From contig JANWJU010000157.1 in assembly GCA_025451775.1 (NCBI GenBank), positions 635-64,634 on the forward strand: 64,000 bases of DNA, written 5' to 3'. The stretch's first letter is position 1. Every line of letters starts with the position of its first letter. The position numbers were made by a program, and so were the translations under genes. Origin of the DNA: Terriglobales bacterium. Lineage in GTDB: Bacteria; Acidobacteriota; Terriglobia; Terriglobales; SCQP01. Positions 1 through 64,000 of the stretch are shown piece by piece. A model generated the notes under the pieces. The model searched no databases, was not told where the DNA came from, and saw nothing but the letters and a program-made list of their open reading frames with translations.

Positions 1-2
1 GC

Positions 3-173
3 GAGGCCGACCTGCGCGATCAACTGTTCCGTCTGCGCTTCCAGATGTCGATGGGGCAGAGCGAGAGCATTAAAAAACTCCGCGAACTCCGGCGCGACAT
101 CGCCCGCGTCAAAACCCTTACCACCGAGCGCGCGGCCTCATCGAGCAGCGGCCGCGTGCAAGGAGGCCAGTAG
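3..173 (+). CDS. rpmC: 50S ribosomal protein L29, C-terminal part (5' end outside window)
   Basis: The frame is open from the window edge and reads [43 protein letters not shown]... The stop TAG at 171-173 lies 1 nt before the S17 start. This is the canonical position upstream of rpsQ. Confidence 0.85.
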
Positions 174-174
174 C

Positions 175-573
175 ATGACCGCCCCTGAAACTCCGGCAAA
201 TTTGCGCGACTCCCGCCGCAACGAAAAAGTAGGCCATGTCGTCTCGACCAAAATGGCCAAGACCGTGGTGGTCGAGGTGACGCTGCGCACCGCCCATCCC
301 CTCTACCGCCGCGGTATGACTCATCACCGCCGCTTCTACGCCCATGACGAGCAGGGCGCCTGCCAAGTGGGCGATGTGGTCCGCATTCAGGAGACCCGCC
401 CGCTCAGCCGGCTGAAGCGCTGGCGTCTGCTGGAGATCGTACGCCGCGCCGCCGCCGCCCCCAGCGCCGCCGAAATCGCGGCCGCTCTGGGCCAGGGCGA
501 GCTGGCGCGCGACACCCGCAAACCCAAGCCCAAGGCGGCGCCCGCGGCGCCGGCCAGCGAGGAGACCCGCTAA
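175..573 (+). CDS. rpsQ: 30S ribosomal protein S17 with Ala/Pro/Lys-rich C-terminal tail
   Basis: ORF track, 132 aa. The core [18 protein letters not shown]...YAHDE...[21 protein letters not shown] is the S17 OB-fold signature. Synteny is L29-S17-L14. Confidence 0.95.
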
Positions 574-941
574 TGGTGCAGATGCGAACCATCCTGCAGG
601 TGGCCGACAACAGCGGCGCCCGCAAGCTCCAGGTCATCCTGCCCATCGGTGGCCATACCGGCCTGCGCGCCGGCTTGGGCGACGTGGTCACGGCCGCCGT
701 TAAAGAGGCGGCGCCCGACGGCCAAGCCAAGAAGGGCACCGTGGTGCGCGTGGTCATCGTCCGCACCCGCAAGGAGACGCGCCGCAAAGATGGCACCTAC
801 ATCCGTTTTGATCAGAACGCCGGCGTGCTCATCAACGAGACCGGCGAGCCGGTGGGCACGCGCGTGTTTGGCCCCGTGGCCCGTGAGCTGCGCGACAAAC
901 GCTTCTTGAAGATCGTTTCCCTGGCGCCGGAGGTGCTCTAG
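573..941 (+). CDS. rplN: 50S ribosomal protein L14
   Basis: 122 aa, [18 protein letters not shown]...[24 protein letters not shown]. The start overlaps the S17 stop. Confidence 0.97.
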
Positions 942-977
942 CCGCGGCCGGCAGGGCGGCGAGCTGAGGCTGATTTT

Positions 978-1316
978 ATGAAACAGATGCTGATTCACAG
1001 GGACGATCTGGTGAAGGTCATTGCCGGACGGGACAAAGGCAAGCAGGGCAAGGTGCTGCGTGCCTTTCCCGCCGAGGGCCGGGTGCTGGTCGAGCGCGTG
1101 ATGATGGTCAAGCGCCATACCCGCCCCAACCCCAACCGCCAAATCAAGGGCGGCATCGCCGAGCACGAAGCCCCCATCGCCGTGTCCAACGTCATGCTCA
1201 TCTGTCCCGAGTGCGGTCCCACGCGGGTGCGCAAGCAGGCCTCCACCGGCGACACCGCCCACCACCACCGCCAACGCGTCTGCAAAAAATGCGGAAGGCT
1301 GCTCGATAAGAAATGA
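978..1316 (+). CDS. rplX: 50S ribosomal protein L24 (variant carrying CxxC...CxxC)
   Basis: 112 aa with the KOW motif VKVIAGRDKGKQGKV and synteny L14-L24-L5. The C-terminal half contains CPECG and CKKCG. Confidence 0.92.
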   Translation: MKQMLIHRDDLVKVIAGRDKGKQGKVLRAFPAEGRVLVERVMMVKRHTRPNPNRQIKGGIAEHEAPIAVSNVMLICPECGPTRVRKQASTGDTAHHHRQRVCKKCGRLLDKK

Positions 1317-1385
1317 AACCGCCGTTGGCGGTTGCGTTGCCTCCCGGGCAATCGGCCACCGTCAACCGGCAACTTAAAGGACTCC

Positions 1386-1931
1386 ATGGCTGCCCGTTTG
1401 CACGAACGCTACCTCAACGAGATCGCTCCCGCGCTGATGAAGGATTTCAGCCTCGCCAATCGCATGGCGGTGCCCCGGCTGCATAAAGTCGTGGTCAACA
1501 TGGGCGTGGGCGAGGCTACCCAGAATGCCAAGCTGATGGAAACCGCCGTGGCCGAATTGGGGGCCATCTGCGGCCAGAAGCCGGTGGTCACCAAGGCGAA
1601 AAAGAGCATCGCCGCCTTCAAGCTGCGCGAAAACATGCCCATCGGCGTCTGTGTCACCCTGCGGGGCGAGCGCATGTATGAATTTGTCGACCGCCTGCTG
1701 AACGTGGTGCTGCCCCGCGTCCGCGATTTCCGCGGCGTTTCGCCCAAGAGCTTTGATGGCCGCGGCAACTACACGCTGGGGTTGCGCGACCAGATTATTT
1801 TCCCCGAGATCGATTACGCCAAGGTGGATAAGACCATGGGCATGAATGTGACCCTGGTGACCACCGCCGCCAACGATGAACAGGCGCGGGCGCTGCTGCA
1901 ACACCTGGGCATGCCCTTCCGCGCCGCTTAG
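1386..1931 (+). CDS. rplE: 50S ribosomal protein L5
   Basis: The internal ATG at 1386 ([21 protein letters not shown]...) is preferred over the ORF-track start at 1332, whose N-terminus is junk-like. The full L5 body follows (...[30 protein letters not shown]...). Confidence 0.93.
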
Positions 1932-1944
1932 GAGAGGTTTCGTA

Positions 1945-2130
1945 ATGGCCACCACCGCCAAAATCGCCAAGACCAAGAAGAAGCTCAAGTTTCAGGTGCG
2001 CCAGCGCCATCGGTGCGCGTTGTGCGGGCGGCCCCGCGCCGTGCTGAGCAAATTCGGCCTCTGCCGGTTGTGTTTCCGCGATCACGCCCTGCGGGGCGAA
2101 ATCGCCGGCGTGACCAAGGCCAGTTGGTAA
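1945..2130 (+). CDS. rpsN: 30S ribosomal protein S14, zinc-binding type Z
   Basis: ATG at 1945 inside ORF 1876..2130 gives a 61-aa protein, [61 protein letters not shown]. It has the Cys4 motif typical of short S14. Confidence 0.93.
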
Positions 2131-2170
2131 GAAATGCCGGTTGGGCAAACTGGTAAGGAGTAGAGAGAGC

Positions 2171-2569
2171 ATGAGTCTAACTGATCCCGTCGCCGATCTG
2201 CTGACGCGTCTCCGCAACGCCGTCCGCTCCCACCACGTCAAGGTCGACGTGCCCAGCTCCAAGCTCAAGCTGGAGATTGTCAGAATCCTGCAGGACGAAG
2301 GCTATGTGGGCGGATTCAAACTCAACGAAGAGAACGGACGCCCCTTGCTCAAGGTCCAGCTCAAGTACGGACCCAACGACCAGCCGGTCCTGAGCAATTT
2401 GCGGCGCGTCTCCCATCCCGGCTGCCGCGTCTACATCGGCCGCCACGACATCCGGCCGGTGCTGGGCGGGTTGGGCATCAGTATTTTGAGTACGCCGCGG
2501 GGCGTCATGACCGGCCGCCAAGCCCGCAAGCTGGGTGTGGGCGGCGAACTGCTGTGCGAGGTCTGGTAA
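2171..2569 (+). CDS. rpsH: 30S ribosomal protein S8
   Basis: ATG at 2171 ([17 protein letters not shown]...) lies inside ORF 2141..2569. The protein ends ...[11 protein letters not shown]. Confidence 0.95.
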
Positions 2570-2573
2570 ATCT

Positions 2574-3113
2574 ATGTCTCGAGTAGGCCGCAAACCCATC
2601 CCTGTTCCCGCCGGCGTCAAAGTGGACGTGCAGCCCCGCCATGTGCAGGTCCAGGGCCCCAAGGGCAAGCTGCAGATTGCGGTTCCCGACGGTGTCACCT
2701 TCAAACAGGTCAAAAGCGAACTCACCGCCGAGCGCCGTTCCGACGCCTTCGCTCCCCTGCACGGCCTCGCCCGCAGCCTGGTTGCCAACGCCGTCCAGGG
2801 CGTCTCGGCCGGCTTCCAAAAGGAGCTGGACATCGTCGGTGTCGGTTTTCGCGCCGAGATGAAGGGCAAGACCATCCTGGTGTTGAACCTGGGCTTCAGC
2901 CATCTGATCGAGTACCGGCTGCCGGCCGAGATTCAGATCGCCGTCGACGCTAAGCTCACCCATCTCACCGTCACCGGCATCGACCGCCAGCGGGTGGGGC
3001 AGGTGGCGGCGGAGTTGCGCGCTCTGCGTCCCCCGGATCCGTATAAAAACAAGGGCGTGCGCTATACCGGCGAACGCCTGAAGAAGAAGGAGGGCAAGAC
3101 CGGCGCGAAGTAG
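2574..3113 (+). CDS. rplF: 50S ribosomal protein L6
   Basis: ATG at 2574 ([19 protein letters not shown]...) lies inside ORF 2535..3113. The protein shows the two-domain L6 pattern. Confidence 0.95.
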
Positions 3114-3176
3114 CGCCGGCCCGGCCGCCCGCGATTCCCCAGCGCTGGCGCCCCGGTCTCTGCCAAGGTCTCAGCC

Positions 3177-3545
3177 ATGATCGACGCCACCTCGAAAAAT
3201 CTCCGCCGCCAACGCCGCCAGCGCCGGGCCCGCTCCCGTTTTCAGGGTACCGCCCAGCGTCCGCGCCTGAACGTGTTCCGTTCGCTGAACCACATCTACG
3301 CCCAACTCATCGACGATCAGGCCGGCCAGACGCTGGTGGCCGCCTCCAGCCAAAAGCTCGGCGGTGCCACCGGCGGCATCAACTCGGGCAACATCGCCGC
3401 CGCCCACGCCGTGGGTGAGGCGATCGCCGCCCGGGCCCTGGAAAAAGGCATCCGCGCCGTGGTCTTCGACCGCGCCGGCTATCCCTATCATGGCCGCGTC
3501 AAGGCGCTGGCCGAAGCCGCGCGCCAGGCGGGGCTGCAATTCTAA
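3177..3545 (+). CDS. rplR: 50S ribosomal protein L18
   Basis: 122 aa, ...[20 protein letters not shown]...[26 protein letters not shown]. Confidence 0.96.
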
Positions 3546-3558
3546 AAGGATCTATCGC

Positions 3559-4068
3559 ATGCCTGCCATTGTCACCCGCCTCAATCCGGACCAGTACCAG
3601 CTGAAAGACCAGGTCGTCTCTATTAACCGCGTCACCAAGGTGGTCAAGGGCGGCAAAAACCTCTCCTTTGCCGCGCTGGTCGTGGTGGGCGATCCCGCCG
3701 CGGGCGTCATCGGCTTCGGCAGCGGCAAAAGCAAAGAGGTGCCCTCGGCCATCCGCAAGGGCATCGAGAGCGCCAAGAAAAACCTGGTGCACGTCCATCG
3801 CCTGCAGACCACCATCCCCCACCTGGTGCTGGGCCGCTTCGGGTCCGGCCAGGTGCTGCTGAAACCCGCCCCGGAAGGCACCGGCGTCATCGCCGGCAAA
3901 GCCGTCCGCGCCGTGATGGAGTCGGCCGGCATCTCCAACGTGCTCACCAAAAGCATCGGCACCACCAACCCCCACAACGTCATCAAGGCGACTTTCGCCG
4001 CCCTCACCCAGTTGCGCGACAGACAGCAGGTCGCCGCCCTGCGTGGCAAATCTCCCGACGAGCTCTAA
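3559..4068 (+). CDS. rpsE: 30S ribosomal protein S5
   Basis: ATG at 3559 lies inside ORF 3364..4068. Signature sequence: ...[27 protein letters not shown]...[19 protein letters not shown]... Confidence 0.95.
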
Positions 4069-4082
4069 TTATTGGAATCGCC

Positions 4083-4328
4083 ATGCCCTCCACCATTCGT
4101 ATCCAGTACTATCGCAGCGCCATCGGACGCTCCTGGCGCCAGAAGGCCATCGTCAAGGGCCTCGGCTTGACCAAGCTCAACCAAGTGGTCGTTCGTCCCG
4201 ATAACCCCGGCTTCCGCGGCATGGTGGCCAAGATTCCCCACCTCATCCGCATCGTGTCCGCCGATGTCGTATCCGGCGCCCCCGCCCGGGCTCAAGCGGG
4301 CGGCGGAGCCGGGCGCCCGCGCCCATAG
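4083..4328 (+). CDS. rpmD: 50S ribosomal protein L30 with Gly/Ala/Pro-rich tail
   Basis: 81 aa, [33 protein letters not shown]...[12 protein letters not shown]. About 20 extra residues follow the L30 core. Confidence 0.9.
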
Positions 4329-4343
4329 AGGAGAGAAGCGCTC

Positions 4344-4784
4344 ATGAACCTCAGTCAGATCAAAAAGCCGAAAGGCGCCACCCATCCCCGCAAGCGCGTC
4401 GGCCGCGGCATGGGCTCGGGCCATGGCAAAACCTCGACCCGCGGCCACAAGGGCCAGCGTTCCCGCTCCGGCCATAGCCTGATGCGCGGCTTCGAGGGCG
4501 GCCAGATGCCCATTCATCGCCGTCTGCCCAAGCGCGGCTTCACCAACATTTTTCGCAAGCGCTACGCCGTCGTCAACCTCGATCAGTTGGTCCGGCTGGG
4601 CGTGGCGGCCGTCTCTCCATCGTTGCTCATCGAACACAAGGTCATCCGCCACGTATATGATGGTCTTAAGGTGCTCGCGCGTGGTGAGCTGAAAACCCCG
4701 CTACGCGTGTCGGCCCACATCTTCAGCGCCGCCGCCCAAGCCAAAATCGAAGCCGCCGGCGGCTCTGTCGAGGTCCTCGTCTAG
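4344..4784 (+). CDS. rplO: 50S ribosomal protein L15
   Basis: 146 aa, ...[26 protein letters not shown]...[15 protein letters not shown]... Confidence 0.96.
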
Positions 4785-4839
4785 GAGCGTTGAAGTGCTC
4801 CTCGTAAGCTGATAGCTAACCGCTAAGAGCTAGCTTCCT

Positions 4840-6249
4840 ATGTTCGAATCCATCGCCAACATCTTTAAGGTTACGGACCTGCGCAAGCGCGTGCTGTTTA
4901 CGTTCTTCATCATGTTCGTTTACCGGTTGGGTTCGCACATCCCCACCCCGGGGATCAATACCGCCGTCCTGGAACAGTGGTTCGCGCAGAACTCCGGCAC
5001 GCTGTTCGGCTACATCAACATGTTCAGCGGCGGCAACTTCAGCCAGATGACGGTGTTCGCCCTGGGCATCATGCCCTACATCACCGCCGCCATCATCCTG
5101 GAGTTGATGACGGTCGTGTGGCCCTATCTGGAGAAACTGCAAAAGGAAGGGGAACTGGGCCGCCGTAAGATCACGCAGTACACCCGCTACCTGACCATCG
5201 TCCTTTCCATCTTCCAGAGCCTGGGCATCGCCATCACGCTGCAAAAGAACACCTTCAACGGCGCCGGTTTCGTCATCAGCCCCGGCTTCGGCTTCATTCT
5301 CATGACGGTCCTGACGCTGACAACAGGCTCGGCATTCGTGATGTGGCTGGGGGAGCAGATTACCGACCGCGGCGTCGGCAACGGCATGTCGCTCATCATT
5401 TTTGCGGGCATCGTCGTGGGCTTGCCGGCGGCCATCGGTGACCTCTGGACCAAAGTCCAGACCAGCTACTGGGGTGCGCTCACCGTCCCCGGCATCCTCC
5501 TGCTGCTGGCGCTGATGCTGGCGGTAGTGGCCTTTATCGTCTTCGTCGAGCGCAGCGAACGCCGCATTCCGGTGCAGTACGCCAAGCGCGTGGTGGGGCG
5601 CAAGCTCATGGGCGGTCAATCCACCCATTTGCCCATCCGCGTCAATAGTGGCGGCGTGATGCCGGTCATCTTCGCGGCCTCCATCCTGACCTTCCCGCAG
5701 TCGATGGCGATGCTGCCGGCGGTGGCCAATAGCAAAGTGTTTGGGCCCATGTTCGCGGCCATGAATTATGGACGGCCGCTCTACAGCCTGGTCTACATCG
5801 TCAGCATCATCTTCTTCGCCTACTTCTACGTCTCCATCATCTTCAACCCCGTGGAAGTGGCCGACAACATGCGCAAGTACGGCGGGTTCGTGCCGGGCAT
5901 CCGGCCCGGCCGCCACACCAGCGAGTTCATCAACAACATTCTCACCCGCATCACGTTGGTGGGCGCCCTCTACTTGGTGATCGTCTCGCTGGTGCCGCAG
6001 TTCCTGATCGCGGGCTCGCAACTCCAACACCTGCCCGGTTTCATGGGCGATTGGTTCGCCAACGCGCCACCCTGGTTTTTGAATGGCCTGGGGGTCAACT
6101 TCTACTTTGGGGGCACGTCGCTGCTGATCGTGGTGGGCGTGGCCATGGACACCGTGCAGCAGGTGGAGGCGCAGCTCATCATGCGCCACTACGAGGGCTT
6201 TACCGCGCGCTCGTCGCGCATCCGGGGACGCCGTTCCTATTGGGCATGA
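4840..6249 (+). CDS. secY: preprotein translocase subunit SecY
   Basis: 469 aa polytopic membrane protein, ...LGIMPYITAAIILELM...GNGMSLIIFAGIV... It sits in the canonical position after rplO. Confidence 0.97.
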   Translation: MFESIANIFKVTDLRKRVLFTFFIMFVYRLGSHIPTPGINTAVLEQWFAQNSGTLFGYINMFSGGNFSQMTVFALGIMPYITAAIILELMTVVWPYLEKLQKEGELGRRKITQYTRYLTIVLSIFQSLGIAITLQKNTFNGAGFVISPGFGFILMTVLTLTTGSAFVMWLGEQITDRGVGNGMSLIIFAGIVVGLPAAIGDLWTKVQTSYWGALTVPGILLLLALMLAVVAFIVFVERSERRIPVQYAKRVVGRKLMGGQSTHLPIRVNSGGVMPVIFAASILTFPQSMAMLPAVANSKVFGPMFAAMNYGRPLYSLVYIVSIIFFAYFYVSIIFNPVEVADNMRKYGGFVPGIRPGRHTSEFINNILTRITLVGALYLVIVSLVPQFLIAGSQLQHLPGFMGDWFANAPPWFLNGLGVNFYFGGTSLLIVVGVAMDTVQQVEAQLIMRHYEGFTARSSRIRGRRSYWA

Positions 6250-6951
6250 ATGGTCCCCATCCTTTTGCTCGGAGTGCCCGGGGCGGGCAAGGGCACGCAG
6301 GCCAAACGTTTGGTCGCGCGCTATCACATCCCCCATCTTTCCACCGGCGACATGTTGCGCGAGATCGAGACCAGCGGCTCGGCGCAGGGAGTGCAGATTG
6401 GCCACGACATGCATCAGGGGAACTTGGTGCCCGACACCGTGGTCTGCCAGGTGGTGGGCAAGCGGTTGCAGCGGCCGGATTGCCGCAATGGCTACATTCT
6501 GGATGGGTTTCCGCGGACGCTCCCGCAGGCAGAATGGCTCATTGGGTTTCTGCACAATGGCGCCAGTTTTCGTCCGGCCGGACCGATTATTGTGGTGTAT
6601 TTGACCGTGGGTTATAATGATCTGTACCGCCGGTTGCTGGGACGGCGGAGCTGCCCGGAGTGTGGGCGGATTTACAACGATTTCACCCAGCCTCCCCGCC
6701 AGGCCGGCGTGTGTGACCTGGATCAGACCGCGCTGGTGCAGCGGCACGACGACGATCCCGCCGTTATCCGCGAGCGCCTGAGCGCGTATGAGGAGAGAAC
6801 GTTGCCGCTGGTGCAGTTTTTCCGCAGCCACGGCCAGTTGCTGGAGATCAATGGCGCTGAGCCGGTCAACCGGGTGAGCGAGCGCATGTTCGCGGCCATC
6901 GATCCGTTTATCGCGGTGCCGGCGTGCCCGCCCACCGGGGGCGGGCAATGA
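6250..6951 (+). CDS. adk: adenylate kinase (Cys3-Asp zinc-lid type)
   Basis: 233 aa. The P-loop is LLLGVPGAGKGTQAKRL and the lid is CPECGRIYN...CDLD. The ATG abuts the secY stop. Confidence 0.95.
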   Translation: MVPILLLGVPGAGKGTQAKRLVARYHIPHLSTGDMLREIETSGSAQGVQIGHDMHQGNLVPDTVVCQVVGKRLQRPDCRNGYILDGFPRTLPQAEWLIGFLHNGASFRPAGPIIVVYLTVGYNDLYRRLLGRRSCPECGRIYNDFTQPPRQAGVCDLDQTALVQRHDDDPAVIRERLSAYEERTLPLVQFFRSHGQLLEINGAEPVNRVSERMFAAIDPFIAVPACPPTGGGQ

Positions 6952-7706
6952 TCGCCCGGCGGTCGCCGCTGGAGTTGGCCAAGATGCGCCGCGCCGGGCT
7001 GGTGGTCTATGAGGTGTTGCAGGCGGTGGCCGAGACGATCCGGCCGGGCGCCAGCACGTGGGATTTGGAGGAGGTAGCGGACCGGGCGATCCGGGATCGG
7101 GGCGCTGTGTCGGCGTTCCGCGGGTACCGCGGCTACCCTTGTGTCTTGTGTGTGTCGGTGAATGAACAAGTGATCCACGGAATTCCCAGCCGAAAGCGCG
7201 TGCTCCAAGCCGGCGAGATCGTCTCGCTGGATTGCGGGGTGGTGATGGAGGGCTACTACGGCGATTCCGCTACCACGGTGATCGCCGGGGCCCCGGCGGC
7301 GGCGGCCGCTCCGGCGCGGAAGTTGCTGGAGGTGACGCAAGCGGCGCTGGCCGCGGCCATCGAGCAGGCGCGGCCCGGCAATCGCCTGGGGGATATCTCG
7401 CAGGCTGTGCAAGAGCGCGCCGAGCGGGAAGGCTACAGCGTGGTGCGGGAGTTTGTCGGCCACGGTATTGGAACCCATCTCCATGAGGATCCGCAGGTGC
7501 CCAATTACGGCGCCGCCGGCCACGGTCCCAAGCTGAAGACGGGCATGGTGCTGGCGATCGAGCCCATGATCAACCAGGGAGCCGCCGCCGTGCAGGTGCT
7601 CTCTGACGGCTGGACCGCGGTCACCGCCGATGGCAGCGCCTCGGCCCATTTCGAACACACCGTCGCCATCACCGACGACGGTCCCTGGGTATTAACACGG
7701 CCTTGA
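6948..7706 (+). CDS. map: type I methionine aminopeptidase
   Basis: ATG at 6948 overlaps the adk stop (ATGA); the ORF track starts at 6924. Motifs: ...SLDCGVVMEGYYGDSA...FVGHGIGTHLHEDPQVPNY...LAIEPMIN...EHTV... Confidence 0.95.
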   Translation: MIARRSPLELAKMRRAGLVVYEVLQAVAETIRPGASTWDLEEVADRAIRDRGAVSAFRGYRGYPCVLCVSVNEQVIHGIPSRKRVLQAGEIVSLDCGVVMEGYYGDSATTVIAGAPAAAAAPARKLLEVTQAALAAAIEQARPGNRLGDISQAVQERAEREGYSVVREFVGHGIGTHLHEDPQVPNYGAAGHGPKLKTGMVLAIEPMINQGAAAVQVLSDGWTAVTADGSASAHFEHTVAITDDGPWVLTRP

Positions 7707-7724
7707 GGGCCGTAAGCGAGGCGA

Positions 7725-7943
7725 ATGAGTAAAGAAGACGCGATTGAGGTCATGGGCACCGTGCTGGAACCGTTGCCCAACGGCATGTTCAAGGTGGAAT
7801 TGGAGAACAAACATCAGGTGTTGGCGCACATCAGCGGCAAGATTCGCAAAAACTACATTCGCATCCTGCCGGGGGACCGCGTCGCCGTCGAACTGTCTCC
7901 CTACGACCTCACCCGCGGCCGCATTGTCTATCGGTATAAGTAG
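7725..7943 (+). CDS. infA: translation initiation factor IF-1
   Basis: 72 aa, ...[52 protein letters not shown]. Confidence 0.97.
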
Positions 7944-7968
7944 TCTGTAGTAGGTTGAAATAAACGCC

Positions 7969-8082
7969 ATGAAAGTTCGCGCTTCCGTCAAAAAAATCTG
8001 TGCCAAGTGCACCGTCGTACATCGCAAGGGCGTGGTCCGCGTGCTGTGCGAGAACCCCAAACACAAACAGCGGCAAGGCTGA
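7969..8082 (+). CDS. rpmJ: 50S ribosomal protein L36 (zinc-ribbon form)
   Basis: Too short (<60 aa) for the ORF track. Manual translation from ATG 7969 gives [37 protein letters not shown], with TGA at 8080-8082. It lies between infA and rpsM as expected. Confidence 0.92.
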
Positions 8083-8108
8083 CCCCAGGCTCACCAAGGA
8101 ACTCCGTT

Positions 8109-8495
8109 ATGGCACGTATCTCCGGCGTTGATCTGCCCCGGCACAAACACACCGACATCGCTCTGACCTATATCTACGGCATCGGCCGCCAACGGGCCGC
8201 CGCCATTGTGGCCCAGGCGGGCGTGGATGGCCGCAAACGCATCGACGAACTCTCCGATGACGAGGTCAACCACATCCGCCAGGTGATTGAGACCCAGGGC
8301 GGGGTGGAAGGCGACCTGCGCAAGGAAACCTCGATGAATATCAAGCGCCTCATCGAGATCGGGTCCTACCGCGGCCTGCGGCACCGCCGCAGCCTCCCCA
8401 CCCGCGGCCAGCGCACCCATACCAACGCCCGCACCCGCAAGGGTCCGCGCCGCGGCACTGTCACCAACAAGAAAAAGGCCACCGGAAAGACCTAG
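8109..8495 (+). CDS. rpsM: 30S ribosomal protein S13
   Basis: ATG at 8109 ([26 protein letters not shown]...) lies inside ORF 8007..8495. Confidence 0.95.
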
Positions 8496-8507
8496 GTCCC
8501 CGGGTTG

Positions 8508-8555
8508 AGGACTAGGGATTAGGACTGGCATTAGGACTGGCATTTAGGACTATCA
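8508..8555 (+). repeat. four tandem AGGACT-containing 12-13 nt units filling the rpsM-rpsK spacer
   Basis: Read directly: AGGACTAGGGATT / AGGACTGGCATT / AGGACTGGCATTT / AGGACTATCA, followed immediately by the rpsK ATG at 8556. Confidence 0.8.
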
Positions 8556-8993
8556 ATGGCGAAAGCACAAACCAAAGCCGCCGCGGGCAAGCCCGCTGCC
8601 AAGCCCGCCGGCAAAAAGAAATCGTTCAAAAAGCGGGAGAAGAAGAACGTTCCCCTGGGCGTGGTCCACATTCAAGCCACGTTCAACAACACCCTGGTGA
8701 CCATCGCCAGTCCGGATGGCAAAGTGTTGTCCTGGTCCAGCGCCGGTTCCTTGGGCTTTCGGGGCTCGCGCAAGGGCACGCCCTTCGCCGCTGGCCAGGC
8801 CGCCCTACGCGCCGCCACCGGCGCCCGTGATCAAGGCATGCGCTCGGTCGAAGTGCGCGTCACCGGCCCCGGCTCCGGACGCGAAACCGCCATCCGCTCC
8901 CTCGCCACCGCTGGCCTGGAAGTGCGCGCCATCAAGGACGTCACCCCCATTCCCCACAACGGCTGCCGCCCCGCCAAGCGCCGCCGCGTTTGA
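8556..8993 (+). CDS. rpsK: 30S ribosomal protein S11 with Lys/Ala-rich N-terminal extension
   Basis: 145 aa, ...[46 protein letters not shown]... Confidence 0.96.
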
Positions 8994-9028
8994 AACTGAC
9001 CACTAGCAACTGGTAACTGGCAACTTTT

Positions 9029-9658
9029 ATGGCTCGATACACTGGTCCCGTTTGCCGCCTCTGCCGCCGCGAAGGCATGAAGCTGTTCCTCAAGGGTGAG
9101 CGCTGCTTTTCCAGCAAGTGCGCGGTGGAGAAGCGCAACACCCCGCCCGGACAGCACGGCGCCGCCCGCCGCCCCAAAATTGTCGGCTATGGCTTGCAGT
9201 TGCGGGAAAAACAAAAGGCCCGCCGCATTTATGGGGTGCTGGAAAAGCAGTTCCGCGGCTACTTCGAGCGCGCCAGCCGCCGCCCCGGCATCACCGGTGA
9301 TTTGTTGCTGCGCCAACTCGAACTGCGCCTCGATAACGTCGTCCACCGCCTCGGCTTTGCCACCAGCCGCGCCCAGGCCCGCCAGTTCGTGCGCCACGGC
9401 CACATCCTGGTCAACGAGCGCAAAGTCAACATCCCCAGCTTCCAGCTCAAGCCCGGCGATTCCGTCGCCGTGCGCGAAAAGAGCCGCCAGCTTGCCCCGA
9501 TCGTCCACGCCGCCGAGTTTCTTGGCCACGGCAACCTGGCTCCGTGGCTGGAACTGGACCGCGCCCTATTCACCGGCCGCATCTTGCATCCGCCCGAGCG
9601 TGCCGACATCAATCTGCCGCTGCAGGAGCAGATGATCGTTGAGCTTTACAGCAAATAA
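9029..9658 (+). CDS. rpsD: 30S ribosomal protein S4 (Cys4 N-terminus)
   Basis: 209 aa, starting [31 protein letters not shown]. The S4 RNA-binding domain follows (...[38 protein letters not shown]...). Confidence 0.96.
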
Positions 9659-9727
9659 CATCTGCATTTTTCAGGAGAGTGGGTCATCACCATGCCGACA
9701 GCTTGGACCGCCGAGGAGAAACACAGC

Positions 9728-10720
9728 ATGCTCTGGAAGGGCTTTCAAAAACCAAAGCGCTTGGCCGTCGATCCGGACACGCTCACCGACCGCTATGGAA
9801 AATTCACTGCCCAGCCGTTTGAACGCGGCTTCGGCAATACCATCGGCAACGCCCTGCGCCGGGTGCTACTCTCCTCCATCGAGGGGGGCGCCATCACCGC
9901 CGTGCGCATCGAAGGCGTGCTGCACGAGTTCCAATCCATCCCGGGCGTGGTCGAGGACGCCACCGACATCATCCTCAACCTTAAACAGATCCCCTTCCGC
10001 CTCTTGGTCGATGGCCCCAAGCACATCTATCTCAAGGCCGACCGCCCCGGCCCCATCACCAGCGGCATGATCGAGACCGATGGTGACGTCGAGGTGCTGG
10101 ATAAGAACGTCTACATCGCGACGGTCAGTGAAGGCGGTTCCCTGGACATGGATCTGCGGCTCAAGATCGGCCGCGGCTACGTCTCTGCCGACCGCAACTT
10201 CGACGAGGACTTGGCCGTCGGCTTCATCCCCGTCGACAGCGTGCACTCGCCGGTGCGCAAGGTCAACTACACCGTGGACGCCGCCCGCTTGGGCCAGACC
10301 ACCGATTATGATCGCTTGGCCATGGAGGTCTGGACCAACGGCGCTGTCAGCCCCACCGATGCCGTGGGGTTGGCTGCCAAGCTGCTCAAGGATCACATGA
10401 GCATCTTTGTGAACTTTGAGGAAGTCTCTGAAAGTGGGGAGTTCACCGAGGGCCGCTCGCTGCAACTGCGCAATGAGAACCTCAACCGTTCAGTCGAGGA
10501 GTTGGAGCTCTCGGTGCGCTCCTACAATTGCCTCAAGAATGCCAATATCCAAACCATCGGCGAACTGATTCAGAAGAGCGAAAACGAGATGCTGAAGACC
10601 AAGAACTTTGGCCGCAAATCGCTCAATGAAATCAAGGAGATCCTGGCGACCATGGGCTTGTCCTTGGGCATGCGCATCGATGACCAGGGTAACGCCGTCT
10701 CCAGCCCGGAAAGCGTCTAA
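9728..10720 (+). CDS. rpoA: DNA-directed RNA polymerase alpha subunit
   Basis: The ORF track gives 9692..10720. The internal ATG at 9728 ([12 protein letters not shown]...) matches the conventional alpha N-terminus. Both the NTD and the CTD (...[43 protein letters not shown]...) are present. Confidence 0.95.
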
Positions 10721-10725
10721 CTGCT

Positions 10726-11193
10726 ATGCGACACCTCAACGCCGGCTTTAAACTCGGCCGCAACACCTCCCACCGCCGCGCCCTGTTGCGCAACCTGGTC
10801 ACCTCGCTGGTGCTGGAGGAGCGGATTCAAACCACGGTGCCCAAGGCCAAGGCCATCCGTCCGTTGGCTGAGCGCATGGTGACGTTGGGCAAGCGCGGCG
10901 ACCTGCACGCCCGCCGCCAAGCCGCATCTTACCTGCTCGACGCGCAGGCGGTGGCCAAGCTGTTCGATTCGCTCTCGGCACGCTTCGGTGATCGCGCCGG
11001 CGGCTACACCCGCATTGTCAAGGCCGGCTTCCGCAAGGGTGACAACGCCCCGGTCGCCTACATCGAGTTTCTAGGCAGCGAGGGCATGCAGGCCGCCAAG
11101 CGGCAGCGCCGCTCGGAACTGCTCGATCGCAAAGCCGCCGCGCAGAAGAAGGCCACCGAGGAGCTGGGGCAAAAGCCCGAGGGAAGCGAATAG
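10726..11193 (+). CDS. rplQ: 50S ribosomal protein L17 with charged C-terminal tail
   Basis: 155 aa, [37 protein letters not shown]... Confidence 0.96.
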
Positions 11194-11248
11194 GTTACCT
11201 ACCGTCTCGCCTCTCAATCCCGAGTCATTAAGGCTAAAATTGTAGGGA

Positions 11249-11277
11249 TTGACATCGTCTCGCCTCAACTCTAAATC
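11249..11277 (+). promoter_or_regulatory. candidate sigma70-type promoter (TTGACA-17 nt-TAAATC)
   Basis: TTGACA at 11249-11254, a 17-nt spacer, then TAAATC at 11272-11277. It sits just upstream of the probable GTG start at 11291 of the lipoprotein gene, in one of the few AT-richer spacers. This is a pattern match only. Confidence 0.3.
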
Positions 11278-11290
11278 GACGTGCCCGGGT

Positions 11291-12157
11291 GTGTCCGCCA
11301 TCCGGTGGATCTTGGCGCTAGCCTTGGTGCTGATGGCGGCTTGCGGCGCACCCAGGCCAGTGCCCCACGCGCCCGCTCCCAAGCTCGAATCGGCTTCACT
11401 CGAGCAGCTCGTCACCACCTTCAACCGCAATGCAGCGGCGGTGCGCACCATGCAGCTCAAGCTCGAGCTGACCGCTCGGGCTGGCAAAAAGAAGTACGTC
11501 CGCATCAGCGCTTTTTTGCTCACCCAAAAGCCCTCCAGCATCCGCATCACCGGCAAGTTCCCCTTGCTGGGAACAATATTTGACATGGCCAGCGACGGCA
11601 GTGTCTTCGAGCTCAACATCCCGACCCAAGGGCAATTTCTCGAGGGGCGCAACGACGTGATCCCGGCGGTCACGCCCAACCCGCTCGAAAAGCTGCGCCC
11701 GCAAGTCGTGCTCAACGCACTGCTGATCAACCCCATACCGGATCAGGACCATGTCGCGCTCGATCCCTCCGCCGATCCGGCTGAGTACCAGGTTCTTGTC
11801 CTCTCCCCCGGCACGGATGGCATCGACCACATCGTGCGCCGCATCACCTTCAGCCGGTACGACCTCCTACCGCACGCCCAGGTGCTTTACGACGGTGACG
11901 GGGTGCACTCGACCGTTGCCACCTACTCCAACTTCAGCCTCGTCGACGGACTCCCGCTACCTATGGAGATGACCATTGATCGTCCGGTCGATGGCTACGC
12001 GCTGCGCCTGCAAGTGGTGAAAAACGGCACCCTCCTCAATCATCCATTCGTCCAAGCCGATCCCTTCCAATTGCAGCCGCCCGCGGGCAGCAAGGTCGTC
12101 AAGTTGAGTGCCAATCTCGGCGCTCAGCCCGCCGCCGATTCGACGGCGGCGCGGTAG
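11291..12157 (+). CDS. outer-membrane lipoprotein, LolA/LolB-fold (DUF4292-like) candidate
   Basis: The ORF-track start at 11249 is a TTG inside the promoter-like hexamer. The in-frame GTG at 11291 gives signal peptide VSAIRWILALALVLMAAC with a lipobox Cys. The mature part (...KKKYVRISAFLLTQKPSSIRITGKFPLLGTIFDMASDGSVFELNIP...) resembles lipoprotein-sorting-fold proteins, so the family call is tentative. Confidence 0.55.
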   Translation: MSAIRWILALALVLMAACGAPRPVPHAPAPKLESASLEQLVTTFNRNAAAVRTMQLKLELTARAGKKKYVRISAFLLTQKPSSIRITGKFPLLGTIFDMASDGSVFELNIPTQGQFLEGRNDVIPAVTPNPLEKLRPQVVLNALLINPIPDQDHVALDPSADPAEYQVLVLSPGTDGIDHIVRRITFSRYDLLPHAQVLYDGDGVHSTVATYSNFSLVDGLPLPMEMTIDRPVDGYALRLQVVKNGTLLNHPFVQADPFQLQPPAGSKVVKLSANLGAQPAADSTAAR

Positions 12158-13884
12158 CGCCGCCCCGCCCGCCAAAATCGGAAAGCCTCATCCGGCGCGA
12201 CTTGCGTCGCCGCAAAGGCACAGAACGCTGCGTGAAACGCACCGTACGCCAGGCGGTGCCAGGCTAGGCGTGGCGCCAGCGCGGCCGCGGTTTCGCCGCT
12301 GTGGCGGCAGTACGCGGCCACTACGGCGGCGCCCGGCGCCGACCCAAACTCCACAGCGATCCCCGCTAGATCCCAGGCGATATCGGCCGGACCGGGGAAG
12401 AAGGGATCGTCGCCGTGGTCGGCGCCGTCAAATTTCACCCATCCGCTCCGGGTGACTCCCCACTCGCAGCGCTGCAGGCGGGCATCGAGCGCCACCGGCA
12501 CCGCTTCCACCATGGGCGGAGGCCTCATCGTCCAGCGCAGCCGGCCTAAATTGATGGGCAGCATCTCGGCCAGCTCCGGGGTAGGCGGCACGGCGCCACC
12601 CAAGGCATACTCGGATCGTCGCCAGGCGAGGTAATTGCCTGCCCACTCCGCCCACGCCTGTCCCGGCCGCGCCGCGAGCCGGCGCACGCGGAGACAGCGG
12701 TACACCACCCAACCAGCGGCGGCGTCGGCGGCGCTGCCCACCACCTCCGGTCCCCAGCCAGCGCGCGCCAAACGCCGTGCCCGCTCCCAGGTGGCCACCC
12801 CATATGGGCCCACGCCGCCGAACTTGGTGAGGGTGCGGCCGCCGCCGGTAAGGTATTTGAGCCGCTCGTGGGTGCCCCATACCGGCGTGGTGACGCCGTG
12901 GCCGAGCCGCTGTCGCCAAACTCCGCCGTGCAGCGGCTCGCCATCAGGCGCCGTGAGCGGTTCCGCTGGATAGCAGCGCCAGCCCGTCCATTGGCGGGCG
13001 GCGATGGGTGAGCTGAGGCGGGCGGCCGCGGCTGCGTCCACCTCCCAACTGGGCAGCAGCACGATCCTCATCGGGCTTACGCCCAGTGATTGCAGCAGCA
13101 TCACCGTGCCGGCGAAACTGGACCCGCTGAGCCCCGGTCCTTCGTCCACGATCAAAAACGCGCCCGCCCACGCCTGCATCCGTCGCCGCAGCCGATCGGA
13201 GATGCGGATGACCCGGCTCTGGGGATCGCCTTGTGGCCGGAGCGTGGTACAACGATGAGCCACATCGCCGGATGGGGGCCGCAGCGCCGCCCACACCACC
13301 GGCGCCAGCGTGCTGCCCATGGTGCGCAACCCCAGCACCCAGGCGGGTGTGCCTTCCGCCGCCGCGGCCTGCCACCGCCGCGCCGCCACGGCGTAACCGT
13401 CCACGTTCAGGCTGTAGTAGCGCAATCCTTCAGGATCGCTACAGTGCAGCATCGCGCCACCGTCCTCCCAGGGACAGCCGCGGTCCGGAAGCAGCGCCTC
13501 TGTCCTCCTCTTCAGGTACCATTCCGCGGCAGCCTGGCTCCAGCGCACCGCCGCCTGCCGGCGCGGACTCTCATCGTCCACCCCTCCCGCTTGCGCTGAC
13601 CAGCGGTCACTGAGGCCGCACTCCAGCCGCGCGGCCGCCAGCAGCAGTCCGAGGCGGTCGCCACGCTGCTGCGCCGCCGTGCAGGCCGCCCACGCCGCGG
13701 CCACCGTCATCTCGCGCTGTGTGTGGCGGAATATATGCATTTCGAGGCTGAGATGCCCTCCGTGCACGCAGTAGCGGCTGCCAGCTCGGTCGAGTAGAAT
13801 GGGAGGGCTCGACATCTGGAGGTACTCCGTGGCGCTTGGCGGCAACGATTCCCGTTCTGAAAATTCCCACTTGGGCAAAACCAT
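12124..13884 (-). CDS. hypothetical protein; possible PRTase-like N-terminal half and protein-kinase-like/APH-like C-terminal half
   Basis: 586-aa ORF; the true start may be an internal Met at 13815 or 13740. AFLIVDEGPGLSGSSFAGTVMLL resembles the PRPP-binding loop of phosphoribosyltransferases. WVKFDGADHGDDPFFPGPADIAWDLAGIAVEF resembles the DFG/DLA region of aminoglycoside/choline-kinase-like phosphotransferases. Confidence 0.6.
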   Translation of the reverse strand: MVLPKWEFSERESLPPSATEYLQMSSPPILLDRAGSRYCVHGGHLSLEMHIFRHTQREMTVAAAWAACTAAQQRGDRLGLLLAAARLECGLSDRWSAQAGGVDDESPRRQAAVRWSQAAAEWYLKRRTEALLPDRGCPWEDGGAMLHCSDPEGLRYYSLNVDGYAVAARRWQAAAAEGTPAWVLGLRTMGSTLAPVVWAALRPPSGDVAHRCTTLRPQGDPQSRVIRISDRLRRRMQAWAGAFLIVDEGPGLSGSSFAGTVMLLQSLGVSPMRIVLLPSWEVDAAAAARLSSPIAARQWTGWRCYPAEPLTAPDGEPLHGGVWRQRLGHGVTTPVWGTHERLKYLTGGGRTLTKFGGVGPYGVATWERARRLARAGWGPEVVGSAADAAAGWVVYRCLRVRRLAARPGQAWAEWAGNYLAWRRSEYALGGAVPPTPELAEMLPINLGRLRWTMRPPPMVEAVPVALDARLQRCEWGVTRSGWVKFDGADHGDDPFFPGPADIAWDLAGIAVEFGSAPGAAVVAAYCRHSGETAAALAPRLAWHRLAYGAFHAAFCAFAATQVAPDEAFRFWRAGRRYRAAVESAAG

Positions 13885-14284
13885 TCACTTCAATGGCACG
13901 ATTACCGGTTCCGAAGATGTTTCTATCGACGGCGAGGTCGAGGGCACGATCGAACTCGGCGCTCACGTCGTCACCGTCGGGCCGCACGGCAACGTCGCCG
14001 CCAACGTCCAGGCCCGCGAGCTGATCGTGCACGGTAAGCTCAAAGGCAACGCTCAGGCGCGGGATCGAATCGAAGTAAGCCGCACCGGTTCGGTGCGGGG
14101 AGATCTCGCCATGGCCCGGATATCGATTGAAGATGGCGCGTTTATTCAAGGGCGGATCGACATCCGTGCCGCCAACGCTCCCGCACTTCCCGTGGTCGTG
14201 GGGGCAGCCGCGAGCGTGAGCTCGGGGCTCGCGCCGGCCACGGCCGCGCCGCCTCAACAGAGCTCGTTTTTGGACCAGAAATAG
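13829..14284 (+). CDS. bactofilin (polymer-forming cytoskeletal protein)
   Basis: The ORF track gives 13799..14284. The in-frame GTG at 13829 is preceded by GGAGG 7 nt upstream. The bactofilin beta-helix pattern is present: ...IHFNGTITGSEDVSIDGEVEGTIELGAHVVTVGPHGNVAANVQARELIVHGKLKGNAQARDRIEVSRTGSVRGDLAMARISIEDGAFIQGRIDI... Confidence 0.85.
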   Translation: MALGGNDSRSENSHLGKTIHFNGTITGSEDVSIDGEVEGTIELGAHVVTVGPHGNVAANVQARELIVHGKLKGNAQARDRIEVSRTGSVRGDLAMARISIEDGAFIQGRIDIRAANAPALPVVVGAAASVSSGLAPATAAPPQQSSFLDQK

Positions 14285-14323
14285 CGCGCGCGCAACCGGC
14301 AGCACTTCGCTTGGCTCGTCGTT

Positions 14324-14995
14324 ATGCTTACGAAAGTCCGTAGCCTGTTCCAGCCCGGCGCCCACACCGCCGCGGTGGGGACGCTAGCCGCGCCAGCGCA
14401 CGCGCCCGGCACCCTGCGGCACAGCAACGGCTTGCGCGACTTCCTCAACGGCTGGGACAAGGTGGAAGGCCGTCGCGTCCTCGATTTAGGCTGCACCTCC
14501 AGCGCCAACCTGAGCTTTTTCACCACCCACGGCCACAATATCCATAGCGACGACTTGCTCCACGAGACTGCCCAGCCGGTCTACTTTCACCCTCCCGCGG
14601 ACGACCCCGCCGCCCCCGCCGTCTTCGACGCGGACGCGTGGCTCGATGCCAACCTCGCCTTCCCCGACCAGCGCTTCGACGCCGTGCTGCTTTGGGATCT
14701 GGTCGACTACATGCCCGAGCCGTTGGTGCGCCCCCTGCTCGAACGCCTCACCTTGATTCTCAAGCCCGGCGGCACCATCCTTTCCTATTTCCACACTCGC
14801 GATGCCGGGGCCGAAGCGCCTTTTTTCCGCTACCACATCCATGATCGCGAAACCCTCGAGATGCGCGTCGCCGCCGCCTATCGCCTGCAGCGCATTTTCA
14901 ATAATCGCCACATCGAAAACCTCTTCCGCGGCTTCCGTTCCGTGAAGTTCTTCCTGGCGCGCGACAACTTGCGCGAAGTGCTCGCCACCAAGTAA
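14324..14995 (+). CDS. class I SAM-dependent methyltransferase
   Basis: 223 aa. Motif I-like sequence is RVLDLGCTSSANLSFF. A later stretch reads FDAVLLWDLVDYMPEPLVRPLLERLTLILKPGGTILSYFH. Confidence 0.75.
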   Translation: MLTKVRSLFQPGAHTAAVGTLAAPAHAPGTLRHSNGLRDFLNGWDKVEGRRVLDLGCTSSANLSFFTTHGHNIHSDDLLHETAQPVYFHPPADDPAAPAVFDADAWLDANLAFPDQRFDAVLLWDLVDYMPEPLVRPLLERLTLILKPGGTILSYFHTRDAGAEAPFFRYHIHDRETLEMRVAAAYRLQRIFNNRHIENLFRGFRSVKFFLARDNLREVLATK

Positions 14996-15022
14996 AGGTG
15001 GGCCCGCCAAAGCGTTCGCCGC

Positions 15023-15170
15023 TCGAGGCAGCTTGGAAGTGCCACGAGCAGAGCGGGGCAACGAGCGGCAGTGCCGCTCGTGCGCCGCCCATCGAAGCCC
15101 GCCCTCAAGCGAGCGATGCTCAAAATGCGAGCCTCGCGGGAGCGACCCAGCGAAAAGTGGCGAGCCACCG
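15023..15170 (+). repeat. dispersed intergenic repeat, full-length copy A (5' hairpin module + 3' module)
   Basis: Sequence: GAGGCAGCTTGGAAGTGCCACGAGCAGAGCGGGGCAACGAGCGGCAGTGCCGCTCGTGCGCCGCCCATCGAAGCCCGCCCTCAAGCGA...GGGAGCGACCCAGCGAAAAGTGGCGAGCCACC. The same modules recur at 15440, 26261, 40568, 54048, 62753 and 63039. Confidence 0.9.
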
Positions 15171-15189
15171 CCGCCTCCGGCAATGGAAA

Positions 15190-15219
15190 GGGTAGCCCGG
15201 GAGCGCTCCCGGGCTACCC
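15190..15219. terminator. perfect 30-nt palindrome, candidate bidirectional terminator hairpin
   Basis: GGGTAGCCCGGGAGC|GCTCCCGGGCTACCC read directly. It lies between the convergent methyltransferase (+) and histidine kinase (-) genes. No U-tract follows it. Confidence 0.45.
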
Positions 15220-15439
15220 TGGTAGGATTGGGTGAAGGGTTCCCTCTTCGGCGCCATCGGTCGATTCTAAGAGGGACACCGGTGTAGATGTCGCCTGCTT
15301 CGGAGCGTATGTCCGCAACGTGAGCACCACCAACCGGCACCGTCCCGATTTGACATCGCCCGCCCCGCGTCCTACGCTCTCGCCCATGTTGAAACCCACC
15401 GCTGGTTGATGGCCTGCTGCGCCACCTCGTTAACATCAA

Positions 15440-15604
15440 TTGGAGGCAGCTTGGAGATGCCACGAGCAGAGCGGGGCAACGAGCGGCAGTGCCGCTCGTG
15501 CCCCGCCCATCGAAGCCCGCCCCCAAGCGACCAGGGCCGGGGCCCTCAGCGCGCAGCGCCGGGGTGGCAGCGGGAGCAACCAAGCGAACAGTGGCGAGCC
15601 ACCC
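15440..15604 (+). repeat. dispersed intergenic repeat, full-length copy B
   Basis: The 5' module differs from copy A at about 4 of 88 positions by eye. The 3' module is GCGGGAGCAACCAAGCGAACAGTGGCGAGCCACCC. The copy ends 2 nt before the histidine kinase stop codon. Confidence 0.9.
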
Positions 15605-15606
15605 GC

Positions 15607-17865
15607 CTACTGCAGCTTTTGACCGGCGGCGGCACTTGAGGCCGCGGTACCGGGTGCCGGATGCAGCAGCTCGTGAATGATCTGCAGCATGGCTTGGGGG
15701 CTATACGGTTTGCGCAGAAAATCCACGCCCAGTTCGGTTGGCAAGCGCTCCGCCACCCCCATATAACCGGAGCTATAGAGCACGCGCAGTGCGGGGGTCC
15801 AATCCTTCAGGGCGGTTATGAGTTCACGTCCGCCCATCTTGGGCATGACCAGATCGGTGAAGACCAGATCAATCGGCGTGGCCGTTTCCTGCGCCAACCG
15901 CAATGCCTCGAGCCCGTTGGCGGCCTCGATCACGGCGTAGCCGGCCTCCTGCAACGCTTCCCGGGCCATGGCGCGCAGGCCGTCCTCATCTTCGACCAGC
16001 AAGATGAGCTCCGAACCTCCCGTGGGGTGCGGGCGCGTTGAGGAGGCGATCTCGACGGCGGCCGTGGTTTCGCTCTCACGAGCCGGCAGCAGCAGGCGAA
16101 AGCAGGAGCCCTGGCCCAGGGCGCTCTCGACGAGCAGGTGTCCGTCGGCTTGCTTGGCGATGCCGTAGATGGTGGCCAAGCCCAGCCCCGTGCCCTTGCC
16201 GGTTTCCTTGGTGGTGAAGAACGGCTCGAAGATGTGCTTTTGCGTCTCCGCGTCCATACCGGTCCCGGTGTCACGGAAGGCGAGCTCGACGTAGCGCCCG
16301 CTGGGCACACCGTCGCTGGCGGGCGGCGGCGCGGTGCCATCCAGGGTGAGGTTGGCGGTTGAGATCGTGTACTGGCCGCCATCCGGCATGGCATCGCGGG
16401 CGTTGGCGGCGAAGTTCATGACCACCTGCTCGAGGTGGGTGGGATCGATGCACGCGGCGGCGGCATCGGCGGCCAGATCCAAGCGGATCTCGATGGCCTC
16501 GCCCATCAAGACGGCGAGCATGTGCCGCATCGGCTCGATCACCGGGCCGAGCGCTAGGGCGCGCGCGCCCGCTGGCACCGGATGCTTGCGGCTGAAGGTG
16601 AGCAATTGCCGGGTAAGGGCGGCGGCGCGGTCGCCCGCTTTGATGATCTGCTGGACGTAGGCGCGGCAGCTGTCGCCGGGCGGCAGCTTGGCGAGCGTCA
16701 TCTCGCCGAAGCCGTTGATCACGGTGATGAGGTTGTTAAAGTCGTGAGCGACGCCGCCAGCGAGCTGGCCGATCGCTTCCAGGCGCGCGGCGCGCAAGAT
16801 GCGCTGCTGGGTATGATCGAGGGTCGACCGCATGCGCGCGAACGCCGCCGTGAGCTGCCCCGCCTCGTCGCCTCCAGCCGCGTGCAGCGGCGAGGAGTAA
16901 TCACCCTGCTCCATGGCGCCTACGCCGGTTACCAGTTCCGCGAGCGGGCGCGTGAAGGCGTGGGCGATGAGATACACCAGCCCGGCGCCGATGAGCAATG
17001 CCCCCAAGCCGACCAGCAGAATCAGCCGGTTCAGGGCGTGCAAAAACGCCATCACCGGCGTGAACGAGCGCAGCACCGTCAGCGTCGGAGCGACGCCGGC
17101 TCCGGGGCTGGCGGCGAGTGCTTCCGTAGCGGCGGCGAAGCGCTCCCCATTGAGCTCGACGCCGTTGCGCAAGCGGCGGCTCGCCGCCAGGCCCAGGCGC
17201 ACGAAATCCCGCTGCTGTGCCTCTGGCAGCGTGCTCACCACCGGCGTGCCGGCGTAGGCGAACACCACCTCGCCGCCCGCCGCGCGGCTGATCTGCTCCG
17301 CCAGCGTCTGATCGATGGGGCGGCCCAGCACCAGCGTGCCCACCCAGTTGCCGTCGGCCGGATCGCCGCGATAGATCGGGCGCAAAAACACCTGGAATAA
17401 ACGCCCGTCGGCGAACCACCAACCGCTGCCAGCGCCGCTCGCGAAGGTGGCGTTCAGCAGGCGGACGATGCTGCCGGCGTCGAGCCCGTCCCGGTACGGG
17501 TACCGGGCCAGCACGCGCCGGTTGCGGTCGGCGACCAGCAGCATCGTGCCCGGCACCAGCGTGCGGCTGATGTCGTCCACCGGCCCGGAGACGGTGAGGG
17601 CATCATCGGTGGTCATCGCGGCCTCCAGCGAGGGCACGGTGGCGGCCAAGGCGGCCGTGCTCTCCGCCAGGGCGTCGCTGCGGGCCTGCAGATTTTGAAA
17701 GGTGGCGAGCGAGCCTTGCACTTGGGCCGCGATCTGGCCCGAAATCTCGGCGTTCACCCGCAGTTGGACGATCGACAACGCCGCGCCGGTGAGCAGCGCC
17801 GATACCAACGCCATCGAGACGAACAGCTTGTTCCGCAGGCGGAGGTTATTCCAGCGAAGCATCAT
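15607..17865 (-). CDS. hybrid sensor histidine kinase/response regulator
   Basis: 752 aa. An N-terminal TM, a periplasmic sensor region, a second TM and a HAMP region come first. HisKA (...AGGVAHDFNNLITVING...) and HATPase_c (...DTGTGMDAETQKHIFEPFFTTKETGKGTGLGLATIYG...) follow. The C-terminal REC domain reads ...ILLVEDEDGLR...FTDLVMPKMGG... Confidence 0.93.
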   Translation of the reverse strand: MMLRWNNLRLRNKLFVSMALVSALLTGAALSIVQLRVNAEISGQIAAQVQGSLATFQNLQARSDALAESTAALAATVPSLEAAMTTDDALTVSGPVDDISRTLVPGTMLLVADRNRRVLARYPYRDGLDAGSIVRLLNATFASGAGSGWWFADGRLFQVFLRPIYRGDPADGNWVGTLVLGRPIDQTLAEQISRAAGGEVVFAYAGTPVVSTLPEAQQRDFVRLGLAASRRLRNGVELNGERFAAATEALAASPGAGVAPTLTVLRSFTPVMAFLHALNRLILLVGLGALLIGAGLVYLIAHAFTRPLAELVTGVGAMEQGDYSSPLHAAGGDEAGQLTAAFARMRSTLDHTQQRILRAARLEAIGQLAGGVAHDFNNLITVINGFGEMTLAKLPPGDSCRAYVQQIIKAGDRAAALTRQLLTFSRKHPVPAGARALALGPVIEPMRHMLAVLMGEAIEIRLDLAADAAAACIDPTHLEQVVMNFAANARDAMPDGGQYTISTANLTLDGTAPPPASDGVPSGRYVELAFRDTGTGMDAETQKHIFEPFFTTKETGKGTGLGLATIYGIAKQADGHLLVESALGQGSCFRLLLPARESETTAAVEIASSTRPHPTGGSELILLVEDEDGLRAMAREALQEAGYAVIEAANGLEALRLAQETATPIDLVFTDLVMPKMGGRELITALKDWTPALRVLYSSGYMGVAERLPTELGVDFLRKPYSPQAMLQIIHELLHPAPGTAASSAAAGQKLQ

Positions 17866-17975
17866 GCGAAGGATCTTGCGCAGACAATACCATTAGTCAT
17901 GGACGCATGGGCGCCGCGCCCGATGCAAAAGTTACCCAGATCCCGCCGCCGCGTGATAGCTTTAGTGACTGTTCC

Positions 17976-19418
17976 ATGTCTGTGGGCGCGATGCGCGGTT
18001 TCGCTCATCTTCTAATCTGTGCGGCGATTGCTTGCGGCTGGGCAGCCGCTCAGGCGGCGCCCGGGGCGCGCCTCGAGCAGGGAATCGAGCAGGGAATCGA
18101 GCAGCGGATCGACCAGCTCAGCGTCCAGTTGGAGCAGGATCAGGCGCGTCTGCGCGCCGAGCAAACCGAGATCGATGCGCTCAAGGCTCAGCTCGCGGTG
18201 CAGGTGCAAGCCGTGCAAGACCGGGAGACGGTGGATGCCGGCAAGATCGACACTCAGCATCAAACCAAGGTGGCGAGCGGCTCCCGGTTCCGGGTCACGC
18301 TCTCCGGTTTGTTGCTCATGAACCTCTACGGCAACGCCGGCACGGTGGAGAACAGCGACGTCCCCAACCTGGCGCTGGCCCCGGCGGCAGGCAGCACGGG
18401 CGGTGACGTCGGCGCCACCGTGCGGCAAAGCGAGTTGGGCTTGCGGGTGAGCGGGGCCACGCTGGCCGGGGCGCGCGCCAGCGGCGAGATCCTGGCGGAC
18501 TTTTACGGCGGCTTTCCCGGCTACCTCGATGCCACCGCCTCCGGCCTGTTGCGCCTCAAGATCGCCCGCGGACGGCTGGACTGGAGCCATACCTCGTTGC
18601 TATTTGGCGTGGATGAGCCCTGGATCTCGCCCCTCTCGCCCACCTCCTATGCGTCGCTGGGCACGCCCGCGCTCGCCTACTCCGGCAACCTCTGGACCTG
18701 GACCCCGCAGATCGGCGTGGAGCAGCGCTGGAGTCTGGGGACTCAATGGCGCGATACGTTGCGCCTGGGCCTCATGGATCCGCTCTCGGGGGAGTTTCCT
18801 GCCCGCACCACGGTGCGCAAGCCGGAGGCGGGCGAAGTTTCGCGCCAGCCCGCCCTCGAGGTGCGCGAGGCGGTCGGACGCGAGCTGTTTGGGCGGGATT
18901 TTACCCTGGGCGCGGGGGCCTACTCCAGCCGCCAGGCCTATGGCTTCGGGCGTTCGGTCCAAGCCTGGGCGGCGACCGGGGATTGGAACTTGGCCCTGAC
19001 GCCGTGGCTCGATTTCAGCGGTGAAGCCTACCGCGGCCGCGCCCTCGGCGGCCTCTGGGGCGGGGTGGGAGACAGCGTCGTCGCCAGTGCCGCGGCGCGC
19101 ACCGATCCCGGCACTCTCATCGCCGGATTGAACACCGCCGGCGGTTGGGGCCAACTCAAGTTCCATCTCTCCCCGACGCTCGAATTTAACGCCGTGTACG
19201 GCCTCGATAACCCCTTCACTCAGGACCTGCGGCGCTTCGCCGCCACCCAATCCACCAATCCCTTCGACCGCAACCAGACGGCGCTGGTGAACCTCATCGC
19301 GCGGCCCCGTTCCGACCTCGTGTTTGCTTTGGAGTACCGCCGGCTGCGCACCGTGCGTTTAAACAGTGGCGCGAACACGGCCGGGCACGTCGACGCCGCC
19401 GTAGGGGTGAGCTTTTGA
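17976..19418 (+). CDS. outer-membrane beta-barrel protein with N-terminal coiled coil (porin-like)
   Basis: The ORF track gives 17907..19418; the Met at 17976/17991 gives signal peptide MRGFAHLLICAAIACGWAAAQA. The coiled coil reads QGIEQGIEQRIDQLSVQLEQDQARLRAEQTEIDALKAQL. Alternating beta-strand-like sequence follows, ending in ...AAVGVSF (aromatic C-terminus typical of OMPs). Confidence 0.7.
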   Translation: MSVGAMRGFAHLLICAAIACGWAAAQAAPGARLEQGIEQGIEQRIDQLSVQLEQDQARLRAEQTEIDALKAQLAVQVQAVQDRETVDAGKIDTQHQTKVASGSRFRVTLSGLLLMNLYGNAGTVENSDVPNLALAPAAGSTGGDVGATVRQSELGLRVSGATLAGARASGEILADFYGGFPGYLDATASGLLRLKIARGRLDWSHTSLLFGVDEPWISPLSPTSYASLGTPALAYSGNLWTWTPQIGVEQRWSLGTQWRDTLRLGLMDPLSGEFPARTTVRKPEAGEVSRQPALEVREAVGRELFGRDFTLGAGAYSSRQAYGFGRSVQAWAATGDWNLALTPWLDFSGEAYRGRALGGLWGGVGDSVVASAAARTDPGTLIAGLNTAGGWGQLKFHLSPTLEFNAVYGLDNPFTQDLRRFAATQSTNPFDRNQTALVNLIARPRSDLVFALEYRRLRTVRLNSGANTAGHVDAAVGVSF

Positions 19419-20122
19419 GCGAGCGGAGACTCCTGTTGCTGGCATCGCTGGGGCTGGTGATGGCCACGGCGCTGGCGCAAACGCCGGCCCCCGCCACGCT
19501 GCCCGGCCAAGCCACCGTCCGCCAACTGAACGCACGGAAGGTCAGCAACGCCGGTGTGGTGGTTTGGCTCACGCCCGTAGCCGGTTCGGCGCCAACGGTC
19601 ACGCCGGCTCGAACCTATCAGATGGCCCAGCGCAACAAGGCCTTCGAGCCGCACCTGCTGGTGATTCCCACCGGCTCCATGGTGGCGTTCCCCAATTTCG
19701 ATCCGTTTTTTCATAATGTTTTCTCGTTGGGCAACGACCGGCCGTTTGACCTGTTGTTGTATCAAGGCGGCGCCAGCCGCTCGCAACGGTTCTCGCGACC
19801 CGGCATTACCTATGTTTTTTGCAATATCCATCCGCAGATGAGTGCGGTCATCGTCACCGTGCCCACGCCCTGGTATGGCATCAGCGATGCTGCCGGCGCC
19901 TACGCCCTGCCCGCGCCGCCCCCCGGTGAATACCAACTCCACGTCTGGTACGAGCGCGCCCAACCGGCGGACTTGGCGCGGCTGCAGCGCCAGGTCGAGA
20001 TCGCCCCCAACACCGGGCTTCCATCCATCCAGGTTGACGAAAGCCCGGTTCCGGCCATGCACAAGAACAAATACGGCCAGGATTACGACACCCCCGGCAG
20101 CTACGGCACGGTCGATCAATAG
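19415..20122 (+). CDS. secreted cupredoxin-like protein (amicyanin-type Cu-site motif) with C-terminal beta-sandwich
   Basis: 235 aa, with a TTG start overlapping the OMP stop. The signal peptide is MSERRLLLLASLGLVMATALAQ. FPNFDPFFHNVFS plus CNIHPQM gives His...Cys-x2-His-x2-Met spacing as in amicyanin CTPHPFM. The tail YGISDAAGAYALPAPPPGEYQLHVWYE resembles a carboxypeptidase-regulatory-like fold. Confidence 0.65.
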   Translation: MSERRLLLLASLGLVMATALAQTPAPATLPGQATVRQLNARKVSNAGVVVWLTPVAGSAPTVTPARTYQMAQRNKAFEPHLLVIPTGSMVAFPNFDPFFHNVFSLGNDRPFDLLLYQGGASRSQRFSRPGITYVFCNIHPQMSAVIVTVPTPWYGISDAAGAYALPAPPPGEYQLHVWYERAQPADLARLQRQVEIAPNTGLPSIQVDESPVPAMHKNKYGQDYDTPGSYGTVDQ

Positions 20123-20147
20123 CCCGCCGCAGGGCGCCAATTTTTTC

Positions 20148-20175
20148 TTTACCTCGTGCTTAGTTGAGGTATGAT
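20148..20175 (+). promoter_or_regulatory. candidate promoter (TTTACC-16 nt-TATGAT) upstream of the TIM-barrel/permease module
   Basis: TATGAT at 20170-20175 and TTTACC at 20148-20153, within the AT-richer spacer after a T-run. This is a pattern match only. Confidence 0.25.
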
Positions 20176-20237
20176 CCACGCGTACGGAGGCCGAGGGCGG
20201 CTGGCGTAAACATGAGTCCCAAAGGAAGGATTGCCTA

Positions 20238-21278
20238 GTGTCCAATTTGTCCCGCCGTGAGTTTGCCAAAGTCGCCGCCGCCGGTTCAGTGTCGATCGCA
20301 GCCCTGGGTGCACTCGCCCGCACGGCCGCTGGCTTGGCGCCGGCCCCGCAGGCTTCCGCCTCCGTCCTCGCCCCCTGGGGCAAGCAGGTTGGGCTGGAAC
20401 TGTACACGGTTCGTGACTTGATCGAGAAAGACCAAGCGGGCACGCTGGCCAAGGTCGCCGCCATCGGCTACAAAGAGGTCGAGCCGGTGGGCTTTGGCGG
20501 CCTCGACCCCAAGGCCTACCGCGCCCTGCTGGACCAGAACGGCCTCACCGCCCCCAGCACCCATACCACCGTTTCGCCTGGCCCGGACCTGGAGAAGACC
20601 CTCGAGGGCTACCAGATCATCGGGATCAAATACATTACGGCCGGTGGGCCGCGTCCGGCCGCCCGCCGCCCTCCCGCCCCCGCCGCCCGGGGTGGCGCCG
20701 GTGGCGGCACGGCCCCCCGTGGCCGGGGTGGCCCCGGCGGCGGCCAGCGTCCGCCCGAGACCCCCGAGACCGTCAAGCGCACCGTCGACAACTACAACCA
20801 GGTCGGCAAGATGGCGCAGACGTATGGCATGCAGGTGCTGGTCCACAACCACGCCATGGAGTTTGAGAAGTTTGCCGGCAGCGAGCAGTGTCCTTACGAC
20901 ATCATCCTCGCCGAGAGCGATCCCAATCTGGTCGTCATGCAGATGGATATCGGCTGGGCCTCGGTCGCCGGCCAGGACCCCGTGGCCATGTTCCACAAAA
21001 ACCCCGGCCGCTTCGTCCTCTGGCACGTCAAGGACTTCATGAACCTGCAGTACCTGTTCCCACAGCCGGAGATGACCGAGTCGCAGCGCATGCAGGTGGC
21101 GGGCAACTGGATGGTGCCGTTCGGTTTGGGCGGCATCGATTACAAATCCATCTTCGAAAACGCCGCCGTGGCCGGCATGAAACACTTTTGCATCGAGCAG
21201 GACACCGCCGCCAATTGGGGCGATTCCGTCGCCGCCGCCGGCGTCAGCTACAAAAACCTGAAAAAAATGCTTTCCTAA
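20238..21278 (+). CDS. Tat-exported sugar phosphate isomerase/epimerase family protein (xylose-isomerase-like TIM barrel), paralog 1
   Basis: 346 aa, GTG start preceded by AAGGAAGG. The twin-arginine signal is MSNLSRREFAKVAAAGS. TIM-barrel motifs: ...VLVHNHAMEFE...MQMDIGWASVAGQDP...FVLWHVKD... Confidence 0.8.
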   Translation: MSNLSRREFAKVAAAGSVSIAALGALARTAAGLAPAPQASASVLAPWGKQVGLELYTVRDLIEKDQAGTLAKVAAIGYKEVEPVGFGGLDPKAYRALLDQNGLTAPSTHTTVSPGPDLEKTLEGYQIIGIKYITAGGPRPAARRPPAPAARGGAGGGTAPRGRGGPGGGQRPPETPETVKRTVDNYNQVGKMAQTYGMQVLVHNHAMEFEKFAGSEQCPYDIILAESDPNLVVMQMDIGWASVAGQDPVAMFHKNPGRFVLWHVKDFMNLQYLFPQPEMTESQRMQVAGNWMVPFGLGGIDYKSIFENAAVAGMKHFCIEQDTAANWGDSVAAAGVSYKNLKKMLS

Positions 21279-21290
21279 GGAGCGACATCC

Positions 21291-22640
21291 ATGGCTCTGC
21301 CGCGTTATCTCCGCGCCTCCGTTCCCAATCCCGCCGACAAGCGGGCGCCGTGGTATAAAAACACGGCGCCCGCCTACGCGGGCATCTTTTTAGCTGTCAT
21401 CTTCTACCAGCAGATGGCGGAGAACACGCTCAGCCAAGCCAGCGTGGGCACGTGCCTGTTGGGTCTGCTGGTGGGCGGCCTCATCGCCTGGGGCCTGTTC
21501 TACTACGCTCCGGCGATGCTGGGCATGAAAACCGGCCGTCCGCTCTACATCGTCGGCACCTCGACCTTCGGCACCCAGGGCAACTACCTGCCCGGCTTTT
21601 TAATGGGCCTGCTGCAGGTGGGTTTCATCGGCGTCATCACGCTGCTGGTGGCTAACTACATCATGGCCGCGGCGCACGCGCAGTCGCATGCGGTGGTGAT
21701 CCTCATCTGCATTATCTGGGCATATGCGCTGGCCTGGATCGCGATGCGCGGCATCTCGCATGTGGCGCGCGCCGGCAACATCCTCAACTGGATTCCGCTG
21801 ATCATGCTGGCGCTGGTGGTGTTTGCGGTGCGCGGGGGCATCGGGAAGTATCATCCCGCCGTGACCCACACCGGCACCGGTTTCGCAATCATGCTCGACG
21901 TCGTGCTCGGGTTCTTCGCCACCGCGGGCGCGGCGGGCGCCGATTTTGGCATCAATAGCCGGAATCAGCGCGACGTCAGCTTGGGCGGCCTGTTTGGCAT
22001 TGCGCTGGCGGCGCTGGTGGCTGGCGGATTGGCGATTCTGGCCGTGGCCGGTGCCATCGGACTCAACTCGGCGCTGCCGGTCGGGGCGGCCAGCCGCTTC
22101 GACTTCTCGGCCGCCATTGGCAGCGTCGGATCGGCGGCGTCGTTGGTTTACATCCTGTTTGTGATCGCGCTGTTGCCGTGTTGCACCTTCAGCACCTTCA
22201 TCGCCACCAACTCGTTTTCGACCATGATCCCCAACGCGCCCCGCTCGGTGTGGGCGTACGCGGCTGCCACCGGTGGCATTCTGCTCGCCATCACCGGTCT
22301 GGCCGCCAACTTGGGCGGATTCTTCGGATTGGTGGGCGCCACCTTTGCCCCGGTCTGCGGCGCCATGACCGCCGACTATCTATTGGCCGGCAAAAAGTGG
22401 AGCGGCCCGCGCCACGGCATCAACTGGGCCGGCTACCTGGCCTGGATCATTGGCTGCTGGGTGGGGCTGCTGATTAATCCCGGCCTGCATCTGGCGCCGG
22501 CGAGTTGGCAGCAGGCCGATCATCCCGCCGTCCTGTTCTCCTACCTCGTCGCCTTGGTCGTCTACTGGATTCTGGCAAAAGCCGGCGTCCGGCCCCGCCT
22601 CGTTGGCGAGGAGGAAATGAAAGCCGCTGCCAGGGCCTAG
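21291..22640 (+). CDS. NCS1/cytosine-purine-permease-like transporter, paralog 1
   Basis: 449 aa, about 12 predicted TM segments. The stretch ...YYAPAMLGMKTGRPLYIVGTSTFGTQGNYLPGFLMGLLQVGFIG... resembles the CodB/NCS1 family. The family call comes from memory of the motif, not from a search. Confidence 0.6.
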   Translation: MALPRYLRASVPNPADKRAPWYKNTAPAYAGIFLAVIFYQQMAENTLSQASVGTCLLGLLVGGLIAWGLFYYAPAMLGMKTGRPLYIVGTSTFGTQGNYLPGFLMGLLQVGFIGVITLLVANYIMAAAHAQSHAVVILICIIWAYALAWIAMRGISHVARAGNILNWIPLIMLALVVFAVRGGIGKYHPAVTHTGTGFAIMLDVVLGFFATAGAAGADFGINSRNQRDVSLGGLFGIALAALVAGGLAILAVAGAIGLNSALPVGAASRFDFSAAIGSVGSAASLVYILFVIALLPCCTFSTFIATNSFSTMIPNAPRSVWAYAAATGGILLAITGLAANLGGFFGLVGATFAPVCGAMTADYLLAGKKWSGPRHGINWAGYLAWIIGCWVGLLINPGLHLAPASWQQADHPAVLFSYLVALVVYWILAKAGVRPRLVGEEEMKAAARA

Positions 22641-22664
22641 CCCGCTGGGTATCGAAGAAGAACC

Positions 22665-23603
22665 ATGAACCTCTATTCGCGTCGTAATTTTGTCAAGCGG
22701 GCCGCCGGGCAACCGGCGGCCTTCCTTCAGGCCCCCGAACCCTCCGCCGCGTCCTCGAGTCCGTGGGCCGCGCGCATGGGATTGGAACTGTACACGGTTC
22801 GCGACGCCATTCAGCGGGACGAACCCGGCACGCTCGCCCAAGTGGCGGCCATGGGGTACAAGGAGGTCGAGCCCTCGGTGACGTACGGCGGCCTCGATCC
22901 CAAACAATACCGCGCTCTGCTCGACAAACTGGGCCTCATCGCCCCCACCACCCACATGTCGGTGACGCCGGGCCCAGATCTCGAGCAACAGCTCGAAGGC
23001 CACCAGATTATGGGCCACCGTTACACCTCGGTGGCGGAGCCGCGCAGCCCCGCGCCCCGAACTGCTGGCGCTGCCCGTGGCCCCAGCCCCGACGCCACCA
23101 AACGCACCTGCGAGATGTATAACCAGGTGGGCGCCGTGGGGAAAAAATACGGCATCCAGGTGCTGGTGCACAACCACACCACCGAGTTCGAACGGTACCC
23201 TGGCAGCGATCAGTGCCCCTATGACGTAATCCTCGCCACCTGCGACCCCGATTTGGTAGTCATGGAACTCGACATCGGCTGGGCCTCGGTCGCCGGCCAG
23301 GATATTCTGGCCCTGTTCCACCAGCATCCCGGCCGCTTTGTCCTCTGGCACGTCAAAGATTTCATGAACCTCCAGTATCTGTTCCCGCAGCCGGAGATGA
23401 CCGAATCCGAGCGGCAGCGCACCGCCGGGAAGTGGATGGTTCCGGTGGGTCTGGGCGGCATCGACTACAAGGCGATCTTCGCCCAACATGAGCTCGCCGG
23501 CATGAAGCACTTCAATATCGAGCAGGACAGTGCCGCCTCCTGGGGCAGCTCCATCGCCGCCGCCCACGTCAGCTATACCAACCTGTTGCGCGCCATCTCC
23601 TAA
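22665..23603 (+). CDS. Tat-exported sugar phosphate isomerase/epimerase family protein, paralog 2
   Basis: 312 aa with Tat signal MNLYSRRNFVKRAAG. It aligns along its whole length with 20238..21278 (for example FVLWHVKDFMNLQYLFPQPEMTES is identical in both). Confidence 0.8.
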   Translation: MNLYSRRNFVKRAAGQPAAFLQAPEPSAASSSPWAARMGLELYTVRDAIQRDEPGTLAQVAAMGYKEVEPSVTYGGLDPKQYRALLDKLGLIAPTTHMSVTPGPDLEQQLEGHQIMGHRYTSVAEPRSPAPRTAGAARGPSPDATKRTCEMYNQVGAVGKKYGIQVLVHNHTTEFERYPGSDQCPYDVILATCDPDLVVMELDIGWASVAGQDILALFHQHPGRFVLWHVKDFMNLQYLFPQPEMTESERQRTAGKWMVPVGLGGIDYKAIFAQHELAGMKHFNIEQDSAASWGSSIAAAHVSYTNLLRAIS

Positions 23604-23620
23604 ACTGGCCCTCCGCTCCT

Positions 23621-24859
23621 ATGGACATCCAGCGCCTGCGCATCGGGTTTGTCGGCAGCGGCTTCATCACCCGTTTTCATATTCAATCGCTGCTGGGCGT
23701 GCGGGACGCTGAAGCCGCCGGGGTCTGGAGCCCCAATGCGGTGAACGCGCGCGCCGCCGCCGCCTTGGCGCGGCAGCTTGACGTCGGTGCGGCGCGCGCC
23801 TTCCCGTCGCTTGAGGCCATGGTTGCCGATGATGCCATCGACGCCATTTGGCTCTGCGGGCCCAACCATCGCCGGCTGGACAACATGGCGGCGATCACCG
23901 CCGGCGCGGCGCGGCGGTCGCGTCCGCTGCGCGGCATCGCCTGTGAGAAGCCGCTGGCCCGCAACGTCGCCGAGGCGCGCCAGATGGCCGCCCTGGCGCG
24001 CAAGCTGGGCGTGCCCACCGGCTACCTGGAAGACCAACTCTTTGCCCCTGCCACCGAAGCCGGACGTGCCTTGGCCTGGGGACGGGGCGCGGCCGCCACC
24101 GGCCGCCCCTACCTCGCTCGCGCCGCCGAGGAGCATAGCGGCCCGCACCGCCCCTGGTTCTGGATGGGCGCCTTGCAGGGTGGCGGCGTCATGAACGACA
24201 TGATGTGCCACTCGGCCCTGCTCGTCCGCCACCTGCTTACCCGCCCCGGCGAGCCCCTCAGCACGGTGCGTCCCAAACGCCTTGCCGCCCACGTCGCCAG
24301 CCTGAAATGGTCCCAGCCCCTGTACGCGCGCCGCCTCGCCCGCACCATGGGCCGGGAAGTCGACTACCGGAAAAATCCCAGCGAGGACTTTGCCAGCCTG
24401 CACGTCGAGTTCGAAACGGCCGACAAGACCACCGTGATCGGCGAGTGCTCCGTCTCCTGGAGCTACGTCGGCGCCGGCCTGCGCTTATCCGCGGAGTTGC
24501 TCGGCCCCGAGTATTCGATGAGCTGGAACTCGCTCGATACCGGGCTGAAGCTGTTCTTCAGCCGTGAGGTGCAGGGCAAGGCAGGCGAGGACCTGGTCGA
24601 GAAGCAGAACGCCGAAACCGGCCTGATGCCCGTCGTCGTGGGCGAGGCCGCCGTGTATGGCTACGAGGCCGAGAACCGGCATTTTGCCCGTGCATTCCTG
24701 CATGGCACGCCGCCGGCGCTGAGCTTCGCCGACGGTGTCGGCGTGGTTGAGCTGCTCATGGCTGCCTATAAGAGCGCCGAATCCGGGCGCACGTTGAATT
24801 TTCCGCCACCGGGTCTGGCCACCTATGTTCCCGCCTGCGCCCGTACCGCTCCCCGTTAA
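23621..24859 (+). CDS. Gfo/Idh/MocA family oxidoreductase
   Basis: 412 aa. The N-terminal Rossmann motif is LRIGFVGSGFITRFHIQSL. The C-terminal alpha/beta domain is typical of the family. Confidence 0.85.
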   Translation: MDIQRLRIGFVGSGFITRFHIQSLLGVRDAEAAGVWSPNAVNARAAAALARQLDVGAARAFPSLEAMVADDAIDAIWLCGPNHRRLDNMAAITAGAARRSRPLRGIACEKPLARNVAEARQMAALARKLGVPTGYLEDQLFAPATEAGRALAWGRGAAATGRPYLARAAEEHSGPHRPWFWMGALQGGGVMNDMMCHSALLVRHLLTRPGEPLSTVRPKRLAAHVASLKWSQPLYARRLARTMGREVDYRKNPSEDFASLHVEFETADKTTVIGECSVSWSYVGAGLRLSAELLGPEYSMSWNSLDTGLKLFFSREVQGKAGEDLVEKQNAETGLMPVVVGEAAVYGYEAENRHFARAFLHGTPPALSFADGVGVVELLMAAYKSAESGRTLNFPPPGLATYVPACARTAPR

Positions 24860-24890
24860 GCAGGCCTCGCACCCCCAAAGGAAAACCCCT

Positions 24891-26243
24891 ATGCCGCTTC
24901 CCAAGTATTTACTGGCAGCCACCGCTAACCCGGAATCCAATCGCCGCGCATGGTACAAGAACACCGCTCCCGCCTACGCCGGGATTTTTCTCTCGGTGGT
25001 CTTTTACTTGCAGTTGTCCTCCATTCCGCTGGGCAGTGATGGCATCGGGATGGGCCTGATCGCCTTGGCGGTCGGCGGGCTGCTGTGCTGCATGTTCTAC
25101 TACGCCCCAGCCATGCTGGGCATGAAGACGGGCCAGCATCTCTACGTGGTCGGCACGTCGACGTTTGGGGTGCAGGGCAATTACTTTCCCGGCCTGCTCA
25201 TGGGCTTGCTGCAGGTGGGCTTTATCGGCGCCAACACCTACTTCGCGGTGGATTTCATCATGCGCGGCTTGCACGCCGGTTCGCCCGAACTGCGGGTGGC
25301 GCTGGTGATCGTTTGGGCCTACGTGTTCGCCTGGGTCGCCATGCGCGGCATTTCGCACGTGGCCCGCGCCGCCCAGATCTTGAACTGGATCCCGCTGGCG
25401 ATGTTGGTCATCGTGTTTTTCGCCACGCGCCACGGTCTGAGCCACTTCCAGCCTGCGGTGCATCACCCGGCGGAGAGTTTCGCGCTGACCCTCGATTTCG
25501 TCCTCGGCTACATTGCCACCGCCGCCGCCGCCGGCGCCGACTTCGGCAGCAACAGCCGCAATCGCGGTGACGTGATCCGGGGCGGTCTGGTGGGCATTGC
25601 ACTCGCCGTTTTTGTCGCTGGCGGCTTGGCCATGCTCGGTGTGGCCGGCGCTATGGGGTTGCACGTGGCCATTCCGGCCGGCGTCTCCAGCCCATTTGAT
25701 TTCACCACCGCCATCTCCAGCGTGGGTCCGCTATCGGGCATCATCTTCTTCCTGTTCGCGGCCGCGCTGCTGGTGCCGACCGCGTTCTGCACCTTCATCG
25801 CCACCAACTCGTTGACCACCATGCTGCCGGTGGCCAAGCGCGAGTTCTGGGCCTTCGCCGCCGCCAGCGGCGGCATCCTGCTGGCCGCCACCGGCGTGGC
25901 CGAGAACCTGCACGCCTTCTTCGGGCTGGTGGGCGCCTCGTTTGCCCCGGTCTGCGGCGCCATGGCCGCCGATTACTGGCTCGCTGGCAAGCGTTGGAGC
26001 GGTCCCCGCCACGGCATCAACTGGGCCGGGTTCGCGGCCTGGATCGTGGGCTTCTGGATCGGTGACATGGGCCGTCTGGGCATGGGCCCGGCCTCCTGGC
26101 AACAGGTCGACCATCCCTCCATCCTGTACGCCTTTATCGCCGCCTTCGCGGTTTACTGGGTGCTGGCGCGCGCCGGCGTCCGGCCGGCGGTGGTCGCGGC
26201 TTCCGAATTGGAGGCGATGACAGCCGGGAAGCGCCACGAATAG
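24891..26243 (+). CDS. NCS1/cytosine-purine-permease-like transporter, paralog 2
   Basis: ATG at 24891 (MPLPKYLLAATANPESNRRAWYKNTAPAYAGIFL...) lies inside ORF 24825..26243. It is collinear with 21291..22640. Confidence 0.6.
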   Translation: MPLPKYLLAATANPESNRRAWYKNTAPAYAGIFLSVVFYLQLSSIPLGSDGIGMGLIALAVGGLLCCMFYYAPAMLGMKTGQHLYVVGTSTFGVQGNYFPGLLMGLLQVGFIGANTYFAVDFIMRGLHAGSPELRVALVIVWAYVFAWVAMRGISHVARAAQILNWIPLAMLVIVFFATRHGLSHFQPAVHHPAESFALTLDFVLGYIATAAAAGADFGSNSRNRGDVIRGGLVGIALAVFVAGGLAMLGVAGAMGLHVAIPAGVSSPFDFTTAISSVGPLSGIIFFLFAAALLVPTAFCTFIATNSLTTMLPVAKREFWAFAAASGGILLAATGVAENLHAFFGLVGASFAPVCGAMAADYWLAGKRWSGPRHGINWAGFAAWIVGFWIGDMGRLGMGPASWQQVDHPSILYAFIAAFAVYWVLARAGVRPAVVAASELEAMTAGKRHE

Positions 26244-26260
26244 ATTGGGTGCCAGCTGCC

Positions 26261-26323
26261 GATTGGCGGAGCCGGTTGACAAGCGACCAACGGGAGCGAC
26301 CCAGCGAAAAGTGGCGAGCCACC
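26261..26323 (+). repeat. dispersed intergenic repeat, short copy E (3' module, degenerate 5' stub)
   Basis: ...AAGCGACCAACGGGAGCGACCCAGCGAAAAGTGGCGAGCCACC, ending at the stop codon of the convergent NIPSNAP gene. Confidence 0.8.
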
Positions 26324-27123
26324 TACACCTGCGAGTAAGCAGCCGGCGTGAGAATGGCGTTATCGACGTTGGCCACCAGCGCCTCAAAGTTGTAGCGCGG
26401 ATTGCCGGTGAGGGCCTTCCATTCGTCCGAGCCGAAGAACGTCTTCCAATAGGCATCCCGCTCGGCGAGGGAAGGGAAGCCGATCATATACGTCAGGTTC
26501 GGCTGCCGGGAACCGATCAGCGTGTCGCCCATGAAGATGGGCCAGAACCCGGACTTTTTGAAGATCGGCAGCTCGCCGACGTTCACCATCTCGACCTTGC
26601 GCCGGTGATCCTGGTCGGTCGAGCTCTCGTAGGTGCGCAGTTCGAACATCCGCGTCTCCTTGGCCGCACCGCCCGGCGGCGGCGTCAGCTTCGGCAGCGC
26701 CTCCAGCGCGTACAGCATGGCGCTCTCCAGCCGCACAAACCCCGGCTGCGCCATGGGCGCATTGAGAAACGCCGCCGCGGCCTTTTGATAGACGGCATCA
26801 TCGACCAGCCGGTACTCGGCGGTGAGCAGCGTCTCCGCCTTCGCCGCCGGCATGAGCACGTAAGTCGAGGGCCCACCGGCGCCGATGGACACGCTGAACA
26901 CGCCCACCGGCCCAATCCCCAGCCGGTTCAGCGCCGGAATCAGCGCGTCGCGGAAGTACGCCGACGCCAACCGCTGCTGGGGCCCTGAAAGCAGATGGTA
27001 GCGGCGCAGTTCGTAGTACTCGCGGCTGCCGCTGCCCGCTGCCTGCGCCGCCAGCCCGCCCGCCGCCGCCGTCGCCGCGGCCGCCGTCGCCAGTGAGGAT
27101 GCCAAAAAGTCGCGTCGATCCAT
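26323..27123 (-). CDS. Tat-exported tandem NIPSNAP-domain protein
   Basis: The Met at 27123 gives Tat signal MDRRDFLASSLATAAAAT; the ORF track extends to 27168. Two NIPSNAP-like halves are present: ...YYELRRYHL... and ...MFELRTYES... Confidence 0.75.
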   Translation of the reverse strand: MDRRDFLASSLATAAAATAAAGGLAAQAAGSGSREYYELRRYHLLSGPQQRLASAYFRDALIPALNRLGIGPVGVFSVSIGAGGPSTYVLMPAAKAETLLTAEYRLVDDAVYQKAAAAFLNAPMAQPGFVRLESAMLYALEALPKLTPPPGGAAKETRMFELRTYESSTDQDHRRKVEMVNVGELPIFKKSGFWPIFMGDTLIGSRQPNLTYMIGFPSLAERDAYWKTFFGSDEWKALTGNPRYNFEALVANVDNAILTPAAYSQV

Positions 27124-27197
27124 GTTCCCTCCTGCTCGCGAAGCGATCATCCCACAGTCAATGCCCACCCGTCCACATGGTAAACTGGCACCTGCGT

Positions 27198-27274
<77 letters not shown>

Positions 27275-27293
27275 CCCTCCCTGGAGTTCATTC

Positions 27294-28589
27294 TTATAAA
27301 TCCTGCGCCGCGAGTACCGCCGGTTCCAGCCGCGGCGCCAGCAGGTGGATGGCGGCGATGGCGATCAGATAGGCGGAGCCGGCGATGATGAAGGGGATGG
27401 CGTAGCTGCCGGTCCATTGCAGCAGGTGCCCGACCACGCTGGCGATGACCATGCCGCCCAGCGCGCCGGCCGTGCCGCCGATGCCGACGACTGAGGCCAC
27501 CGTGCGGCGGGGAAACATATCGCTGGGCAGCGTGAACAGGTTGGCGGAAAATCCTTGGTGCGCCGCCACCGCCAGACCGATCAGCAGCACGGCTCCGGTG
27601 GTGGATTCGACCCTCGACGTGAAGACGATCGGCGTCACGGCCACGGCGCAAATCAACATGGCGATCTTCCGTGCCGCATTGACGCTTTTTCCCCGCTGTA
27701 TCAGCGATGACGACAACCAGCCACCGGCGACGCTGCCGACGTCGGCCATGAGGTAGATCAACATGATGGGCACGCCAAGCTGGATTAGGGAGAGGCCATG
27801 CTCCCGCTGCAGAAAGTCGGGAATCCAGAAGAGGAAAAACCACCAGATCGGATCGGTCAGAAGTTTGCCGACGGTGTAGGCCCAGGTTTGCCGGTAGGGC
27901 AACAACGTCAGCCACGAGACGCGGATCTCGGGATCGGCCGGGTCGCTGCGGATGTAGGCCAACTCCCCGGCTGAGCAGCGTGGTTGTTCCGCTGGCGGAT
28001 GATAGAGCCAGAACCAGGCGGCCAGCCACACAAATCCCAGGCCACCAATAAAATAAAACGCTGCGCGCCAGCCCCAGTGAATGGTGATCCAAGGCACGAG
28101 AAACGGGGTGACGACGGCGCCGATGTTGGTGCCGGCGTTGGCGATGCCGAAAGCCAGCGAGCGCTCCTTGCGGGGGAACCATTCCGCGATGGCTTTCAGG
28201 CTCGCCGGGAATACCGCCGACTCCGAGAGGCCGAGGGCAAAGCGGGCGGCTAAAAATTCGGTAAATGAGGACGCAAACCCATGCGCCATCGAGGCCAGAC
28301 TCCAGATCGCCATCGCCCAGGCGTAACCAATGCGGGTTCCCCAACGATCAATCGCCTGCCCCGCCGCGATCATCCCCAGCGCGTACGCGGCTTGAAAAGC
28401 AACGACCAGATTGCCGTAGTCGATTTCGTTCCAGCCAAACTGGTGTTGCAGGGTGTCCTTCAGGATGCCGATCACCTGCCGGTCCATGTAGTTTTTGGTG
28501 GTACCGGCGAGCAGCAGCGCGCAGATCGTCCAGCGGAAACCGGTGGCCAGTCGAGTTTTCGTCGTGGATGTTGCTGTTGACTGGGGCAT
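27294..28589 (-). CDS. MFS transporter, hexuronate (ExuT)/ACS-family-like
   Basis: 431 aa, ...FRWTICALLLAGTTKNYMDRQVIGILKDTLQHQFGWNEIDYGNLVVAFQAAYALG..., typical of ExuT-like anion:cation symporters. It is the last gene of the minus-strand sugar operon. Confidence 0.8.
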   Translation of the reverse strand: MPQSTATSTTKTRLATGFRWTICALLLAGTTKNYMDRQVIGILKDTLQHQFGWNEIDYGNLVVAFQAAYALGMIAAGQAIDRWGTRIGYAWAMAIWSLASMAHGFASSFTEFLAARFALGLSESAVFPASLKAIAEWFPRKERSLAFGIANAGTNIGAVVTPFLVPWITIHWGWRAAFYFIGGLGFVWLAAWFWLYHPPAEQPRCSAGELAYIRSDPADPEIRVSWLTLLPYRQTWAYTVGKLLTDPIWWFFLFWIPDFLQREHGLSLIQLGVPIMLIYLMADVGSVAGGWLSSSLIQRGKSVNAARKIAMLICAVAVTPIVFTSRVESTTGAVLLIGLAVAAHQGFSANLFTLPSDMFPRRTVASVVGIGGTAGALGGMVIASVVGHLLQWTGSYAIPFIIAGSAYLIAIAAIHLLAPRLEPAVLAAQDL

Positions 28590-28615
28590 AGAGCAGTCCC
28601 AAATGTTTGTGCGTT

Positions 28616-31144
28616 TTACGGTTGGGAGGGATGAATCGACACGTAATCGAGCGGCGCCAGCTCGCGGCCGTCCGGCGTGCCCTCGATGCGAATAACGTCG
28701 CCGGGGCGCAGCGCCAGGCCGGGTATCTGGCGGCGGGTTGAGGTGTCGCCGCCCAGGCGGAAGCCGGGCAGGTCATTATCGGCGCTCCACTCATCGACCA
28801 TCTGTTGGCCCACGAAAACCTTGAACGTGGACTCTCCCCGGCTCAGGTCGAAGTATTGCACGTTCATCTGGTACCATCCGGCGGGCCGCTCGAACTTAAA
28901 GCTGGCCACGCACGCCTTGCCGGGCGTGTTGCAGGTCACCGCTTTTCCGCCCGAGGCGTTTTCTGCCGGCGTCACGTTGACGGGAGCATAACCCTGGAGC
29001 GTCATCGATTCTGCTTCGGTGCGATCAGGATAGTAACCGACACGGCCGCGGGCATCGGCGATGCCCGACATGCGCAAAAACCAGTTGCACACCGCATCCC
29101 GCCAGACGATGGCGTTCCCGGCCTGATATTGCAGCCGGCCCAGCACAAACGCATACCGTTCTGGATCGATCAGTCCCCGCAGCGACTCCCAGTCACGAAC
29201 GTACTGTTGCACCCGCTGGACGCCCGTGTAGTGCGCGTCGTAGATGTACTGAATGACCGTTTGGCCCGAGTGCAACTTGTAGGTGTAGGGAACATGGTGG
29301 AAGAACAGCAGTAGATCGTCCGGTGTCGCGGCCAGCGTTTCAAACTGCTTCTGCACCGCGGGGGAATACTGTCCGATGAAGCCGGTGCCGGTGGCCACGG
29401 TGCGATCCATGCCGACGCCCTGGGGATCGGCGCGAAACCATTGGCCCCATCCGTTGTGCTCCGCAGAGCCCACGCCGGGACCATAGTGCGTGCCGAGAAT
29501 GTCGGTGAGCGTGCCGATGCCGAGTGAGCCCGTGTAGTCCTCATAGGTGCGCCACGAAGACATCTGCATCTGGTCGATGGTGCGGACAACTTCGGGGTTG
29601 TTGCCAAAGGTCAGTCGGGTCCACTCGTTCACGATCGCCGCGGCGCTCAAATCCGGGTTCCATGCCAGCCGTCCGAAGCCGTAGAGATTGGCCATGGACA
29701 TGGGGTTGCCGTCCCAGTTCGCGTCCAGCCCGACGTTGCTCACGCCCGCAAACCCGCCCAGCGGGCGATGCAACGAACGGCCGGTCACGATGTCCTTCAC
29801 CGGCGTGAGCCGGCCATCCACGTGCATGTCGAAATCGAGTGTCTTTTTCCACATCGGCACCAGGAAAACGAGGTGCCGCTGCTGCCCCAGATACTCCTGG
29901 GTGATCTGCAGCTCGATGGCTTGGTTGGTTTTGGTCAGCCCTCCAAAGAGCGGCGACGCCGGTTCGCGCACTTGGAAATCAATTGGCCCGTTTTTGATCT
30001 GGATGATGACGTTGCTGGCGAATTGGCCGTCGAGCGGATGAAAAATGTCATACGCCGCTTTGGCGCGGTCGTTCTTCAGATTGCGCCAATCGAGATGGGA
30101 GTCATAGACGAAGGCACGGTAGAACAGCAACCCGCCATGCGGCTGGAGCGCGCCGGCCAGCATGTTGGCGGCATCGGCCGGCGTGCGCCCATAACTGGCG
30201 GGACCAGGTTTGCCTTCCGAATCCGCCTTGACCAGAAATCCGCCAAAATCCGGAATCTGGCGGTAAATCGCGTCGACTTTCTGCGTCCACCAGGCGATCA
30301 CCCGCGGGTCCTTGGGGTCATAGGTATCGAGTTGGCCCAAGGCTTTCGGCGTGCTGAAATTGACGGCGATCTCCAGCTTCACCCCCCAGGGACGGAAGGC
30401 GTCGGCGATCCGTGCCAACTGCGGAATAAAGTCATCGGACAAGATCTTCGGGTCGGCATTCACATTGTTGACCACGCAACCATTGATGCCCACCGACGCC
30501 AGCAGCCGTGCGTAATCGCTGGCACGGCTCAGATCGGCGCGCACGCCGCCGTTGTCAAAGAAGATCGAGCGGCCGCCATACCCGCGCTCAATGCTGCCGT
30601 TCAGGTTATCCCATTCATTCACCCAGCGCACGGGCGCGGAGGGCTGCTCCGTCACCCGCAAGGAGCGCACATCTTCGTCCAGGGCGATTCTGTGCAATAG
30701 ATCGAAGGTGCCGTAGAGCGCGCCGGGCGCGTCGGCGCCGGCGACGATCAGGCACTCATGCCCGTGCACCGGGGCAGTCGCGATCCAGTAGCCACCCGCA
30801 GCCAGGGAGTGCGGTGCTTGTGCGCTCGGGGCCGCCGTCCGCAACGCCTCCAGCGTCGTGATCAGAATGGCGTTTTCCGTGGGCAGACCCTGCTCGTTAC
30901 GTAAAGTCCGCCCCAGCATCCCGCGCACGCCACGGATCAGCTCCGTCTGCGCCGTCTGCAATACGGTTGCAGGTCCCAGCACGGCCACCGTGGCCGGCAG
31001 GGTGTTGTACTGGGTTCGCTCCACCGCTGTCAGTGGCGCGTACCGGAGCCACGCTGCGCTGCCGTCGTCGGCGTGAGCGCTGGTTGCGTTGGTTGCAACT
31101 ACCAGCACAGCCAGTAGCAGACTCAGGGGACGGAATCGCGTCAT
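28616..31144 (-). CDS. aguA: alpha-glucuronidase (GH67) with C-terminal carbohydrate-binding-like domain
   Basis: 842 aa with a signal peptide. ADDGSAAWLRYAPL matches the GH67 N-terminal motif, and ...GYGGRSIFF...INGCVVNNVNA... matches the catalytic-domain motifs. About 130 extra C-terminal residues (...GGKAVTCNTPGKACVASFKFERPAGWYQMNVQYFD...) look CBM-like. Confidence 0.85.
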   Translation of the reverse strand: MTRFRPLSLLLAVLVVATNATSAHADDGSAAWLRYAPLTAVERTQYNTLPATVAVLGPATVLQTAQTELIRGVRGMLGRTLRNEQGLPTENAILITTLEALRTAAPSAQAPHSLAAGGYWIATAPVHGHECLIVAGADAPGALYGTFDLLHRIALDEDVRSLRVTEQPSAPVRWVNEWDNLNGSIERGYGGRSIFFDNGGVRADLSRASDYARLLASVGINGCVVNNVNADPKILSDDFIPQLARIADAFRPWGVKLEIAVNFSTPKALGQLDTYDPKDPRVIAWWTQKVDAIYRQIPDFGGFLVKADSEGKPGPASYGRTPADAANMLAGALQPHGGLLFYRAFVYDSHLDWRNLKNDRAKAAYDIFHPLDGQFASNVIIQIKNGPIDFQVREPASPLFGGLTKTNQAIELQITQEYLGQQRHLVFLVPMWKKTLDFDMHVDGRLTPVKDIVTGRSLHRPLGGFAGVSNVGLDANWDGNPMSMANLYGFGRLAWNPDLSAAAIVNEWTRLTFGNNPEVVRTIDQMQMSSWRTYEDYTGSLGIGTLTDILGTHYGPGVGSAEHNGWGQWFRADPQGVGMDRTVATGTGFIGQYSPAVQKQFETLAATPDDLLLFFHHVPYTYKLHSGQTVIQYIYDAHYTGVQRVQQYVRDWESLRGLIDPERYAFVLGRLQYQAGNAIVWRDAVCNWFLRMSGIADARGRVGYYPDRTEAESMTLQGYAPVNVTPAENASGGKAVTCNTPGKACVASFKFERPAGWYQMNVQYFDLSRGESTFKVFVGQQMVDEWSADNDLPGFRLGGDTSTRRQIPGLALRPGDVIRIEGTPDGRELAPLDYVSIHPSQP

Positions 31145-31176
31145 TTACTTCCTCGGTCGTAACTATACTCCGCGCG

Positions 31177-32811
31177 TCAATCTCCCGTGGCGCTGGCGCT
31201 CGCGGTGGCGGAGGCAACCCGAATCAGTTCCGGCAGGCAGGCGCCGGCGGCGGCTCCGGTTTGCCCGAGGGCGAAGTAGAGGTCGCGGTACAAAGGGTAG
31301 AGGCGGGCATAGATGGCCTCGGCGGCGGGGTCGGGGAGGTAGACCTTGTGGGGCGGGCAGAGGGCGTCCTGGGCCGCCTCAATGGTTGGGTAGGAACCGG
31401 CCGCGAGGTGGGCGAAGACGGCCGCGCCCAGGCTCGTGACCGGGGCGGTGGGCACCAGCACCGGGCGCCCCAGCACGTTGGCGTAGACCTGGTTGAGGGT
31501 GGAGTTCGTCTGCGGAATGCCGCCGCCGTGGATAATGCGGGTGAAGCGGGCGCCGTGTTCGGCCATGCGGTCGAGGATCAGGCGGGTGTGGAAGGCGGTG
31601 CCTTCGATGGCGGCGAAGAGCTCGTCCTGCGCGGTGTGGTGCAGCTTCCAGCCCAGGGTGACGCCGCCCAGGTTGGGGTTGACCAGCACGGTGCGGTCGC
31701 CGTTGTCCCAGCTCAGGCGCAGAAGGCCCGTCTGGCCGGCGCGATAGCGTTCCAAGCCTTGGCTGAGCGTCCCCACGGAGACGCCGGCGCGGCGGGCGAT
31801 GGCGTCGAAGATGTCGCCGGTGGCCGACAATCCGGCTTCCACGCCCGTGTAGCCGGGGTGTACGCTGCCCCGCACCACGCCACACACGCCCGGGATCAAT
31901 TGCGTCTCGCCGGTGATGCCGATCATGCAGGTCGAGGTGCCGATCACGTTGACCATGTCGCCCTCGCGCGCCCCAGCGCCAATCGCATCCCAATGGGCGT
32001 CGAAGGCGCCGACCGGGATGGGGATGCCAGCGCACAGGCCCAGCTCGGCCGCCCATGCGGGGGCGAGGTGGCCGGCGATGCAGTTCGAGGTCTGGGGCTC
32101 GCCGGCCATTTTGGCGCGCACCCCGGCGAGCAGCGGATCGAGCCCCGTCAGGAAACGCTCCGGCGGCAAGCCGCCCAGGTCAGGGTGCCAGAGCCATTTG
32201 TGGCCCAGGGCGCACACGCTGCGCGCGGCCTGCCGGGGAGCGGTGACGCCGGCGAGCGTGGCGGCGATGAATTCACAGTGCTCAAAGGCGTTGGCGAAGC
32301 TCGGGCGTTCATCAGGGTGGTGGCGCAGCCAGTGCAGGAGCTTCGCCCATCCCCACTCTGAGGAGTAAACACCGCCGCACCACTCGATCGCCGGGAGCGC
32401 CTCGCGCCGCGCCCGCTCGGTAATCTCGGCGGCTTCGGCCTTGGCGCGGTGGTCGCACCAGAGGTAGTACTCGCTCAGCGGCTGCATGTGCGCATCCACG
32501 GGAATCACCGAGGAGCCGGTGGTGTCGAGGGCGAGGGCGGCGATGGCGTTAGCGGGGAGGCCCGATTCGCGCAAGGCTTGGCGGGTGGCTTGGGCCAGCG
32601 CGCGCAGGTGATCGGCGTGGGACTGGGTGGCGTACTCGGGATCGCTCGGGCGGCGGTGCAACGGGATCTCGGCCACGGCGGAGGCGAGGCGGCCGCGGGC
32701 GCTGTCCACCAACGAGACGCGCACGCTGAGCGTCCCGAAATCGACGCCGGCTACGACTTGTTGGCCGCCGGCCCCAGCGCGGCTAGGCCGCCCGTCCCGT
32801 GGCTCAGGCAT
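31177..32811 (-). CDS. araB: ribulokinase (FGGY family)
   Basis: The Met at 32811 (MPEPRDG...VVAGVDFGTLSVRVSLVD...) is preferred; the ORF-track start at 33039 would overlap the upstream gene by 230 nt. The protein is collinear with E. coli AraB motifs (...LDTTGSSVIP...LWCDHRAKAEAAEIT...). Confidence 0.88.
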   Translation of the reverse strand: MPEPRDGRPSRAGAGGQQVVAGVDFGTLSVRVSLVDSARGRLASAVAEIPLHRRPSDPEYATQSHADHLRALAQATRQALRESGLPANAIAALALDTTGSSVIPVDAHMQPLSEYYLWCDHRAKAEAAEITERARREALPAIEWCGGVYSSEWGWAKLLHWLRHHPDERPSFANAFEHCEFIAATLAGVTAPRQAARSVCALGHKWLWHPDLGGLPPERFLTGLDPLLAGVRAKMAGEPQTSNCIAGHLAPAWAAELGLCAGIPIPVGAFDAHWDAIGAGAREGDMVNVIGTSTCMIGITGETQLIPGVCGVVRGSVHPGYTGVEAGLSATGDIFDAIARRAGVSVGTLSQGLERYRAGQTGLLRLSWDNGDRTVLVNPNLGGVTLGWKLHHTAQDELFAAIEGTAFHTRLILDRMAEHGARFTRIIHGGGIPQTNSTLNQVYANVLGRPVLVPTAPVTSLGAAVFAHLAAGSYPTIEAAQDALCPPHKVYLPDPAAEAIYARLYPLYRDLYFALGQTGAAAGACLPELIRVASATASASATGD

Positions 32812-34201
32812 GGAGATGCATGTCCCATTGCAGGTACCGGGTTGTGGCTTCGTGGATGGCGGCCGCGCATTGGGAGAAGTTGGCCGCGACGTGGTGCTCG
32901 AAGCCCTGCTCGCAGATGTAGCGCAGCAAGCGCTGCATCTGCGGGATCTCGACCACGCCCGCGCCGCCAAAGGTCTGCAGCGGATCGTCGGTGAAGCGGC
33001 CCTCGCCGCTGTAGCCGCGCATGCGGCCCGAGGTGTCATCGGTCGAGAAGCGGGCGTAGGTCATGGCGCCGGCTTTCACTTTCCCCACCACCGTGCCGTA
33101 GGTGTTCTCGACGCCCACCGTGCCGGCGATGATGGCCTGGAAGTCCATCTTGGTGGAGTTGAAGAAATGCTTGGGCAGGTTGCTGCAATGGAAGCAAACC
33201 GCCTTGTTGGGGTCGGCGCCGTAGTTGTTGTTCCAGTCGAGCAGGGCGCTGGGGGTGCCGGAGGCGAGGCGGAGCGCGTGCATGGCGAGGACGCCGCAGA
33301 TGTCCACCTCGCAAGCGCTGGAGAGCAGGCCCTCGCTCATCATGCTCATCAAGGTGCAGGGGACGACGCCCAGGTTCTCCTCAATCGACGTCCAGCACTG
33401 CACCGCGCTGATCTCGACCGCGGCGTGGCGCATCCAGCGATCGATGACCGCGCCCAGTTTGGCCATTTTCAGCAGTGCGGCTTCGGGCGTGTTGCCGGTA
33501 TCGACGTAGCGGCGGATGGCGGCGAGCTTGGCCTGGGCGGCGTCGTCGTGGTCGGGCAGGCGTTGGATGCGCCCGATGACCTCGCTGAGATCCAGCGTCT
33601 CGACGGTGATGCCCTGGGCTTCGAGGATTTTTTCACTGTAGCGCACGGTGTTGAAGGCGGTGGGCCGGGCGCCGATGCTGCCGATGCGGAGGTTGCGCAG
33701 GCCGCGCACGATGCGGCACACGGCGGCGAATTGGGCGAGATCGGCGGCGAAGGCGTCACTCTCGGGCGCGACGGTGTGGGAGGCGGTCAGCGAGTAGGGG
33801 ATGCCGTACTGGCGCAGGTTGTTGCAGGCCGACATCTTGCCGCAGAAGCTGTCGCGGCGGGCGGCGATGGACATCTGCGCCGGGACGTCGGGTGTGGCCT
33901 GCACCAATACCGGGACGCGGAGGCCGGAGAGGCGCAGCGTGTCGGCCACGGCGCGCTCGTCGCCGAAGTTGGGCAGGGTGACGATGACGCCCGCGAGGTC
34001 GTCCTGATGGCTGCGGAACAGCGCGGCGCAGCGCTTGGCCTCCGCGTAGCTTTCGACCGCGCCATGGCGGGATTGCTCGGGGGTGAGCGCCACCGCTTCC
34101 AGGCCGGCGCGCTGCAGCGCCGCGAGCATTTCGGTGCGGCCGGATTCCGCGAGGTGGCCAGGGAAAAAACCGCGGTTGCCGACGATAAGGCCGATTTTCA
34201 T
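32804..34201 (-). CDS. L-fucose/L-arabinose isomerase family protein (probable non-canonical L-arabinose isomerase)
   Basis: 465 aa, MKIGLIVGNRGFFPGHLAESGR...VTLPNFGDERAV..., not E. coli AraA-like. It sits between araD and araB with 4-8 nt overlaps. Confidence 0.75.
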   Translation of the reverse strand: MKIGLIVGNRGFFPGHLAESGRTEMLAALQRAGLEAVALTPEQSRHGAVESYAEAKRCAALFRSHQDDLAGVIVTLPNFGDERAVADTLRLSGLRVPVLVQATPDVPAQMSIAARRDSFCGKMSACNNLRQYGIPYSLTASHTVAPESDAFAADLAQFAAVCRIVRGLRNLRIGSIGARPTAFNTVRYSEKILEAQGITVETLDLSEVIGRIQRLPDHDDAAQAKLAAIRRYVDTGNTPEAALLKMAKLGAVIDRWMRHAAVEISAVQCWTSIEENLGVVPCTLMSMMSEGLLSSACEVDICGVLAMHALRLASGTPSALLDWNNNYGADPNKAVCFHCSNLPKHFFNSTKMDFQAIIAGTVGVENTYGTVVGKVKAGAMTYARFSTDDTSGRMRGYSGEGRFTDDPLQTFGGAGVVEIPQMQRLLRYICEQGFEHHVAANFSQCAAAIHEATTRYLQWDMHLHA

Positions 34202-34905
34202 GAGGGCTGTCCGTAATAGGCGCTGGCGCCGTGTTTTCTCAGGAAGTGCTTGTCGTGAAGGGCGCGGGCCAGGGGAGCGGCATGCGCCGCCGAGTCCCCT
34301 GACAAGACCAGCGTCTGGTAGGCCATCTGGGCGATGGCTTCGAGGATCACGGCGTGATGGGCAGCGGCGGCGGGATCGCGGCCCCAGCTGAAGGGCCCGT
34401 GGCCGTGCACCAGAGCGCCGGGGATGTGGTCGGGGTTGAGACCCTCGAGGGCGCGGCAGATGGCGGTACCGGTTTCGGCCTCGTAGCCGGCCGCGATGGC
34501 CTGGTCGGCCAGGGGCGCGGTGACGGGTACGGGACCGTGGAAGTAATCGGCGTGGGTGGTGCCGAGGCAGGGAATGGAGCGCCCGGCCTGGGCCCAGGCG
34601 GTGGCGTAGTTGGAGTGGGTGTGGGCGACGCCGCCGACGGCGGGAAACTCACGGTAGAGGCGCAGGTGCGTGGGGAGATCGGAGGAGGGGCGAAGCGTGC
34701 CTTCGACGGGGCGCCCCTCCAGGTCGGTGATGACCATGTCGGCGGGCGTGAGCTGATCGTAGTCCACGCCGCTGGGCTTGATGACGACCAAGCCAGCGGC
34801 GCGATCGATGCCACTGGCGTTGCCAAAGGTATAGAGCACCAAGCCCCGGCGCACGAGTTCGAGGTTGGCCTCAAGGACCGCAGCTCTGAGTTCAGGCAGG
34901 CGCAT
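34198..34905 (-). CDS. araD: L-ribulose-5-phosphate 4-epimerase
   Basis: The Met at 34905 (MRLPELRAAVLEANLELVRRGLVLYTFGNASGIDR...VIKPSGVDY...PSSDLPTHLRLY...GGVAHTHSNYATAWAQAGRSIPCLGTTHADYF) is near-collinear with E. coli AraD. The ORF track extends to 34983. Confidence 0.92.
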   Translation of the reverse strand: MRLPELRAAVLEANLELVRRGLVLYTFGNASGIDRAAGLVVIKPSGVDYDQLTPADMVITDLEGRPVEGTLRPSSDLPTHLRLYREFPAVGGVAHTHSNYATAWAQAGRSIPCLGTTHADYFHGPVPVTAPLADQAIAAGYEAETGTAICRALEGLNPDHIPGALVHGHGPFSWGRDPAAAAHHAVILEAIAQMAYQTLVLSGDSAAHAAPLARALHDKHFLRKHGASAYYGQPS

Positions 34906-34918
34906 GGTCTCGTGATGA

Positions 34919-37900
34919 TCAGTGATAGCGGTTGGGTGCTCCCGGCGTAGGCTCGCCATCGGATACCTGCGCGCCGCTGGCATGCGCCCGGGCCAAGGCC
35001 GCGCTGAGCCTAATTCCCGTGCCAGAGACTTGGACGCCGGCCGCGTGCGGATGCGCCAGCGGCGCTGCGACGGTGACCGTCATGGGGGTGCCAGGCCGGC
35101 CCCGGCGCACGGCGGCAATCGTCGCCGTCTCCGCGTCTGCGCCGCGATCAAGAGTAATGACCTGGCCATCGCGGAAGCCTTCCGCACTCGCCACCGGAAT
35201 CTCGGTCGCGCCCGCGTCAACGGCGCCGCTTACCGTGGTGCCGCCGGCCGTGCCCACGTTGGCGATCACCGCCGTTTCGAGGTTGGCGCCCATCCCGATC
35301 CGGATCGTTTCGCCGGCCTCGAAGCCGGCCACGCTGGTGACTTTAACATTGGTCGCCCCGGCGGCCGCCGCGGCCGCCAGCGCGGCATCGGTTTGCGTCC
35401 GGAAGTCGGCGCAGTTACTGTCGCTGTTGGCGCCGTCCGGGAAGCGGCCCGCGCTCGTATTGGTTGCAGCCGGTGCCGCGCCGAAGCGTCCGAACCCGGC
35501 TTGGGCAGGGCCGGGTGCGGCGACGTAGCAGCCGCTCTTCCCGGCGCCGGAGGCGCCCTGGTACCCCTCGGCGGCCCAAGGATCCACCAAGGCGCCGTAG
35601 TTGAGGCTGTCGACCACCAGGTCGGAGGCGTCCCGCAGCACCATGCTGCCTTGCCGCAGGGAGGAGGTGAAATTACCGAAACGGACGATGGTGGTGGCAA
35701 GCTCCGGGCCCCCAAACCATTGGTTGGGTGCCGGCGTCCCTTGATAGCCGGCGGTCGTGACCGCGGCATCGCGCACTGCCTCGTCGATGGCATGGTCTTT
35801 GGCCAACGGCCGATCGAGCGTTATTCCGGTGCCGAGCGGCAGGACCGGCTCGTTGCTCACATGCGCAAAGGCGGTGGCGGGCTCGAAGCTGATCCCCGTT
35901 CCGCGATCGCTGAAGGGGAGGTTGGACGCATGGTTGAACCGTAGCGGGGCAGCCAGATCGAGACCCGTGCCCAGGGTCTGCACCTCCTCGCCATTGGCAT
36001 GCGCTTGGTCGAGAGCCGGCGCAAATGCGATGCTCCCGCCTGCTCCGCCCGGCCTGAAACCCGCCCGCCCGCCGGTGCGAACCGTGGGCGTTAGGGCGCT
36101 GATGGTGACCGTGCTGCGGTGGTCCGGGGCGCCAATCAAGAGCTGATCGCCCACGGCAAAGCCGTTGAGGGAGCGCGCTTCGATCGTGGTCGCGCCCGCG
36201 CTGGCATCCCCCATCAGATTGGTGCGCACCATCGGCGTGCCCACGTGCGTGACGGTGACCGTCTCGATGCCATGGCCAACGCTGTCGATATCCAATGTGA
36301 TTTTGTCACCAACTGAAATGTCGGCGGTGGAGTTCACCTTGATATTGGTAGCTCCCTCGGGCGCCGCCGCGCCCAGCAACGCTTGCGTGCCCGGTTTTCC
36401 AACCGCGGTGATGGTAGCGACCTCATAGCGCTCGGTGGCATTGGCCACCGCTGGGGAGGTGGCGCCATAGCCGATGCCGATCTTCTCGCCCACCTTGAAG
36501 CCAGCCACGCTCGTGACCGGCACGTCGGTGGAACCTGCTGGAATCGTCACTGGACCTTCCGGGAGCGGCTGCCACACGGTCGTACTGTTGCCCGCCGCCG
36601 TCCCGAGGCTGGCGATCTTGCCAGTCTCCGCGCCGGAGCCGGTGCCGATGCTGACGCTATCGCCCACCGCCATGCCCGTCGTGTTTCTGACATGGATGGT
36701 GGCATCACCGGCGTGCGCCGCCACCGCCAGCCCGGAGTTGGCAAGGCCGAGCAGGTAGAAACCCTTGGCGGCGAGGTGCGTCCCGGCCGGAATCGTGACC
36801 TTGGAAAAGATCGCTTGCTGGGCCGGGTGCTCGGTCAGTGACCAGTTGGAGATGTCCGCGCTTTGGGAACCAGCGTTATAAAGCTCGATGAACGAATTCG
36901 TCGGGGAATCGGCGCTGATGCGGAACTCGTTGATCCTGATCGGGCTCTCGTTGCGTACCTTTTCGCTGGCCGTCACCGAGCGCTTCCCGCCGCTGACCGT
37001 CCACGAGGCATGGCTCACCAAATCGCCATTCAAGGCCGCCCGTCCCGAGGTGACCTTGAACGTCGCGCTCACGCTTGCACCCGGCGCCACCGGATGGGTG
37101 AACACGGCTGACTGCCTGCCAGTGCCCAGAACGACCGCCTTCCACTGTGGGTTGGGCAGGGCAAGGCTGAGGCTCAGCCCCGCCGCGGGGACGGCCGCAG
37201 TATTGGTGAAGGTCACCGTGGTGTTCTGCGAGGTGCCCGGCGCGAACGTCTGCAATCCGGTCGGCGCGGCCGTGGCCGCGGCCGGCGCCAGGCGCAGTGC
37301 CGCTACCCCGTACCCAGCCGCCACCACGTTAGCCTGCACCAATTGATCGGTGGCGTCGGTGGGGAACGTGCCCGCGGCGGTCATCGCGCCTTCATAGAAG
37401 GTCCCCTGGGCGCCGTTGCTGTTATCCCCACCATTGCCTAGGTCGATGGCGCCCTGCTTGCGCATCGGTGCATAGGTGGAGTTGACCCGGGGCCCGTTGT
37501 ACAGGACTGTGAGTTGGCCCTGCTGCGCATTGCCACCCAAGGTGGTCCAATGGTTCGCCTCGCCCTTGGCGATCGCGGTAACAAAGGGCCAGGTAATTGT
37601 TTTCAGGCTGGGACAGGTTTTGGAGCCGTCCGCGTTGACGCATCCGACTAAATTGTTCTCCTGGTCGGTCATGATCCAGGGGCCAGGAGCGGCTCCATGA
37701 AACCAGGCGCCGGCGTTGCCGAAGTAGGCAGTCTCCATGGTGCCGTTATCGTCGTCGTGGCTGTCGGTTTCGGCGTTGCCGTAATCGAAGCAGCACCCGG
37801 AGTTAAAGTGCCGTCCGTTAATCACCCAGTAAATCCCCTCGGCTTGGTCATCGACGGCGGTGCCTTTGGGGTTGTCGTTACGCAGGCCCATGCCGGGCTC

Positions 37901-38410
37901 GATGAAGACGCCGTAGACCTTGTGGCCCATGATCGTGACCGGCGCCATGTCGGCGACTGGGACGTTGTTCAACCCGCCCAGGGCGGGACCGCTGAAGTTG
38001 CCGCGCGGGGCCTGGGTGAGGTTGTTGTGCTTGGAGGATTGGTCGTAGATGGTGGTGATCCAGCAGTAGGTGTTGGCGCAAAAGCGGTCCTGCGCGACCG
38101 CATCGGCGTATCCGCCCGCGTCGGGGACAGGCGAGGCGACGGGCGGGACCACGCCAATGTCCAGGGTCTTGCCATCGGACTGGCGCACGACTTGGTACAG
38201 CGGCCCATTGTAGGAGGCGTACAAGGCGCGCGTGGTGCTGTCGGCGGAGACGCACGGGGTACCGGCGGCGGCGTAGATATCGCAGGGCCCTTGCGGCCGG
38301 GGCGGAGCCCCAGTGCTTTGCGCTACGGCCCACGCCGCACCCAGCAGCGCCAGCGTCATGGTGAGCCTAACGACACAATGGAAAACTTCAAAACCAAGTC
38401 GCGTCTTCAT
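34919..38410 (-). CDS. secreted GH54 alpha-L-arabinofuranosidase fused to NEW3-like, two lamin-tail (LTD) and multiple ~35-aa repeat domains
   Basis: The Met at 38410 gives signal peptide MKTRLGF...LALLGAAWAVAQS; the ORF track extends to 38458. Residues 57-385 (GPCDIYAAAGTPCVSADSTTRALY...CCFDYGNAETDS...GDNSNGAQGTFYEGAMT) are collinear with fungal AbfB (GH54) as I remember it. INEFRISADSPTNSFIELYNAG...ISNWSL is an LTD signature. Confidence 0.85.
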   Translation of the reverse strand: MKTRLGFEVFHCVVRLTMTLALLGAAWAVAQSTGAPPRPQGPCDIYAAAGTPCVSADSTTRALYASYNGPLYQVVRQSDGKTLDIGVVPPVASPVPDAGGYADAVAQDRFCANTYCWITTIYDQSSKHNNLTQAPRGNFSGPALGGLNNVPVADMAPVTIMGHKVYGVFIEPGMGLRNDNPKGTAVDDQAEGIYWVINGRHFNSGCCFDYGNAETDSHDDDNGTMETAYFGNAGAWFHGAAPGPWIMTDQENNLVGCVNADGSKTCPSLKTITWPFVTAIAKGEANHWTTLGGNAQQGQLTVLYNGPRVNSTYAPMRKQGAIDLGNGGDNSNGAQGTFYEGAMTAAGTFPTDATDQLVQANVVAAGYGVAALRLAPAAATAAPTGLQTFAPGTSQNTTVTFTNTAAVPAAGLSLSLALPNPQWKAVVLGTGRQSAVFTHPVAPGASVSATFKVTSGRAALNGDLVSHASWTVSGGKRSVTASEKVRNESPIRINEFRISADSPTNSFIELYNAGSQSADISNWSLTEHPAQQAIFSKVTIPAGTHLAAKGFYLLGLANSGLAVAAHAGDATIHVRNTTGMAVGDSVSIGTGSGAETGKIASLGTAAGNSTTVWQPLPEGPVTIPAGSTDVPVTSVAGFKVGEKIGIGYGATSPAVANATERYEVATITAVGKPGTQALLGAAAPEGATNIKVNSTADISVGDKITLDIDSVGHGIETVTVTHVGTPMVRTNLMGDASAGATTIEARSLNGFAVGDQLLIGAPDHRSTVTISALTPTVRTGGRAGFRPGGAGGSIAFAPALDQAHANGEEVQTLGTGLDLAAPLRFNHASNLPFSDRGTGISFEPATAFAHVSNEPVLPLGTGITLDRPLAKDHAIDEAVRDAAVTTAGYQGTPAPNQWFGGPELATTIVRFGNFTSSLRQGSMVLRDASDLVVDSLNYGALVDPWAAEGYQGASGAGKSGCYVAAPGPAQAGFGRFGAAPAATNTSAGRFPDGANSDSNCADFRTQTDAALAAAAAAGATNVKVTSVAGFEAGETIRIGMGANLETAVIANVGTAGGTTVSGAVDAGATEIPVASAEGFRDGQVITLDRGADAETATIAAVRRGRPGTPMTVTVAAPLAHPHAAGVQVSGTGIRLSAALARAHASGAQVSDGEPTPGAPNRYH

Positions 38411-38558
38411 GGATACCTGCCTCATCATCTGGGTGTCATGGATCACCCGCAGATTCAAGTTTTGTCTTACGGCGCTCTCAGTATAGGCCCGTTATCGTTA
38501 ACGTAAAGCCTAAAGTCGGGCTGGGAGCGCCAAGGCCTGATCTCCAGCGTTGTGGAGG

Positions 38559-39641
38559 TTACGACCGGGGAACCACCACCACACCCCACGGTCCTTGGCC
38601 CGCCGGTACCGTCTTAATGACCGAATTGGTGGCCAGATCCACCACCGACACGTCATTCGACGGCCCATTGGCCGAGAACAGCGTCGCACCGTCAGGCGAG
38701 AGCGCAATGCCCCAGGGGCGTGCGCCCACCTCGACCGAACTGAGGACCTTGTTGGTCTTGGTGTCCACTGTGAAAACCAAGCGGCCATGCCCGGTGGAGA
38801 CGTAGAGCTTGCTGCCGTCGGGCGACATGATCACGTCCATCGGTTTGATGACTCCCGCCTTGCCCAGCGTCATGGTCTTCATGACCTTGTAGGTCTTGGC
38901 GTTGACTTCCAACACGGTGCCGTCGTTTTCGGCGGGGATGTAGGCCCGCGAGCCATCCGGGGTGAAGACAATATTGCGGGGCCGGTGGCCCACGTTGAAG
39001 ACCGTGACCACCTTGTTGGTCGCTGGATCAAAGACGGTGATTTTCGAGGACTCTTCGGAAGTAAACCAGACTTGCTGGCCATTGGGCGTGAACTCAACGC
39101 CTTCGGGTTCAGCCCCCATCTTGACCGTCTGGATCACGTTGCCGGAGGCGATATCAACAATGGCGATGTCGGACGCGTCCTCGTTGGAGACATAGAGCCG
39201 CTTGCCATCGGGGCTAACGGCGAATTGCTCCGGGTTGTCACCGCCCTGAATGGTGCGCACCACCTTGTTTTGCTCCACGTCGTAGACCGCGATCCCATCG
39301 AGGCCGTGGTTGGGCGGCGGCAGCTTGCTCTCGTCCACGCCGGGGCCGGCGATGGGCGAGCCGCTGAGGGCGACGTAGATGAATTTACCGTCGGGGCTGG
39401 CGTGAATGCCCCGTGGCCGCCGGCCCAAGGGCACGGTCGCCAGAACGTTGAACCCATCTGAGCCGATCACGCTCATGTCGTTGCCGCGCTCGTCGCTGGC
39501 GTAGATGCGGTACGGGGAGGTGTCCTGCTGCAACGGCGTCTGCGCCACCGGTTGCGAGTTCGAGGATTTCGGGGACGAGTTGCATGCCCCCAGGCACGCC
39601 GCCAAGCCCGCCGCCAACAGCACCAGAGCCAGTTTGCGCAT
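38559..39641 (-). CDS. YVTN-family beta-propeller repeat lipoprotein
   Basis: The Met at 39641 gives MRKLALVLLAAGLAACLGAC (lipobox); the long ORF-track N-terminus to 40028 overlaps the ABC gene and is junk-like. Repeated ...PRGIHASPDGKFIYVA.../...FAVSPDGKRLYVS.../...IVFTPDGSRAYIP.../...IALSPDGATLFSA... blades are present. Confidence 0.85.
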   Translation of the reverse strand: MRKLALVLLAAGLAACLGACNSSPKSSNSQPVAQTPLQQDTSPYRIYASDERGNDMSVIGSDGFNVLATVPLGRRPRGIHASPDGKFIYVALSGSPIAGPGVDESKLPPPNHGLDGIAVYDVEQNKVVRTIQGGDNPEQFAVSPDGKRLYVSNEDASDIAIVDIASGNVIQTVKMGAEPEGVEFTPNGQQVWFTSEESSKITVFDPATNKVVTVFNVGHRPRNIVFTPDGSRAYIPAENDGTVLEVNAKTYKVMKTMTLGKAGVIKPMDVIMSPDGSKLYVSTGHGRLVFTVDTKTNKVLSSVEVGARPWGIALSPDGATLFSANGPSNDVSVVDLATNSVIKTVPAGQGPWGVVVVPRS

Positions 39642-39759
39642 GATGAGTCCTTTCCATTCTTTGGCCACGTCCGGGAGCGAAAGCCCCCAACTGCTATTCT
39701 GTTCAGACATTATTCCCCGGTCAACCGGAAATCCACGCCCGGCGCCTCGCCCGGCGTGT

Positions 39760-40539
39760 CTACCAGGCGTGGTAGTAACCGTCCTTTTCGTGGACGGTGA
39801 TAGGCGTGCCGAATAGCTCCGAGAGCACCTCCGAGCGCAGCACTTCGGCTTTGGGGCCATCGCGAAAGATCTGGCCCTGGCGCAGCAGCACCACACGCTC
39901 GATTTGCGGCAGCACCTCGCCGGTGTGGTGGGTGACCAGAACGATACTGTGGCCAGCATCGGCGAGGCCGGAGAGGATGGCGAGGAAGTCGCGCCGTCCG
40001 GGCAGGTCGAGGCTGGTGGTGGGCTCATCGAGCAAGAGCGTGTGTGGGCGGTGCACCAGGGCGCGGGCTAGCAGGCAGCGTCTCCCCTCGCCCGACGACA
40101 TGGCCTCCAACGAGCGATCCACGACCGATTCGATTTGGAGCTGCCGCACGGCCTCGCGCGCGCGCCGAGTCATCTCCGAAGTGGGCTGGCGCCGCCACAG
40201 CCCCACGGACGCCGAAAAGCTCGAGACGATCAGGTCCCACCCGGTGATGCCGCGAGCGAGTTCGCTCAGCATATCCGGGCTGACGATGCCCAGTTGGGAG
40301 CGTAGCTCGAACACATCCCAGACGCTCCGGCCGAAGATGGCGAGGCGGCTCCCCGGCTGGTACAAGGGATAAAGTTCCCGCGTCACCAGCTTGAGCAGCG
40401 TGGATTTCCCCGAGCCGTTGGGACCGAGGACGGCCACATGCTGGCCGCGGGGAATGTGCAGGGACACATCGTGGAGCCCCAGCTTGTGGCCGCGCTGCAC
40501 CGACACATGGTCCAGGCAAAGCAAATCTGGATCAGGCAT
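39760..40539 (-). CDS. ABC transporter ATP-binding protein (orphan, no adjacent permease)
   Basis: 259 aa. Walker A is GPNGSGKSTL, the signature is MSSGEGRR, and Walker B is LLLDEPTTSLD. Confidence 0.88.
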   Translation of the reverse strand: MPDPDLLCLDHVSVQRGHKLGLHDVSLHIPRGQHVAVLGPNGSGKSTLLKLVTRELYPLYQPGSRLAIFGRSVWDVFELRSQLGIVSPDMLSELARGITGWDLIVSSFSASVGLWRRQPTSEMTRRAREAVRQLQIESVVDRSLEAMSSGEGRRCLLARALVHRPHTLLLDEPTTSLDLPGRRDFLAILSGLADAGHSIVLVTHHTGEVLPQIERVVLLRQGQIFRDGPKAEVLRSEVLSELFGTPITVHEKDGYYHAW

Positions 40540-40567
40540 GAACGTCAGTATGCCCGACCGCCCGCGG

Positions 40568-40676
40568 TTGGAGGCAGCTTGGAGATGCCACGAGCAGAGC
40601 GGGCATCCCCTGCCGCCAATCGCAGCCCGCCCTCACGCGACCAGCGGGAGCGACCAAGCGAAGAGTGGCGAGCCAC
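40568..40676 (+). repeat. dispersed intergenic repeat, copy C (5' module with internal deletion + 3' module)
   Basis: TTGGAGGCAGCTTGGAGATGCCACGAGCAGAGCGGGCATCCCCTGCCGCC...AGCGGGAGCGACCAAGCGAAGAGTGGCGAGCCAC, in the divergent ABC/DoxX spacer. Confidence 0.85.
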
Positions 40677-40777
40677 ACAAAAGCCGAGATGCAAGGGGCC
40701 AAGCTTCGCGCGATCAGCCGCGGCCGGCGCCACCTGCGCCTTGACTTCGGCCGCCGACATCGGTACAACCAGAAGCT

Positions 40778-41224
40778 ATGACCCAATCCAGCCTCGCGGA
40801 TCGCTGGCATGCGGCGGCGCCGTACCTGCTCAGCGTGCTTCGCATCCTGGCGGCCTTCGTCTACATCGAGTACGGTACGACGAAGCTGTTCAAATACCCT
40901 TTCACCGTGATCCATTTCACTCCTGGCATCCTTACCACCATCGCCGGGCCCTTGGAGACGATCGGCGGCGCGCTGCTGCTGGTGGGCCTGTTCAGCCGCC
41001 CGGTGGCGTTCATCCTCGCTGGCGAAATGGCGGTCGCCTACTTCCACGTGCACGCGCCACGTGCTTTTTGGCCCATCAGCAACAGCGGCCAGTCGGCGGT
41101 GCTGTTCTGCTTTATCTGGCTCTACATCTCCGCCGCCGGACCCGGACGTTGGAGCTTGGATTGGCTCTGGCGCCGCCGCCGTCCCGCTCCCTCTCCGGCC
41201 CAGCAGAAAGCCTCTGCGGGCTGA
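40778..41224 (+). CDS. DoxX family membrane protein
   Basis: 148 aa with 4 TM segments. ...LLSVLRILAAFVYIEYGTTKLF...GGALLLVGLFSRPVAFILAGEMAVAYF... is the typical DoxX pattern. Confidence 0.8.
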   Translation: MTQSSLADRWHAAAPYLLSVLRILAAFVYIEYGTTKLFKYPFTVIHFTPGILTTIAGPLETIGGALLLVGLFSRPVAFILAGEMAVAYFHVHAPRAFWPISNSGQSAVLFCFIWLYISAAGPGRWSLDWLWRRRRPAPSPAQQKASAG

Positions 41225-41405
41225 GTTCCGGCCTGCCCGAGTTGCTCCCGGCGGCAGGGAAGATTTTGTAACTAACCTGCCGCCTGCCGGCTCTAATCCA
41301 TGCCGCGGCCGGCACATGATGATTGCTTCCTGTCGTTGGGCGATGCGCCGCCACGGGGCTTTCGCCGTACCTCGCCAGACAAGGTAAAATCATACAGAAT
41401 CCATC

Positions 41406-42584
41406 ATGCGCGCAACCTTCTCCCGTCAACTCGCGGGCTCCCGTCAATTTGCGGCGCTCTTGGCCGGCGCCGCCGCCGTCCTGGCTTTTGCGGGCTGCCA
41501 GCAGTCCGTGTCCAAGCCCACCGCCCGCGCCCCCGTGCCGGTTACCATCGCCCGCGTCACCGCCCAGAACGTGCCGACGCAGTTGCAGGCGATCGGCGCC
41601 GTGAAAACGGTCTCGACCGTGGCGGTTAAGTCCCTGGTCGGAGGCCAGCTCCGCACCGTGGAGTTCAAGCAGGGTGACACCGTCCGCAAGGGGCAGGTGC
41701 TGTTCACCATCGATCCCCAGCCCTATGAGGCGGCCCTGGCGCAAGCGCAAGCCAACTTGGCGCGGGATATGGCCAACAATTCCCAGGCCCAGCTCGAAGC
41801 CCACCGCTACGCCGATCTGGCCAAGCAGGGTATCGTTTCCGTCGAGGAAAACGAACAGCGCCAATCCGCCGCCGCCGCCGACGCCGCCATCGTCAGCGCT
41901 GATCAGGCCGCGGTGCAATCCGCCAAACTGAACCTCAGCTACGGCACCATCACCTCGCCCATCGATGGCCGCACCGGCAGCTTGTTGGTGCAGGCCGGCA
42001 ACGTGGTGCAGGCCAACACCACCATTCTTGTGACCATCAATCAGATCTCGCCCATCTACGTTGCCTTTTCCGTGCCGGAACAGTACCTGTTGGAGCTGAA
42101 GAAGTTCAATGCCAGCCATGCCTTGCCGGTGCAGGCGCAGGCGCAGGGCAATCCGCACATGGAGACCGGCGAGCTCTCGTTCATCAACAACAGCATCGAC
42201 AGCTCCACCGGCACCATCGAACTCATGGCCACCTTCCCCAACCAAGACCAGAGTCTGTGGCCGGGCGAGTATGTGAATACCGATGTGACCCTGGCCGTCG
42301 CCCGCAACGCCACCGTCGTCCCCTCCACGGCGGTGCTCACCGGCAACGACGGCATGTATGTGTACGTGCTTCAGCCCAATCGCACGGTCGAGGATCGTGC
42401 GGTGACGATCGGCACCATCATGAACGGCTTCACCGTCATTACCAAGGGGCTGACCCCGGGCGAGACGGTGGTGACCGATGGCCAGTTGTCGCTCGCGCCG
42501 GGCTCCGAGGTGCTGGTCAAGCAGGCCAGCGCGGATGTGGCCGGCGCCTCCAGCGCCGCCATGGGGGGTGCCACGGCGCAGTGA
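41406..42584 (+). CDS. efflux RND transporter periplasmic adaptor subunit
   Basis: 392 aa with a lipoprotein-like signal (LAFAGC). ...VGGQLRTVEFKQGDTVRKGQVLFTIDPQPYEAALAQAQANLA...NLSYGTITSPIDGRTG... matches the HlyD/AcrA family. Confidence 0.92.
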   Translation: MRATFSRQLAGSRQFAALLAGAAAVLAFAGCQQSVSKPTARAPVPVTIARVTAQNVPTQLQAIGAVKTVSTVAVKSLVGGQLRTVEFKQGDTVRKGQVLFTIDPQPYEAALAQAQANLARDMANNSQAQLEAHRYADLAKQGIVSVEENEQRQSAAAADAAIVSADQAAVQSAKLNLSYGTITSPIDGRTGSLLVQAGNVVQANTTILVTINQISPIYVAFSVPEQYLLELKKFNASHALPVQAQAQGNPHMETGELSFINNSIDSSTGTIELMATFPNQDQSLWPGEYVNTDVTLAVARNATVVPSTAVLTGNDGMYVYVLQPNRTVEDRAVTIGTIMNGFTVITKGLTPGETVVTDGQLSLAPGSEVLVKQASADVAGASSAAMGGATAQ

Positions 42585-42614
42585 AATCCACCGGTGGCCG
42601 GGCGATGCGGTGAT

Positions 42615-45600
42615 ATGAACCTCTCCAGCCTTTTTATTAAACGCCCGATCGCCACCGCCCTGCTGATGATGGCGCTGCTGGTGTTCGGCATCGTCGCCTA
42701 TCGGCAATTGGCGGTCAGCGACCTCCCCAACGTCGATTTCCCCACCATCGAAGTGCGCGCCTCGCTGCCGGGCGCCAGCGCCGAAACCATGGCCGCTTCG
42801 GTGGCCACCCCGCTGGAGAAGCAGTTCTCGGCCATCCCCGGGCTGGACGAGATGAGCTCCAGCAGCTCGCAGGGAAGCACCCAAATCGCGCTGCAATTTG
42901 CCCTGTCCCGCGACATCGATGGCGCGGCCGGAGATGTGCAGACGGCGATCTCCTCGGCCGGCGGTGAACTCCCGCCCATGCCCTCACCGCCGACGTTCCG
43001 CAAGGTCAACCCGGCCGACTCCTCGGTTCTGAACCTCGCCCTCAGTTCCAGCACGCAACCGCTCTCCACCGTCGACCACTATGCCGAGGTGGTGGTGGGG
43101 CAGCAGCTTTCGATGCTCTCCGGGGTCTCCGAGGTGAACGTGATGGGCGCGCAGAAATACGCCGTGCGCATTCAGCTCAATCCGCTCGCCATGGCCGCCC
43201 GCGGCGTGGGCATCGATTCGGTGCAAACCGCCGTCCAAAACGGCAACGTCAATTTGCCCTCGGGCGTGCTCTGGGGCGCCGACAAAGCCTACACCGTGCA
43301 GGCCACCGGCCAGCTCACCGACGCGGCCGCCTACCGCAACCTCATCGTTGCTTATGATAACGGCGCGCCCGTGCGCCTGCGCGACATCGCCGACGTGAAC
43401 GACAGCGTCGAGGTGGACAAAAACGAGGGCTGGGTCAACGGCACCCCCGCCGTGCTGCTCTCCATCATGAAGCAGCCCGGTTCCAACACCATCGATGTCG
43501 TTGACCGGGTACTGCGGGAGATGCCCAACGTCGAGCGCAGCATCCCGCCCTCGATCCATCTCTCCGTCGAGTACGACAAATCCATCCCCGTCCGCGCCTC
43601 GGTCAACGACGTCAAGTTCACGCTCCTGCTCACCATCTTCCTGGTGGTGATGGTCATCTTCCTGTTCCTCAAGAACATCCCCGCCACCCTCATCCCCAGC
43701 CTGGCGCTCCCCTTCACCATCGTGGGCACCTTCGCGGTGATGTACCTGCTCGACTACAGCCTCGACAACCTGTCCCTGCTGGCACTGACGCTCTCCGTGG
43801 GCTTTATCGTGGATGACGCCATTGTCATGCTGGAGAACATCGTCCGCCATCTGGAGATGGGCAAGACCGCCATGCAGGCGGCGCTCGATGGCTCCAAGGA
43901 GATCAGCTTCACCATCCTGTCGATGACGCTGGCGCTGACGGCGGTGTTCATCCCGTTCCTGTTCATGGGCGGGGTGCTGGGCCGGCTGCTGCACGAGTTT
44001 GCGGTCACCATTGGGGTGGCGATTCTGATCTCCGGCTGCGTGTCGTTAACGCTGACGCCAATGCTGTGCAGCCGTTTTTTGCGTCCCTATCAGGAGCACC
44101 GCCAGCATGGCTGGATGTACAACTTCCTGGAGAGTGGCTTCCAGGGCATGTACAAGTTCTACGATGTCACCCTGAAAGGCGTGTTGCGGCATCCGCTGCT
44201 GACCATGATCGCGTTTCTGGCGGTCCTGGCGGTGACGGTACAGTTGTTCCTGGTGCTGCCCACCGGCTTTTTGCCTGACTCCGACATGAGCGAGATCACC
44301 GCCAATGTTCAGGCGGCACAGGGTATCTCCTGGGCGGCGATGAAGCAGCATCAGGTCGAGGTGATGAAGATCATCGACGCGCTGCCGGAGACGCAGGCGG
44401 CCATGGCGTTTGCCGGCGGCGGCGCGGGCAACACCGGCCGCGTCTTCGATCACCTGAAGCCGATCGATCAGCGCCAGCGCAGCGCCGACCAGATCATCGC
44501 CGCCCTGCGGCCGCAAATGGACAAAATCCCGGGCGTGAAGGTGTTCCTGCAGAACCCGCCGCCCATCCGCATCGGCGCCCACGGCACCAACGCCCAGTAC
44601 CAGTTGGCATTGCAGGGGAACGATCCCGACGAGTTGTACCATTACGCGCCCTTGTTAGCGGACAAGCTGGCGACCTTCCCCATTTTGAAGGACGTCAACA
44701 CCGACATGCAGATGCAGAACCCCCAGGTGGACGTGGTCATCGACCGCGACAAAGCCTCCAGCCTGGGGGTCACCGCCGATCAGATCGAAAACGCGCTTTA
44801 TACCGCCTACGGCCAGCGCCAGCTTTCGCTGATCTACACGCCCGAGGACGAGTACAAGGTCATCTCCGAGTTGCAGCCGCAGTTTCAGCTCAGCCCGGCG
44901 ACCCTGGCCGACCTTTACATCCACTCCAACTCCGGCGCGCTGGTGCCGCTGAGCGCGGTCACGACGTTCAAACAAACCCTGGGCCCACTGACCGTCAACC
45001 ACATCGGTCAGTTCCCGGCGGTGACCATCTCGTTCGATCTCAAGTTGGGCGCGTCGTTGGGACCGGCGGTGAACCTGATTCAGCAGACGGCGGCGCAGAT
45101 GCTGCCGCCCACCATCACCCCGGTGTTTCAGGGTTCGGCCCAAGTCTTCCAGGACTCGATGCAAGGCTTGGGATTGTTGGCGCTAATGGCGGTGCTGGTG
45201 ATCTATATCGTGCTGGGCGTTCTCTACGAGAGCTTCATCCACCCGCTGACCATTTTGAGCGGACTGCCGGCGGCGGCTTTCGGGGCGCTGCTGACGCTGT
45301 ATATTTTCCACATCGATCTGAATATCTATTCGATTGTGGGCATCATCATGCTCATCGGCATCGTGAAGAAAAATGCCATCATGATGATCGATTTCGCCAT
45401 GGCAGCCGAGCGTAGCCATGGCTACGCGCCGGCGGAGGCGATCTATCAGGGGGCGATCGTACGCTTCCGGCCCATCATGATGACCACCTTCTGCGCCTTG
45501 GTGGGCATGTTACCCATCGCCATGGCCACCGGCGCCGGCGCCGACAGCCGCCGTCCGCTGGGTATCGCGGTGGTGGGCGGGCTGCTGTTTTCGCAGTTCC

Positions 45601-45716
45601 TCACCCTCTACATCACCCCCGTGGTCTACATTTACATGGACCGGTTGCAGAACTGGGCCGGCCACAAAAAGCCCGCTCTCGAACCGGCGCGCCGCCCCGA
45701 GGCGGTGCCATTCTAG
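42615..45716 (+). CDS. efflux RND transporter permease subunit (AcrB/MdtB-like)
   Basis: ATG at 42615 (MNLSSLFIKRPIATALLM...) lies inside ORF 42594..45716. About 1033 aa with 12-TM AcrB architecture. Confidence 0.95.
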   Translation: MNLSSLFIKRPIATALLMMALLVFGIVAYRQLAVSDLPNVDFPTIEVRASLPGASAETMAASVATPLEKQFSAIPGLDEMSSSSSQGSTQIALQFALSRDIDGAAGDVQTAISSAGGELPPMPSPPTFRKVNPADSSVLNLALSSSTQPLSTVDHYAEVVVGQQLSMLSGVSEVNVMGAQKYAVRIQLNPLAMAARGVGIDSVQTAVQNGNVNLPSGVLWGADKAYTVQATGQLTDAAAYRNLIVAYDNGAPVRLRDIADVNDSVEVDKNEGWVNGTPAVLLSIMKQPGSNTIDVVDRVLREMPNVERSIPPSIHLSVEYDKSIPVRASVNDVKFTLLLTIFLVVMVIFLFLKNIPATLIPSLALPFTIVGTFAVMYLLDYSLDNLSLLALTLSVGFIVDDAIVMLENIVRHLEMGKTAMQAALDGSKEISFTILSMTLALTAVFIPFLFMGGVLGRLLHEFAVTIGVAILISGCVSLTLTPMLCSRFLRPYQEHRQHGWMYNFLESGFQGMYKFYDVTLKGVLRHPLLTMIAFLAVLAVTVQLFLVLPTGFLPDSDMSEITANVQAAQGISWAAMKQHQVEVMKIIDALPETQAAMAFAGGGAGNTGRVFDHLKPIDQRQRSADQIIAALRPQMDKIPGVKVFLQNPPPIRIGAHGTNAQYQLALQGNDPDELYHYAPLLADKLATFPILKDVNTDMQMQNPQVDVVIDRDKASSLGVTADQIENALYTAYGQRQLSLIYTPEDEYKVISELQPQFQLSPATLADLYIHSNSGALVPLSAVTTFKQTLGPLTVNHIGQFPAVTISFDLKLGASLGPAVNLIQQTAAQMLPPTITPVFQGSAQVFQDSMQGLGLLALMAVLVIYIVLGVLYESFIHPLTILSGLPAAAFGALLTLYIFHIDLNIYSIVGIIMLIGIVKKNAIMMIDFAMAAERSHGYAPAEAIYQGAIVRFRPIMMTTFCALVGMLPIAMATGAGADSRRPLGIAVVGGLLFSQFLTLYITPVVYIYMDRLQNWAGHKKPALEPARRPEAVPF

Positions 45717-45747
45717 ACTCCGCCACACATTCCCGCAGGAGATGGGC

Positions 45748-46080
45748 TTAGGGCTGCGCGACGGGCTGCGAGGCGCGGGTGTGGCCGCGGCGGGCTGGTG
45801 GCGCGGGTGGCTTGGGGCGAAAGTGGGCGGCCAGGTACTGCACCACTTGCCCCGCCTGCGCCGGTGTCAGCACGGCGCCGTTGCGGATCATCTGATCGAC
45901 GGTAGCTTTCCACTCCGGGGCGCTCTTCTGCGCCGCGCAAATGCGGTCCAGCGTGTGGCAGCCGGTGCAGGTGAACGCCACCTGTTGTTGGGCGGCTCCC
46001 GGTGGCAGCGTGGGGCCTTGGGCGGCGGCGACGCCGAGCCCAGCGCCCAGCACAATCACGAAAAATTGGGTTGCGGTCAT
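45748..46080 (-). CDS. small secreted mono-haem cytochrome c family protein
   Basis: The Met at 46080 gives signal MTATQFFVIVLGAGLGVAAAQG. A single CTGCH haem motif is followed by ...WKATVDQMIRNGAVLTPAQAGQVVQYLAAHF. Confidence 0.7.
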   Translation of the reverse strand: MTATQFFVIVLGAGLGVAAAQGPTLPPGAAQQQVAFTCTGCHTLDRICAAQKSAPEWKATVDQMIRNGAVLTPAQAGQVVQYLAAHFRPKPPAPPARRGHTRASQPVAQP

Positions 46081-46134
46081 GGGATTCCGAACGAATATAA
46101 ACGGTCCCGTGGCCAGGTGCAACCCCCGGCACGC

Positions 46135-47340
46135 TCAGGCAGGCGCGGCGGCAGGGCTAGGGGCATGGGCCAGGATCTCGCCGCGGATGCAATTCCGGCC
46201 CGCCTGTTTGGCCTCATAAAGCATATGATCGGCGCGGCGCAGCAACTCCCGCCACTCCATCTGTCCCGGTACTGAGCCATCCGCGTGGGCGACGCCAAAA
46301 CTGGCGGTCACCGCCAGCCGGCTGCCCTCAAAATCGATACTCATGTCCGCCAGGCGGCGGCGCAGGCGCTCCGCGATGGCCAGCGCAACGCTCCCCTCCC
46401 GCTCCGGCAGGATGGCGATGAATTCTTCCCCCCCAAAGCGGGCGAGCACGTCGGTGGGGCGCAGATTCTTGTTCAGCAACCGGGCCACGGCCACCAAAAC
46501 GGCGTCCCCGCCGGCGTGGCCAAAGCTGTCGTTGAGCAGCTTGAACCGGTCCAGATCGATGGCCACCACCGCCAGGGCTAGCCCGCGGGTGCGGCAGGCG
46601 GCGGCCAAGCCGTCGGCGGCGATGTCCAGCGCGCGGCGGTTGAGTGTCCCGGTGAGCTCGTCGGTGCGCACCTGCCACGCCAGCTTTTGCCGCTGCCGCG
46701 CGATCGCCATCCACAGAAAGCCAAACGCCATGCCCACCGCCAGGGCGAGGTAAGCGGGCATGAGCACCGAACGCAGCGGATTGCGCACCAGAAGCTCGGG
46801 CTGGACCCATCCCATCCGCGTCAGCAAATCACGCAGCAGCGTCAGGCCGGCGAGGCCGGCCAGCAGCACCGCCGTCGTTCGGCAGGCGGTGCGTTCGCCT
46901 TCGGCTGCGTGGGTCGACAGCAGCATCACCGCGACCACCGTTTGCGCCGCATACGCCAGCCCGAACAGCAGAATGCTGGAGGGTTTATCGCCTCCCGGCG
47001 TCCCCGCCACGGTAAGCACCACCTCGACGGCCATGACACTCACCAAAAGCGATGCGCCCCAGGCGAGGGTTTGCGCGCCTTCGGTCACAAACTCGGCGAT
47101 GCCCTGGGTGAACAGCACGGTGCTCGACAACAGAAATAGCCGCCCCACGGTGGTAATCGCGGGCGGCTCCGGTGCGGGATGGAAGAGGCTGGGCAGAATC
47201 GCCAGGGCCGCGCTCACATACGCCCAAGTGAACCAGCGCAAGCCCCGGAGCCCGGTCCCGGCGCGGCTCATGAGAAACAGCCCGGCAGCGCAGCAGAGCT
47301 CCAGCACCAGGCAGGCGAAGGCGAGTGTGAACGGATCCAT
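46135..47340 (-). CDS. membrane-anchored diguanylate cyclase (GGDEF), paralog A
   Basis: The Met at 47340 (MDPFTLAFACLVLELCCAAGLFLM...) is preferred; the ORF track extends to 47499. A multi-TM N-terminus is followed by ...TDELTGTLNRRAL...RFGGEEFIAILP... Confidence 0.88.
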   Translation of the reverse strand: MDPFTLAFACLVLELCCAAGLFLMSRAGTGLRGLRWFTWAYVSAALAILPSLFHPAPEPPAITTVGRLFLLSSTVLFTQGIAEFVTEGAQTLAWGASLLVSVMAVEVVLTVAGTPGGDKPSSILLFGLAYAAQTVVAVMLLSTHAAEGERTACRTTAVLLAGLAGLTLLRDLLTRMGWVQPELLVRNPLRSVLMPAYLALAVGMAFGFLWMAIARQRQKLAWQVRTDELTGTLNRRALDIAADGLAAACRTRGLALAVVAIDLDRFKLLNDSFGHAGGDAVLVAVARLLNKNLRPTDVLARFGGEEFIAILPEREGSVALAIAERLRRRLADMSIDFEGSRLAVTASFGVAHADGSVPGQMEWRELLRRADHMLYEAKQAGRNCIRGEILAHAPSPAAAPA

Positions 47341-47348
47341 GGCTGGCG

Positions 47349-48593
47349 TTAGGTGGTCCGCGAGGCCAGGCGCGGGGCCACCGGCCCCCGCCGCGCCTCG
47401 GGCGCCCCCGCCATCGGCGCCGGTTCGCCGGCGGGGTTGGAGGGGTCGCCTTCCCCGCGCGTGCAGTTGCGGCCCGAATGCTTGGCCAGGTAGAGCCAAC
47501 GGTCGGCGCGGCGGAATAATTCGCCCCAGCTGCTGTCGGCGTTGCCGAGCGCGGCCACGCCAAAGCTGGCCGTCACCATGATCGGCCGGCCTTCATGCTG
47601 AATCGTTAGCCCTTCCAGACGCGTCCGCAGGCGTTCGGCGACCTCGAAGGCCGCGCGCGCTCCGCGGGTCGGCAACATCACCACAAATTCTTCGCCCCCC
47701 ACCCGCGCCAGCAGATCGGAATCCCGCAGCCCTTGGCTGAGCACCTGCGCGGCGGCGCACAGCACGGCATCGCCGCCATCGTGGCCGTGGGTGTCGTTGA
47801 TCCATTTGAACCCATCCAGATCCAACGCCAGCACCGCCAGCGACGTACCCCGCTTGCGGCAGGCGGCCAGCACCGCCGGCGCCGCCTGTTCCAGGGCCCG
47901 GCGGTTGAGCAGGCCGGTCAGGGCGTCGGTGCGCGCCTCGGTCTCCAACTGGCGCTGCAGCCGCATGGTGGCCATGCCGATGAACCCGAACGCCATGGCG
48001 GCGGAAAACACCATGAACACCGTCAGTCCGGCAAAGCGCAGCGGGTCATTGGCCATCGGATTCGTGGGCACGGTACGCCAGGGACTCACCACCGCCCGCA
48101 CCACGCACAGCAGCGCCGTGGCGCCCATCATCCACGCGGCCGCGCGCGCCGTGAATCGCTCTTCGGCATCCTTGTGGGCCTGCAGCACCAGCACCCCGAT
48201 CAAAAGCTGGGCCGCGAAAAACAGGCAGAACACCGTGGCCGCCGCATTGGTGGGCAGGCTCGTGTCGACGCTGGAATCCAGGACGGCGAACAGCAGCAGA
48301 AAGCCGCCTCCCCAAGGCAGGAGATTGGCGGACGAAGCCACATACTCCGCCACTCCTTGCGTCATCAGGACCGCCGACGCCATCACCAGGCAGCGCGCCC
48401 CAAATAAGGCGTGACCCGACTCCGGACCGTACGCGCAGGCGCAGCCTAATCCCAGCGCGGTGCACACGTACGCCCACTGGAACCAGCGCAGTCCGCTCAG
48501 CCCCGCCACCTGGCGCCCGATCGCCCATAAGCCGCCGGCGCAGCACAGCTGCAGGAGCGCGTCGGCCCCCAACATGGTCCGGATATCCAGCAT
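47349..48593 (-). CDS. membrane-anchored diguanylate cyclase (GGDEF), paralog B
   Basis: 414 aa with the same architecture as the downstream paralog. Motif: ...TDALTGLLNRRAL...RVGGEEFVVMLP... Confidence 0.9.
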   Translation of the reverse strand: MLDIRTMLGADALLQLCCAGGLWAIGRQVAGLSGLRWFQWAYVCTALGLGCACAYGPESGHALFGARCLVMASAVLMTQGVAEYVASSANLLPWGGGFLLLFAVLDSSVDTSLPTNAAATVFCLFFAAQLLIGVLVLQAHKDAEERFTARAAAWMMGATALLCVVRAVVSPWRTVPTNPMANDPLRFAGLTVFMVFSAAMAFGFIGMATMRLQRQLETEARTDALTGLLNRRALEQAAPAVLAACRKRGTSLAVLALDLDGFKWINDTHGHDGGDAVLCAAAQVLSQGLRDSDLLARVGGEEFVVMLPTRGARAAFEVAERLRTRLEGLTIQHEGRPIMVTASFGVAALGNADSSWGELFRRADRWLYLAKHSGRNCTRGEGDPSNPAGEPAPMAGAPEARRGPVAPRLASRTT

Positions 48594-48683
48594 CGCTTCC
48601 TCATCTAATCCGGGGGGGGACGGTTAGATTGGGTTTCGCTGCTTAGTATCTCACAAAGTGTGTCTGGAGCCTCGCAGTCTTTG

Positions 48684-49145
48684 TTATGGATGACTCACGC
48701 TCGCCAGCGCCGCCTCCAGCACCTGGCGCAGCGGCACCCCGTGCCGCCGCGCGGCGGCGCGGCAGTCCTCGTACTCCGGCGCCGCCTTGGCGCCCGTGCC
48801 CGCCGGCGCCAGTTTGACCCGGATGGCACCGTAGGGCGTGGTGACGGTGGCCACCTCCCGCGCCAGCACTTCCCGCTGGCAGGTGCCCACCCGCACCCCC
48901 AGGGTCGAGGTCTCCCGCAGCAGCAACTCCACCAGTGCCTGGCGCTGCTGGGGACGCGCCAGGATGGTCAGCAGCACCCCGGGCCGGTTCTTCTTCATCT
49001 GCAGCGGGGTGGCGTAGGCGTCGAGCGCGCCTTGCTCCAGCGCCTGCTCCAGCACATAGCCTACGATCTGCGGCGAGGTGTCGTCGACCGAGGTCTCGAT
49101 CACCAGAATCGTCTCCTGATGGGTGGTCAGCGCCATCGCTCTCAT
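48684..49145 (-). CDS. stand-alone LarC C-terminal domain protein (DUF111/LarC2-like)
   Basis: 153 aa. ...ILVIETSVDDTSPQIVGYVLEQALEQGALDAYATPLQMKKNRPGVLLTILA...ETSTLGVRV...YGAIRVK...PEYEDC... matches the C-terminal third of nickel-pincer cofactor insertase LarC. No N-terminal LarC part is present. The start overlaps the upstream stop (ATGA). Confidence 0.8.
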   Translation of the reverse strand: MRAMALTTHQETILVIETSVDDTSPQIVGYVLEQALEQGALDAYATPLQMKKNRPGVLLTILARPQQRQALVELLLRETSTLGVRVGTCQREVLAREVATVTTPYGAIRVKLAPAGTGAKAAPEYEDCRAAARRHGVPLRQVLEAALASVSHP

Positions 49146-50140
49146 CCCAACCGCGCGGCCGCGCGCTGCGCCAGCAAATGCGCCGCGATCACTTGGCCGT
49201 GAAAACGCCCATTCTCGATGAAAATTTCCGACGTGTTCCGCCCCGCCACGATGACTCCGGCCAGGTACAGGCCCGCCACGTTGCTCTCATAGGTTGCCGG
49301 ATCGCACTCCGGCCGCTGGTTGGCGTCCAACTCCACCCCGGCGGCGCGCAGAAACTGAAAATCGGGGTGGTAGCCGGTCAGCGCGAATACAAAATCGGCG
49401 GCCACCTCGCCCGCCCCTTCCGGCCCCGTGGTCAGCACCGCGCCCGGCCGGATCTCCCGCACCGCGGTGCGAAAACGCGCCTCGATCTCGCCCGCCTTGA
49501 TGCGGTTCTCGATATCCGGCCGGATCCAATACTTGATGCTGGAGCCGAGTTCAGCATGGCGGTGAATCATGGTCACCTTGGCGCCATGGCGATACAGTTC
49601 CAGCGCCGTGATGGCGGCCGAGTTCTTGCCCCCAATCACGGCCACGCGCAGCCCGGAAAAGGGGTGGGCTTCGTGGAAGTAGTGAAAAACGTGCGGCAGA
49701 TCCTCGCCCGGAACGCCCATCATGTTCGGCCGATCATAGTAGCCGGTGGCAATGACCACCGCCTGTGCATGGTACCGGTGTGGGGTCTCGCCCGCGCGGC
49801 TGTGTATCTCGAACCCGGGGTGGGTGGCAGTAATGGATTCGACCTGCTCATACTGCCGCACATCGAGCCGGAAGTAGGTGACGGCGCGCCGGTAATAGGC
49901 GAGCGCCTCCAGCCGCGACGCCTTGGGAACGATCGAGGGAAACGGCAGACCTCCGATCTCGAGCAACTCGGAGGTCGTGAAAAATTGCATGTTGGTGGGG
50001 TAGTGGTAGATCGAATTTACGATGCAACCTTTATCCACCACAACCGCCCGCAACCCAGCTTTGCCCGCTTCGATCGCACAGGCTAGTCCGGTGGGACCAG
50101 CGCCGACAACCAGCAGATCCAGCGAGAGATCGCTGTCCAT
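49142..50140 (-). CDS. YpdA-family FAD/NAD(P)-dependent disulfide reductase (thioredoxin-reductase-like)
   Basis: The ORF track extends to 50167; the Met at 50140 gives MDSDLSLDLLVVGAGPTGLACAIEAGKAG... The stretch ...VDKGCIVNSIYHYPTNMQFFTTSELLEIGGLPF... is the YpdA signature as I remember it. Confidence 0.8.
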   Translation of the reverse strand: MDSDLSLDLLVVGAGPTGLACAIEAGKAGLRAVVVDKGCIVNSIYHYPTNMQFFTTSELLEIGGLPFPSIVPKASRLEALAYYRRAVTYFRLDVRQYEQVESITATHPGFEIHSRAGETPHRYHAQAVVIATGYYDRPNMMGVPGEDLPHVFHYFHEAHPFSGLRVAVIGGKNSAAITALELYRHGAKVTMIHRHAELGSSIKYWIRPDIENRIKAGEIEARFRTAVREIRPGAVLTTGPEGAGEVAADFVFALTGYHPDFQFLRAAGVELDANQRPECDPATYESNVAGLYLAGVIVAGRNTSEIFIENGRFHGQVIAAHLLAQRAAARLG

Positions 50141-50184
50141 GCGGCTATTGTAGTATTCTTTGCTCAACCGAGAGTTTCTGAATT

Positions 50185-50547
50185 ATGCTTCTCTGCCATC
50201 TTCTGTTGGGCTTCCTGTGGTTGGGCCAGACCCCAAAAGTGCACATTGCGCATCCTCACGCGCCCGCCAAGGTGGCGGCGAAGCCGCCCGTGGCAGCGCC
50301 CAAGGGCCCCAAGTCGCAGGCCGAGCTGGAGCAGGATTTGGAAGCCGCGCTGCACGCCGCCCCTTTTACCGGCGGCCAAGTGAGCTTGTCGGTTTCGGGC
50401 AAGGACATCACCATCTCCGGCCAGGTGCTGGGGGCCGAGAACAAGGGCGTGGCGACGCGGGAGGTCCGCCGCATCGCCGCCAGCGATGGTTGGAGCGGCG
50501 TGCATGTTTATAACCACATGAACGTGGTCTTGCCCGCGCAGGACTGA
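50185..50547 (+). CDS. BON domain-containing protein
   Basis: 120 aa with a hydrophobic N-terminus. The BON-like pattern is ...LEQDLEAALHAAPFTGGQVSLSVSGKDITISGQVLGAENKGVATREVRRIAASDGWSGVHVYNHMNV... Confidence 0.6.
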   Translation: MLLCHLLLGFLWLGQTPKVHIAHPHAPAKVAAKPPVAAPKGPKSQAELEQDLEAALHAAPFTGGQVSLSVSGKDITISGQVLGAENKGVATREVRRIAASDGWSGVHVYNHMNVVLPAQD

Positions 50548-50602
50548 TCAGGACGGGGCGCGCGCCCGGGCTACTCGGGCGCGGGCCTATAATTGGTTTA
50601 CT

Positions 50603-51643
50603 GTGGCCCGGAGTGTGATGGCCGTGCTGGTGATGGCGGGAGCGCTGGCTTTGCCGGTGGCTTCCTGGGCGGCCTCCCCGCCTCCCATCACCGAAGCGCA
50701 ACGGGTGGGGATTATCCGCGCCTTGGTCGCGGAGGTGGGCATCGCGCGCCAGCCGCTACCGGCGGATCAGCATGGCGTCGAGATCAGTCCCGAGGGCAAG
50801 GTGCTCAACGCCGGCGACGTTCTCTCCTCCCTTGACGAGCACGGCCGGGCGGTCGACATCGGCGGGCGGGCTGTCATCACCAACATCACCTTTAAAGACG
50901 ACCGCATTATCTTCGACATCAACGGCGGGCCGGTGAAAACTCACTGGTACGACCACCTCGAGGTCGGCATGGGCGGCGCCATGAACCCGATCGATCAGCG
51001 CCGCAATCAGGCGCCCCACGGCGCTCAGATCACCTTGCGCTTTCCCCATGTCCTGCCGGCGCTGACGCCCGCCGAGGTGAAAGGCGATTTGGGCAGCCTG
51101 CTCGATTGGGACCCGCCCTCGACGGCGGAGGTCATGGTCCGGGCCCTCCCCGCTCCGGTCAAGGCCGCCATCGCCCAGCACCACGTGCTGGTGGGCATGA
51201 ACACCGACATGGTGGTCGCCGCCGTGGGGCGCACCGGCAACAAGATCCGTGAGACCGATCCCGCCACCGGTGCAACCTACGAGGATTGGATTTACGGGGA
51301 TCCGCCGAATTCGGTGTTCGTGCGCGTTGAGGCCGGCCGCGTGATCCGCGTCACCACCTACCACCCCGGCGGCGGCGCCACGGTCGAGACCCAGCCCTCG
51401 CCCGCGCTCGCCGCCGCCCTCGCCCACCGTGAAGCCGCCGCCACGGCCTCGTCCGCGTCGGCTCCAGCCGATCAGGCGCCGCCCACCCTGCGCCGTCCCG
51501 GCGATCCGGCCCCGCCCTCGCTCTCCCCCAATTCGCCGCCGCCCGTCAGCAATTCGCCGAACGGCGATACCCCGCCCATCGGCCTGCCCAGCGGCGAGCC
51601 GCCCGCCTCGAGTCCCTCCGGTCCCCCCGGCCCGCCATATTGA
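50603..51643 (+). CDS. secreted hypothetical protein with Pro-rich C-terminal tail
   Basis: 346 aa with signal MARSVMAVLVMAGALALPVASWA. No family was recognised. The last ~70 aa are Pro/Ser/Ala-rich. Confidence 0.6.
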   Translation: MARSVMAVLVMAGALALPVASWAASPPPITEAQRVGIIRALVAEVGIARQPLPADQHGVEISPEGKVLNAGDVLSSLDEHGRAVDIGGRAVITNITFKDDRIIFDINGGPVKTHWYDHLEVGMGGAMNPIDQRRNQAPHGAQITLRFPHVLPALTPAEVKGDLGSLLDWDPPSTAEVMVRALPAPVKAAIAQHHVLVGMNTDMVVAAVGRTGNKIRETDPATGATYEDWIYGDPPNSVFVRVEAGRVIRVTTYHPGGGATVETQPSPALAAALAHREAAATASSASAPADQAPPTLRRPGDPAPPSLSPNSPPPVSNSPNGDTPPIGLPSGEPPASSPSGPPGPPY

Positions 51644-51735
51644 GCTTGGGCCCCAGCCCCGTTGTGTGTTAGTTTTAGCCGGAGCGCTCAGCTCAGGCAG
51701 ATCGCATACAGCGGCCGTGCCGCCAGGAGAACCGG

Positions 51736-52032
51736 ATGGAAGCATTGGGAATGATCGAAACCAAGGGCTTGGTCGGCTCGATTGAAGCCGCCGACGCCAT
51801 GGTGAAGGCCGCCAACGTCGTACTGCTGGGCAAGGAGTACATCGGCGCCGGCTTTGTGACCGTCATGGTCCGGGGCGATGTGGGCGCGGTCAAGGCGGCG
51901 ACCGACGCGGGCGCGGCTGCGGCCCGCCGGGTGGGCGAGCTGGTGAGCGTCCACGTCATTCCCCGGCCCCACAGTGAGGTCGAAAAGATCCTGCCCAACA
52001 AGGGCATCGTCGCCGCTGCCGACAAAAAATAG
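51736..52032 (+). CDS. bacterial microcompartment shell protein, BMC-H (PduA/EutM/CcmK-type single BMC domain)
   Basis: 98 aa, [79 protein letters not shown]. This is a textbook BMC-domain sequence. Confidence 0.95.
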
Positions 52033-52059
52033 CCGCCCCCTCCCAGCGGCCGTGGACCA

Positions 52060-53820
52060 GTGGACAACGATGCTCAATCGGTCGCCGAAGCCCGCGAGTT
52101 GATCGAGCGGGCCTACGCCGCTTGGCTGCAGTACCGGAGCTTCTCCCAAGCGCAGGTGGACGCCATCGTGGACGCCATGGCCGCCGCCGCCACCGCCAAC
52201 GCCGAACGCCTGGCGATCATGGCGGTGGACGAGACCACCTACGGCAAGGTGGCCGACAAAGTCCGCAAGAACCGCTTCGCCTCCGAGCGCGTCTACGGCG
52301 CCATCCGCTCCATGCGCACCGTGGGCGTGCTGCGCGAGCATGCCGCCCAGGGCATCATCGAGATGGGCGAGCCGGTCGGTGTCGTGGCCGCCGTCCTGCC
52401 CTGCACCAACCCCACCTCCACGGCCATCTATAAAATCCTGATCGCGCTCAAGGCCGGCAACGCCATCGTGCTCAGCCCCCATCCGGCGGCCATGCGCTGC
52501 ATCTGTGAGACCGTGGGCCTGATGCGTCAGGCGGCGCTCGCGCACGGCGCTCCCGACGGCCTCATTGGCTGCTTCTCCACCCCCACCCGCGCCGGCACCG
52601 CCGAGTTGATGAGCCACAAGCGCACCAGCGTCATCCTCGCCACCGGCGGCATGGGAATCGTGCGCGCCGCTTATAGCTCGGGCAAACCTGCCTTCGGCGT
52701 TGGTCCCGGCAATGTGCCCGCCTTCATCGACCGTTCCGCCCATCTGGAGAAGGCGGTCGCCGATGTGGTCTTTGGCAAGAGCTTCGATTGGGGGACCATC
52801 TGCAGCTCCGAGCAGGCGCTGGTCGCCGAGCGCGAGCTGCGAACGCCCATCCTCGATCAGCTGCGCGCCCAGCAGGCGTATCTGATGAACGCCCAGGAGA
52901 CCGAGCGCTTGTCGCGCCTGCTGATCCAGGGCGAGCACTTCACCGTCAACCCCAAGTGCGTGGGCCAGTCGCCGCAGACGCTGGCGGCGCTCGCCGGGTT
53001 TGGCGATCGCGTCCCCGCGGCCGCGCGCATCCTGGCCGCCGAGCTGGACGGCATGGGCAGACAGTTCCCGCTCTCGGCGGAAAAACTCTCCCCCGTGCTG
53101 GCGCTGTTTTTCATGCCCGATCGGGATGCCGCCCTGCGCCGCTGCTCCGACCTGCTGCACTTCGGCGGCCTGGGCCACACCTGCGTGATCCATGCCCAGG
53201 ACGACGCCGTGATCCGCGAGTATGGACGCCTCATGCCGGCGTTCCGCGTGGTCGTCAACAGCCCCGCGCCTCTCGGCTCCATCGGCGCCACCACCAACTT
53301 GTTTCCCGCCATGACCCTGGGTTGCGGCGCCCGCGGCGGCAACATCACCAGCGACAACATCGGCCCCCAACACTTGATGAACATCAAGCGCATCGCTTGG
53401 GAGCTCGCCGGGGAGCGGCCCGAAGTCACCGCTGCCGAGGCTGTGCCCTTCGCCTCCCCTGCCTCCGCGACCGCGACCCCCGCCTGCGCCTGCCAGCATG
53501 CGGCTCAGAAGGCAGCGCCGCCCGCTTTGGCCGCGCTTGGCAGCGAAACCACCGAGACGATCGAGCAGATGGTCGAGCGCGTGCTCGCCGCGCGCGGCAT
53601 CCGCCCCCGCCTCAGCACCGCCCCCGCGCCTTCTCCTGCTCCAGAATTCCTGCCCCCGCCGCTGCCGCCCAAGCCCGCGCCCGCCGCCTTCCTCTGTGAG
53701 GCGGACGTGCGCGACGCACTGGCGCAAGGACGCAAGATCACCATTGGTCCGCGCACCATCCTGACTCCATCGGCTCGGGATCTGGGCCGCGAGCGGGACG
53801 TTTTCGAGACCACCGCCTAG
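52060..53820 (+). CDS. CoA-acylating aldehyde dehydrogenase (EutE/PduP/AdhE-N type) with 136-aa C-terminal extension
   Basis: 586 aa, GTG start 27 nt after the BMC-H stop. Motifs: ...[18 protein letters not shown]...[29 protein letters not shown]...[11 protein letters not shown] (catalytic Cys)...[12 protein letters not shown]... The extension holds an amphipathic [16 protein letters not shown] segment. Confidence 0.92.
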
Positions 53821-53844
53821 CCGCCCGCCAGCATCTCACCGGCG

Positions 53845-54015
53845 ATGCCGGATGCCGCCCGCCCCATCTGCCCGAAGTGCCACCTCCCCATCCGGGAAGG
53901 CGAGGCCAAAGTCTTTTATGAAGGCAAGTCTTACCATCGCCACTGTGCTCCCCCGGCCGGGAGCGCTGGCGACCCCGACGACCCCTATAGCGATTCCACG
54001 CCCATCAGCATCTAA
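53845..54015 (+). CDS. possible small zinc-ribbon-like protein (56 aa)
   Basis: Too short for the ORF track. Manual translation from ATG 53845 gives MPDAARPICPKCHLPIREGEAKVFYEGKSYHRHCAPPAGSAGDPDDPYSDSTPISI, with TAA at 54013-54015. It has a CxxC...HxxC arrangement. The gene is only weakly supported. Confidence 0.35.
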   Translation: MPDAARPICPKCHLPIREGEAKVFYEGKSYHRHCAPPAGSAGDPDDPYSDSTPISI

Positions 54016-54047
54016 GGATCGCGGGCACCCGGCTATCGCCGGTTCTT

Positions 54048-54130
54048 TTGGAGGCAGCTTGAAAGCGCCGCTCGTCGCCCGCCCATAAGCGACCATCGGG
54101 AGCGACCCAGCGAAAATTGGCGAGCCACCC
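54048..54130 (+). repeat. dispersed intergenic repeat, copy D (internally deleted)
   Basis: TTGGAGGCAGCTTGAAAGCGCCGCTCGTCGCCCGCCCATAAGCGACCATCGGGAGCGACCCAGCGAAAATTGGCGAGCCACCC. Confidence 0.85.
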
Positions 54131-54239
54131 GCGTGCAGCGCACGCGGTCCGAGTTCGGCACAGATGATTTTATTACCGCCGCGCCGGCCGTCTCCGGTAA
54201 TGGGCGCCGAGGTTGCGCCGAGGCTGAATGTGCGGCGCC

Positions 54240-56741
54240 TCAGCAGCAGGCGGCGCGCAGCGCAGCGGCAAGCTGCGCCTGCATCTCGCCGCTCAGCGGC
54301 CGGTTCTGCTGGGCGACGTAGAAAACGTCCTGGGCGCGTCCGCCCTGGGTGTCGATCAGCACCACCTGGATGTCGCAGCCGGCGCTGGAGAACGCCGAGG
54401 CCAAGCTATAAAGCAGGCCGGGACGATCCTCGGCGTGGATTTCGACCATGGTGGTGGGGCTGGACGGGACGTCCTCGAAGCGGATTTCGGGTTGGGCGCG
54501 GCGGGCCGCTGCCGCCGCCGGCGCTGGACGCATGAGCTTGCGCGCGTCGGTGCGCCCGAGCGCAACCCGGCGGAACAAGTCGGTGAGGCGATCCGCCTCG
54601 GCGGGATTGTTGCCCAGCATGCGGTTGGGGTCGGCGAAAACAAACGTGTCGAGAATCACGCCTTCGCGGTTGGCGTAAGCCTCGGCTTTGAGGATATTCA
54701 TGCCGAAGCTGGCCAAGGCACCGGCAAAGGAGGCAAACAGTCCATTGCGGTCGGGCGCGATCACGGTCAGACGGAAAGCGGAGAGCGTTGCCTCGAGTTG
54801 GACGGCGACACCTGCCGCACCCGCACTGGCCTCCAGCCGGGCATGCGCTTCCAATTCGGTGCGGGTGTGGGAGTGGAGGTAACGGGCCGGGAAGCCGCGC
54901 ACGAACTCGGGCCGGCCTGGCAGTCCAGCCGGCACTTGCTCGATGCGGTCCGCCTCCAGACCCTGGGTGAGCACCGAGCGTGCGCCGCGATAGGCGTGGT
55001 CGAGTTGTTCCAGCCGCCAAGCGGACCGGGATTCCTCGTCCGCTGCCGCGACTTGGCTGTAGGTGAGCAGGACCAGCATCCGGAGCTGCTCGATGGTGCT
55101 GGCCACGGCCGCCAGTTGGCGGGCCTGTTCGCCATCGCCCAAGTCACGCGTTCCCAGCGCCGCTTCCAGTTGCTGGCGGTGCTGGAGCAGAAATTCGATG
55201 CGGGCACGGGCGTCGGCGGATGGGCCCATCGCATCCAGCGCGCGCTGGATCGAGGCCGCGTGTGGCATCGCCTGCAGCAGGACGGCAGCGCTCAGTTCGG
55301 CGCCGTTGCCGGCTTCGGCCAACAAGATAGCGAAGCGCAGGCGCAAGGGGTCGGCCTCAGCGCGCAAGGGACCGCGCAAACGGGTCAGCGCGGCGAAGCT
55401 GCGCAGTGTCTGCTCATCGGCGGTGAAACGCTGCTCCGGTGCGCCCGCCAGCCCCTCGATCGCCTCCCAGCCGGGCAGCAGCACCGTGAGCAGTGCGATC
55501 TCCTCCAGGGCACGCAGCGCCGCGTCGGCATGGGGTAGTGGCAGCAACTCGGCCAGGGCGGCCCAGCGGGCGCCGGGGCGGGAGCAATATTCCTCCAGTG
55601 TGGCGCGCGCGCTGGCCAGCCGTGCCGCCGTGTCAGCGGCGAGTCCGACGCCGTGGCGCGCGACAAAGGTCAACAACTCCATGAGCCGCTCCGGCTCAGC
55701 CCCGAATTGGGCGGGATGGCGCAAATAGAGCCGATCCTGGACCACCGTGAATTCGGCGTTGGAAAGGCCACTACGATAGTCGTGGTAGGCGCCCAATAGC
55801 GATCCGCCCGCCCGCTCTGCCGCTTCCAACTCGGGCCGCAGCGCGCGCAGCACGGTGCGCGCCGCGGCTGAATAGCCGCGTCGCCATCGCTGCATCTCGG
55901 CCTGGGCCTCGCGCTCGATTTCAAACTCGGCCTCGGGCTCGGCCGCGCCATCCCCGGCTGCAGTGAACGGTGGACGCGCCAGCGCCGCCTGGGCGCGGCT
56001 ATCCACCCGGTTCTCGTCGCGGCCGGCGGTAAAGTGCATATAGCAGCGCACGGTGTTGAGCATCCGCTCCGCGCCGGCTACGCTGGCGGGGGCATCGCGG
56101 CCGCCGATCCGGTGCAGCAGGCGCAGGGCATGCACGTCCATGAGCCCGCCGGGGCCATGCTTGACGTCAGGCACCACGTGATGGGAAGTAAGCTGAAATC
56201 GTTGGTGGCGCGCGCGCACCGCCTGCGTCAATTCCTGGCGCAGCCGCCCGCCCTCCCGCGTTAGGAATCGGGGCAGATCCTCTTCCAACCGCGCCAGCCG
56301 GCTGGCGTCGCCGCCCAGCAGGCGGCGGTCGAGCAGTCCCAAGCACACCTGCACGTTATCGTTGCGGGCCCCCAGCGCGGTGTCGAGGGTACGGACGGCG
56401 CAGTTCAACTGCAAGCCTCGATCCCAGAGGTGCTGGACGAAGGCTGCCATGGGGGCTTTGAGCCCCTCCAACTCGGCCTCGCTGGAGCACAGCAGCAGCA
56501 GGTCGGCGCTGGAAAAGGGAAGGGTCAAGCCCCGGGCGTAGGCGCCCAGCGCCACCAGCGTGGCCGGTGCGCCGGGCGCACCCATGGCGGCCGCGAACGC
56601 CTCGGCGACGATGGCATCGGTCGCCGCCGTCAGTGCTGCATGCACCGGCGCCGGCTCGCCGGTGCGATAAAATTCCGCGCGTGCCGCCGCCCAGGCGGGT
56701 GAGGCCTGCAATGATGGCGCCGGATTGGAGCTGTTGGTCAT
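54240..56741 (-). CDS. glnD: bifunctional [protein-PII] uridylyltransferase/uridylyl-removing enzyme
   Basis: 833 aa. It has an N-terminal nucleotidyltransferase region, a central HD region and two C-terminal ACT domains (...VIAPDRNGLFASFAGALASFGMNILKAEAY... and ...IHAEDRPGLLYSLASAFSSAGCDIQVVLIDT...). Confidence 0.9.
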   Translation of the reverse strand: MTNSSNPAPSLQASPAWAAARAEFYRTGEPAPVHAALTAATDAIVAEAFAAAMGAPGAPATLVALGAYARGLTLPFSSADLLLLCSSEAELEGLKAPMAAFVQHLWDRGLQLNCAVRTLDTALGARNDNVQVCLGLLDRRLLGGDASRLARLEEDLPRFLTREGGRLRQELTQAVRARHQRFQLTSHHVVPDVKHGPGGLMDVHALRLLHRIGGRDAPASVAGAERMLNTVRCYMHFTAGRDENRVDSRAQAALARPPFTAAGDGAAEPEAEFEIEREAQAEMQRWRRGYSAAARTVLRALRPELEAAERAGGSLLGAYHDYRSGLSNAEFTVVQDRLYLRHPAQFGAEPERLMELLTFVARHGVGLAADTAARLASARATLEEYCSRPGARWAALAELLPLPHADAALRALEEIALLTVLLPGWEAIEGLAGAPEQRFTADEQTLRSFAALTRLRGPLRAEADPLRLRFAILLAEAGNGAELSAAVLLQAMPHAASIQRALDAMGPSADARARIEFLLQHRQQLEAALGTRDLGDGEQARQLAAVASTIEQLRMLVLLTYSQVAAADEESRSAWRLEQLDHAYRGARSVLTQGLEADRIEQVPAGLPGRPEFVRGFPARYLHSHTRTELEAHARLEASAGAAGVAVQLEATLSAFRLTVIAPDRNGLFASFAGALASFGMNILKAEAYANREGVILDTFVFADPNRMLGNNPAEADRLTDLFRRVALGRTDARKLMRPAPAAAAARRAQPEIRFEDVPSSPTTMVEIHAEDRPGLLYSLASAFSSAGCDIQVVLIDTQGGRAQDVFYVAQQNRPLSGEMQAQLAAALRAACC

Positions 56742-56849
56742 GGGCGCGGGCGGGGCCTGGTATGGGGTGCACTCCGCCTTAATTATCGCGGCACCGGCAG
56801 CGGCGCGCGCGCGATGATAACGGCCATCGAAATTATCTATCTACATCAT

Positions 56850-57830
56850 TTACCTACCGGTGCGGGCGACCAGGTACAGCAGGCCGAAAACCACCACCGG
56901 AATCGCCACCAGCATCGCGTAGAACAGCAAGCGCCGCAGCCAGGGGGTTTTGCGCCGCCGCCACTCACTCAACTCGGCGCGTGCGGCCGGCTGCACTTGG
57001 TCGAGATGTTCCAGGTCCCAGGCCATCTCGGCGGCGGTCGAGTACCGGTTTTGCGGCTCCCGCTCCAGGGCCCGGTAAATGACCTCCTGCAGCGCCAGGG
57101 AGATCCCGGGATGATGTTCGCGCGGCGGTGTGGGATGGTTGACCAGCCGATCGTTCATGATGGCGAATGGGTTGCTGCCGGTAAACGGCGTGGTGCCGGT
57201 GAGCATTTCGTACAGGATGATGCCCAACGCATAAATGTCGCTGCGGCCGTCGCCGCGTTTGCCCCGCACCTGCTCGGGAGCGATGTAGTCGGGCGTGCCC
57301 ACCACCTGGGACAGCTTGCCAAAGGTCAGGCGCCGCGCCCCCAGCTTGCCGGCCACGCCGAAATCGATGAGCTTGACCGTGGATCCGGCCGCATCCGTCA
57401 GGATCATGATGTTCTCGGGCTTCAGGTCCCGGTGCACCACCCCATTGCGGTGGATGTAGTCGAGTGCGTCGGCGATGGCGATGACCAAGGGGATGGCCTG
57501 CTCGGCGGGCAGGCGTGTCCGCTCCTGCAGCAGCGAGCGCAGCAGCCGCCCCTCCACCCATTCCATGACCATGTACACCCGGCTGCGTCCGGGGTTGGGG
57601 TAGACCTTCATGACCCCGGGGTGATCGAGCTTTTCTCCGATTTCTTCCTCACGCTGGAAGCGGTCGAAGAATACCGGATCGGATTCCATCTGCGGATGGG
57701 GAATCTTGATCGCCACGGCCCGCCCGTCGCGGGTGTCGGTGGCGCGATAGATGGAGGCCATGCCGCTGCGCGCCACCAAGGCCTCGATGCGGTAGCGGTC
57801 GAGTTGATCGCCCTCTTGCAGGGAAGTCAT
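56850..57830 (-). CDS. Hanks-type serine/threonine protein kinase with C-terminal TM anchor
   Basis: 326 aa. Motifs: ...AVAIKIP...HRDLKPENIM...DFGVAG...GTPDYIAPEQ... The protein ends in a hydrophobic helix, LLFYAMLVAIPVVVFGLLYLV. Confidence 0.92.
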   Translation of the reverse strand: MTSLQEGDQLDRYRIEALVARSGMASIYRATDTRDGRAVAIKIPHPQMESDPVFFDRFQREEEIGEKLDHPGVMKVYPNPGRSRVYMVMEWVEGRLLRSLLQERTRLPAEQAIPLVIAIADALDYIHRNGVVHRDLKPENIMILTDAAGSTVKLIDFGVAGKLGARRLTFGKLSQVVGTPDYIAPEQVRGKRGDGRSDIYALGIILYEMLTGTTPFTGSNPFAIMNDRLVNHPTPPREHHPGISLALQEVIYRALEREPQNRYSTAAEMAWDLEHLDQVQPAARAELSEWRRRKTPWLRRLLFYAMLVAIPVVVFGLLYLVARTGR

Positions 57831-57870
57831 GGATCGCGGGCCGGTGCCCCGGGACCGGGTGCCGCCGGAC

Positions 57871-58626
57871 TTAGGCGCCGCTGGCCTCGGGAATGCGGAC
57901 CAGAACGAGGCTTATGTTATCACTGCCGTCCCGTGCCTCGGCCAGGGCGACCAGCGCTTGCGCCGCCTGCTCGAGGCCGGGGCCTTGGGCCAGGCAGCGC
58001 GCCAGTTCACCGGCGCTGACCGAGCCGTGCAGGCCGTCGCTGGTGAGCGCCAGCACGTCACCCGGCTCGAGTTCGAGCCGGCGCAGCGCCACGGTGAGGA
58101 ACAGATCCGCGCCCAAGGCCCGTTCCAGCCGGGGGGGCGCGGCGGGCCGCCACGGCCGCCAGCTTCCCCCCCGGCGCAGGTGGTCGCGCGTTAACGCCCG
58201 CGCCCGTCCATCGCGCACCAGATAGCAGCGCGAGTCGCCAGCGTGCGCGATCACGGCCTCCCCCCCCCAGATGCAGCAGGCCACCAGCGTGGTCGCCATG
58301 CGCCCCTGGCCGAGATCGAAGACGTGGTGGTTGGCCTCGCGCACCAGCCGCCCCAGGCGCGCCCGCGGCGCCTCCTCCCCTCCACGCGCCGCGGGCGCGA
58401 CAAACTGGCGCAGCAGATATTCGACCGCGGCGCGGGCCGCCACCTCCCCATCGGCTGCGCCGCCCACGCCGTCGGCTAAGGCAAACAGCCATCCCCGCCC
58501 GCGCGGGCCCGCGCATGCGGCCCAACCCAGATAGTCCTCATTGTTGGGCCGTACCGGCCCCGTGATCGAACGTTGGGCGCTGTCGAGCGCGGGCGCCGTG
58601 GTGGGGAGCGTTGGGAGCGGCAGCAT
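57871..58626 (-). CDS. PP2C-family serine/threonine phosphatase
   Basis: 251 aa. ...RPNNEDY...LFALADGVGG...HAGDSRCYLV...LTSDGLH...DGSDNISLVLV... are the PPM motifs. Confidence 0.9.
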   Translation of the reverse strand: MLPLPTLPTTAPALDSAQRSITGPVRPNNEDYLGWAACAGPRGRGWLFALADGVGGAADGEVAARAAVEYLLRQFVAPAARGGEEAPRARLGRLVREANHHVFDLGQGRMATTLVACCIWGGEAVIAHAGDSRCYLVRDGRARALTRDHLRRGGSWRPWRPAAPPRLERALGADLFLTVALRRLELEPGDVLALTSDGLHGSVSAGELARCLAQGPGLEQAAQALVALAEARDGSDNISLVLVRIPEASGA

Positions 58627-58630
58627 GCCG

Positions 58631-60472
58631 CTACCCTATTTCGCCCATGCTGGCGCGGGTGGTGATCAGGGTTGTCCGGCCTTTTTTCTTGCTTTGCCGG
58701 ACGAAATAGATGCCGCCATAAATGCCCCACACGATGGCGATGCCCAGCGCCGCCAGCGGTTCCAGTTTGGTGCCGTAGCCCATAAAGGGCCCGATCAGGT
58801 AAAAGGCCATGCACACCAGGTTGGCGATCAACCCGAACAGCGGGATGAGGAAGTGCTTCACGACGCTGAATTTCGGATGGCGGTAGAAGGCGACGATGCA
58901 AATGACGCAACTGAGCGCGTACAACAGAAAGGTCCCGAAGTTCGACGCCAGCGTGATGGTCAGCAGCGAGTTGGGCGTCGCCGCCATGTGCGCCGGCGAC
59001 AAGTACCCGAAGCTGGACCAGAAGCCCTGCGGCAGGCTCTTAAGCGTGGCCGCGCTGAGCGCCCCGGCATCGCCGAACAGGTTCGATACGGTGAGGCAGC
59101 CCAGCACCGCCGAGATGCCCGCCAGCGTCCATATGGCCCGGTGCGGGGTTAGATTTTTCTCGTGCAGCAGGCCGAAGTGGGAGCCAAGTTCGTCGTCCTT
59201 GCCCATGGCGTAGGTCACGCGGGCACCCGTGTTGATGCACGACAGCGTGGTGCCGATGATCGCCAGAAACACGGTGAACGCCTCGATCAGCATGAACAGA
59301 TGGCCCCGGCCTGGTCCGAAAATGGCGTTGCCAACCACCACCATCATGTCCCCAATCGGCGCCGCTGACCCGATCGCACTTTGCATCGAGTAGCCGCTAT
59401 TGAGAAAATAATTGGCGGCGAAGTACTCGATCAGGTAACAGAATGCACCCTGGACCACCAACGACGTGATGACCGCGATGGGGATGTGCCGCTTCGGATC
59501 GAGCGCCTCGGCTCCCATGGCGGTCACCGATTCAAACCCCACCAGGATGAGAATGGCGATCGTCGCCTGCACGAATACCCAGCCGAAGTTGTGGATCCCG
59601 ATCACCGACATCGCCGACGGGTGCGACAAAAAGGCGCCGCTGGCATCGGTCTTGGGATAGCTGATCCGGAACGGCACGGGCTGGCCGGCCGCGTTCAGCT
59701 GGGGAAGAGGGACGCCGCGCGCGTCGCGCAGCACAACGATACTGGCCGCTGGGGCCCCCGCTGAATTCGCCGCCTGCCCCACCGCCGCCGGCTGCGTCTG
59801 GGTGGCGAACTGGTAGGTATAGGCGTTCCCGGAAACCGCGTCGAACTGGTAGGCGATGCTGCCCGGCGGGTGGTCGGCGCGGTACATCAGCGCGAACACG
59901 GTAAAGATGAGCAGGGCTGTGATCTGGACCACGTTGATGGCGATGGCCACGCCGGTGGACCCGTTGACGCCGCGATGGGCGATATAGGCAACGAAAAACG
60001 AGAACACGATGGCCACCAGCATCATGAACATCGGCCCCGGATTGGAAGCGCTCATGGCGTGGGGAAACAGCGTGCCCATCAAGTAGCCGCAGAGCACGCC
60101 CATCACGCCCATCATCACGCCGGGGTAGATCCAGTAGTACAAGTGGGAGCCCCAACCCACGATGAACTTGGATATGCGGGCGTAGCGCCACGTCTTGTCG
60201 TGCCGCAGAAAGGCCTGCTCAGCAAAAAAATAGGAGCTGCCCGGCCCGGGGTAGAGCTTCGCCAGTTCGGCGTAGCAGGAGGCCGTGGCCAGGCACAAAA
60301 GCAGCGCCAGCAGGATGCCGGCCCACATCGCCGGCCCGGTGGCGCCGGCCGAGCCCTGCGCCACGAAAGTCAGCCAGAGAAACGCCCCCGGCGCAATCAG
60401 CGCCATGGCGTTCATGGTCAGCCCGGTTAACCCGAGCGTCGGTTTCATCGTTGCTTCTGAATTCGAGGCCAT
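58631..60472 (-). CDS. APC-superfamily amino acid/polyamine permease with large extracytoplasmic insertion
   Basis: The Met at 60472 (MASNSEATMKPTLGLTGLTMNAMALIAPGAFLW...) is preferred; the ORF-track N-terminus to 60673 overlaps the porin gene. 613 aa, multi-TM. Confidence 0.8.
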   Translation of the reverse strand: MASNSEATMKPTLGLTGLTMNAMALIAPGAFLWLTFVAQGSAGATGPAMWAGILLALLLCLATASCYAELAKLYPGPGSSYFFAEQAFLRHDKTWRYARISKFIVGWGSHLYYWIYPGVMMGVMGVLCGYLMGTLFPHAMSASNPGPMFMMLVAIVFSFFVAYIAHRGVNGSTGVAIAINVVQITALLIFTVFALMYRADHPPGSIAYQFDAVSGNAYTYQFATQTQPAAVGQAANSAGAPAASIVVLRDARGVPLPQLNAAGQPVPFRISYPKTDASGAFLSHPSAMSVIGIHNFGWVFVQATIAILILVGFESVTAMGAEALDPKRHIPIAVITSLVVQGAFCYLIEYFAANYFLNSGYSMQSAIGSAAPIGDMMVVVGNAIFGPGRGHLFMLIEAFTVFLAIIGTTLSCINTGARVTYAMGKDDELGSHFGLLHEKNLTPHRAIWTLAGISAVLGCLTVSNLFGDAGALSAATLKSLPQGFWSSFGYLSPAHMAATPNSLLTITLASNFGTFLLYALSCVICIVAFYRHPKFSVVKHFLIPLFGLIANLVCMAFYLIGPFMGYGTKLEPLAALGIAIVWGIYGGIYFVRQSKKKGRTTLITTRASMGEIG

Positions 60473-60540
60473 CTTAGGCCCTCCTTTCACAGTCGTGGTG
60501 AACGTTGCCAAACCCGGCGCGGGCCGGGACTTACTCCCGG

Positions 60541-61716
60541 CTAATTGCCGGGACCAAGGTAGGCGACCAAACCCAGCAGCAGCGTGGGTTGGTTGCGGGA
60601 CATCCCGGTGTTGGTCGAGAAGAACGGCTGATTCGACCAGTCGTCGCGGAACTCGACCCGGCTGAGCAACCATTTGTTGGCCTTGTACTCACCCGTGATC
60701 GTGGCTTCCTTGACCGCTTGCGCCGTGCCGGTGGAAAAGCCCGAGGCATCGTCGAACCATTCCAGGCGGCCGGCGACGGCGTAGCGCTTCCCGATGGCGT
60801 GGCGCGCCGCCAGGGCCAGCCCCGTCCAGTACTGGACCGCCGTGGTCCCGTAGGCTTGGTTGCGGCCGTAGTCGTAGTTGACGTAGTAGCTGAACGCGCT
60901 GCTGGGATTCACCAGGACTTCGGTGTCGTAGAGGTTGCGCCAGCCCTGCGTGGTCCCGGAGTTCTCCGGGCCGCCGTAGTAGTTGCTGGTCCAGGTGGCC
61001 TTTTTCCAGGCGTAGGCGAACGTCAGGCCCAGCGTTTTGCCGCGGTTGATCGGGTAGACGTTGTTCCAGCCGTTGACCACGGCCACGCCGGCGGTGATGT
61101 GCGAGCCGATGGGCGCCAGCATCCGCACTCCGGTGTGGTCGTAGGGGATGGCCCAGGCGAACAACAGCGAGTGCGTGACGTCCCAGTTGCTGTTGGACTC
61201 GATCACCTCTGAGCCGGCCCAGGTAACGAACTCCCCGGCGTCGACCTCGATCCCGCCCAAGGCCTTGGGTTTAAAGCTGACGTAACCCTGCTCGAAGTGG
61301 TCGAACCAGTGCGGATCGCGGTTGCCGTAGTGAATCTCGCGAAACGTCTGGCCGGCTCCGATATCGAAATGAAAGCCGACTGGGGCCGCCGGATGGTCGA
61401 TCGTCACCTTGGCGAAACTCAACTGGGCGGTGTTGGCGAGGTAATCGAAGTTCTGCAGCCCATTGAGACCGGTGGCCGGCGAGTTGGGGTTGTAGTCGGC
61501 GTACCCCTCCGCCATGGCGCTGAAAGTTGTGCCCCCAAACGTGTAGGGCGTGGGCGCAGATGCCACGGTGGCCGTGGCGGCCGGCGGTGCCGGCGGCGGC
61601 GGCGGGGGAGCCTGCTGTCCCCGAGCGGGCGCCAATAGGACAAAGGCCGCTAAGCTGGACAGCGCCCAGCATTTCTGCAATGTCTCACGGAATCGAAACC
61701 AAACAGCTCCGGTCAT
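60541..61716 (-). CDS. outer-membrane beta-barrel porin (bbp2/OmpL-like)
   Basis: 391 aa with a signal peptide, then a Pro-rich linker. Motifs: ...FSAMAEGYADYNPNSP...NFDYLANTAQLSFAKVTI...GFHFDIGAGQTF... This is the alternating beta-strand pattern of porin-2 family proteins. Confidence 0.7.
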   Translation of the reverse strand: MTGAVWFRFRETLQKCWALSSLAAFVLLAPARGQQAPPPPPPAPPAATATVASAPTPYTFGGTTFSAMAEGYADYNPNSPATGLNGLQNFDYLANTAQLSFAKVTIDHPAAPVGFHFDIGAGQTFREIHYGNRDPHWFDHFEQGYVSFKPKALGGIEVDAGEFVTWAGSEVIESNSNWDVTHSLLFAWAIPYDHTGVRMLAPIGSHITAGVAVVNGWNNVYPINRGKTLGLTFAYAWKKATWTSNYYGGPENSGTTQGWRNLYDTEVLVNPSSAFSYYVNYDYGRNQAYGTTAVQYWTGLALAARHAIGKRYAVAGRLEWFDDASGFSTGTAQAVKEATITGEYKANKWLLSRVEFRDDWSNQPFFSTNTGMSRNQPTLLLGLVAYLGPGN

Positions 61717-61919
61717 CGCTCCTCCTCAAACGTCGTTCGGTCGAACTTAAGGGGAGGGCGTCGTGGCCCAGAGTTGCTCACCGCGCCGCTAGCGTCATGG
61801 CCGCCGGTGCGGAGTGCCGAGGGATGTCGCCGATTGCCCCCGTGGGCGGCGGCGAATTCCCCTGAAAAAGACTCTAGTCCAGCCGCGGGCGCAAGGGAAA
61901 TTCAAAGTTTTAATGAGGC

Positions 61920-62390
61920 TTATGTCAAGGCCGCTGGAGGCGGCCGTGCCGCTATGGCGCGTGATCGGGCGACGCTGGCGTGAGCCCGCAAGGCGTGGTG
62001 ATCTCGGCGGGCGAGGGCCTGATGGGCCTCGGCCAGCATCGTGGCAGCGACCCTAGTCCCGACTCCCGGCAAAGAGCGGATGATGTTGAGGTCACGATGC
62101 TGGCATTCGTTTGGGGTATCAGGTTCAGCGGCGGTCAGCTCCTCCCGCAGCGTCTGGATCTGCGCGTCGGCGGCGCGGCCTTGAGCCGCCCAGGCGGCAA
62201 TGACGGGCAGAAGGAGCTTGATTTGGCCGCCGCTGCGCTGGAAGCTGGCTTGGGGCAACGGCAGCGGCGCGGGCGCAGCGACGAGCTGCTCGGGCTCGAT
62301 GCGCCGAATGAGCAGGGCGCTGGTCCGTGATCGGCGCTGTTGCGCGGCTGGCGCTCCTGCTCGCCTGACCTGCCAGCCCACGCAGGCCAC
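61920..62390 (-). pseudogene. IS110-family transposase remnant (C-terminal Transposase_20-like region only)
   Basis: ...IQTLREELTAAEPDT...LNIIRSLPGVGTRVAATMLAEAHQALARRDHHALRAHASVA matches the helix-hairpin-helix region of IS110/IS116/IS902 transposases. The DEDD N-terminal domain is absent and the C-terminus is degenerate. Confidence 0.65.
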
Positions 62391-62411
62391 CTCTCAAAGG
62401 TACAGGGACGG

Positions 62412-62717
62412 TTAGGCGGCCTTGATCCGGGGAACGGGCCGGAGGTAGGTCTCGTCCACATAGCACCAAGCCCAATCGTCTCCCGAGCGGAACGACTGCA
62501 TGACGGGGTGCCGGGTGGCGTGGAAGTGCTGGGTGGCGTGCTTGTTCTTGGAACTATCACAGCAGCCGACGTGCCCGCACGTCATGCATTTGCGCAACTG
62601 CACCCATGTGTCCCCACTGGCCATGCACTCGGCGCAGCCCGTCGTCTGCGCGTCGACGTTGCGGATTTGATCCAGGTGCGAACACCGGTCGGAGAGGGAA
62701 GAACTGGATGTGGACAT
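62412..62717 (-). CDS. UBP-type zinc-finger domain protein
   Basis: 101 aa. CSHLDQI...GCAECMASGDTWVQLRKCMTCGHVGCCDSSKNKHATQHFHATRHPV... is the zf-UBP pattern. Confidence 0.85.
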   Translation of the reverse strand: MSTSSSSLSDRCSHLDQIRNVDAQTTGCAECMASGDTWVQLRKCMTCGHVGCCDSSKNKHATQHFHATRHPVMQSFRSGDDWAWCYVDETYLRPVPRIKAA

Positions 62718-62752
62718 GCCGATGACCTCGTGCCCTCAGTCTAGCTCCGATC

Positions 62753-62847
62753 CGAAGCCGAAGCCCGCCGCAAGCGGCCAGCGCCGGAGCCCCGGCGCGC
62801 AACGCTGGGTGACCGTGGAGCGACCCAGCGAAAGCTGGCGAGCGAGC
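62753..62847 (+). repeat. dispersed intergenic repeat, copy F (middle + 3' module only)
   Basis: CGAAGCCGAAGCCCGCCGCAAGCG...GGAGCGACCCAGCGAAAGCTGGCGAGCGAGC, upstream of tRNA-Glu. Confidence 0.7.
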
Positions 62848-62899
62848 ATGGTAAACTGACTGCATCTGTCGGCCAGCAGCGCGGTCGATTTTCCACTCT

Positions 62900-62977
62900 G
62901 TCCCCGTCGTCTAGCCCGGCCTAGGACACCGCCCTTTCACGGCGATAACACGGGTTCGAATCCCGTCGGGGACGCCA
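62900..62977 (+). tRNA. tRNA-Glu (anticodon TTC), CCA encoded
   Basis: GTCCCCGTCGTCTAGCCCGGCCTAGGACACCGCCCTTTCACGGCGATAACACGGGTTCGAATCCCGTCGGGGACGCCA. It is near-identical in layout to E. coli tRNA-Glu(UUC): acceptor GTCCCCG/CGGGGAC and anticodon loop CTTTCAC. Confidence 0.92.
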
Positions 62978-63038
62978 AGCCGAATCAAAAACCGAGGCCG
63001 CGGCGCCGCGGGCGGCCAAAAGCGCATGCTTGCCCCTG

Positions 63039-63110
63039 CTGGAGGCAGCGTGGAGATGCCTCCAGCCGAGCCGGGCAACGAGCGGCAGTGCCGCGTGTGC
63101 GCCGCCTGCT
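63039..63110 (+). repeat. dispersed intergenic repeat, copy G (5' hairpin module only)
   Basis: CTGGAGGCAGCGTGGAGATGCCTCCAGCCGAGCCGGGCAACGAGCGGCAGTGCCGCGTGTGCGCCGCC, downstream of tRNA-Glu. Confidence 0.75.
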
Positions 63111-63124
63111 GGCCGAAGCGGATC

Positions 63125-64000
63125 CTACAACGTGTTGAGGAAGGCGACCAGGTCGGCCGTCTCCTGCTGGCTCAGGTTGAGGTTGAAGCGTCGATTGTAG
63201 AAGGCCAGCACGTCGTTGAGGCTGGCGGCCGAACCGTTGTGGAAGTAGGGCGCGCGCGCGGCAAGGGCACGCAGGATGGGACCCTTGAATTTGCCGATGT
63301 CGGAGCAGCGGCCGGAGATCAGCGCGCGGCCGAGATCGGTGGTTTGCACGGTCGAGCCGTCCTTGCACTGCACCGTGAAGAGCGGCAGGTCGGGGGTGCG
63401 TTCGGAGGCGGCGGCGGTGCCGATGTTCAGCGGTCCAGGCACGCTGTGGTCGCCCACGTTGGGCGTGTTGTGGCAGGTGGAGCAAGTGCCCAGGATCACC
63501 GGAAGGCCAAGCGCGTCATTCAACCCGGCCACGCCCGAAATGGTGATCGGGCGGGTGTTGAAGATGGCCTCACCCCGTGCCACCGATTGCCGATCGGGCT
63601 GGTTGCTGTGGTTCCAGGCGCGGTACAGATCGAACACGTCGGGCGTGCCGGGCTGGCCCTGCGCATCGAGGTTGTTGATGCCGATGAAGAAGGGCTGCTG
63701 CATCAGCGGCTCAGGCCCGCCGCGCGCCCCTTCGGCTTCCAGGCGCCCAGCGGCGTGGTCCAACACTTGGGCGGTGTAGAGGCTGCGCTCGAAGGCAACG
63801 ATGCTGTCCAGCACGGCATTCGAGGGCGCCGTCGCTGCCTGCTCGTGTCCCATAATAGCGTCGAACGCCTGCGACCGGAGCGAGTCGTTGAGGGTGTTGC
63901 CGGCGGGCGACTCGCGGCCATCCCACATCACGGTGGTGAGGAAGCGCAAGTTCGTGGCGGGCAAGGGGCGGCGGTAGACGGAAACGTTCTGGGTGTCGGC
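63125..64000 (-). CDS. di-haem cytochrome c peroxidase family protein (N-terminus outside window)
   Basis: The frame is open to the window edge; the ORF-track start at 63964 is only a TTG. Motifs: ...WDGRE...GTCSTCHNTPNVG (second haem site)...FKGPILRALAARAPYFHNGSAASLNDVLAFYN... This is the typical CCP/MauG C-terminal half. Confidence 0.85.
   Translation of the reverse strand, partial: ADTQNVSVYRRPLPATNLRFLTTVMWDGRESPAGNTLNDSLRSQAFDAIMGHEQAATAPSNAVLDSIVAFERSLYTAQVLDHAAGRLEAEGARGGPEPLMQQPFFIGINNLDAQGQPGTPDVFDLYRAWNHSNQPDRQSVARGEAIFNTRPITISGVAGLNDALGLPVILGTCSTCHNTPNVGDHSVPGPLNIGTAAASERTPDLPLFTVQCKDGSTVQTTDLGRALISGRCSDIGKFKGPILRALAARAPYFHNGSAASLNDVLAFYNRRFNLNLSQQETADLVAFLNTL

What the first reader, a model, noticed from the sequence alone, without database searches (positions are those of the whole stretch)
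12124..13884. 586-aa orphan protein combining a PRTase-like loop with a kinase-like C-terminal half
Seen: there are no TM segments and no signal peptide. The mid-region reads VLGLRTMGSTLAPVVWAAL...AFLIVDEGPGLSGSSFAGTVMLLQSLGV..RIVLL. This is the hydrophobic-strand, acidic pair and small-residue loop pattern of the type I phosphoribosyltransferase PRPP loop.

The C-terminal ~250 aa has ...LTKFGGVGPYG...ERARRLARAGWGPEVVG... It also has ...LDARLQRCEWGVTRSGWVKFDGADHGDDPFFPGPADIAWDLAGIAVEF. These are reminiscent of N-lobe and DFG/DLA motifs of APH/choline-kinase-like phosphotransferases, but the canonical HxDxxxxN is replaced.

The 3' end overlaps the convergent lipoprotein gene by 34 nt. The 5' end faces bactofilin.

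Inference: this is a previously uncharacterised two-domain nucleotide or small-molecule-modifying enzyme, possibly a pseudokinase.
Basis: partly seen in the sequence, partly recalled or inferred. Interest (0 to 1): 0.55.

Follow-up and report, generated by a model that had tools for sequence, protein, structure and literature searches.

The report
Uncharacterised PRTase-like plus sugar-kinase-like enzyme
This gene encodes a real, well-conserved cytoplasmic protein that joins a phosphoribosyltransferase-like domain to a choline-kinase/maltokinase-like domain; it belongs to a large bacterial family that no database describes, and its neighbours in other genomes suggest it activates a sugar for glycan synthesis.

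Summary
It is not an orphan. An exhaustive search finds 1688 clusters (50% identity) of relatives, and at least 584 loci in species-representative genomes across about seven phyla.

Homologs start at the internal Met51, so the gene is most likely 12124..13734 (536 aa).

No Pfam, NCBIfam, PADLOC or PDB-sequence model matches. AlphaFold2 models are very confident (pLDDT 95, pTM 0.93). Foldseek places residues ~95-262 with type I PRTases (APRT, HGPRT). It places the C-terminal half with maltokinase, choline kinases and APH/Mph enzymes.

About 25 residues are invariant, including the loop VDEGPGLSGSS, K293, D417, D436 and the choline-kinase motif WD455LAxxxxE462. A pseudokinase is therefore unlikely, even though HxDxxxxN is absent in all 109 aligned members.

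In other phyla the gene sits in glycan clusters. It is translationally coupled to a sugar-1-P nucleotidyltransferase and is fused or adjacent to HAD-IIIA (GmhB-like) phosphatases.

Best reading (inferred, not shown): an ATP-dependent sugar or phosphosugar kinase whose PRTase-like domain binds a PRPP-like phosphosugar. The main rival is a true PRPP-dependent ribosyltransferase. This is a new architecture built from known folds, and it is moderately interesting.

The parts
12124..13734 (-). Revised gene: 536-aa two-domain protein (family 'T'), including the stop codon at 12124-12126.
   Evidence: ORF. Homolog N-termini align on Met51. Gene calls of 535-537 aa in relatives. GC3 0.80. AF2 pLDDT 95.1, pTM 0.93.
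13735..13884 (-). The 50 upstream codons of the 586-aa reading. Probably not translated. 13735-13798 is the 64-bp divergent spacer to the bactofilin gene.
   Evidence: Absent from almost all homologs. GC3 0.68 and GC 0.58. Would overlap the bactofilin ATG at 13799.
13453..13734 (-). N-terminal strand plus three long helices (residues 1-94 of the 536-aa protein). Candidate 'hood' over the PRTase-like site. Conserved E38 and D43 ('LECxLAD').
   Evidence: DSSP of the models. Conservation table. The hood role is inference.
12949..13452 (-). Type-I-PRTase-like alpha/beta domain (residues ~95-262). Invariant or near-invariant: E102, G103, G135-x-R137-xx-G140, R166-P167, R174.
   Evidence: Foldseek of the N-terminal half: APRT 5znq E 4e-4, HGPRT, PyrR and PurR; all of the top ~40 hits are PRTases. 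1dqn hit with the full model. Invariant columns.
13114..13149 (-). PRPP-loop-like motif V196-D-E-G-P-G-L-S-G-S-S-F207 (V246-F257 in 586-aa numbering). D197-G201 and S203-S205 are 100% invariant; V196, L202 and S206 are 96-99% and F207 88%.
   Evidence: Strict PROSITE PS00103 is not matched (0/109). The relaxed pattern (acid pair, 3-4 residues, [ST]G.[ST]) is matched.
12127..12948 (-). ChoK/APH/maltokinase-like kinase domain (residues 263-536).
   Evidence: Foldseek: 4u94/4o7o maltokinase, 3feg/3dxq/4r77 choline kinases, Mph and APH enzymes, 2ppq.
12856..12930 (-). Nucleotide-loop-like segment [SG][GA]G271-x-W273-R274, then E290-R291-x-K293. K293 is the candidate ATP-binding lysine.
   Evidence: Column counts. 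Strand assignment. Functional equivalence is inference.
12349..12486 (-). Catalytic segment: D417-G-R-x-x-x-x-E424-W425 (replaces HxDxxxxN), beta-hairpin, K434-x-D436 (Mg-Asp position), insert H440-GDD-HFFPG, D451-I-A-W454-D455-L-A-x4-E462 (choline-kinase motif).
   Evidence: LicA alignment. NPTII alignment. Secondary structure.
12124..12157 (.). 34-nt convergent overlap of the 3' ends of this gene and the lipoprotein gene.
   Evidence: The same overlap is seen in relatives: 34 nt in L087 and 44 nt in L086.
11249..12157 (+). Convergent neighbour: LolB/DUF4292-like lipoprotein, the last gene after rpsD-rpoA-rplQ.
   Evidence: Weak NF053559 LolB1 (1.4e-5) and PF14125 hits. Synteny in L086 and L087.
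13799..14995 (+). Divergent neighbour pair: bactofilin (13799-14284) and a class I SAM methyltransferase (14324-14995). These are the conserved partners in the window-type context.
   Evidence: Pfam. The methyltransferase is present in 8 of 9 window-type loci. L086 and L087.

Best explanation
The gene encodes a soluble cytoplasmic enzyme from a large bacterial family that has not been described.

Shown: it has an N-terminal helical cap, a type-I-PRTase-like domain with an intact PRPP-type site (vicinal D-E pair, phosphate loop, three invariant arginines), and a choline-kinase/APH/maltokinase-like kinase domain. The domains are rigidly joined. The kinase domain keeps the lysine, the catalytic-loop Asp, the Mg-Asp and the choline-kinase motif.

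Inferred mechanism: the kinase domain transfers the gamma-phosphate of ATP to a sugar hydroxyl, most likely the anomeric one, as maltokinase, AmgK, NahK and MtnK do in this fold. The PRTase-like domain holds the substrate through a distal phosphate, for example ribose-5-phosphate or another phosphosugar.

The resulting bisphosphate would be trimmed by a partner phosphatase. That partner is a HAD-IIIA (GmhB-like) domain when fused or adjacent; elsewhere it is a histidine or DSP phosphatase. The sugar-1-phosphate would then be converted by a partner nucleotidyltransferase into an NDP-sugar for glycosyltransferases.

In this window's lineage the gene stands alone beside the ribosomal alpha operon, so its partners, if any, are encoded elsewhere.
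For: Folds:
- AF2 pLDDT 95.1, pTM 0.93.
- The kinase half matches maltokinase 4u94 (E 2e-5), choline kinases and APH/Mph enzymes.
- The N-terminal half matches only PRTases.

Catalytic residues invariant in 109 sequences: D197, E198, G199, P200, G201, S203, G204, S205, R166, R174, K293, D417, D436, H440, W454, D455, E462. The ChoK motif aligns to LicA and NPTII.

Context:
- Two HAD-IIIA C-terminal fusions, P0077 and P0143, score above the TIGR01662 cut-off and are nearest to GmhB.
- A small HAD gene lies within 8 kb in 6 loci, directly downstream in 5.
- In one operon, NTP_transferase, the T-HAD fusion and c2 have overlapping stop and start codons.
- A sugar-1-P nucleotidyltransferase lies within 8 kb in 15 of 81 loci, together with GT4, Glyco_trans_1_2, PIG-L, GNAT and a TIGR04290 methyltransferase. 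These loci span Acidobacteriota, Gemmatimonadota, Chloroflexota, Myxococcota, Nitrospirota, delta- and alpha-proteobacteria.
- In Phenylobacterium a DSP phosphatase sits directly upstream.

The kinase / HAD-IIIA phosphatase / nucleotidyltransferase logic is established for NDP-heptose (HldE or HddA, GmhB, HddC) and for UDP-MurNAc recycling (MupP, AmgK, MurU). This rests on my own knowledge.
Against: - No substrate was identified and no coordinates were available, so it is unknown whether the PRTase-like pocket faces the kinase active site.
- The Brenner motif HxDxxxxN is absent (0/109). No conserved alphaC glutamate was found.
- My residue equivalences for K293, D417 and D436 rest on motif spacing and secondary structure, not on a superposition.
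- An intact PRPP-type site with three invariant arginines fits a real PRPP-using transferase equally well.
- The glycan-cluster context is seen in only about a third of the sampled loci and not in this window. Here and in close relatives the neighbours are a lipoprotein, bactofilin and a methyltransferase. In Koribacter-type genomes the neighbour is an SH3 lipoprotein.
- Many loci have uninformative neighbours.
Confidence: 0.4

Rival explanations
1. It is a genuine PRPP-dependent phosphoribosyltransferase. [quoted passage not shown] A partner phosphatase would remove the 5-phosphate. This is the logic of gPRT-PRP ribofuranosyltransferases, Hib Bcs3 CriT/CrpP and butirosin BtrL/BtrP. The kinase domain would carry out a separate phosphorylation of the acceptor or product.
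For: - The PRPP-type site is fully invariant: vicinal D197-E198, the S-G-S-S phosphate loop, and R137, R166, R174.
- The fold matches catalytic PRTases.
- Phosphatases are repeatedly fused or adjacent.
- The literature gives a precedent for a PRTase-like domain paired with a HAD phosphatase in glycan ribofuranosylation (PMC11127046; PMC10299916).
- MshA/BtrM-like GT4 and MshB/BtrD-like PIG-L neighbours, plus an inositol-1-P synthase in one locus, fit pseudo-oligosaccharide chemistry.
Against: - The strict PRTase signature and Pfam PF00156 are not matched.
- Measured against my recalled E. coli/human APRT sequences (own knowledge), the stretch between the RPxGxP loop and the PRPP loop is about 9 residues shorter and lacks the catalytic 'LEYG' hairpin (sequence reading only).
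- Neither Bcs3 nor the gPRT structure is among the top 50 fold hits.
- This model does not explain the tight coupling to a sugar-1-P nucleotidyltransferase, nor why a kinase domain is always fused.
Confidence: 0.27
2. It is a non-catalytic or regulatory protein. The PRTase-like domain would sense a nucleotide or PRPP-type ligand, as in PurR or PyrR. The kinase-like half would be a pseudokinase scaffold or would act on a protein.
For: - HxDxxxxN is absent in every member and there is no conserved alphaC Glu.
- PurR and PyrR are among the fold hits.
- In the window lineage the gene is not in a metabolic operon.
Against: - K293, D417, D436, H440, D455 and E462 are invariant across phyla, which is the pattern of an active site rather than a degraded one.
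- There is no DNA- or RNA-binding domain.
- Fold hits are small-molecule kinases, not protein kinases.
- The gene is embedded in biosynthetic operons and fused to a phosphatase in other phyla.
Confidence: 0.1
3. It is an antibiotic or xenobiotic-modifying phosphotransferase (APH/Mph-like resistance enzyme) carrying an accessory domain.
For: Macrolide and aminoglycoside phosphotransferases are among the fold hits.
Against: - They rank below maltokinase and the choline kinases.
- There is no APH Pfam or NCBIfam hit.
- In the window lineage the gene has conserved chromosomal synteny next to the ribosomal operon, and elsewhere it sits in glycan clusters, not in mobile or resistance contexts.
Confidence: 0.04

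Closest known systems
Maltokinase Mak/Pep2 (PDB 4u94, 4o7o) and other anomeric sugar kinases of the ChoK/APH fold (AmgK, NahK, MtnK)
   Same: Best structural match to the C-terminal half (E 2e-5). It is a bilobal small-molecule kinase fold with an extra N-terminal domain. Like AmgK with MurU, the family gene is often next to a sugar-1-P nucleotidyltransferase.
   Different: No detectable sequence similarity. HxDxxxxN is replaced by DGRxxxxEW. There is a 7-residue H-GDD-HFFPG insert after the Mg-Asp. The N-terminal domain is PRTase-like rather than the Mak cap.
Choline/ethanolamine kinases (LicA 4r77, human ChoK, 3dxq)
   Same: Same fold. This is the only sequence-level signal: the choline-kinase motif W-D-L-A-x4-E aligns with LicA 'DPMWDLAALFLESEF'.
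   Different: E-value of only 0.75 at sequence level. No Pfam PF01633 or PF01636 hit. The catalytic loop differs.
Type I phosphoribosyltransferases (APRT, HGPRT; PyrR and PurR as regulatory members)
   Same: The alpha/beta core fold is the top structural match for residues ~95-262. Shared features are the hydrophobic strand, acidic pair and phosphate loop, and an 'RPxGxP' segment that resembles the APRT 'RKxGKLP' loop (sequence reading).
   Different: PS00103 is not matched (E instead of the second D, and Gly-Pro-Gly after it). There is no Pfam hit. The hairpin is shorter. The cap is a large helical N-terminal region. It is fused to a kinase.
PRPP-dependent glycan ribofuranosyltransferases (gPRT-PRP; Hib Bcs3 CriT-CrpP)
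   Same: A PRTase-like domain works with a HAD-family phosphatase inside glycan biosynthesis clusters (PMC11127046, PMC10299916). Some members of this family are fused to or adjacent to HAD phosphatases.
   Different: CriT splits the acidic pair over two loops and has three helical bundles; here the vicinal pair is kept. The HAD here is subfamily IIIA (GmhB-like) and is fused only rarely. These structures are not among the top 50 fold hits. A kinase domain is always present here.
NDP-heptose pathway (HldE/HddA kinase, GmhB HAD-IIIA phosphatase, HddC/HldE nucleotidyltransferase)
   Same: The same three-activity logic is found in the family's gene clusters: kinase, HAD-IIIA phosphatase nearest to GmhB, and sugar-1-P nucleotidyltransferase.
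   Different: The kinases there are ribokinase-like or GHMP folds, not ChoK/APH-like, and no PRTase-like domain is involved. This is an analogy of pathway logic only.

Membership tests
Type I phosphoribosyltransferase superfamily | Five-stranded parallel alpha/beta PRT core fold | tested here: met
   The Foldseek top ~40 hits for the N-terminal half are all PRTases. The full model hits 1dqn.
Type I phosphoribosyltransferase superfamily | PRPP-binding signature (PROSITE PS00103) or a Pfam PF00156 match | tested here: not met
   PS00103 regex matches 0 of 109. No Pfam hit at E<=1 for any of 39 members.
Type I phosphoribosyltransferase superfamily | Vicinal acidic pair after a hydrophobic strand, followed by a small-residue phosphate-binding loop | tested here: met
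   FLIV-D197-E198-GPGL-S-G-S-S; D197-G201 and S203-S205 are invariant in 109 sequences, the flanking residues 88-99%.
Type I phosphoribosyltransferase superfamily | PRPP-dependent ribosyl-phosphate transfer with PPi release | not testable with these tools
   Requires an enzyme assay.
ChoK/APH-type small-molecule kinases (protein-kinase-like clan) | Bilobal kinase-like fold | tested here: met
   37 PDB hits at E<=1e-3, nearly all maltokinase, choline kinase, Mph or APH enzymes.
ChoK/APH-type small-molecule kinases (protein-kinase-like clan) | Brenner catalytic motif HxDxxxxN | tested here: not met
   0 of 109 members contain it. An invariant D417 sits at the equivalent place, with E424-W425 seven residues on.
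ChoK/APH-type small-molecule kinases (protein-kinase-like clan) | Mg-binding Asp after a beta-hairpin, and an ATP-binding Lys in the N-lobe | tested here: inconclusive
   D436 (19 residues after D417, after strands 425-428 and 431-434) and K293 are invariant. Equivalence is inferred from spacing, not from a superposition.
ChoK/APH-type small-molecule kinases (protein-kinase-like clan) | Choline-kinase/APH motif ...[FYW]-D-[ILV]-[AG]-x4-E | tested here: met
   W454-D455-L-A-x4-E462 is invariant. It aligns to LicA and to NPTII 'QDIALATRDIAEE' (weak E-values).
ChoK/APH-type small-molecule kinases (protein-kinase-like clan) | Pfam PF01636 / PF01633 or NCBIfam model match | tested here: not met
   No hit.
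gPRT-PRP / Bcs3 CriT-CrpP ribofuranosyltransferases | PRTase-like domain coupled to a HAD phosphoribose phosphatase | tested here: inconclusive
   HAD-IIIA is fused in P0077 and P0143 and a small HAD gene is nearby in 6 of 81 loci. It is absent in this window and in most loci.
gPRT-PRP / Bcs3 CriT-CrpP ribofuranosyltransferases | CriT-type active site (acidic residues on two separate loops, helical bundles) and closest structural similarity to those enzymes | tested here: not met
   The vicinal D-E pair is retained. The top 50 fold hits are classical PRTases, not Bcs3 or gPRT. CriT description from PMC10299916.
Pseudokinases | Loss or non-conservation of catalytic Lys/Asp residues | tested here: not met
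   K293, D417 and D436 are 100% conserved.
Anti-phage defence proteins (PADLOC) | Match to a defence-system model | tested here: not met
   No hit for four diverse members.

The most novel reading that the evidence does not exclude
The family is a previously unrecognised bifunctional enzyme class in which a PRTase-type phosphoribosyl site and a ChoK/APH-type kinase site act on one substrate. For example, it could make ribose-1,5-bisphosphate or an O-phosphoribosylated, phosphorylated sugar or cyclitol. This would open an undescribed route to a new NDP-sugar or ribosylated glycoside, used by a multi-phylum glycan cluster (TIGR04290 methyltransferase, Glyco_trans_1_2 and GT4 glycosyltransferases, PIG-L) in soil bacteria.
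Probability: 0.3. Interest if true: 0.7.

Novelty: new variant of a known kind. Interest (0 to 1): 0.5.

Why it matters
Acidobacteriota and the other phyla that carry this gene are dominant soil bacteria, and they are hard to study.

A family with more than 1600 sequence clusters, an invariant double active site and no database model is a clear gap in annotation. Defining it would allow hundreds of 'hypothetical proteins' to be named.

It could also uncover a new way of activating a sugar for glycan or small-glycoside synthesis. It gives a concrete biochemical entry point, through the natural fusion to a phosphatase and the coupled nucleotidyltransferase, into an uncharacterised glycan gene cluster that is conserved across several phyla.

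Tried and rejected
- Pfam, NCBIfam and PADLOC scans of the protein and of 39 family members found no family.
- phmmer and profile searches against PDB sequences found nothing significant. The only pointer was a LicA hit at E 0.75.
Residue mapping therefore could not be made rigorous.
- Literature searches for TIGR04290, for PRTase-kinase fusions and for BtrL returned nothing relevant.
- tblastn of the glycan-cluster genes against the 64-kb window found none. The operon-based inference therefore does not come from this genome.
- The window methyltransferase is not related to the TIGR04290 methyltransferase of the glycan clusters.
- The mycobacterial methylmannose-polysaccharide cluster was considered as a model for the neighbouring genes. 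It is only a loose analogy and was not pursued.
- The sigma-70 promoter and terminator scan found no sites.
- Foreign origin was rejected. The high GC (0.71) comes from codon positions 1 and 2 of an Ala/Arg/Gly-rich protein, and GC3 equals that of the neighbours.
- A spurious ORF was rejected on conservation.
- Neighbours in the isolates Sorangium So ce56 and Thermithiobacillus were uninformative.
Full report
**Observation**

The 586-aa ORF at 12124..13884 (-) is real. All six quoted peptide segments are at residues 183-513 of it. No 19-residue window exceeds KD 1.54, so there is no TM segment.

The 3' end overlaps the convergent lipoprotein ORF (11249..12157) by 34 nt. The 5' end faces a bactofilin gene (Pfam E 3e-24).

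Two corrections are needed.

- The start codon. Dozens of homologs begin at the position of Met51 ('MHIFRH', consensus MxVFR). Gene callers in relatives of 53% and 87% identity chose 535-537 aa. The 150 upstream nt have GC3 0.68 against 0.80 for the rest. The long form would also overlap the bactofilin ATG at 13799. The gene is therefore most likely 12124..13734 (536 aa), with a 64-bp divergent spacer.
- It is not an orphan. See the next section.

**Family**

- The indexed search gave 153 relatives, from 92% down to ~30% identity and 500-600 aa long. None has a Pfam domain and almost all are called 'hypothetical'.
- The exhaustive HMMER search of 1.84 billion representatives gave 1688 proteins at E<=1e-3 and 1338 at E<=1e-10.
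- A scan of species-representative genomes gave at least 584 loci. Most are Acidobacteriota. Others are Gemmatimonadales, Limnocylindrales, Manganitrophaceae, Syntrophaceae/'Deltaproteobacteria', Sorangium cellulosum, Phenylobacterium/Caulobacteraceae, Thermithiobacillus and other Gammaproteobacteria.
- No Pfam, NCBIfam or PADLOC model and no PDB sequence matches the protein or its relatives. Literature searches found no description.

**Structure**

With a 109-sequence alignment, AlphaFold2 gives pLDDT 95.1 and pTM 0.93 for the 536-aa protein. This implies a rigid two-domain body.

Foldseek against the PDB gives these hits for the full model:
- maltokinase (4u94, 4o7o) as the top hit;
- choline kinases (3feg, 3dxq, LicA 4r77);
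- macrolide and aminoglycoside phosphotransferases and homoserine kinase;
- one PRTase (1dqn).

Residues 1-265 modelled alone (pLDDT 93.6) hit only type I PRTases and their regulatory relatives (APRT, HGPRT, PyrR, PurR).

At sequence level the relationship is almost invisible.

**Conserved residues (536-aa numbering; add 50 for the 586-aa ORF)**

Invariant or nearly invariant in 109 sequences:

- PRTase-like part: E102-G103, G135-x-R137-xx-G140, R166-P167-x-G-x-P-xx-R174, and V196-D-E-G-P-G-L-S-G-S-S-F207.
- Kinase part: [SG][GA]G271-x-W273-R274, E290-R291-x-K293, F305-x-G307, N395, D417-G-R-xxxx-E424-W425, K434-x-D436-xxx-H440-GDD-HFFPG-x-D451-I-A-W454-D455-L-A-xxxx-E462.

The strict PRTase signature PS00103 and the Brenner motif HxDxxxxN are absent from all 109 members.

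The topology around the catalytic site still matches the ChoK/APH core (combined with established knowledge of that family). The order is: invariant Asp, about 7 residues, beta-hairpin, invariant Asp, then W-D-L-A-x4-E. Invariance of these residues across phyla argues for an active enzyme and against a pseudokinase. The residue equivalences are inferred, not superposed.

**Genomic context: three patterns**

- (A) Window type. The order is ribosomal alpha operon (rpsD-rpoA-rplQ), LolB-like lipoprotein, this gene (convergent, overlapping by 34-44 nt), then a divergent bactofilin and class I methyltransferase. This is conserved down to 53% identity.
- (B) Koribacter/Angelobacter type. An SH3_3 lipoprotein lies upstream on the same strand (22 loci).
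- (C) A glycan or sugar-nucleotide cluster in about 25 loci from about seven phyla. It contains:
  - a sugar-1-P nucleotidyltransferase (15 loci);
  - Glyco_trans_1_2 glycosyltransferases (16 loci);
  - a PslG-like putative glycosidase, 'c2' (18 loci);
  - an MshA/BshA-like GT4 and an MshB/BshB-like PIG-L deacetylase;
  - an Acetyltransf_6 GNAT;
  - a full-score TIGR04290 methyltransferase;
  - histidine phosphatases and a small HAD gene.

The most telling observations are these:

- Two family members carry a C-terminal HAD-IIIA domain. It scores above the TIGR01662 cut-off and is nearest to GmhB heptose-1,7-bisphosphate 7-phosphatase.
- One of them lies in an operon with overlapping stop and start codons: nucleotidyltransferase, T-HAD, c2.
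- In Phenylobacterium, a DSP-type phosphatase lies 4 nt upstream, after c2 and an inositol-1-phosphate synthase.

None of these partner genes is present in the 64-kb window.

**Mechanism**

Shown: the two folds, the invariant site residues, and the recurrent linkage to phosphatases and a nucleotidyltransferase.

Inferred: the kinase domain phosphorylates a sugar hydroxyl, probably the anomeric one. The best fold match (maltokinase) and several members of this fold (AmgK, NahK, MtnK) are anomeric kinases (own knowledge). The PRTase-like domain binds the substrate's distal phosphate in its PRPP-type loop. A GmhB-like or other phosphatase and a nucleotidyltransferase then yield an NDP-sugar. This follows the logic of the NDP-heptose and AmgK/MupP/MurU pathways (own knowledge). 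I give this about 0.4.

The main rival, at about 0.27, is that the PRTase-like domain is a true PRPP-dependent ribosyltransferase working with the phosphatase. That is how gPRT-PRP enzymes and Bcs3 CriT/CrpP work (PMC11127046, PMC10299916). The kinase would then be a second activity.

Regulatory or pseudokinase readings and resistance-enzyme readings are less likely. A spurious ORF is excluded.

**Comparison and novelty**

The protein works like, and folds like, members of two known superfamilies. It fails the sequence signatures of both, is covered by no model, and combines them in an architecture I could not find described.

I classify it as a new variant of known kinds: a new family and architecture, not a new fold or principle.

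Interest is moderate (0.5). The family is widespread, clearly enzymatic and unannotated, and it offers a testable route into an uncharacterised glycan pathway. The function, however, remains inferred, and in this particular window there is no operon context.

Noticed in passing
window 12124-12157; L086 11565-11608; L087 9994-10027: The convergent 3' overlap between this gene and the LolB-like lipoprotein gene (34-44 nt) is kept in relatives as distant as 53% protein identity. No terminator-like hairpin was found in the window.
   Followed up: partly
window 11249-12157 (+): A 302-aa lipoprotein (lipobox LMAAC|G) with weak LolB1 and DUF4292 similarity sits directly after rplQ at the end of the ribosomal alpha operon. 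This position is conserved in relatives.
   Followed up: partly
window 13799-14995 (+): A bactofilin gene followed 40 nt later by a class I SAM methyltransferase. The pair is conserved divergently from the target in 8 of 9 window-type loci. The methyltransferase has no NCBIfam subfamily and is unrelated to TIGR04290.
   Followed up: partly
L083 382-15821; also L029, L030, L046, L052, L062, L076: An uncharacterised multi-phylum gene cluster. It has 3-4 Glyco_trans_1_2 glycosyltransferases, a GT4, a TIGR04290 methyltransferase, a divergent sugar-1-P nucleotidyltransferase, a PslG-like protein, PIG-L, GNAT, His_Phos_1 and NDP-sugar epimerases/dehydratases. Its product is unknown.
   Followed up: partly
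L054 4537-9461 (Phenylobacterium sp. J426): A compact row of myo-inositol-1-phosphate synthase, c2 (PslG-like), a DSP/PTP-type phosphatase and the family gene. This hints at a cyclitol-containing product.
   Followed up: no
L024 6193-9398 (Manganitrophaceae): A nicotinate phosphoribosyltransferase gene lies directly upstream of the family gene on the same strand. It may be a coincidence or a PRPP-related link.
   Followed up: no
P0200 (844 aa): This family member has a ~310-aa N-terminal extension with no Pfam match. P0039, P0125 and P0229 are also longer than usual and have no recognisable extra domain.
   Followed up: partly
window 15607-17865 (-): A 752-aa hybrid histidine kinase (HAMP, HisKA, HATPase, receiver) lies downstream of the methyltransferase. 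It is also present in the 87%-identity relative L087.
   Followed up: no
window 12000-13500: GC rises to 0.71 over the target gene against 0.60-0.65 in the flanks. This is explained by Ala/Arg/Gly-rich codon positions 1 and 2, with normal GC3. Many long shadow ORFs on other frames here are artefacts of the high GC.
   Followed up: yes

What the first reader, a model, noticed from the sequence alone, without database searches (positions are those of the whole stretch)
15023..15604. Modular 60-165 bp intergenic repeat family: seven copies in 64 kb, all in the same orientation
Seen: two full-length copies (15023-15170 and 15440-15604) share a 5' module. It reads GAGGCAGCTTGGAGATGCCACGAGCAGAGCGGGGCAACGAGCGGCAGTGCCGCTCGTGC(C/G)CCGCCCATCGAAGCCCGCCC, with about 4 mismatches in 88 nt by eye. 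They also share a 3' module, GGGAGCGACCCAGCGAAAAGTGGCGAGCCACC.

Truncated or internally deleted copies lie at 26261-26323, 40568-40676, 54048-54130, 62753-62847 and 63039-63110. All are strictly intergenic and all are in + orientation, whatever the flanking gene direction.

Structure:
- The 5' module contains a 10-bp hairpin, ACGAGCGGCA-G-TGCCGCTCGT (15061-15081).
- An upstream duplicate, CACGAGC, could pair with the same GCTCGTG arm, giving mutually exclusive structures.
- The 3' module contains the palindrome GTGGCGAGCCAC (15157-15168).

Inference: this is a REP/MITE-like element or a structured RNA family. The uniform orientation on the strand that also carries the ribosomal operon hints at a replication- or transcription-linked polarity.
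Basis: partly seen in the sequence, partly recalled or inferred. Interest (0 to 1): 0.6.

Follow-up and report, generated by a model that had tools for sequence, protein, structure and literature searches.

The report
Strand-polarised mobile hairpin repeat family
The repeats are copies of a small, very abundant mobile DNA element of an uncultured (probably acidobacterial) soil-type bacterium that pastes itself in precisely, without the usual duplicated flanks, always four bases after a C and almost always on the same DNA strand, which points to a single-stranded-DNA transposition mechanism whose enzyme is still unidentified.

Summary
A profile built from 119 foreign copies finds exactly seven copies in the window, all on the + strand.

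The family is a prolific interspersed element.

- **Boundaries.** Three filled/empty site pairs, one empty site being in this window, show the inserted unit is exactly 5'-T(G/C)GAGGCAGC…GTGGCGAGCCAC-3'. It is 108 nt, or 126/144/146/162 nt with optional hairpin modules. There is no target-site duplication and no terminal inverted repeats.
- **Target.** It is 5'-C-N-N-N^, with C at -4 in 118 of 120 sites. The element's own 3' end, CCAC^, obeys the same rule.
- **Polarity.** Neighbouring copies are co-oriented in 51 of 57 pairs, independently of gene direction.
- **Genes.** About 5% of copies sit in frame inside intact genes.

My best reading is a non-autonomous element moved as single-stranded DNA, in the peel-and-paste style of IS200/IS605 or REP–RAYT. 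Its closest published relative is the hairpin repeats around class 3 HuH-Y1 genes of Acidobacteria. No transposase was found.

C at -4 is also the hallmark of topoisomerase I cleavage, a more novel possibility. A structured-RNA role is not supported.

The parts
15023..15168 (+). Copy 1, 146 nt. It has the 5' hairpin module (variant with GTG instead of ATG), the long inner hairpin ACGAGCGGCA-G-TGCCGCTCGT, the central module, an optional hairpin insert (GCGATGCTC…GAGCCTCGC) and the 3' module ending GTGGCGAGCCAC. The flank is CCGC^T.
   Evidence: nhmmer E = 6e-26. DNA fold -38.5 kcal/mol, z = -2.7.
15441..15602 (+). Copy 2, 162 nt. It has the 5' module, the long inner hairpin, the central module, a 36-nt optional hairpin insert and the 3' module. 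The flank is CAAT^T. It ends 4 nt before the stop of the convergent histidine-kinase gene.
   Evidence: nhmmer E = 4e-23. DNA fold z = -2.6.
26219..26322 (+). Copy 3. This is a decayed full-length copy, not a truncated one. Its 5' part overlaps the last codons and the stop codon (26241-26243) of the upstream transporter ORF.
   Evidence: nhmmer aligns profile positions 5-108, E = 5e-18. Sequence.
40569..40676 (+). Copy 4, the canonical 108-nt short form. It lies between the divergent ABC-ATPase (-) and DoxX (+) genes. The flank is CGGT^T.
   Evidence: nhmmer E = 1e-29. Sequence, gene context, member of alignment A1.
54049..54128 (+). Copy 5, 80 nt, internally deleted between the 5' module and the right arm of the long hairpin. 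It was inserted directly after a terminator-like hairpin plus T-run. The flank is CTTT^T.
62757..62843 (+). Copy 6, 5'-truncated. It starts in the central module, carries the 36-nt-type hairpin insert and has a mutated 3' tip. It lies upstream of tRNA-Glu.
   Evidence: nhmmer E = 1e-4.
63040..63132 (+). Copy 7, 3'-truncated or decayed (5' module plus long hairpin). It lies just downstream of tRNA-Glu. The flank is CTGC^T.
   Evidence: nhmmer E = 8e-4.
19432..19439 (+). Unoccupied target site (CCTG^TTGC, junction 19435|19436). A strain 96% identical (L048) carries a 126-nt copy exactly here.
60571..61650 (+). A 1080-nt segment holding most of a porin-like gene on the - strand. In related contigs L056 and L104 it is replaced by one 108-nt copy. 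Both deletion ends lie after a C-N-N-N (CCAA^ and CCGC^).

Best explanation
The repeats are copies of a non-autonomous mobile element. I infer that it transposes as single-stranded DNA by precise excision and insertion ('peel and paste'), catalysed in trans by a tyrosine nuclease that leaves a 5'-phosphotyrosine link. The most likely enzyme is an HuH-Y1 protein of the IS200/IS605 / REP-associated (RAYT) superfamily.

**Shown**
- The unit is 5'-T(G/C)GAGGCAGC…GTGGCGAGCCAC-3'. The basic length is 108 nt.
- Optional hairpin modules give 126, 144, 146 and 162 nt.
- It inserts with no target duplication and has no inverted termini.
- It always inserts 3' of C-N-N-N. There are weaker preferences: T/G at -5, A at -2, T at +1 and +2.
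- Its own 3' end, CCAC^, follows the same rule.
- Both termini fall exactly at the feet of hairpins: nt 1-50 and nt 97-108.
- Neighbouring copies are co-oriented regardless of gene direction.
- It has moved since strains 96-98% identical diverged.

**Inferred**
- The top strand is cut after the flanking CNNN and after CCAC, and is circularised.
- The circle is pasted after another CNNN on DNA that is transiently single-stranded, namely the lagging-strand template. That would give the strand polarity. In this window the copies share the sense strand of the ribosomal-protein operon.
- The length is a multiple of three and all three sense frames are open. This lets sense insertions inside genes survive as 36-codon in-frame additions.
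For: **Real and prolific**
- Seven + copies in the window.
- 179 3' modules in 634 kb of fetched DNA.

**Precise ends, no duplication**
- Three filled/empty pairs: L012/L113 in both directions, and L048 against window 19435|19436.
- No diagonal of identity between the two flanks.

**Target rule**
- C at -4 in 118/120 sites, p = 1e-53. A at -2, p = 2e-7. T/G at -5.
- The element's end is CCAC in at least 114 of 121 copies.
- All five window copies with an intact 5' end have C at -4.

**Hairpins at both ends**
-.
- The 5' hairpin has two pairs with double compensatory change, AU to GC, in 25 sequences.

**Polarity**
- 51/57 unique adjacent pairs are co-oriented, p = 6e-10. For pairs more than 1 kb apart it is 29/33.
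- Only 52% of coding bases lie on the element's strand.
- A 65:35 preference set by local genes could give at most about 55% co-orientation.

**Published mechanism and relatives**
- IS200/IS605 elements have no inverted repeats. They cut at a flanking target tetranucleotide and at the final tetranucleotide of the right end. These cut sites are read by guide tetranucleotides at the 5' feet of subterminal hairpins. They use a single-stranded circle and the lagging-strand template (PMC6006769; PMC5027513).
- Class 3 HuH-Y1 genes of Acidobacteria are flanked by atypical hairpins with a 5' foot CnGA. About 600 copies are present in Solibacter usitatus (PMC6006769).
- In this element the long inner hairpin has the foot CAGA, the 5' hairpin has T(G/C)GA, and GCGA precedes the 3' module.
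- Two of the three genome hits are from a MAG titled Acidobacteriales bacterium.
Against: - No transposase was found. There is no IS200-type or class-3-type HuH/Y motif ORF and no multicopy ORF family in about 0.75 Mb of element-rich contigs. The source MAG could not be scanned.
- Known IS200/IS605 targets are fully specified, T-rich tetra- or pentanucleotides (my own knowledge). Here only one base is fixed.
- The right-end cleavage site lies inside the 3' arm of the terminal hairpin. In IS608 it lies in a single-stranded tail.
- The replication direction is inferred only from the ribosomal-protein operon. GC skew was uninformative.
- The similarity to the class 3 'CnGA' hairpins rests on one sentence of a paper.
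Confidence: 0.55

Rival explanations
1. The element is cut and rejoined by a type IA topoisomerase, either the host topoisomerase I or a dedicated relative. No HuH transposase would be involved. The enzyme cleaves single-stranded DNA four bases 3' of a cytosine and forms a 5'-phosphotyrosine link, the same chemistry as a peel-and-paste transposase. So it could excise the strand between CNNN^ (flank) and CCAC^ (element end) and paste it after any exposed CNNN.
For: - The only near-invariant target base is C at -4, in 118/120 sites. The element's 3' end also has C at -4.
- Selectivity for a cytosine 4 nt 5' of the scissile phosphate is a conserved property of bacterial and archaeal topoisomerase I and of reverse gyrase (PMC3467081).
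- The in-vivo E. coli motif is TCNTT^A/T in an A+T-rich patch (PMC9352719). That resembles the T/G at -5 and the A/T enrichment around the site seen here.
- The enzyme cleaves single-stranded DNA next to hairpins.
- Both ends of the element-associated 1080-nt deletion also follow CNNN^.
- No transposase was found.
Against: - I know of no mobile element moved by a type IA topoisomerase, and a literature search found none.
- One conserved base is thin evidence. An HuH enzyme with a guide that reads one base would give the same logo.
- It does not explain why the elaborate conserved hairpins and the '(T/G)(C/G)GA' feet are kept.
- A host enzyme with such loose specificity would be expected to scramble the genome.
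Confidence: 0.12
2. It is a rolling-circle element of the IS91/ISCR/Helitron type (HuH-Y2), non-autonomous. One strand is displaced from a nick at one end and terminated at a 3' hairpin.
For: - No target duplication and no inverted repeats.
- A hairpin lies at the 3' terminus.
- The insertion is oriented, and subfamily II starts with 5'-TC.
- Copies with an intact 3' end and variable 5' truncation exist.
Against: - IS91-type targets are CTTG/GTTC and Helitrons insert between A and T (my own knowledge). Here only C at -4 is fixed and CTTG is not among the common targets.
- The excess of 5'-truncated copies is an ascertainment artefact, because contigs were fished with the 3' module. In the window, truncations are balanced.
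- No co-mobilised flanking DNA was seen.
Confidence: 0.08
3. It is a structured non-coding RNA family (sRNA, UTR element, terminator or stabiliser) kept by selection for an RNA function. Copies would be spread by ordinary duplication or by RNA-mediated retro-insertion.
For: - The 5' hairpin is stable and has two compensatory pairs.
- There is a mild excess of copies co-oriented with tandem genes, 46 against 25.
- Many copies sit just after stop codons or terminators.
Against: - No Rfam family matches.
- Folding z-scores are modest.
- RNAalifold's own consensus has no compensatory pair.
- Copies occur antisense to genes and inside coding sequence.
- Coding strand and element strand agree for only 52% of coding bases.
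- Near-identical copies at 136 unrelated sites, with presence/absence polymorphism, indicate selfish spread.
- Nothing significant came from the promoter/terminator scan.
Confidence: 0.07
4. It is a classical MITE derived from a DDE-transposase insertion sequence.
For: Small size, high copy number, mostly intergenic location.
Against: - No terminal inverted repeats. The ends are T(G/C)GAGGCAGC and GTGGCGAGCCAC.
- No target-site duplication in three filled/empty pairs, and none statistically across 121 copies.
- The strong strand polarity is not expected for cut-and-paste of double-stranded DNA.
Confidence: 0.02

Closest known systems
Atypical hairpin repeats flanking class 3 HuH-Y1 (TnpA-Y1) genes of Acidobacteria and Planctomycetes (Quentin, Siguier, Chandler & Fichant 2018, PMC6006769)
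   Same: - Same phylum, as far as the MAG titles say.
- Hundreds of copies per genome (about 600 in Solibacter usitatus; 7 per 64 kb here).
- Non-canonical hairpins without the GTAG tag.
- A 5' foot of the type CnGA. Here it is CAGA before the long inner hairpin, T(G/C)GA before the 5' hairpin and GCGA before the 3' module.
   Different: - The published description gives no sequences that I could compare.
- It gives no insertion boundaries, no target rule, no polarity and no modular architecture.
- No class 3 gene was found next to any copy here.
IS200/IS605-family elements and their non-autonomous derivatives
   Same: - No inverted termini and no target duplication.
- Hairpins at both ends.
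- Insertion 3' of a short target whose counterpart is the element's last tetranucleotide.
- Precise presence/absence.
- Strand bias of the kind linked to the lagging-strand template (PMC5027513, PMC6006769).
   Different: - The target is almost unspecified (C-N-N-N), not a fixed T-rich tetra- or pentanucleotide.
- The cleavage sites abut or lie within the hairpin feet.
- No tnpA, tnpB or autonomous copy was found.
- The architecture is modular with optional hairpins.
REP/BIME elements with RAYT (TnpA-REP)
   Same: High-copy extragenic palindromes, presumed to be moved in trans by a single-copy HuH-Y1 gene. Occasional in-frame insertions in genes are reported (PMC6006769).
   Different: - No GT[AG]G or CGTC tag.
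- The unit is 108-162 nt with several different hairpins, not a 20-40 nt hairpin.
- Copies are single and co-oriented, not inverted pairs.
Rickettsia palindromic elements (RPE)
   Same: A 100-150 nt palindromic selfish repeat. It is found in frame inside unrelated housekeeping genes, adding a peptide without destroying the ORF (PMC10969869). Here the hosts are XerD-like, Mrr, GlpK, a glucosamine-6-P-isomerase-type gene and a glycerate-kinase-type gene.
   Different: - Only about 5% of copies are intragenic here, against nearly half for some RPE families.
- Different phylum and no sequence similarity.
- The RPE insertion mechanism is unknown, so it cannot be compared.
BOX elements of Streptococcus pneumoniae
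   Same: Modular build: constant end modules with a variable number or kind of internal modules.
   Different: Different sequence and host. BOX has no reported C(-4) target rule or strand polarity (my own knowledge).

Membership tests
Classical MITE (DDE-transposase derived) | Terminal inverted repeats | tested here: not met
   The ends T(G/C)GAGGCAGC and GTGGCGAGCCAC are not complementary.
Classical MITE (DDE-transposase derived) | Target-site duplication | tested here: not met
   Three filled/empty pairs show none. There is no flank-to-flank identity diagonal in 121 copies.
IS200/IS605-type single-strand ('peel and paste') element | No inverted repeats, no duplication, precise insertion and excision | tested here: met
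IS200/IS605-type single-strand ('peel and paste') element | Hairpins at both ends | tested here: met
   A 5' hairpin at nt 1-50 and a 3' hairpin at nt 97-108 appear in DNA and RNA folds. Two compensatory pairs. They are terminal, not subterminal.
IS200/IS605-type single-strand ('peel and paste') element | Insertion 3' of a conserved tetra- or pentanucleotide that resembles the element's last tetranucleotide | tested here: inconclusive
   Only C at -4 is fixed (118/120). There is weak C at -3 and significant A at -2. The commonest target is CCAG, against the element end CCAC.
IS200/IS605-type single-strand ('peel and paste') element | Orientation bias linked to the replication direction | tested here: inconclusive
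   Strong local co-orientation (51/57) that is independent of gene strand. Origin and terminus are not available, and GC skew was uninformative.
IS200/IS605-type single-strand ('peel and paste') element | Cognate HuH-Y1 transposase (in cis or in trans) | tested here: not met
   No motif-bearing ORF in about 0.75 Mb of contigs and no multicopy ORF. The host MAG itself was not searchable, so absence from the genome is not shown.
Class 3 HuH-Y1 associated hairpin repeats (Acidobacteria) | High-copy atypical hairpins with 5' foot CnGA | tested here: inconclusive
   CAGA precedes the long inner hairpin. T(G/C)GA and GCGA precede other stems.
Class 3 HuH-Y1 associated hairpin repeats (Acidobacteria) | Repeats flank a class 3 tnpA-Y1 gene | not testable with these tools
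   This needs the whole host genome.
REP / RAYT | 20-40 nt hairpin with a 5' GT[AG]G (or CGTC) tag | tested here: not met
   The element carries no such tag. The one GTAG…CTAC palindrome nearby (15192-15217) is single-copy and not part of the family.
Rickettsia palindromic element-like (in-frame selfish DNA) | Copies inserted in frame inside intact protein-coding genes | tested here: met
   Five genes have Pfam domains on both sides of the insert. Unit lengths of 108/126/144/162 nt are multiples of 3. 93 of 122 copies are open in all three sense frames.
Structured non-coding RNA family | Match to a described family, or covariation-supported conserved structure | tested here: not met
   No Rfam match. 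RNAalifold finds 0 compensatory pairs. Only 2 of 22 proposed pairs covary, at subfamily level.
Integron attC sites | Array of co-oriented imperfect palindromes, each bounding a gene cassette, with core sites RYYYAAC/GTTRRRY | tested here: not met
   Filled/empty pairs differ by the element alone, not by a cassette. The copies lie among housekeeping genes. The ends carry no core-site sequences.

The most novel reading that the evidence does not exclude
The element is mobilised through cleavage and rejoining by a type IA topoisomerase, either host topoisomerase I or a captured relative. The only near-invariant requirement at the target and at the element's own 3' end is a cytosine four bases 5' of the break. 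That is the signature of this enzyme family, whose 5'-phosphotyrosine chemistry could in principle do peel-and-paste transposition. This would be a new class of transposition enzyme, or a parasite of an essential housekeeping enzyme.
Probability: 0.12. Interest if true: 0.9.

Novelty: new variant of a known kind. Interest (0 to 1): 0.6.

Why it matters
- **A mechanism question becomes testable.** Abundant small repeats of uncultured soil phyla are almost undescribed. This family now has exact ends, an exact target rule and clear evidence of recent movement. That turns 'what are the hairpin repeats of Acidobacteria and what moves them?' into an experiment: two defined oligonucleotide junctions and two candidate enzymes.
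- **A polarity marker for fragmented assemblies.** If the strand polarity follows replication, the element marks replichore orientation in metagenome-assembled genomes where GC skew fails.
- **A source of protein variation and annotation error.** Its ability to sit in frame inside genes (XerD-like, Mrr, GlpK and others) changes protein sequences. It also causes errors in MAG annotation, such as altered C-termini and starts, as at 26241 in this window.
- **A possible new route of DNA mobility.** The single-base C(-4) target rule matches no known transposase family. If it reflects topoisomerase I, the finding would be of much wider significance.

Tried and rejected
1. **Small ORF.** The element has GGAGG-N10-ATG and an open frame, and the indels between forms are 18 and 36 nt. 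I rejected this. The largest subfamily has GCG instead of ATG. The ATG-to-GCG change covaries with its hairpin partner. Copy 1 is frameshifted. All three sense frames are open, so openness is not frame-specific.
2. **Target-site duplication.** A few suggestive cases (L026 17-bp repeat, L038 TTTAGG) are not general.
3. **Autonomous parent.** L060 has a 5' and a 3' part 2.4 kb apart, but the interior is a tRNA plus an integrase fragment, not a transposase. Other orphan 5' modules are palindromic variants or truncations.
4. **Transposase searches.** Motif searches for IS200-type and class-3-type HuH-Y1 proteins and a search for multicopy ORFs all found nothing.
5. **GC skew as a replication proxy.** It was uninformative: 57 contigs positive against 60 negative.
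6. **5'-truncation excess as a sign of reverse transcription or rolling circle.** I rejected this as an ascertainment bias of fishing with the 3' module.
7. **More empty sites.** Exact-protein look-ups around copies 1, 2, 4 and 5 showed identical spacing in all samples. One look-up found nothing on record.
8. **Database searches.** Rfam, plasmid, phage and viral-contig searches gave no match.
9. **RNAalifold's long-range 5'-3' helix** (GCCAC with GTGGC) has no covariation. It competes with the terminal hairpin.
10. **Optional modules as nested insertions obeying the CNNN rule.** By inspection the junctions do not fit, so they look like hairpin extensions or duplications.
Full report

Yes. The 3' module, written as GGAGCRACCMAGCGAANNNTGGCGAGC, occurs six times in the window. 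All six are on the + strand, and none is expected in 100 shuffles. The 5' module occurs four times, all on the + strand, with 0.05 expected. The repeat finder reports the two long copies as 88 nt at 95% identity, and the 3' block as a family of five to six members.

A profile HMM built only from 119 copies found elsewhere recovers exactly seven copies in the window, all on the + strand. They lie at 15023-15168, 15441-15602, 26219-26322, 40569-40676, 54066-54128, 62757-62843 and 63040-63132.

There are three corrections:
- The unit starts two bases earlier than stated, at T(G/C)GAGG.
- The copy near 26.2 kb is a decayed full-length copy. Its 5' part provides the last codons and the stop codon of the upstream transporter ORF.
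- 'Strictly intergenic' therefore does not hold for that copy, nor for the family as a whole (see section 4).

**2. Where the window comes from and how widespread the family is**

The window is contig DATBOM010000052.1 of the MAG GCA_036553825.1. The same locus is assembled in several JGI metagenomes. The copies sit among ordinary housekeeping genes. These include the ribosomal-protein/secY/rpoA cluster on the + strand, a methyltransferase, a hybrid histidine kinase, sugar-metabolism genes, an RND efflux pump and tRNA-Glu.

Searches of public collections gave the following:
- One species-representative genome scan found only three copies. Two are in a MAG titled 'Acidobacteriales bacterium' and one fragment is in a 'Deltaproteobacteria' MAG.
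These hold 140 exact-pattern copies at 136 different flanks.
- With relaxed matching there are 179 3' modules and 136 5' modules in 634 kb.
- Rfam has no matching family at gathering or relaxed thresholds.
- Plasmid, phage and viral-contig collections have no match.

**3. Anatomy**

The commonest form (64 of 128 full copies) is 108 nt: TGGAGGCAGCTTGGAGATGCCACGAGCAGAGCGGGCATCCCCTGCCGCCAATCGAAGCCCGCCCTCAAGCGACCAGCGGGAGCGACCCAGCGAAAAGTGGCGAGCCAC. Other size classes are 126, 144, 146 and 162 nt (those lengths are measured from GAGG, so add 2).

The size classes arise from optional hairpin modules at fixed places:
- An 18-nt extension of the inner 5' hairpin (…GGGGCA ACGAGCGGCA G TGCCGCTCGT GCGCC…). 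This is the form seen in copies 1, 2 and 7 of the window.
- A 36-nt insert (CCGGGGTCCCCAGCGCGCAGCGCAGGGGTGGCAGCG), seen in copy 2.
- A 38-nt hairpin variant that replaces the 18-nt stretch at the same position (…GCGATGCTCACAGTGCGAGCATCGC…), a net gain of 20 nt. It is seen in copy 1.
- A rarer insert between the 5' hairpin and the central module.

As single-stranded DNA or RNA, nt 1-50 fold into one long imperfect hairpin that begins at the very first base. Nt 97-108 form a short terminal hairpin (GTGG-CGAG-CCAC) that ends at the very last base.

Three subfamilies differ at two adjacent pairs of the 5' hairpin in a compensatory way: GATGCC/GGCATC, AGCGCC/GGCGC and GAGGCC/GGCCTC. In the count, 25 sequences carry a double change at each of two pairs. 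No shuffle reached the observed covariation score, and slid controls drop from 88% to about 40% paired.

This is only two or three evolutionary events, so it is modest support. Folding z-scores are -1.3 to -2.7. RNAalifold's own consensus shows no compensatory pair. The copies are too similar for a real covariation test, which itself points to recent spread.

**4. It is mobile, and how it inserts**

I joined the two flanks of every copy and searched them against all fetched DNA. That gave three clean filled/empty pairs:
- L012 carries a copy where L113 (98% identical) has none.
- L113 carries a different copy where L012 has none.
- L048 carries a 126-nt copy where this window (96% identical) has the uninterrupted sequence, at 19435|19436.

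In each case the extra DNA is exactly T(G/C)GAGGCAGC…GTGGCGAGCCAC. No base is duplicated or lost, and there is no microhomology in the unambiguous case. Across 121 copies there is no identity diagonal between the upstream and downstream flanks. The two ends are not inverted repeats.

The flank logo is striking:
- The base four positions 5' of the insertion point is C in 118 of 120 independent sites (p = 1e-53). The three bases after it are nearly free.
- Weaker signals are T/G at -5 (p = 2e-5), A at -2 (p = 2e-7) and T at +1 and +2.
- The commonest target is CCAG, and the element's own last four bases are CCAC. So the break at the right end obeys the same 'C at -4' rule.
- All five window copies with an intact 5' end have C at -4: CCGC, CAAT, CGGT, CTTT and CTGC.

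A fourth polymorphism is more complex. In L056 and L104 a 108-nt copy replaces window 60571-61650, which is most of a porin-like gene. Both deletion ends again follow C-N-N-N.

**5. Polarity**

On contigs with several copies, neighbouring copies have the same orientation in 51 of 57 unique pairs (p = 6e-10). For pairs more than 1 kb apart it is 29 of 33. This is not a by-product of transcription:
- With a rough GC3-based gene caller, copies between tandem genes are co-oriented 46 times and anti-oriented 25 times.
- Over all contigs only 52% of coding bases lie on the element's strand.
- Contigs such as L109 (six co-oriented copies, 68% of coding DNA on the other strand) and L068 are clear counter-examples.

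A 65:35 local preference could give at most about 55% co-orientation, not 89%. Some chromosome-scale asymmetry is needed, and replication direction is the obvious candidate.

I could not prove it. GC skew follows gene strand here and does not correlate with copy orientation. In this window the copies share the sense strand of the ribosomal-protein operon. In bacteria that strand is almost always the lagging-strand template (established knowledge). That is the strand IS608 and ISDra2 use (PMC5027513; PMC6006769).

**6. Copies inside genes**

Twelve of 179 copies lie within a long open frame with coding-type composition on both sides. For five of them Pfam confirms real domains on both sides of the insert:
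- an XerD-like recombinase
- an Mrr endonuclease
- glycerol kinase, with its FGGY_N domain split in two
- a glucosamine-6-P-isomerase-type protein
- a DUF4147/MOFRL protein

The main size classes (108, 126, 144, 162 nt) are multiples of three. In 93 of 122 distinct copies all three sense frames are free of stops. About 10% of composition-matched shuffles achieve this. This is compatible with, but does not prove, selection for tolerated in-frame insertion. It parallels the Rickettsia palindromic elements (PMC10969869).

**7. Mechanism**

The following features together match single-strand 'peel and paste' transposition by HuH-Y1 enzymes:
- precise insertion without duplication
- absence of inverted ends
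- hairpins at both ends
- a cleavage rule shared by the flanking target and the element's last tetranucleotide
- precise presence/absence alleles
- strong strand polarity

In that mechanism, guide tetranucleotides at the 5' feet of the end hairpins read a flanking target tetranucleotide and the final tetranucleotide of the right end (PMC6006769).

The same paper describes a rare 'class 3' HuH-Y1 group found mainly in Planctomycetes and Acidobacteria. Its genes are flanked by atypical hairpins with a 5' foot CnGA, present in about 600 copies in Solibacter usitatus. In the present element the long inner hairpin is preceded by CAGA, the 5' hairpin by T(G/C)GA and the 3' module by GCGA. I regard this as the closest published relative.

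Membership is untested. No HuH-Y1 ORF and no multicopy ORF was found in about 0.75 Mb of element-rich contigs. The host MAG could not be scanned.

The element differs from IS200/IS605 in two ways. The target is almost unspecified, and the right-end cut lies in the arm of the terminal hairpin.

**8. The more novel alternative**

A cytosine four bases 5' of the break is the conserved selectivity of bacterial and archaeal topoisomerase I and of reverse gyrase (PMC3467081). It has been confirmed in vivo for E. coli, where the motif is TCNTT^A/T in an A+T-rich patch (PMC9352719).

These enzymes cut single-stranded DNA next to duplex regions and form a 5'-phosphotyrosine link. That is the chemistry a peel-and-paste reaction needs. 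The target logo here (T/G at -5, C at -4, A/T enrichment around the site) fits at least as well as any known transposase target.

No topoisomerase-driven mobile element is known to me or was found in the literature search. One conserved base is thin evidence. I give this reading about 12%.

**9. Other readings considered**

- A classical MITE is excluded.
- An IS91/Helitron-type rolling circle is possible, but the target does not fit, and the apparent excess of 5'-truncated copies is an ascertainment artefact.
- A functional RNA family is not supported.
- A small protein gene is rejected.
- Integron attC sites are rejected.

**10. Verdict**

The finding is a real and well-defined family, not decaying debris. 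It is a recently active, strand-polarised, duplication-free mobile hairpin element with a one-base target rule.

In kind it belongs with the REP / IS200-IS605-derived elements. In its details (the C(-4) target, hairpins that reach the termini, modularity, in-frame compatibility) it is a new variant. Its enzyme remains to be identified.

Noticed in passing
window 15192-15217: A perfect 26-nt palindrome, GTAGCCCGGGAGCGCTCCCGGGCTAC, lies between copies 1 and 2. It has a 'GTAG…CTAC' double foot like some REP sequences. It is single-copy in the window and in all fetched loci, so it is probably just the terminator of the convergent gene pair.
   Followed up: yes
window 15351-15404: By eye there is a TTGACA…(17)…TACGCT promoter-like pair followed by a tiny ORF (ATG TTG AAA CCC ACC GCT GGT TGA), just upstream of copy 2 on the + strand. 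The consensus scan did not call a promoter here.
   Followed up: partly
window 62757-63132: tRNA-Glu (62900-62977) is bracketed by a 5'-truncated copy upstream and a 3'-truncated copy downstream. It looks as if the tRNA sits between the tail of one element and the head of the next. This may be chance or a rearrangement.
   Followed up: no
window 20175-26243: A tandem paralogous gene set is duplicated at 73-79% DNA identity (for example 20762-21061 against 23087-23386, and 22153-22452 against 25750-26049). The genes are AP_endonuc_2-type and cytosine/purine-permease-type.
   Followed up: no
window 60571-61650 against L056:4733-4840 and L104: A porin-like gene (- strand, 394 aa ORF at 60541-61725) is present in the window. 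In two related contigs one element copy replaces all but its first roughly 22 codons.
   Followed up: partly
L017 (- strand, about 3404 on the reverse complement) and L040:1032-1130: A variant in which the 5' module is followed by its own near-perfect reverse complement (GAGGCAGCTTGGAAGCGCCAC…GAGCGGCA G TGCCGCTC GTGGCGCTTTCAAGCTGCC). This gives one long palindrome and no 3' module. It suggests the 'long inner hairpin' of copies 1, 2 and 7 is the remnant of such a fold-back.
   Followed up: partly
L114:1178-1400 (- strand): By eye, an IS256-like transposase reading frame (…SWTAFLRYLKERG…) is interrupted by the 3' module of the element. This is unrelated to the element's own mobility.
   Followed up: no
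L098:360-420: A head-to-tail junction with no spacer (…GTGGCGAGCCAC|TGTTGGCAGCTTGGAGATGCC…). It is the only such case. It is what insertion after the resident copy's own CCAC^, or a circle junction, would look like.
   Followed up: partly
window 51736-53820: A BMC-domain (microcompartment shell) gene lies next to an aldehyde dehydrogenase gene, upstream of copy 5.
   Followed up: no

Follow-up and report, generated by a model that had tools for sequence, protein, structure and literature searches.

Among the closest described systems is the fungal GH54 enzyme AkAbfB of Aspergillus kawachii/luchuensis (PDB 1WD3, 6SXR-T), in which a catalytic domain is combined with a CBM42 beta-trefoil. GH54 enzymes act by a retaining mechanism in which a Glu is the nucleophile and an Asp the acid/base (PMC6887791). 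Among bacterial sequences, a GH54 'Bacterium I' group comprising Acidobacteria, Verrucomicrobia, Proteobacteria and Actinobacteria was listed in 2021 with the domains ArabFuran-catal, LTD and NPCBM_assoc (+RPT1) and as uncharacterised (PMC8155123); that source gives domain names only and describes no split LTD, R/H units, nesting or biochemistry. The lamin-tail domain (LTD, PF00932) is the Ig-fold of lamin A/C and B1 (e.g. 1IFR, 3UMN) and also occurs in secreted proteins of bacteria.

The window analysed here, a 64,000-nucleotide stretch of DNA from a Terriglobales bacterium, encodes a protein of this listed architecture, which has its Pfam/SMART domain combination and phylum in common with the 'Bacterium I' sequences. 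Its catalytic domain is collinear with that of AkAbfB (57% identical across 316 aligned residues), and the two enzymes have the nucleophile Glu, acid/base Asp, vicinal Cys-Cys and secretion in common. Unlike AkAbfB, the window protein is bacterial, shares its operon with genes of arabinose catabolism, and lacks the CBM42 beta-trefoil, carrying instead ~790 aa made up of an Ig-like domain, a split LTD and arrays of two repeat types, R and H. The LTD scores above the Pfam cut-off but, in contrast to that of the lamins, is non-contiguous, with ~335 aa between its halves and ~145 aa ahead of a PTPGAPN tail. We consider it likely that the protein is a Sec-exported, retaining exo-acting GH54 enzyme feeding the arabinose operon, with a split-LTD and nested R/H tail of generic role.

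The gene is a single intact ORF with an ATG start and a GAGG-like ribosome-binding site 8-12 nt 5' of it, encoding 1163 aa plus stop, and is matched by an identical NCBI protein with the same start (P0001). An alternative TTG start at 38458 would give a product of 1179 aa; residue numbers in an earlier, sequence-only reading of this DNA (57-385 and ~400-500) were counted from that TTG and are hence 16 too high for its own coordinates. The signal peptide has no lipobox Cys, its n/h/c-region pattern recurs in the family consensus N-terminus, and its putative cleavage site was read directly from the sequence.

34919..38410, minus strand: complete CDS, GH54 alpha-L-arabinofuranosidase with accessory tail (ORF list, translation, RBS, P0001)
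38318..38410, minus strand: signal peptide, aa 1-31 (MKTR... LALLGAAWAVA, putative cleavage before QS; direct sequence reading)
37301..38293, minus strand: GH54 catalytic domain, aa ~40-370 (PF09206, AkAbfB match, 57% identity)
36947..37258, minus strand: Ig-like/NEW3-like beta-sandwich, aa ~385-488 (PF10633 below cut-off, homolog scores, pLDDT, Foldseek)
36725..36946, minus strand: LTD N-terminal half, aa 489-562 (INEFR..FIELYN..ISNWSL..FYLLG; PF00932; pLDDT 81-96 in second model)
35765..36715, minus strand: repeat block 1 inside the LTD, aa 566-882 (unit HMMs, variants without the block, pLDDT)
Block 1 R units, minus strand: R1 567-604, R2 625-672, R3 686-725, R4 738-774 (aa; unit HMMs)
Block 1 H units, minus strand: H1 791-811, H2 814-834, H3 837-856, H4 860-880 (aa; unit HMMs)
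35393..35722, minus strand: LTD C-terminal half, aa ~897-1006 (SMVLRDASDLVVDSLNYG ... GRFPDGANSDSNCADF; splice test, P0175, deep-alignment model)
34958..35362, minus strand: repeat block 2, aa 1017-1151 (unit HMMs; block missing in P0132, P0137)
Block 2 units, minus strand: R5 1017-1054, R6 1066-1103, H5 1111-1129, H6 1130-1150 (aa; unit HMMs)
34922..34957, minus strand: conserved C-terminal tail, aa 1152-1163 (DGEPTPGAPNRYH; invariant residues)

The accessory tail and its repeats

No match to CBM42 (PF05270) was found in the query even at E ≤ 1, and comparison with Pfam and the PDB bears out the earlier claim that this domain is replaced by a long non-catalytic tail with a NEW3-like domain, LTD and repeats. 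The profile for NPCBM-associated NEW3 (PF10633) reaches 18.6 bits in the query, under its 24.4-bit cut-off; at the aligned position five of six homologs pass (30.6-43.7 bits) and P0132 falls just under (24.1 bits). Residues 390-480 form a confident beta-sandwich in the full-length AF2 model (pLDDT 81-90), and Foldseek (probability 1.0) aligns the region over ~105-190 columns with the Ig-like sandwiches of lacto-N-biosidase, GH123 and TRAP-beta. Where fungal enzymes have CBM42, this protein would have an Ig/NEW3-like spacer and one lamin-tail beta-sandwich.

Two kinds of repeat, R of ~37 aa and H of ~20 aa, make up the arrays RRRRHHHH and RRHH. HMMs made from the units of the query itself detect six R units at i-Evalue 1e-9 to 2e-18 and six H units at 1e-4 to 4e-10, so that the repeats and the 4+2 long units of the sequence-only reading stand, while its three short units become 4+2 H units. 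Structure prediction of the repeat region gave pLDDT mostly >90 over block 1 in a 684-aa model. Contiguous RH units of ~62 aa also occur; against Pfam-A the best match is at E=0.03, scattered over unrelated families, NCBIfam gives no match, the RH profile reaches E=0.24 at best among PDB sequences, and Foldseek against the PDB returns nothing at E ≤ 1e-3. In sequence, the R units resemble an LTD hairpin.

R/H units are present in proteins with GH2 (P0239), GH3 (P0216 and P0223), GH20 (P0260), melibiase-type alpha-galactosidase (P0184), GH35 (P0220) and GH78 (P0181) domains, which share the ~62-aa RH unit and its balanced grammar with the window protein and differ from it in catalytic family; in at least one of them, P0239, the array appears to lie within the catalytic-domain match span and not inside an LTD. 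That glycosidases of so many specificities have the same repeats speaks against a substitute for CBM42 that is specific to arabinose. The tail would most likely have a generic use, in structure, spacing or retention at the surface. A different role, as carbohydrate-binding or metal-dependent adhesion modules that functionally replace CBM42, could be built around the invariant His and highly conserved Glu of every RH unit as a site, and is in keeping with the place of the arrays, where fungal enzymes have CBM42, and with a weak Foldseek likeness to phage tailspike and depolymerase beta-structures. We regard such a role as unlikely, however, given the absence of any sequence or confident structural match to a CBM, and the presence of the same units within enzymes that act on rhamnosides, galactosides, glucosides and GlcNAc. 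Moreover, three relatives (P0004, P0131, P0171) carry arrays together with CBM42, so the arrays are not simply an alternative to it.

Catalytic domain and arabinose operon

The N-terminal domain belongs to GH54, as had been proposed: PF09206 matches aa 42-367 over profile positions 1-314/315 (E=3e-124, 414.6 bits against a 25-bit cut-off) and AkAbfB in the PDB (1wd3/6sxt) is matched at E~1e-102, which supports a bacterial, signal-peptide-bearing family member. Since the full-length AF2 model left aa 1-368 unfolded (pLDDT <50), the beta-sandwich fold of this domain is implied by its identity to 1WD3. The following residues are invariant in 35 homologs.

37658..37660, minus strand: Glu251 (MTDQENN), aligned to AkAbfB nucleophile Glu221
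37424..37426, minus strand: Asp329 (GGDNSNG), aligned to AkAbfB acid/base Asp297
37790..37795, minus strand: Cys206-Cys207 (CCFDYGN), aligned to AkAbfB vicinal Cys176-Cys177

We take the AkAbfB nucleophile to be Glu221 as numbered by Miyanaga 2004, and presume the other active-site numbers likewise; a cross-check gives a consistent +16 offset. By homology, the domain would act on plant polymers of the arabinoxylan or arabinan type, cutting off their terminal alpha-L-arabinofuranosyl side chains through an AkAbfB-like double displacement with Glu251 as nucleophile and Asp329 as acid/base. In the literature searched, activity data did not come up for any member of the LTD-bearing GH54 subfamily.

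The gene appears to head a tight operon, for which co-transcription is predicted. From the GH54 gene onward, successive genes are 13 nt apart, overlap by 4 nt and then by 8 nt, and are 32 nt and 26 nt apart.

27294..34905, minus strand: downstream set, apparently co-transcribed (Pfam, NCBIfam, gene spacing)
34198-34905, minus strand: araD (NCBIfam NF006047, 319.8 bits against a cut-off of 257)
32804-34201, minus strand: fucose-isomerase-like isomerase (Pfam Fucose_iso_C)
31177-32811, minus strand: ribulokinase (NCBIfam NF003154, 511.6 bits against a cut-off of 428)
28616-31144, minus strand: GH67 alpha-glucuronidase, likewise bearing a signal peptide (Pfam)
27294-28589, minus strand: MFS transporter (Pfam)

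The ribulokinase and L-ribulose-5-P 4-epimerase genes are close neighbours on the same strand and both pass their NCBIfam cut-offs. The isomerase is not a canonical AraA, matching Fucose_iso_C alone plus a sulfoquinovose-isomerase model far under its cut-off (99.6 vs 700); from its operon position we infer that it acts as the arabinose isomerase. Gene linkage suggests that freed L-arabinose would pass through this isomerase, the ribulokinase and the L-ribulose-5-P 4-epimerase, and the GH67 alpha-glucuronidase and MFS transporter point to glucurono-arabinoxylan debranching.

The linkage of GH54 to arabinose catabolism is not conserved across related loci. At the 80 related loci, neither araA/B nor GH67 nor any araD ortholog occurs within 8 kb, one locus (L024) having a weak araD-like match (30% identity, E=5e-12), and in other genomes the neighbours of the GH54 gene are unrelated. 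The missing link at these loci would suit a substrate other than arabinosides, for instance another furanoside or pyranoside such as the beta-D-galactofuranose of fungal or bacterial cell-wall glycans, with a tail that targets microbial surfaces. This seems improbable to us, as in the window only 13 nt separate the gene from araD downstream of it, with the isomerase, ribulokinase and GH67 genes coming next, and as the 57% identity is to a bona fide arabinofuranosidase, with every active-site motif intact. In addition, the GH54 paralogs of Paludibaculum lie ~4.3 kb, with two genes between, from a gene of GH43, an arabinan/xylan family.

One interrupted lamin-tail domain in a widespread family

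PF00932 matches aa 487-581 with 39.7 bits against a 34.3-bit cut-off, and the C-terminal segment searched alone gives no LTD match; spliced together, the two halves reach 45.4 bits and cover profile positions 5-108/109. Natural variants that miss either block restore a contiguous LTD: in P0175, which is without repeat block 1, it spans profile positions 5-107, and in P0132 and P0137, which are without repeat block 2, DF...PTPGxPN is contiguous. Both halves have pLDDT <50 in a shallow-alignment model and are confident in the deep-alignment model of 684 aa (mean pLDDT 87, pTM 0.82). The N-terminal half superposes on lamin Ig-fold crystal structures with an rmsd of about 1.6-5.4 Å, the Foldseek matches aligning 61-75 columns only, roughly the size of that half. 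In the C-terminal tail, divergent variants keep P1154, T1155, P1156, G1157 and N1160 without exception, and close homologs keep P1156, G1157, N1160 and Y1162.

There is hence one LTD, its chain discontinuous (aa 489-562 and 897-1006) and interrupted by block 1, with block 2 preceding the conserved PTPGAPN tail; its fold is probably kept despite the interruption, with packing of half against half as the expected arrangement. As we picture it, the chain would be broken after the fifth strand by the 4R+4H block and again, ahead of the PTPGAPN tail, by the 2R+2H block.

The sequence-only reading had seen an LTD-repeats-LTD-repeats layout, that is, two separate LTDs, each with its own tandem repeats, that jointly form a swapped-in substrate-targeting module. 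Pfam does treat aa 487-581 as though they made a complete domain (LTD profile positions 4-101), and the later segment, read by eye, has LTD-like motifs (VVDSLNYG, GRFPDG..DF). We nevertheless think two domains very improbable: the second segment exists and yields no LTD match by itself, beyond aa ~562 the Pfam match runs over the first R unit, modelled confidently within the repeat block, variants without block 1 fuse both segments into one LTD, and the repeats are found in glycosidases of many other specificities.

Apart from the long repeat tail, the only unusual part, the enzyme is an ordinary one of a large acidobacterial soil family that is annotated already. Of 8000 candidates scored in a first protein search, 4627 reached E ≤ 0.001, and relatives are encoded in at least 558 species genomes of GTDB, which contradicts the earlier statement that GH54 has few bacterial members. 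Nor is the architecture rare, since the best 120 of the 4627 are near full-length relatives (about 1115-1260 aa, one 1923 aa) and GH54+LTD+NEW3 is already listed in PMC8155123; it is common, though not characterised. The best 80 of the at least 558 are full-length and all from Acidobacteriota. A second acidobacterial GH54 subfamily (about 1000-1065 aa; Bryobacteraceae, Solibacter, and Paludibaculum fermentans P0371, the Paludibaculum genes being two tandem GH54 paralogs) keeps the order GH54, NEW3, LTD, arrays, with a tail ~50% identical.

That the gene was recently taken up from a fungus and fused to bacterial domains afterwards, as the identity to Aspergillus AbfB and the fungal origin of all solved GH54 structures among the PDB matches might suggest, is scarcely credible, because the G+C of the gene (0.65-0.69) matches that of its flanks, full-length orthologs of 64-73% identity occur throughout Terriglobales and Bryobacterales beside the second subfamily at ~50%, and published trees have four bacterial GH54 groups (PMC8155123), all of which indicates that any inter-kingdom transfer is old.

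Proposed nesting of the R and H units

Read as brackets, the R/H strings balance in 236 of 259 relatives, these being mostly orthologs and not 259 independent observations, and all exceptions are off by one unit. Block 1 is 3R+3H in the second subfamily, against 4R+4H in the window protein. P0132, P0137 and P0125 miss exactly R4+H1; in the 3R/3H variants R3-type and H2-type units are contiguous, and the query has R4+H1 exactly between them. Balanced composite strings are also found in unrelated enzymes (GH35 RRRRHHHRRRHHHH, GH2 RHRHRHRRHRHH, GH20 R4H4, also R7H7). This bracket-like balance suggests that the arrays are nested recursively, with R-H contacts as the expected consequence. R would form one half and H the other of a ~62-aa all-beta unit, and R^nH^n arrays would arise as units were inserted recursively at the R-H junction of the preceding unit, which would leave the chain ends of the array adjacent and produce a rigid projection from the LTD. 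Stacks of this Russian-doll kind may be at least seven levels deep in P0221.

We tentatively posit, as a possibility short of an even chance, that R/H is an undescribed small all-beta family that copies itself into its own R-H junction and supplies portable, rigid insertions in loops of many glycosidases of the metagenomic set, in the window protein within a lamin-tail domain. If true, this would be an unusually deep case of natural recursive domain nesting, and R/H arrays would constitute a new class of accessory module for CAZymes.

The GH54 gene and its acidobacterial clade

As an enzyme, the protein encoded at 34919-38410 is unremarkable: it falls in a large acidobacterial GH54 clade that is uncharacterised, and annotation already exists for it, the identical 1163-aa sequence (P0001) being listed by NCBI under the name 'arabinofuranosidase catalytic domain-containing protein [Terriglobales bacterium]'. 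A GAGG-like ribosome-binding site lies upstream of the ATG. An alternative TTG-initiated frame extends to 38458; the residue numbers of the sequence-only reading were counted from this TTG and are therefore 16 too high relative to its own coordinates.

34919-38410, minus strand: GH54 gene, a single uninterrupted reading frame of 1163 codons with an ATG start

The N-terminus (MKTR... LALLGAAWAVA/QS) is organised like a Sec signal peptide with no lipobox, the putative cleavage site (slash) being read off by eye. Pfam places the GH54 catalytic domain (PF09206) at aa 42-367 (E=3e-124, profile positions 1-314 of 315), followed by a sub-threshold match to the NPCBM-associated domain NEW3 (PF10633; aa 391-463, 18.6 bits against 24.4) and a lamin-tail domain (LTD, PF00932; aa 487-581, 39.7 bits against a 34.3-bit cut-off). 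CBM42, which in fungal AbfB is the arabinose-binding domain at the C-terminus, was not found by Pfam, and the near-complete PF09206 match bears out the proposal of a GH54 catalytic domain joined to a tail without CBM42. Among solved structures the Aspergillus AbfB entries come nearest (E~1e-102), with 57% of 316 aligned residues identical. AkAbfB chain numbering was mapped by a +16 offset, at which the CC pair, the E of DMENN and the D of GGDNSNG all fit simultaneously, and the alignment makes C206-C207, E251 and D329 the equivalents of AkAbfB Cys176-Cys177, Glu221 and Asp297. All are unchanged in 35 of 35 homologs. GH54 enzymes are retaining and use Glu as the nucleophile and Asp as the acid/base (PMC6887791).

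A first database search with the GH54 protein returned 4627 proteins at E<=0.001 among 8000 candidates scored, and at least 558 loci encode relatives when one genome is taken per GTDB species, numbers at odds with the supposition that the family has few bacterial members. The best 120 of the 4627 proteins are all near full-length (~1115-1260 aa, 1923 aa in P0004) at 68-73% identity, their sources, where named, being Terriglobia, Terracidiphilus, Acidobacteriaceae or Bryobacteraceae, and the best 80 of the at least 558 loci are all full-length, 64-71% identical and acidobacterial, including the cultured strain KBS 89. Bryobacteraceae, Solibacter and the cultured Paludibaculum fermentans have a second GH54 subfamily, with proteins of ~1000-1065 aa. 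Within CAZy GH54, a fungal group and four bacterial ones have been distinguished (PMC8155123, 2021), and the combination ArabFuran-catal + LTD + NPCBM_assoc (+RPT1) is already among the 'Bacterium I' combinations, Acidobacteria included, for uncharacterised sequences (PMC8155123). Given these near full-length relatives and this earlier description, the architecture cannot be called unusual. Beyond PMC8155123, the literature search found nothing on nested or recursive domains, LTDs in Acidobacteria or characterised bacterial GH54 enzymes, and no biochemical tests of the acidobacterial clade were found in the searchable literature. The uniform G+C across the region gives no sign of recent transfer and, together with the breadth of the clade, is the ground on which recent horizontal transfer of the gene from fungi is rejected. 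The size of the clade makes the view of GH54 as a mainly fungal family out of date.

Genomic context and arabinose use

The GH54 gene is the first of a six-gene same-strand run that looks like an operon for glucurono-arabinoxylan debranching and arabinose catabolism:

27294-34905, minus strand: the five genes downstream of the GH54 gene, with gaps of 13-32 nt and two overlapping junctions
likely start 34905, minus strand: araD, 13 nt after the GH54 gene (NF006047, 319.8 bits against a cut-off of 257)
32804-34201, minus strand: fucose-isomerase-like isomerase, overlapping araD by 4 nt
31177-32811 (likely start), minus strand: ribulokinase, overlapping the isomerase gene by 8 nt (NF003154, 511.6 bits against 428)
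28616-31144, minus strand: signal-peptide-bearing GH67 alpha-glucuronidase, 32 nt after ribulokinase
downstream of GH67 after a 26-nt gap, minus strand: MFS transporter

The mechanical reading frames of ribulokinase (31177-33039) and araD (34198-34983) start too far upstream, their family profiles beginning at residues 93 and 29, respectively; with the likely starts at 32811 and 34905, the long stretches they seemed to share with the genes upstream vanish. Gene content and tight packing support a predicted physiological role for the GH54 protein here in releasing arabinose from glucurono-arabinoxylan. The isomerase has Fucose_iso_C as its sole match and is no canonical AraA; among NCBIfam models sulfoquinovose isomerase scores highest, far under the cut-off (99.6 bits against 700), and the protein may serve as an L-arabinose isomerase that is non-orthologous to AraA. 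The GH67 protein carries ~140 C-terminal residues (aa ~702-842) past the Pfam GH67 C-terminal domain that have no assigned family and lack the repeat units described below. Directly upstream of the GH54 gene, 38559-40539 (minus strand) encodes a PQQ_ABC_repeats-type beta-propeller protein and an ABC-transporter ATPase, which have no relation to arabinose use, and an HlyD/AcrB efflux pair lies farther upstream (41406-45716, plus strand).

The linkage between GH54 and arabinose genes is specific to the lineage of this genome. Orthologs of araA/B, GH67 and araD were absent within 8 kb in 80 of 80 related loci, where the sole araD-like match was weak (locus L024; 30% identity, E=5e-12) and a few MFS matches were distant; as none of the operon genes has a convincing ortholog there, the idea of a conserved arabinose-operon context is rejected. 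One GH54 relative stands solitary amid unrelated genes. The P. fermentans locus (L082) carries tandem GH54-NEW3-LTD paralogs at 4496-7897 (1133 aa) and 8001-11069 (1022 aa); a GH43 gene lies a few kb away, beyond two other genes, and this cultured species would be a convenient organism for experiments. The clean genomic link between this one GH54 enzyme, arabinose catabolism and GH67 is useful for reading hemicellulose use by soil Acidobacteria.

The lamin-tail domain and its insertions

The tail contains two types of repeat unit, R (~37 aa, GATxIxVxSxxGFxVGDxIxIGxGxxxETxxIxxVG) and H (~20 aa, GTGIxLxxPLxxxHxxGxxV). Units R1-R4 followed by H1-H4 (block 1) lie within the LTD, and R5-R6 followed by H5-H6 (block 2) ahead of the conserved PTPGAPN tail. 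Repeats had been recognised in the sequence-only reading, whose H count is corrected here to six beside six R units.

That reading also proposed two LTDs, and the data instead indicate one that is split. The supposed second segment alone has no LTD match in Pfam; spliced to aa 485-558 it extends the match to profile positions 5-108 of 109 (45.4 bits), a gain of only 42.9 to 45.4 bits that is suggestive, not decisive. The residues with which Pfam completes the first LTD match (aa ~566-581) are the first repeat, whose hairpin is similar in sequence to that of the LTD. Natural deletion variants among the relatives provide what we consider the decisive sequence evidence for a single LTD. P0175 (822 aa) is without the entire block 1 and has an unbroken LTD that spans profile positions 5-107 of 109; in P0132 and P0137, without block 2, '...SNC.DF....PTPGxPN' runs uninterrupted.

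For the full-length protein, AF2 run on 35 close homologs produced a low-quality model (pLDDT 51.7, both LTD pieces <50) in which Foldseek identified only an Ig-like domain. Prediction of the 684-aa tail with 140 diverse sequences gave a mean pLDDT of 87 and a pTM of 0.82, with both LTD pieces confident. Lamin Ig-folds align to this model over only 61-75 columns, the size of the LTD N-terminal half, with target-normalised TM of 0.32-0.48 (Foldseek). From the splicing, the deletion variants, AF2 and Foldseek we infer that the two halves pack together. In the relative P0131 (1218 aa), which has CBM42 at its C-terminus, a Laminin_G_3 domain (aa 560-719) lies within the LTD insertion between R units, so the insertion site accepts other domains too.

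Order, origin and role of the repeat units

A contiguous R and H form an RH unit of ~62 aa in which Gly2, Gly17 and His57 are invariant and one Glu is conserved. It has no significant match in Pfam-A (best E=0.03, spread over unrelated families) or PDB sequences (best E=0.24) and none in NCBIfam; the tail repeats match no PDB structure at E<=1e-3 in Foldseek, and the hits in BFVD were limited to phage tail proteins, which fail to superpose (TM ~0.1, rmsd 20-50 A). The RH-unit alignment used as a search profile retrieved only 23 short unannotated fragments, and a scan of the window and all 82 loci found no R/H-bearing genes besides GH54 genes.

Across carriers the arrays show a balanced, bracket-like order of up to 7R+7H. 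With R read as an opening and H as a closing bracket, strings were perfectly balanced in 236 of 259 proteins of >=700 aa, the others each being off by one unit, usually one missed H (short and weakly detected). Since most of the 259 are orthologs, independent evidence rests in the distinct architectures; carriers also include P0181 (GH78), P0184 (alpha-galactosidase) and P0256.

R/H arrays in distinct carrier architectures
GH54 proteins of the acidobacterial clade: R/H blocks 4+4, 3+3, 2+2
P0260, GH20: RRRRHHHH
P0221, Ig_Rha78A_N protein: R7H7
P0220, GH35: RRRRHHHRRRHHHH
P0216, GH3: RRHHRHRHRHRH
P0239, GH2: RHRHRHRRHRHH
P0223, GH3: RRRHHHRHRH

The simplest reading of this order is recursive insertion, by which a whole RH unit would enter the R|H loop of a second one. 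The R3-type and H2-type units adjoin in 3R/3H relatives, forming an ordinary RH unit, and in the GH54 protein R4+H1 are inserted exactly at this junction. Such nesting would also explain how an array fits into a host-domain loop, since both of its chain ends would remain next to each other. The P0239 array seems to fall inside the stretch covered by the catalytic-domain match. The high pTM of the tail model fits a predicted rigid assembly. In mean-field DCA for R_i-H_j contacts, which had no more than 57 effective sequences, gap artefacts outweighed any signal.

Some GH54 relatives carry both R/H arrays and CBM42. This co-occurrence, and the presence of arrays in glycosidases of many specificities, favour a generic role for the tail, probably structural or in spacing or retention, rather than arabinose-specific binding. 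The 1923-aa P0004 has two GH54 catalytic matches, two NEW3, two LTDs, two 3R+3H arrays and CBM42; either two enzymes were fused in tandem or gene calling merged them.

The more valuable by-product of the GH54 analysis is this tail, with its split LTD, its unannotated RH unit and a grammar that extends across many glycosidase families. If confirmed, the nesting would offer students of protein evolution an attractive example, and CAZyme annotation would gain a candidate for a new accessory module.
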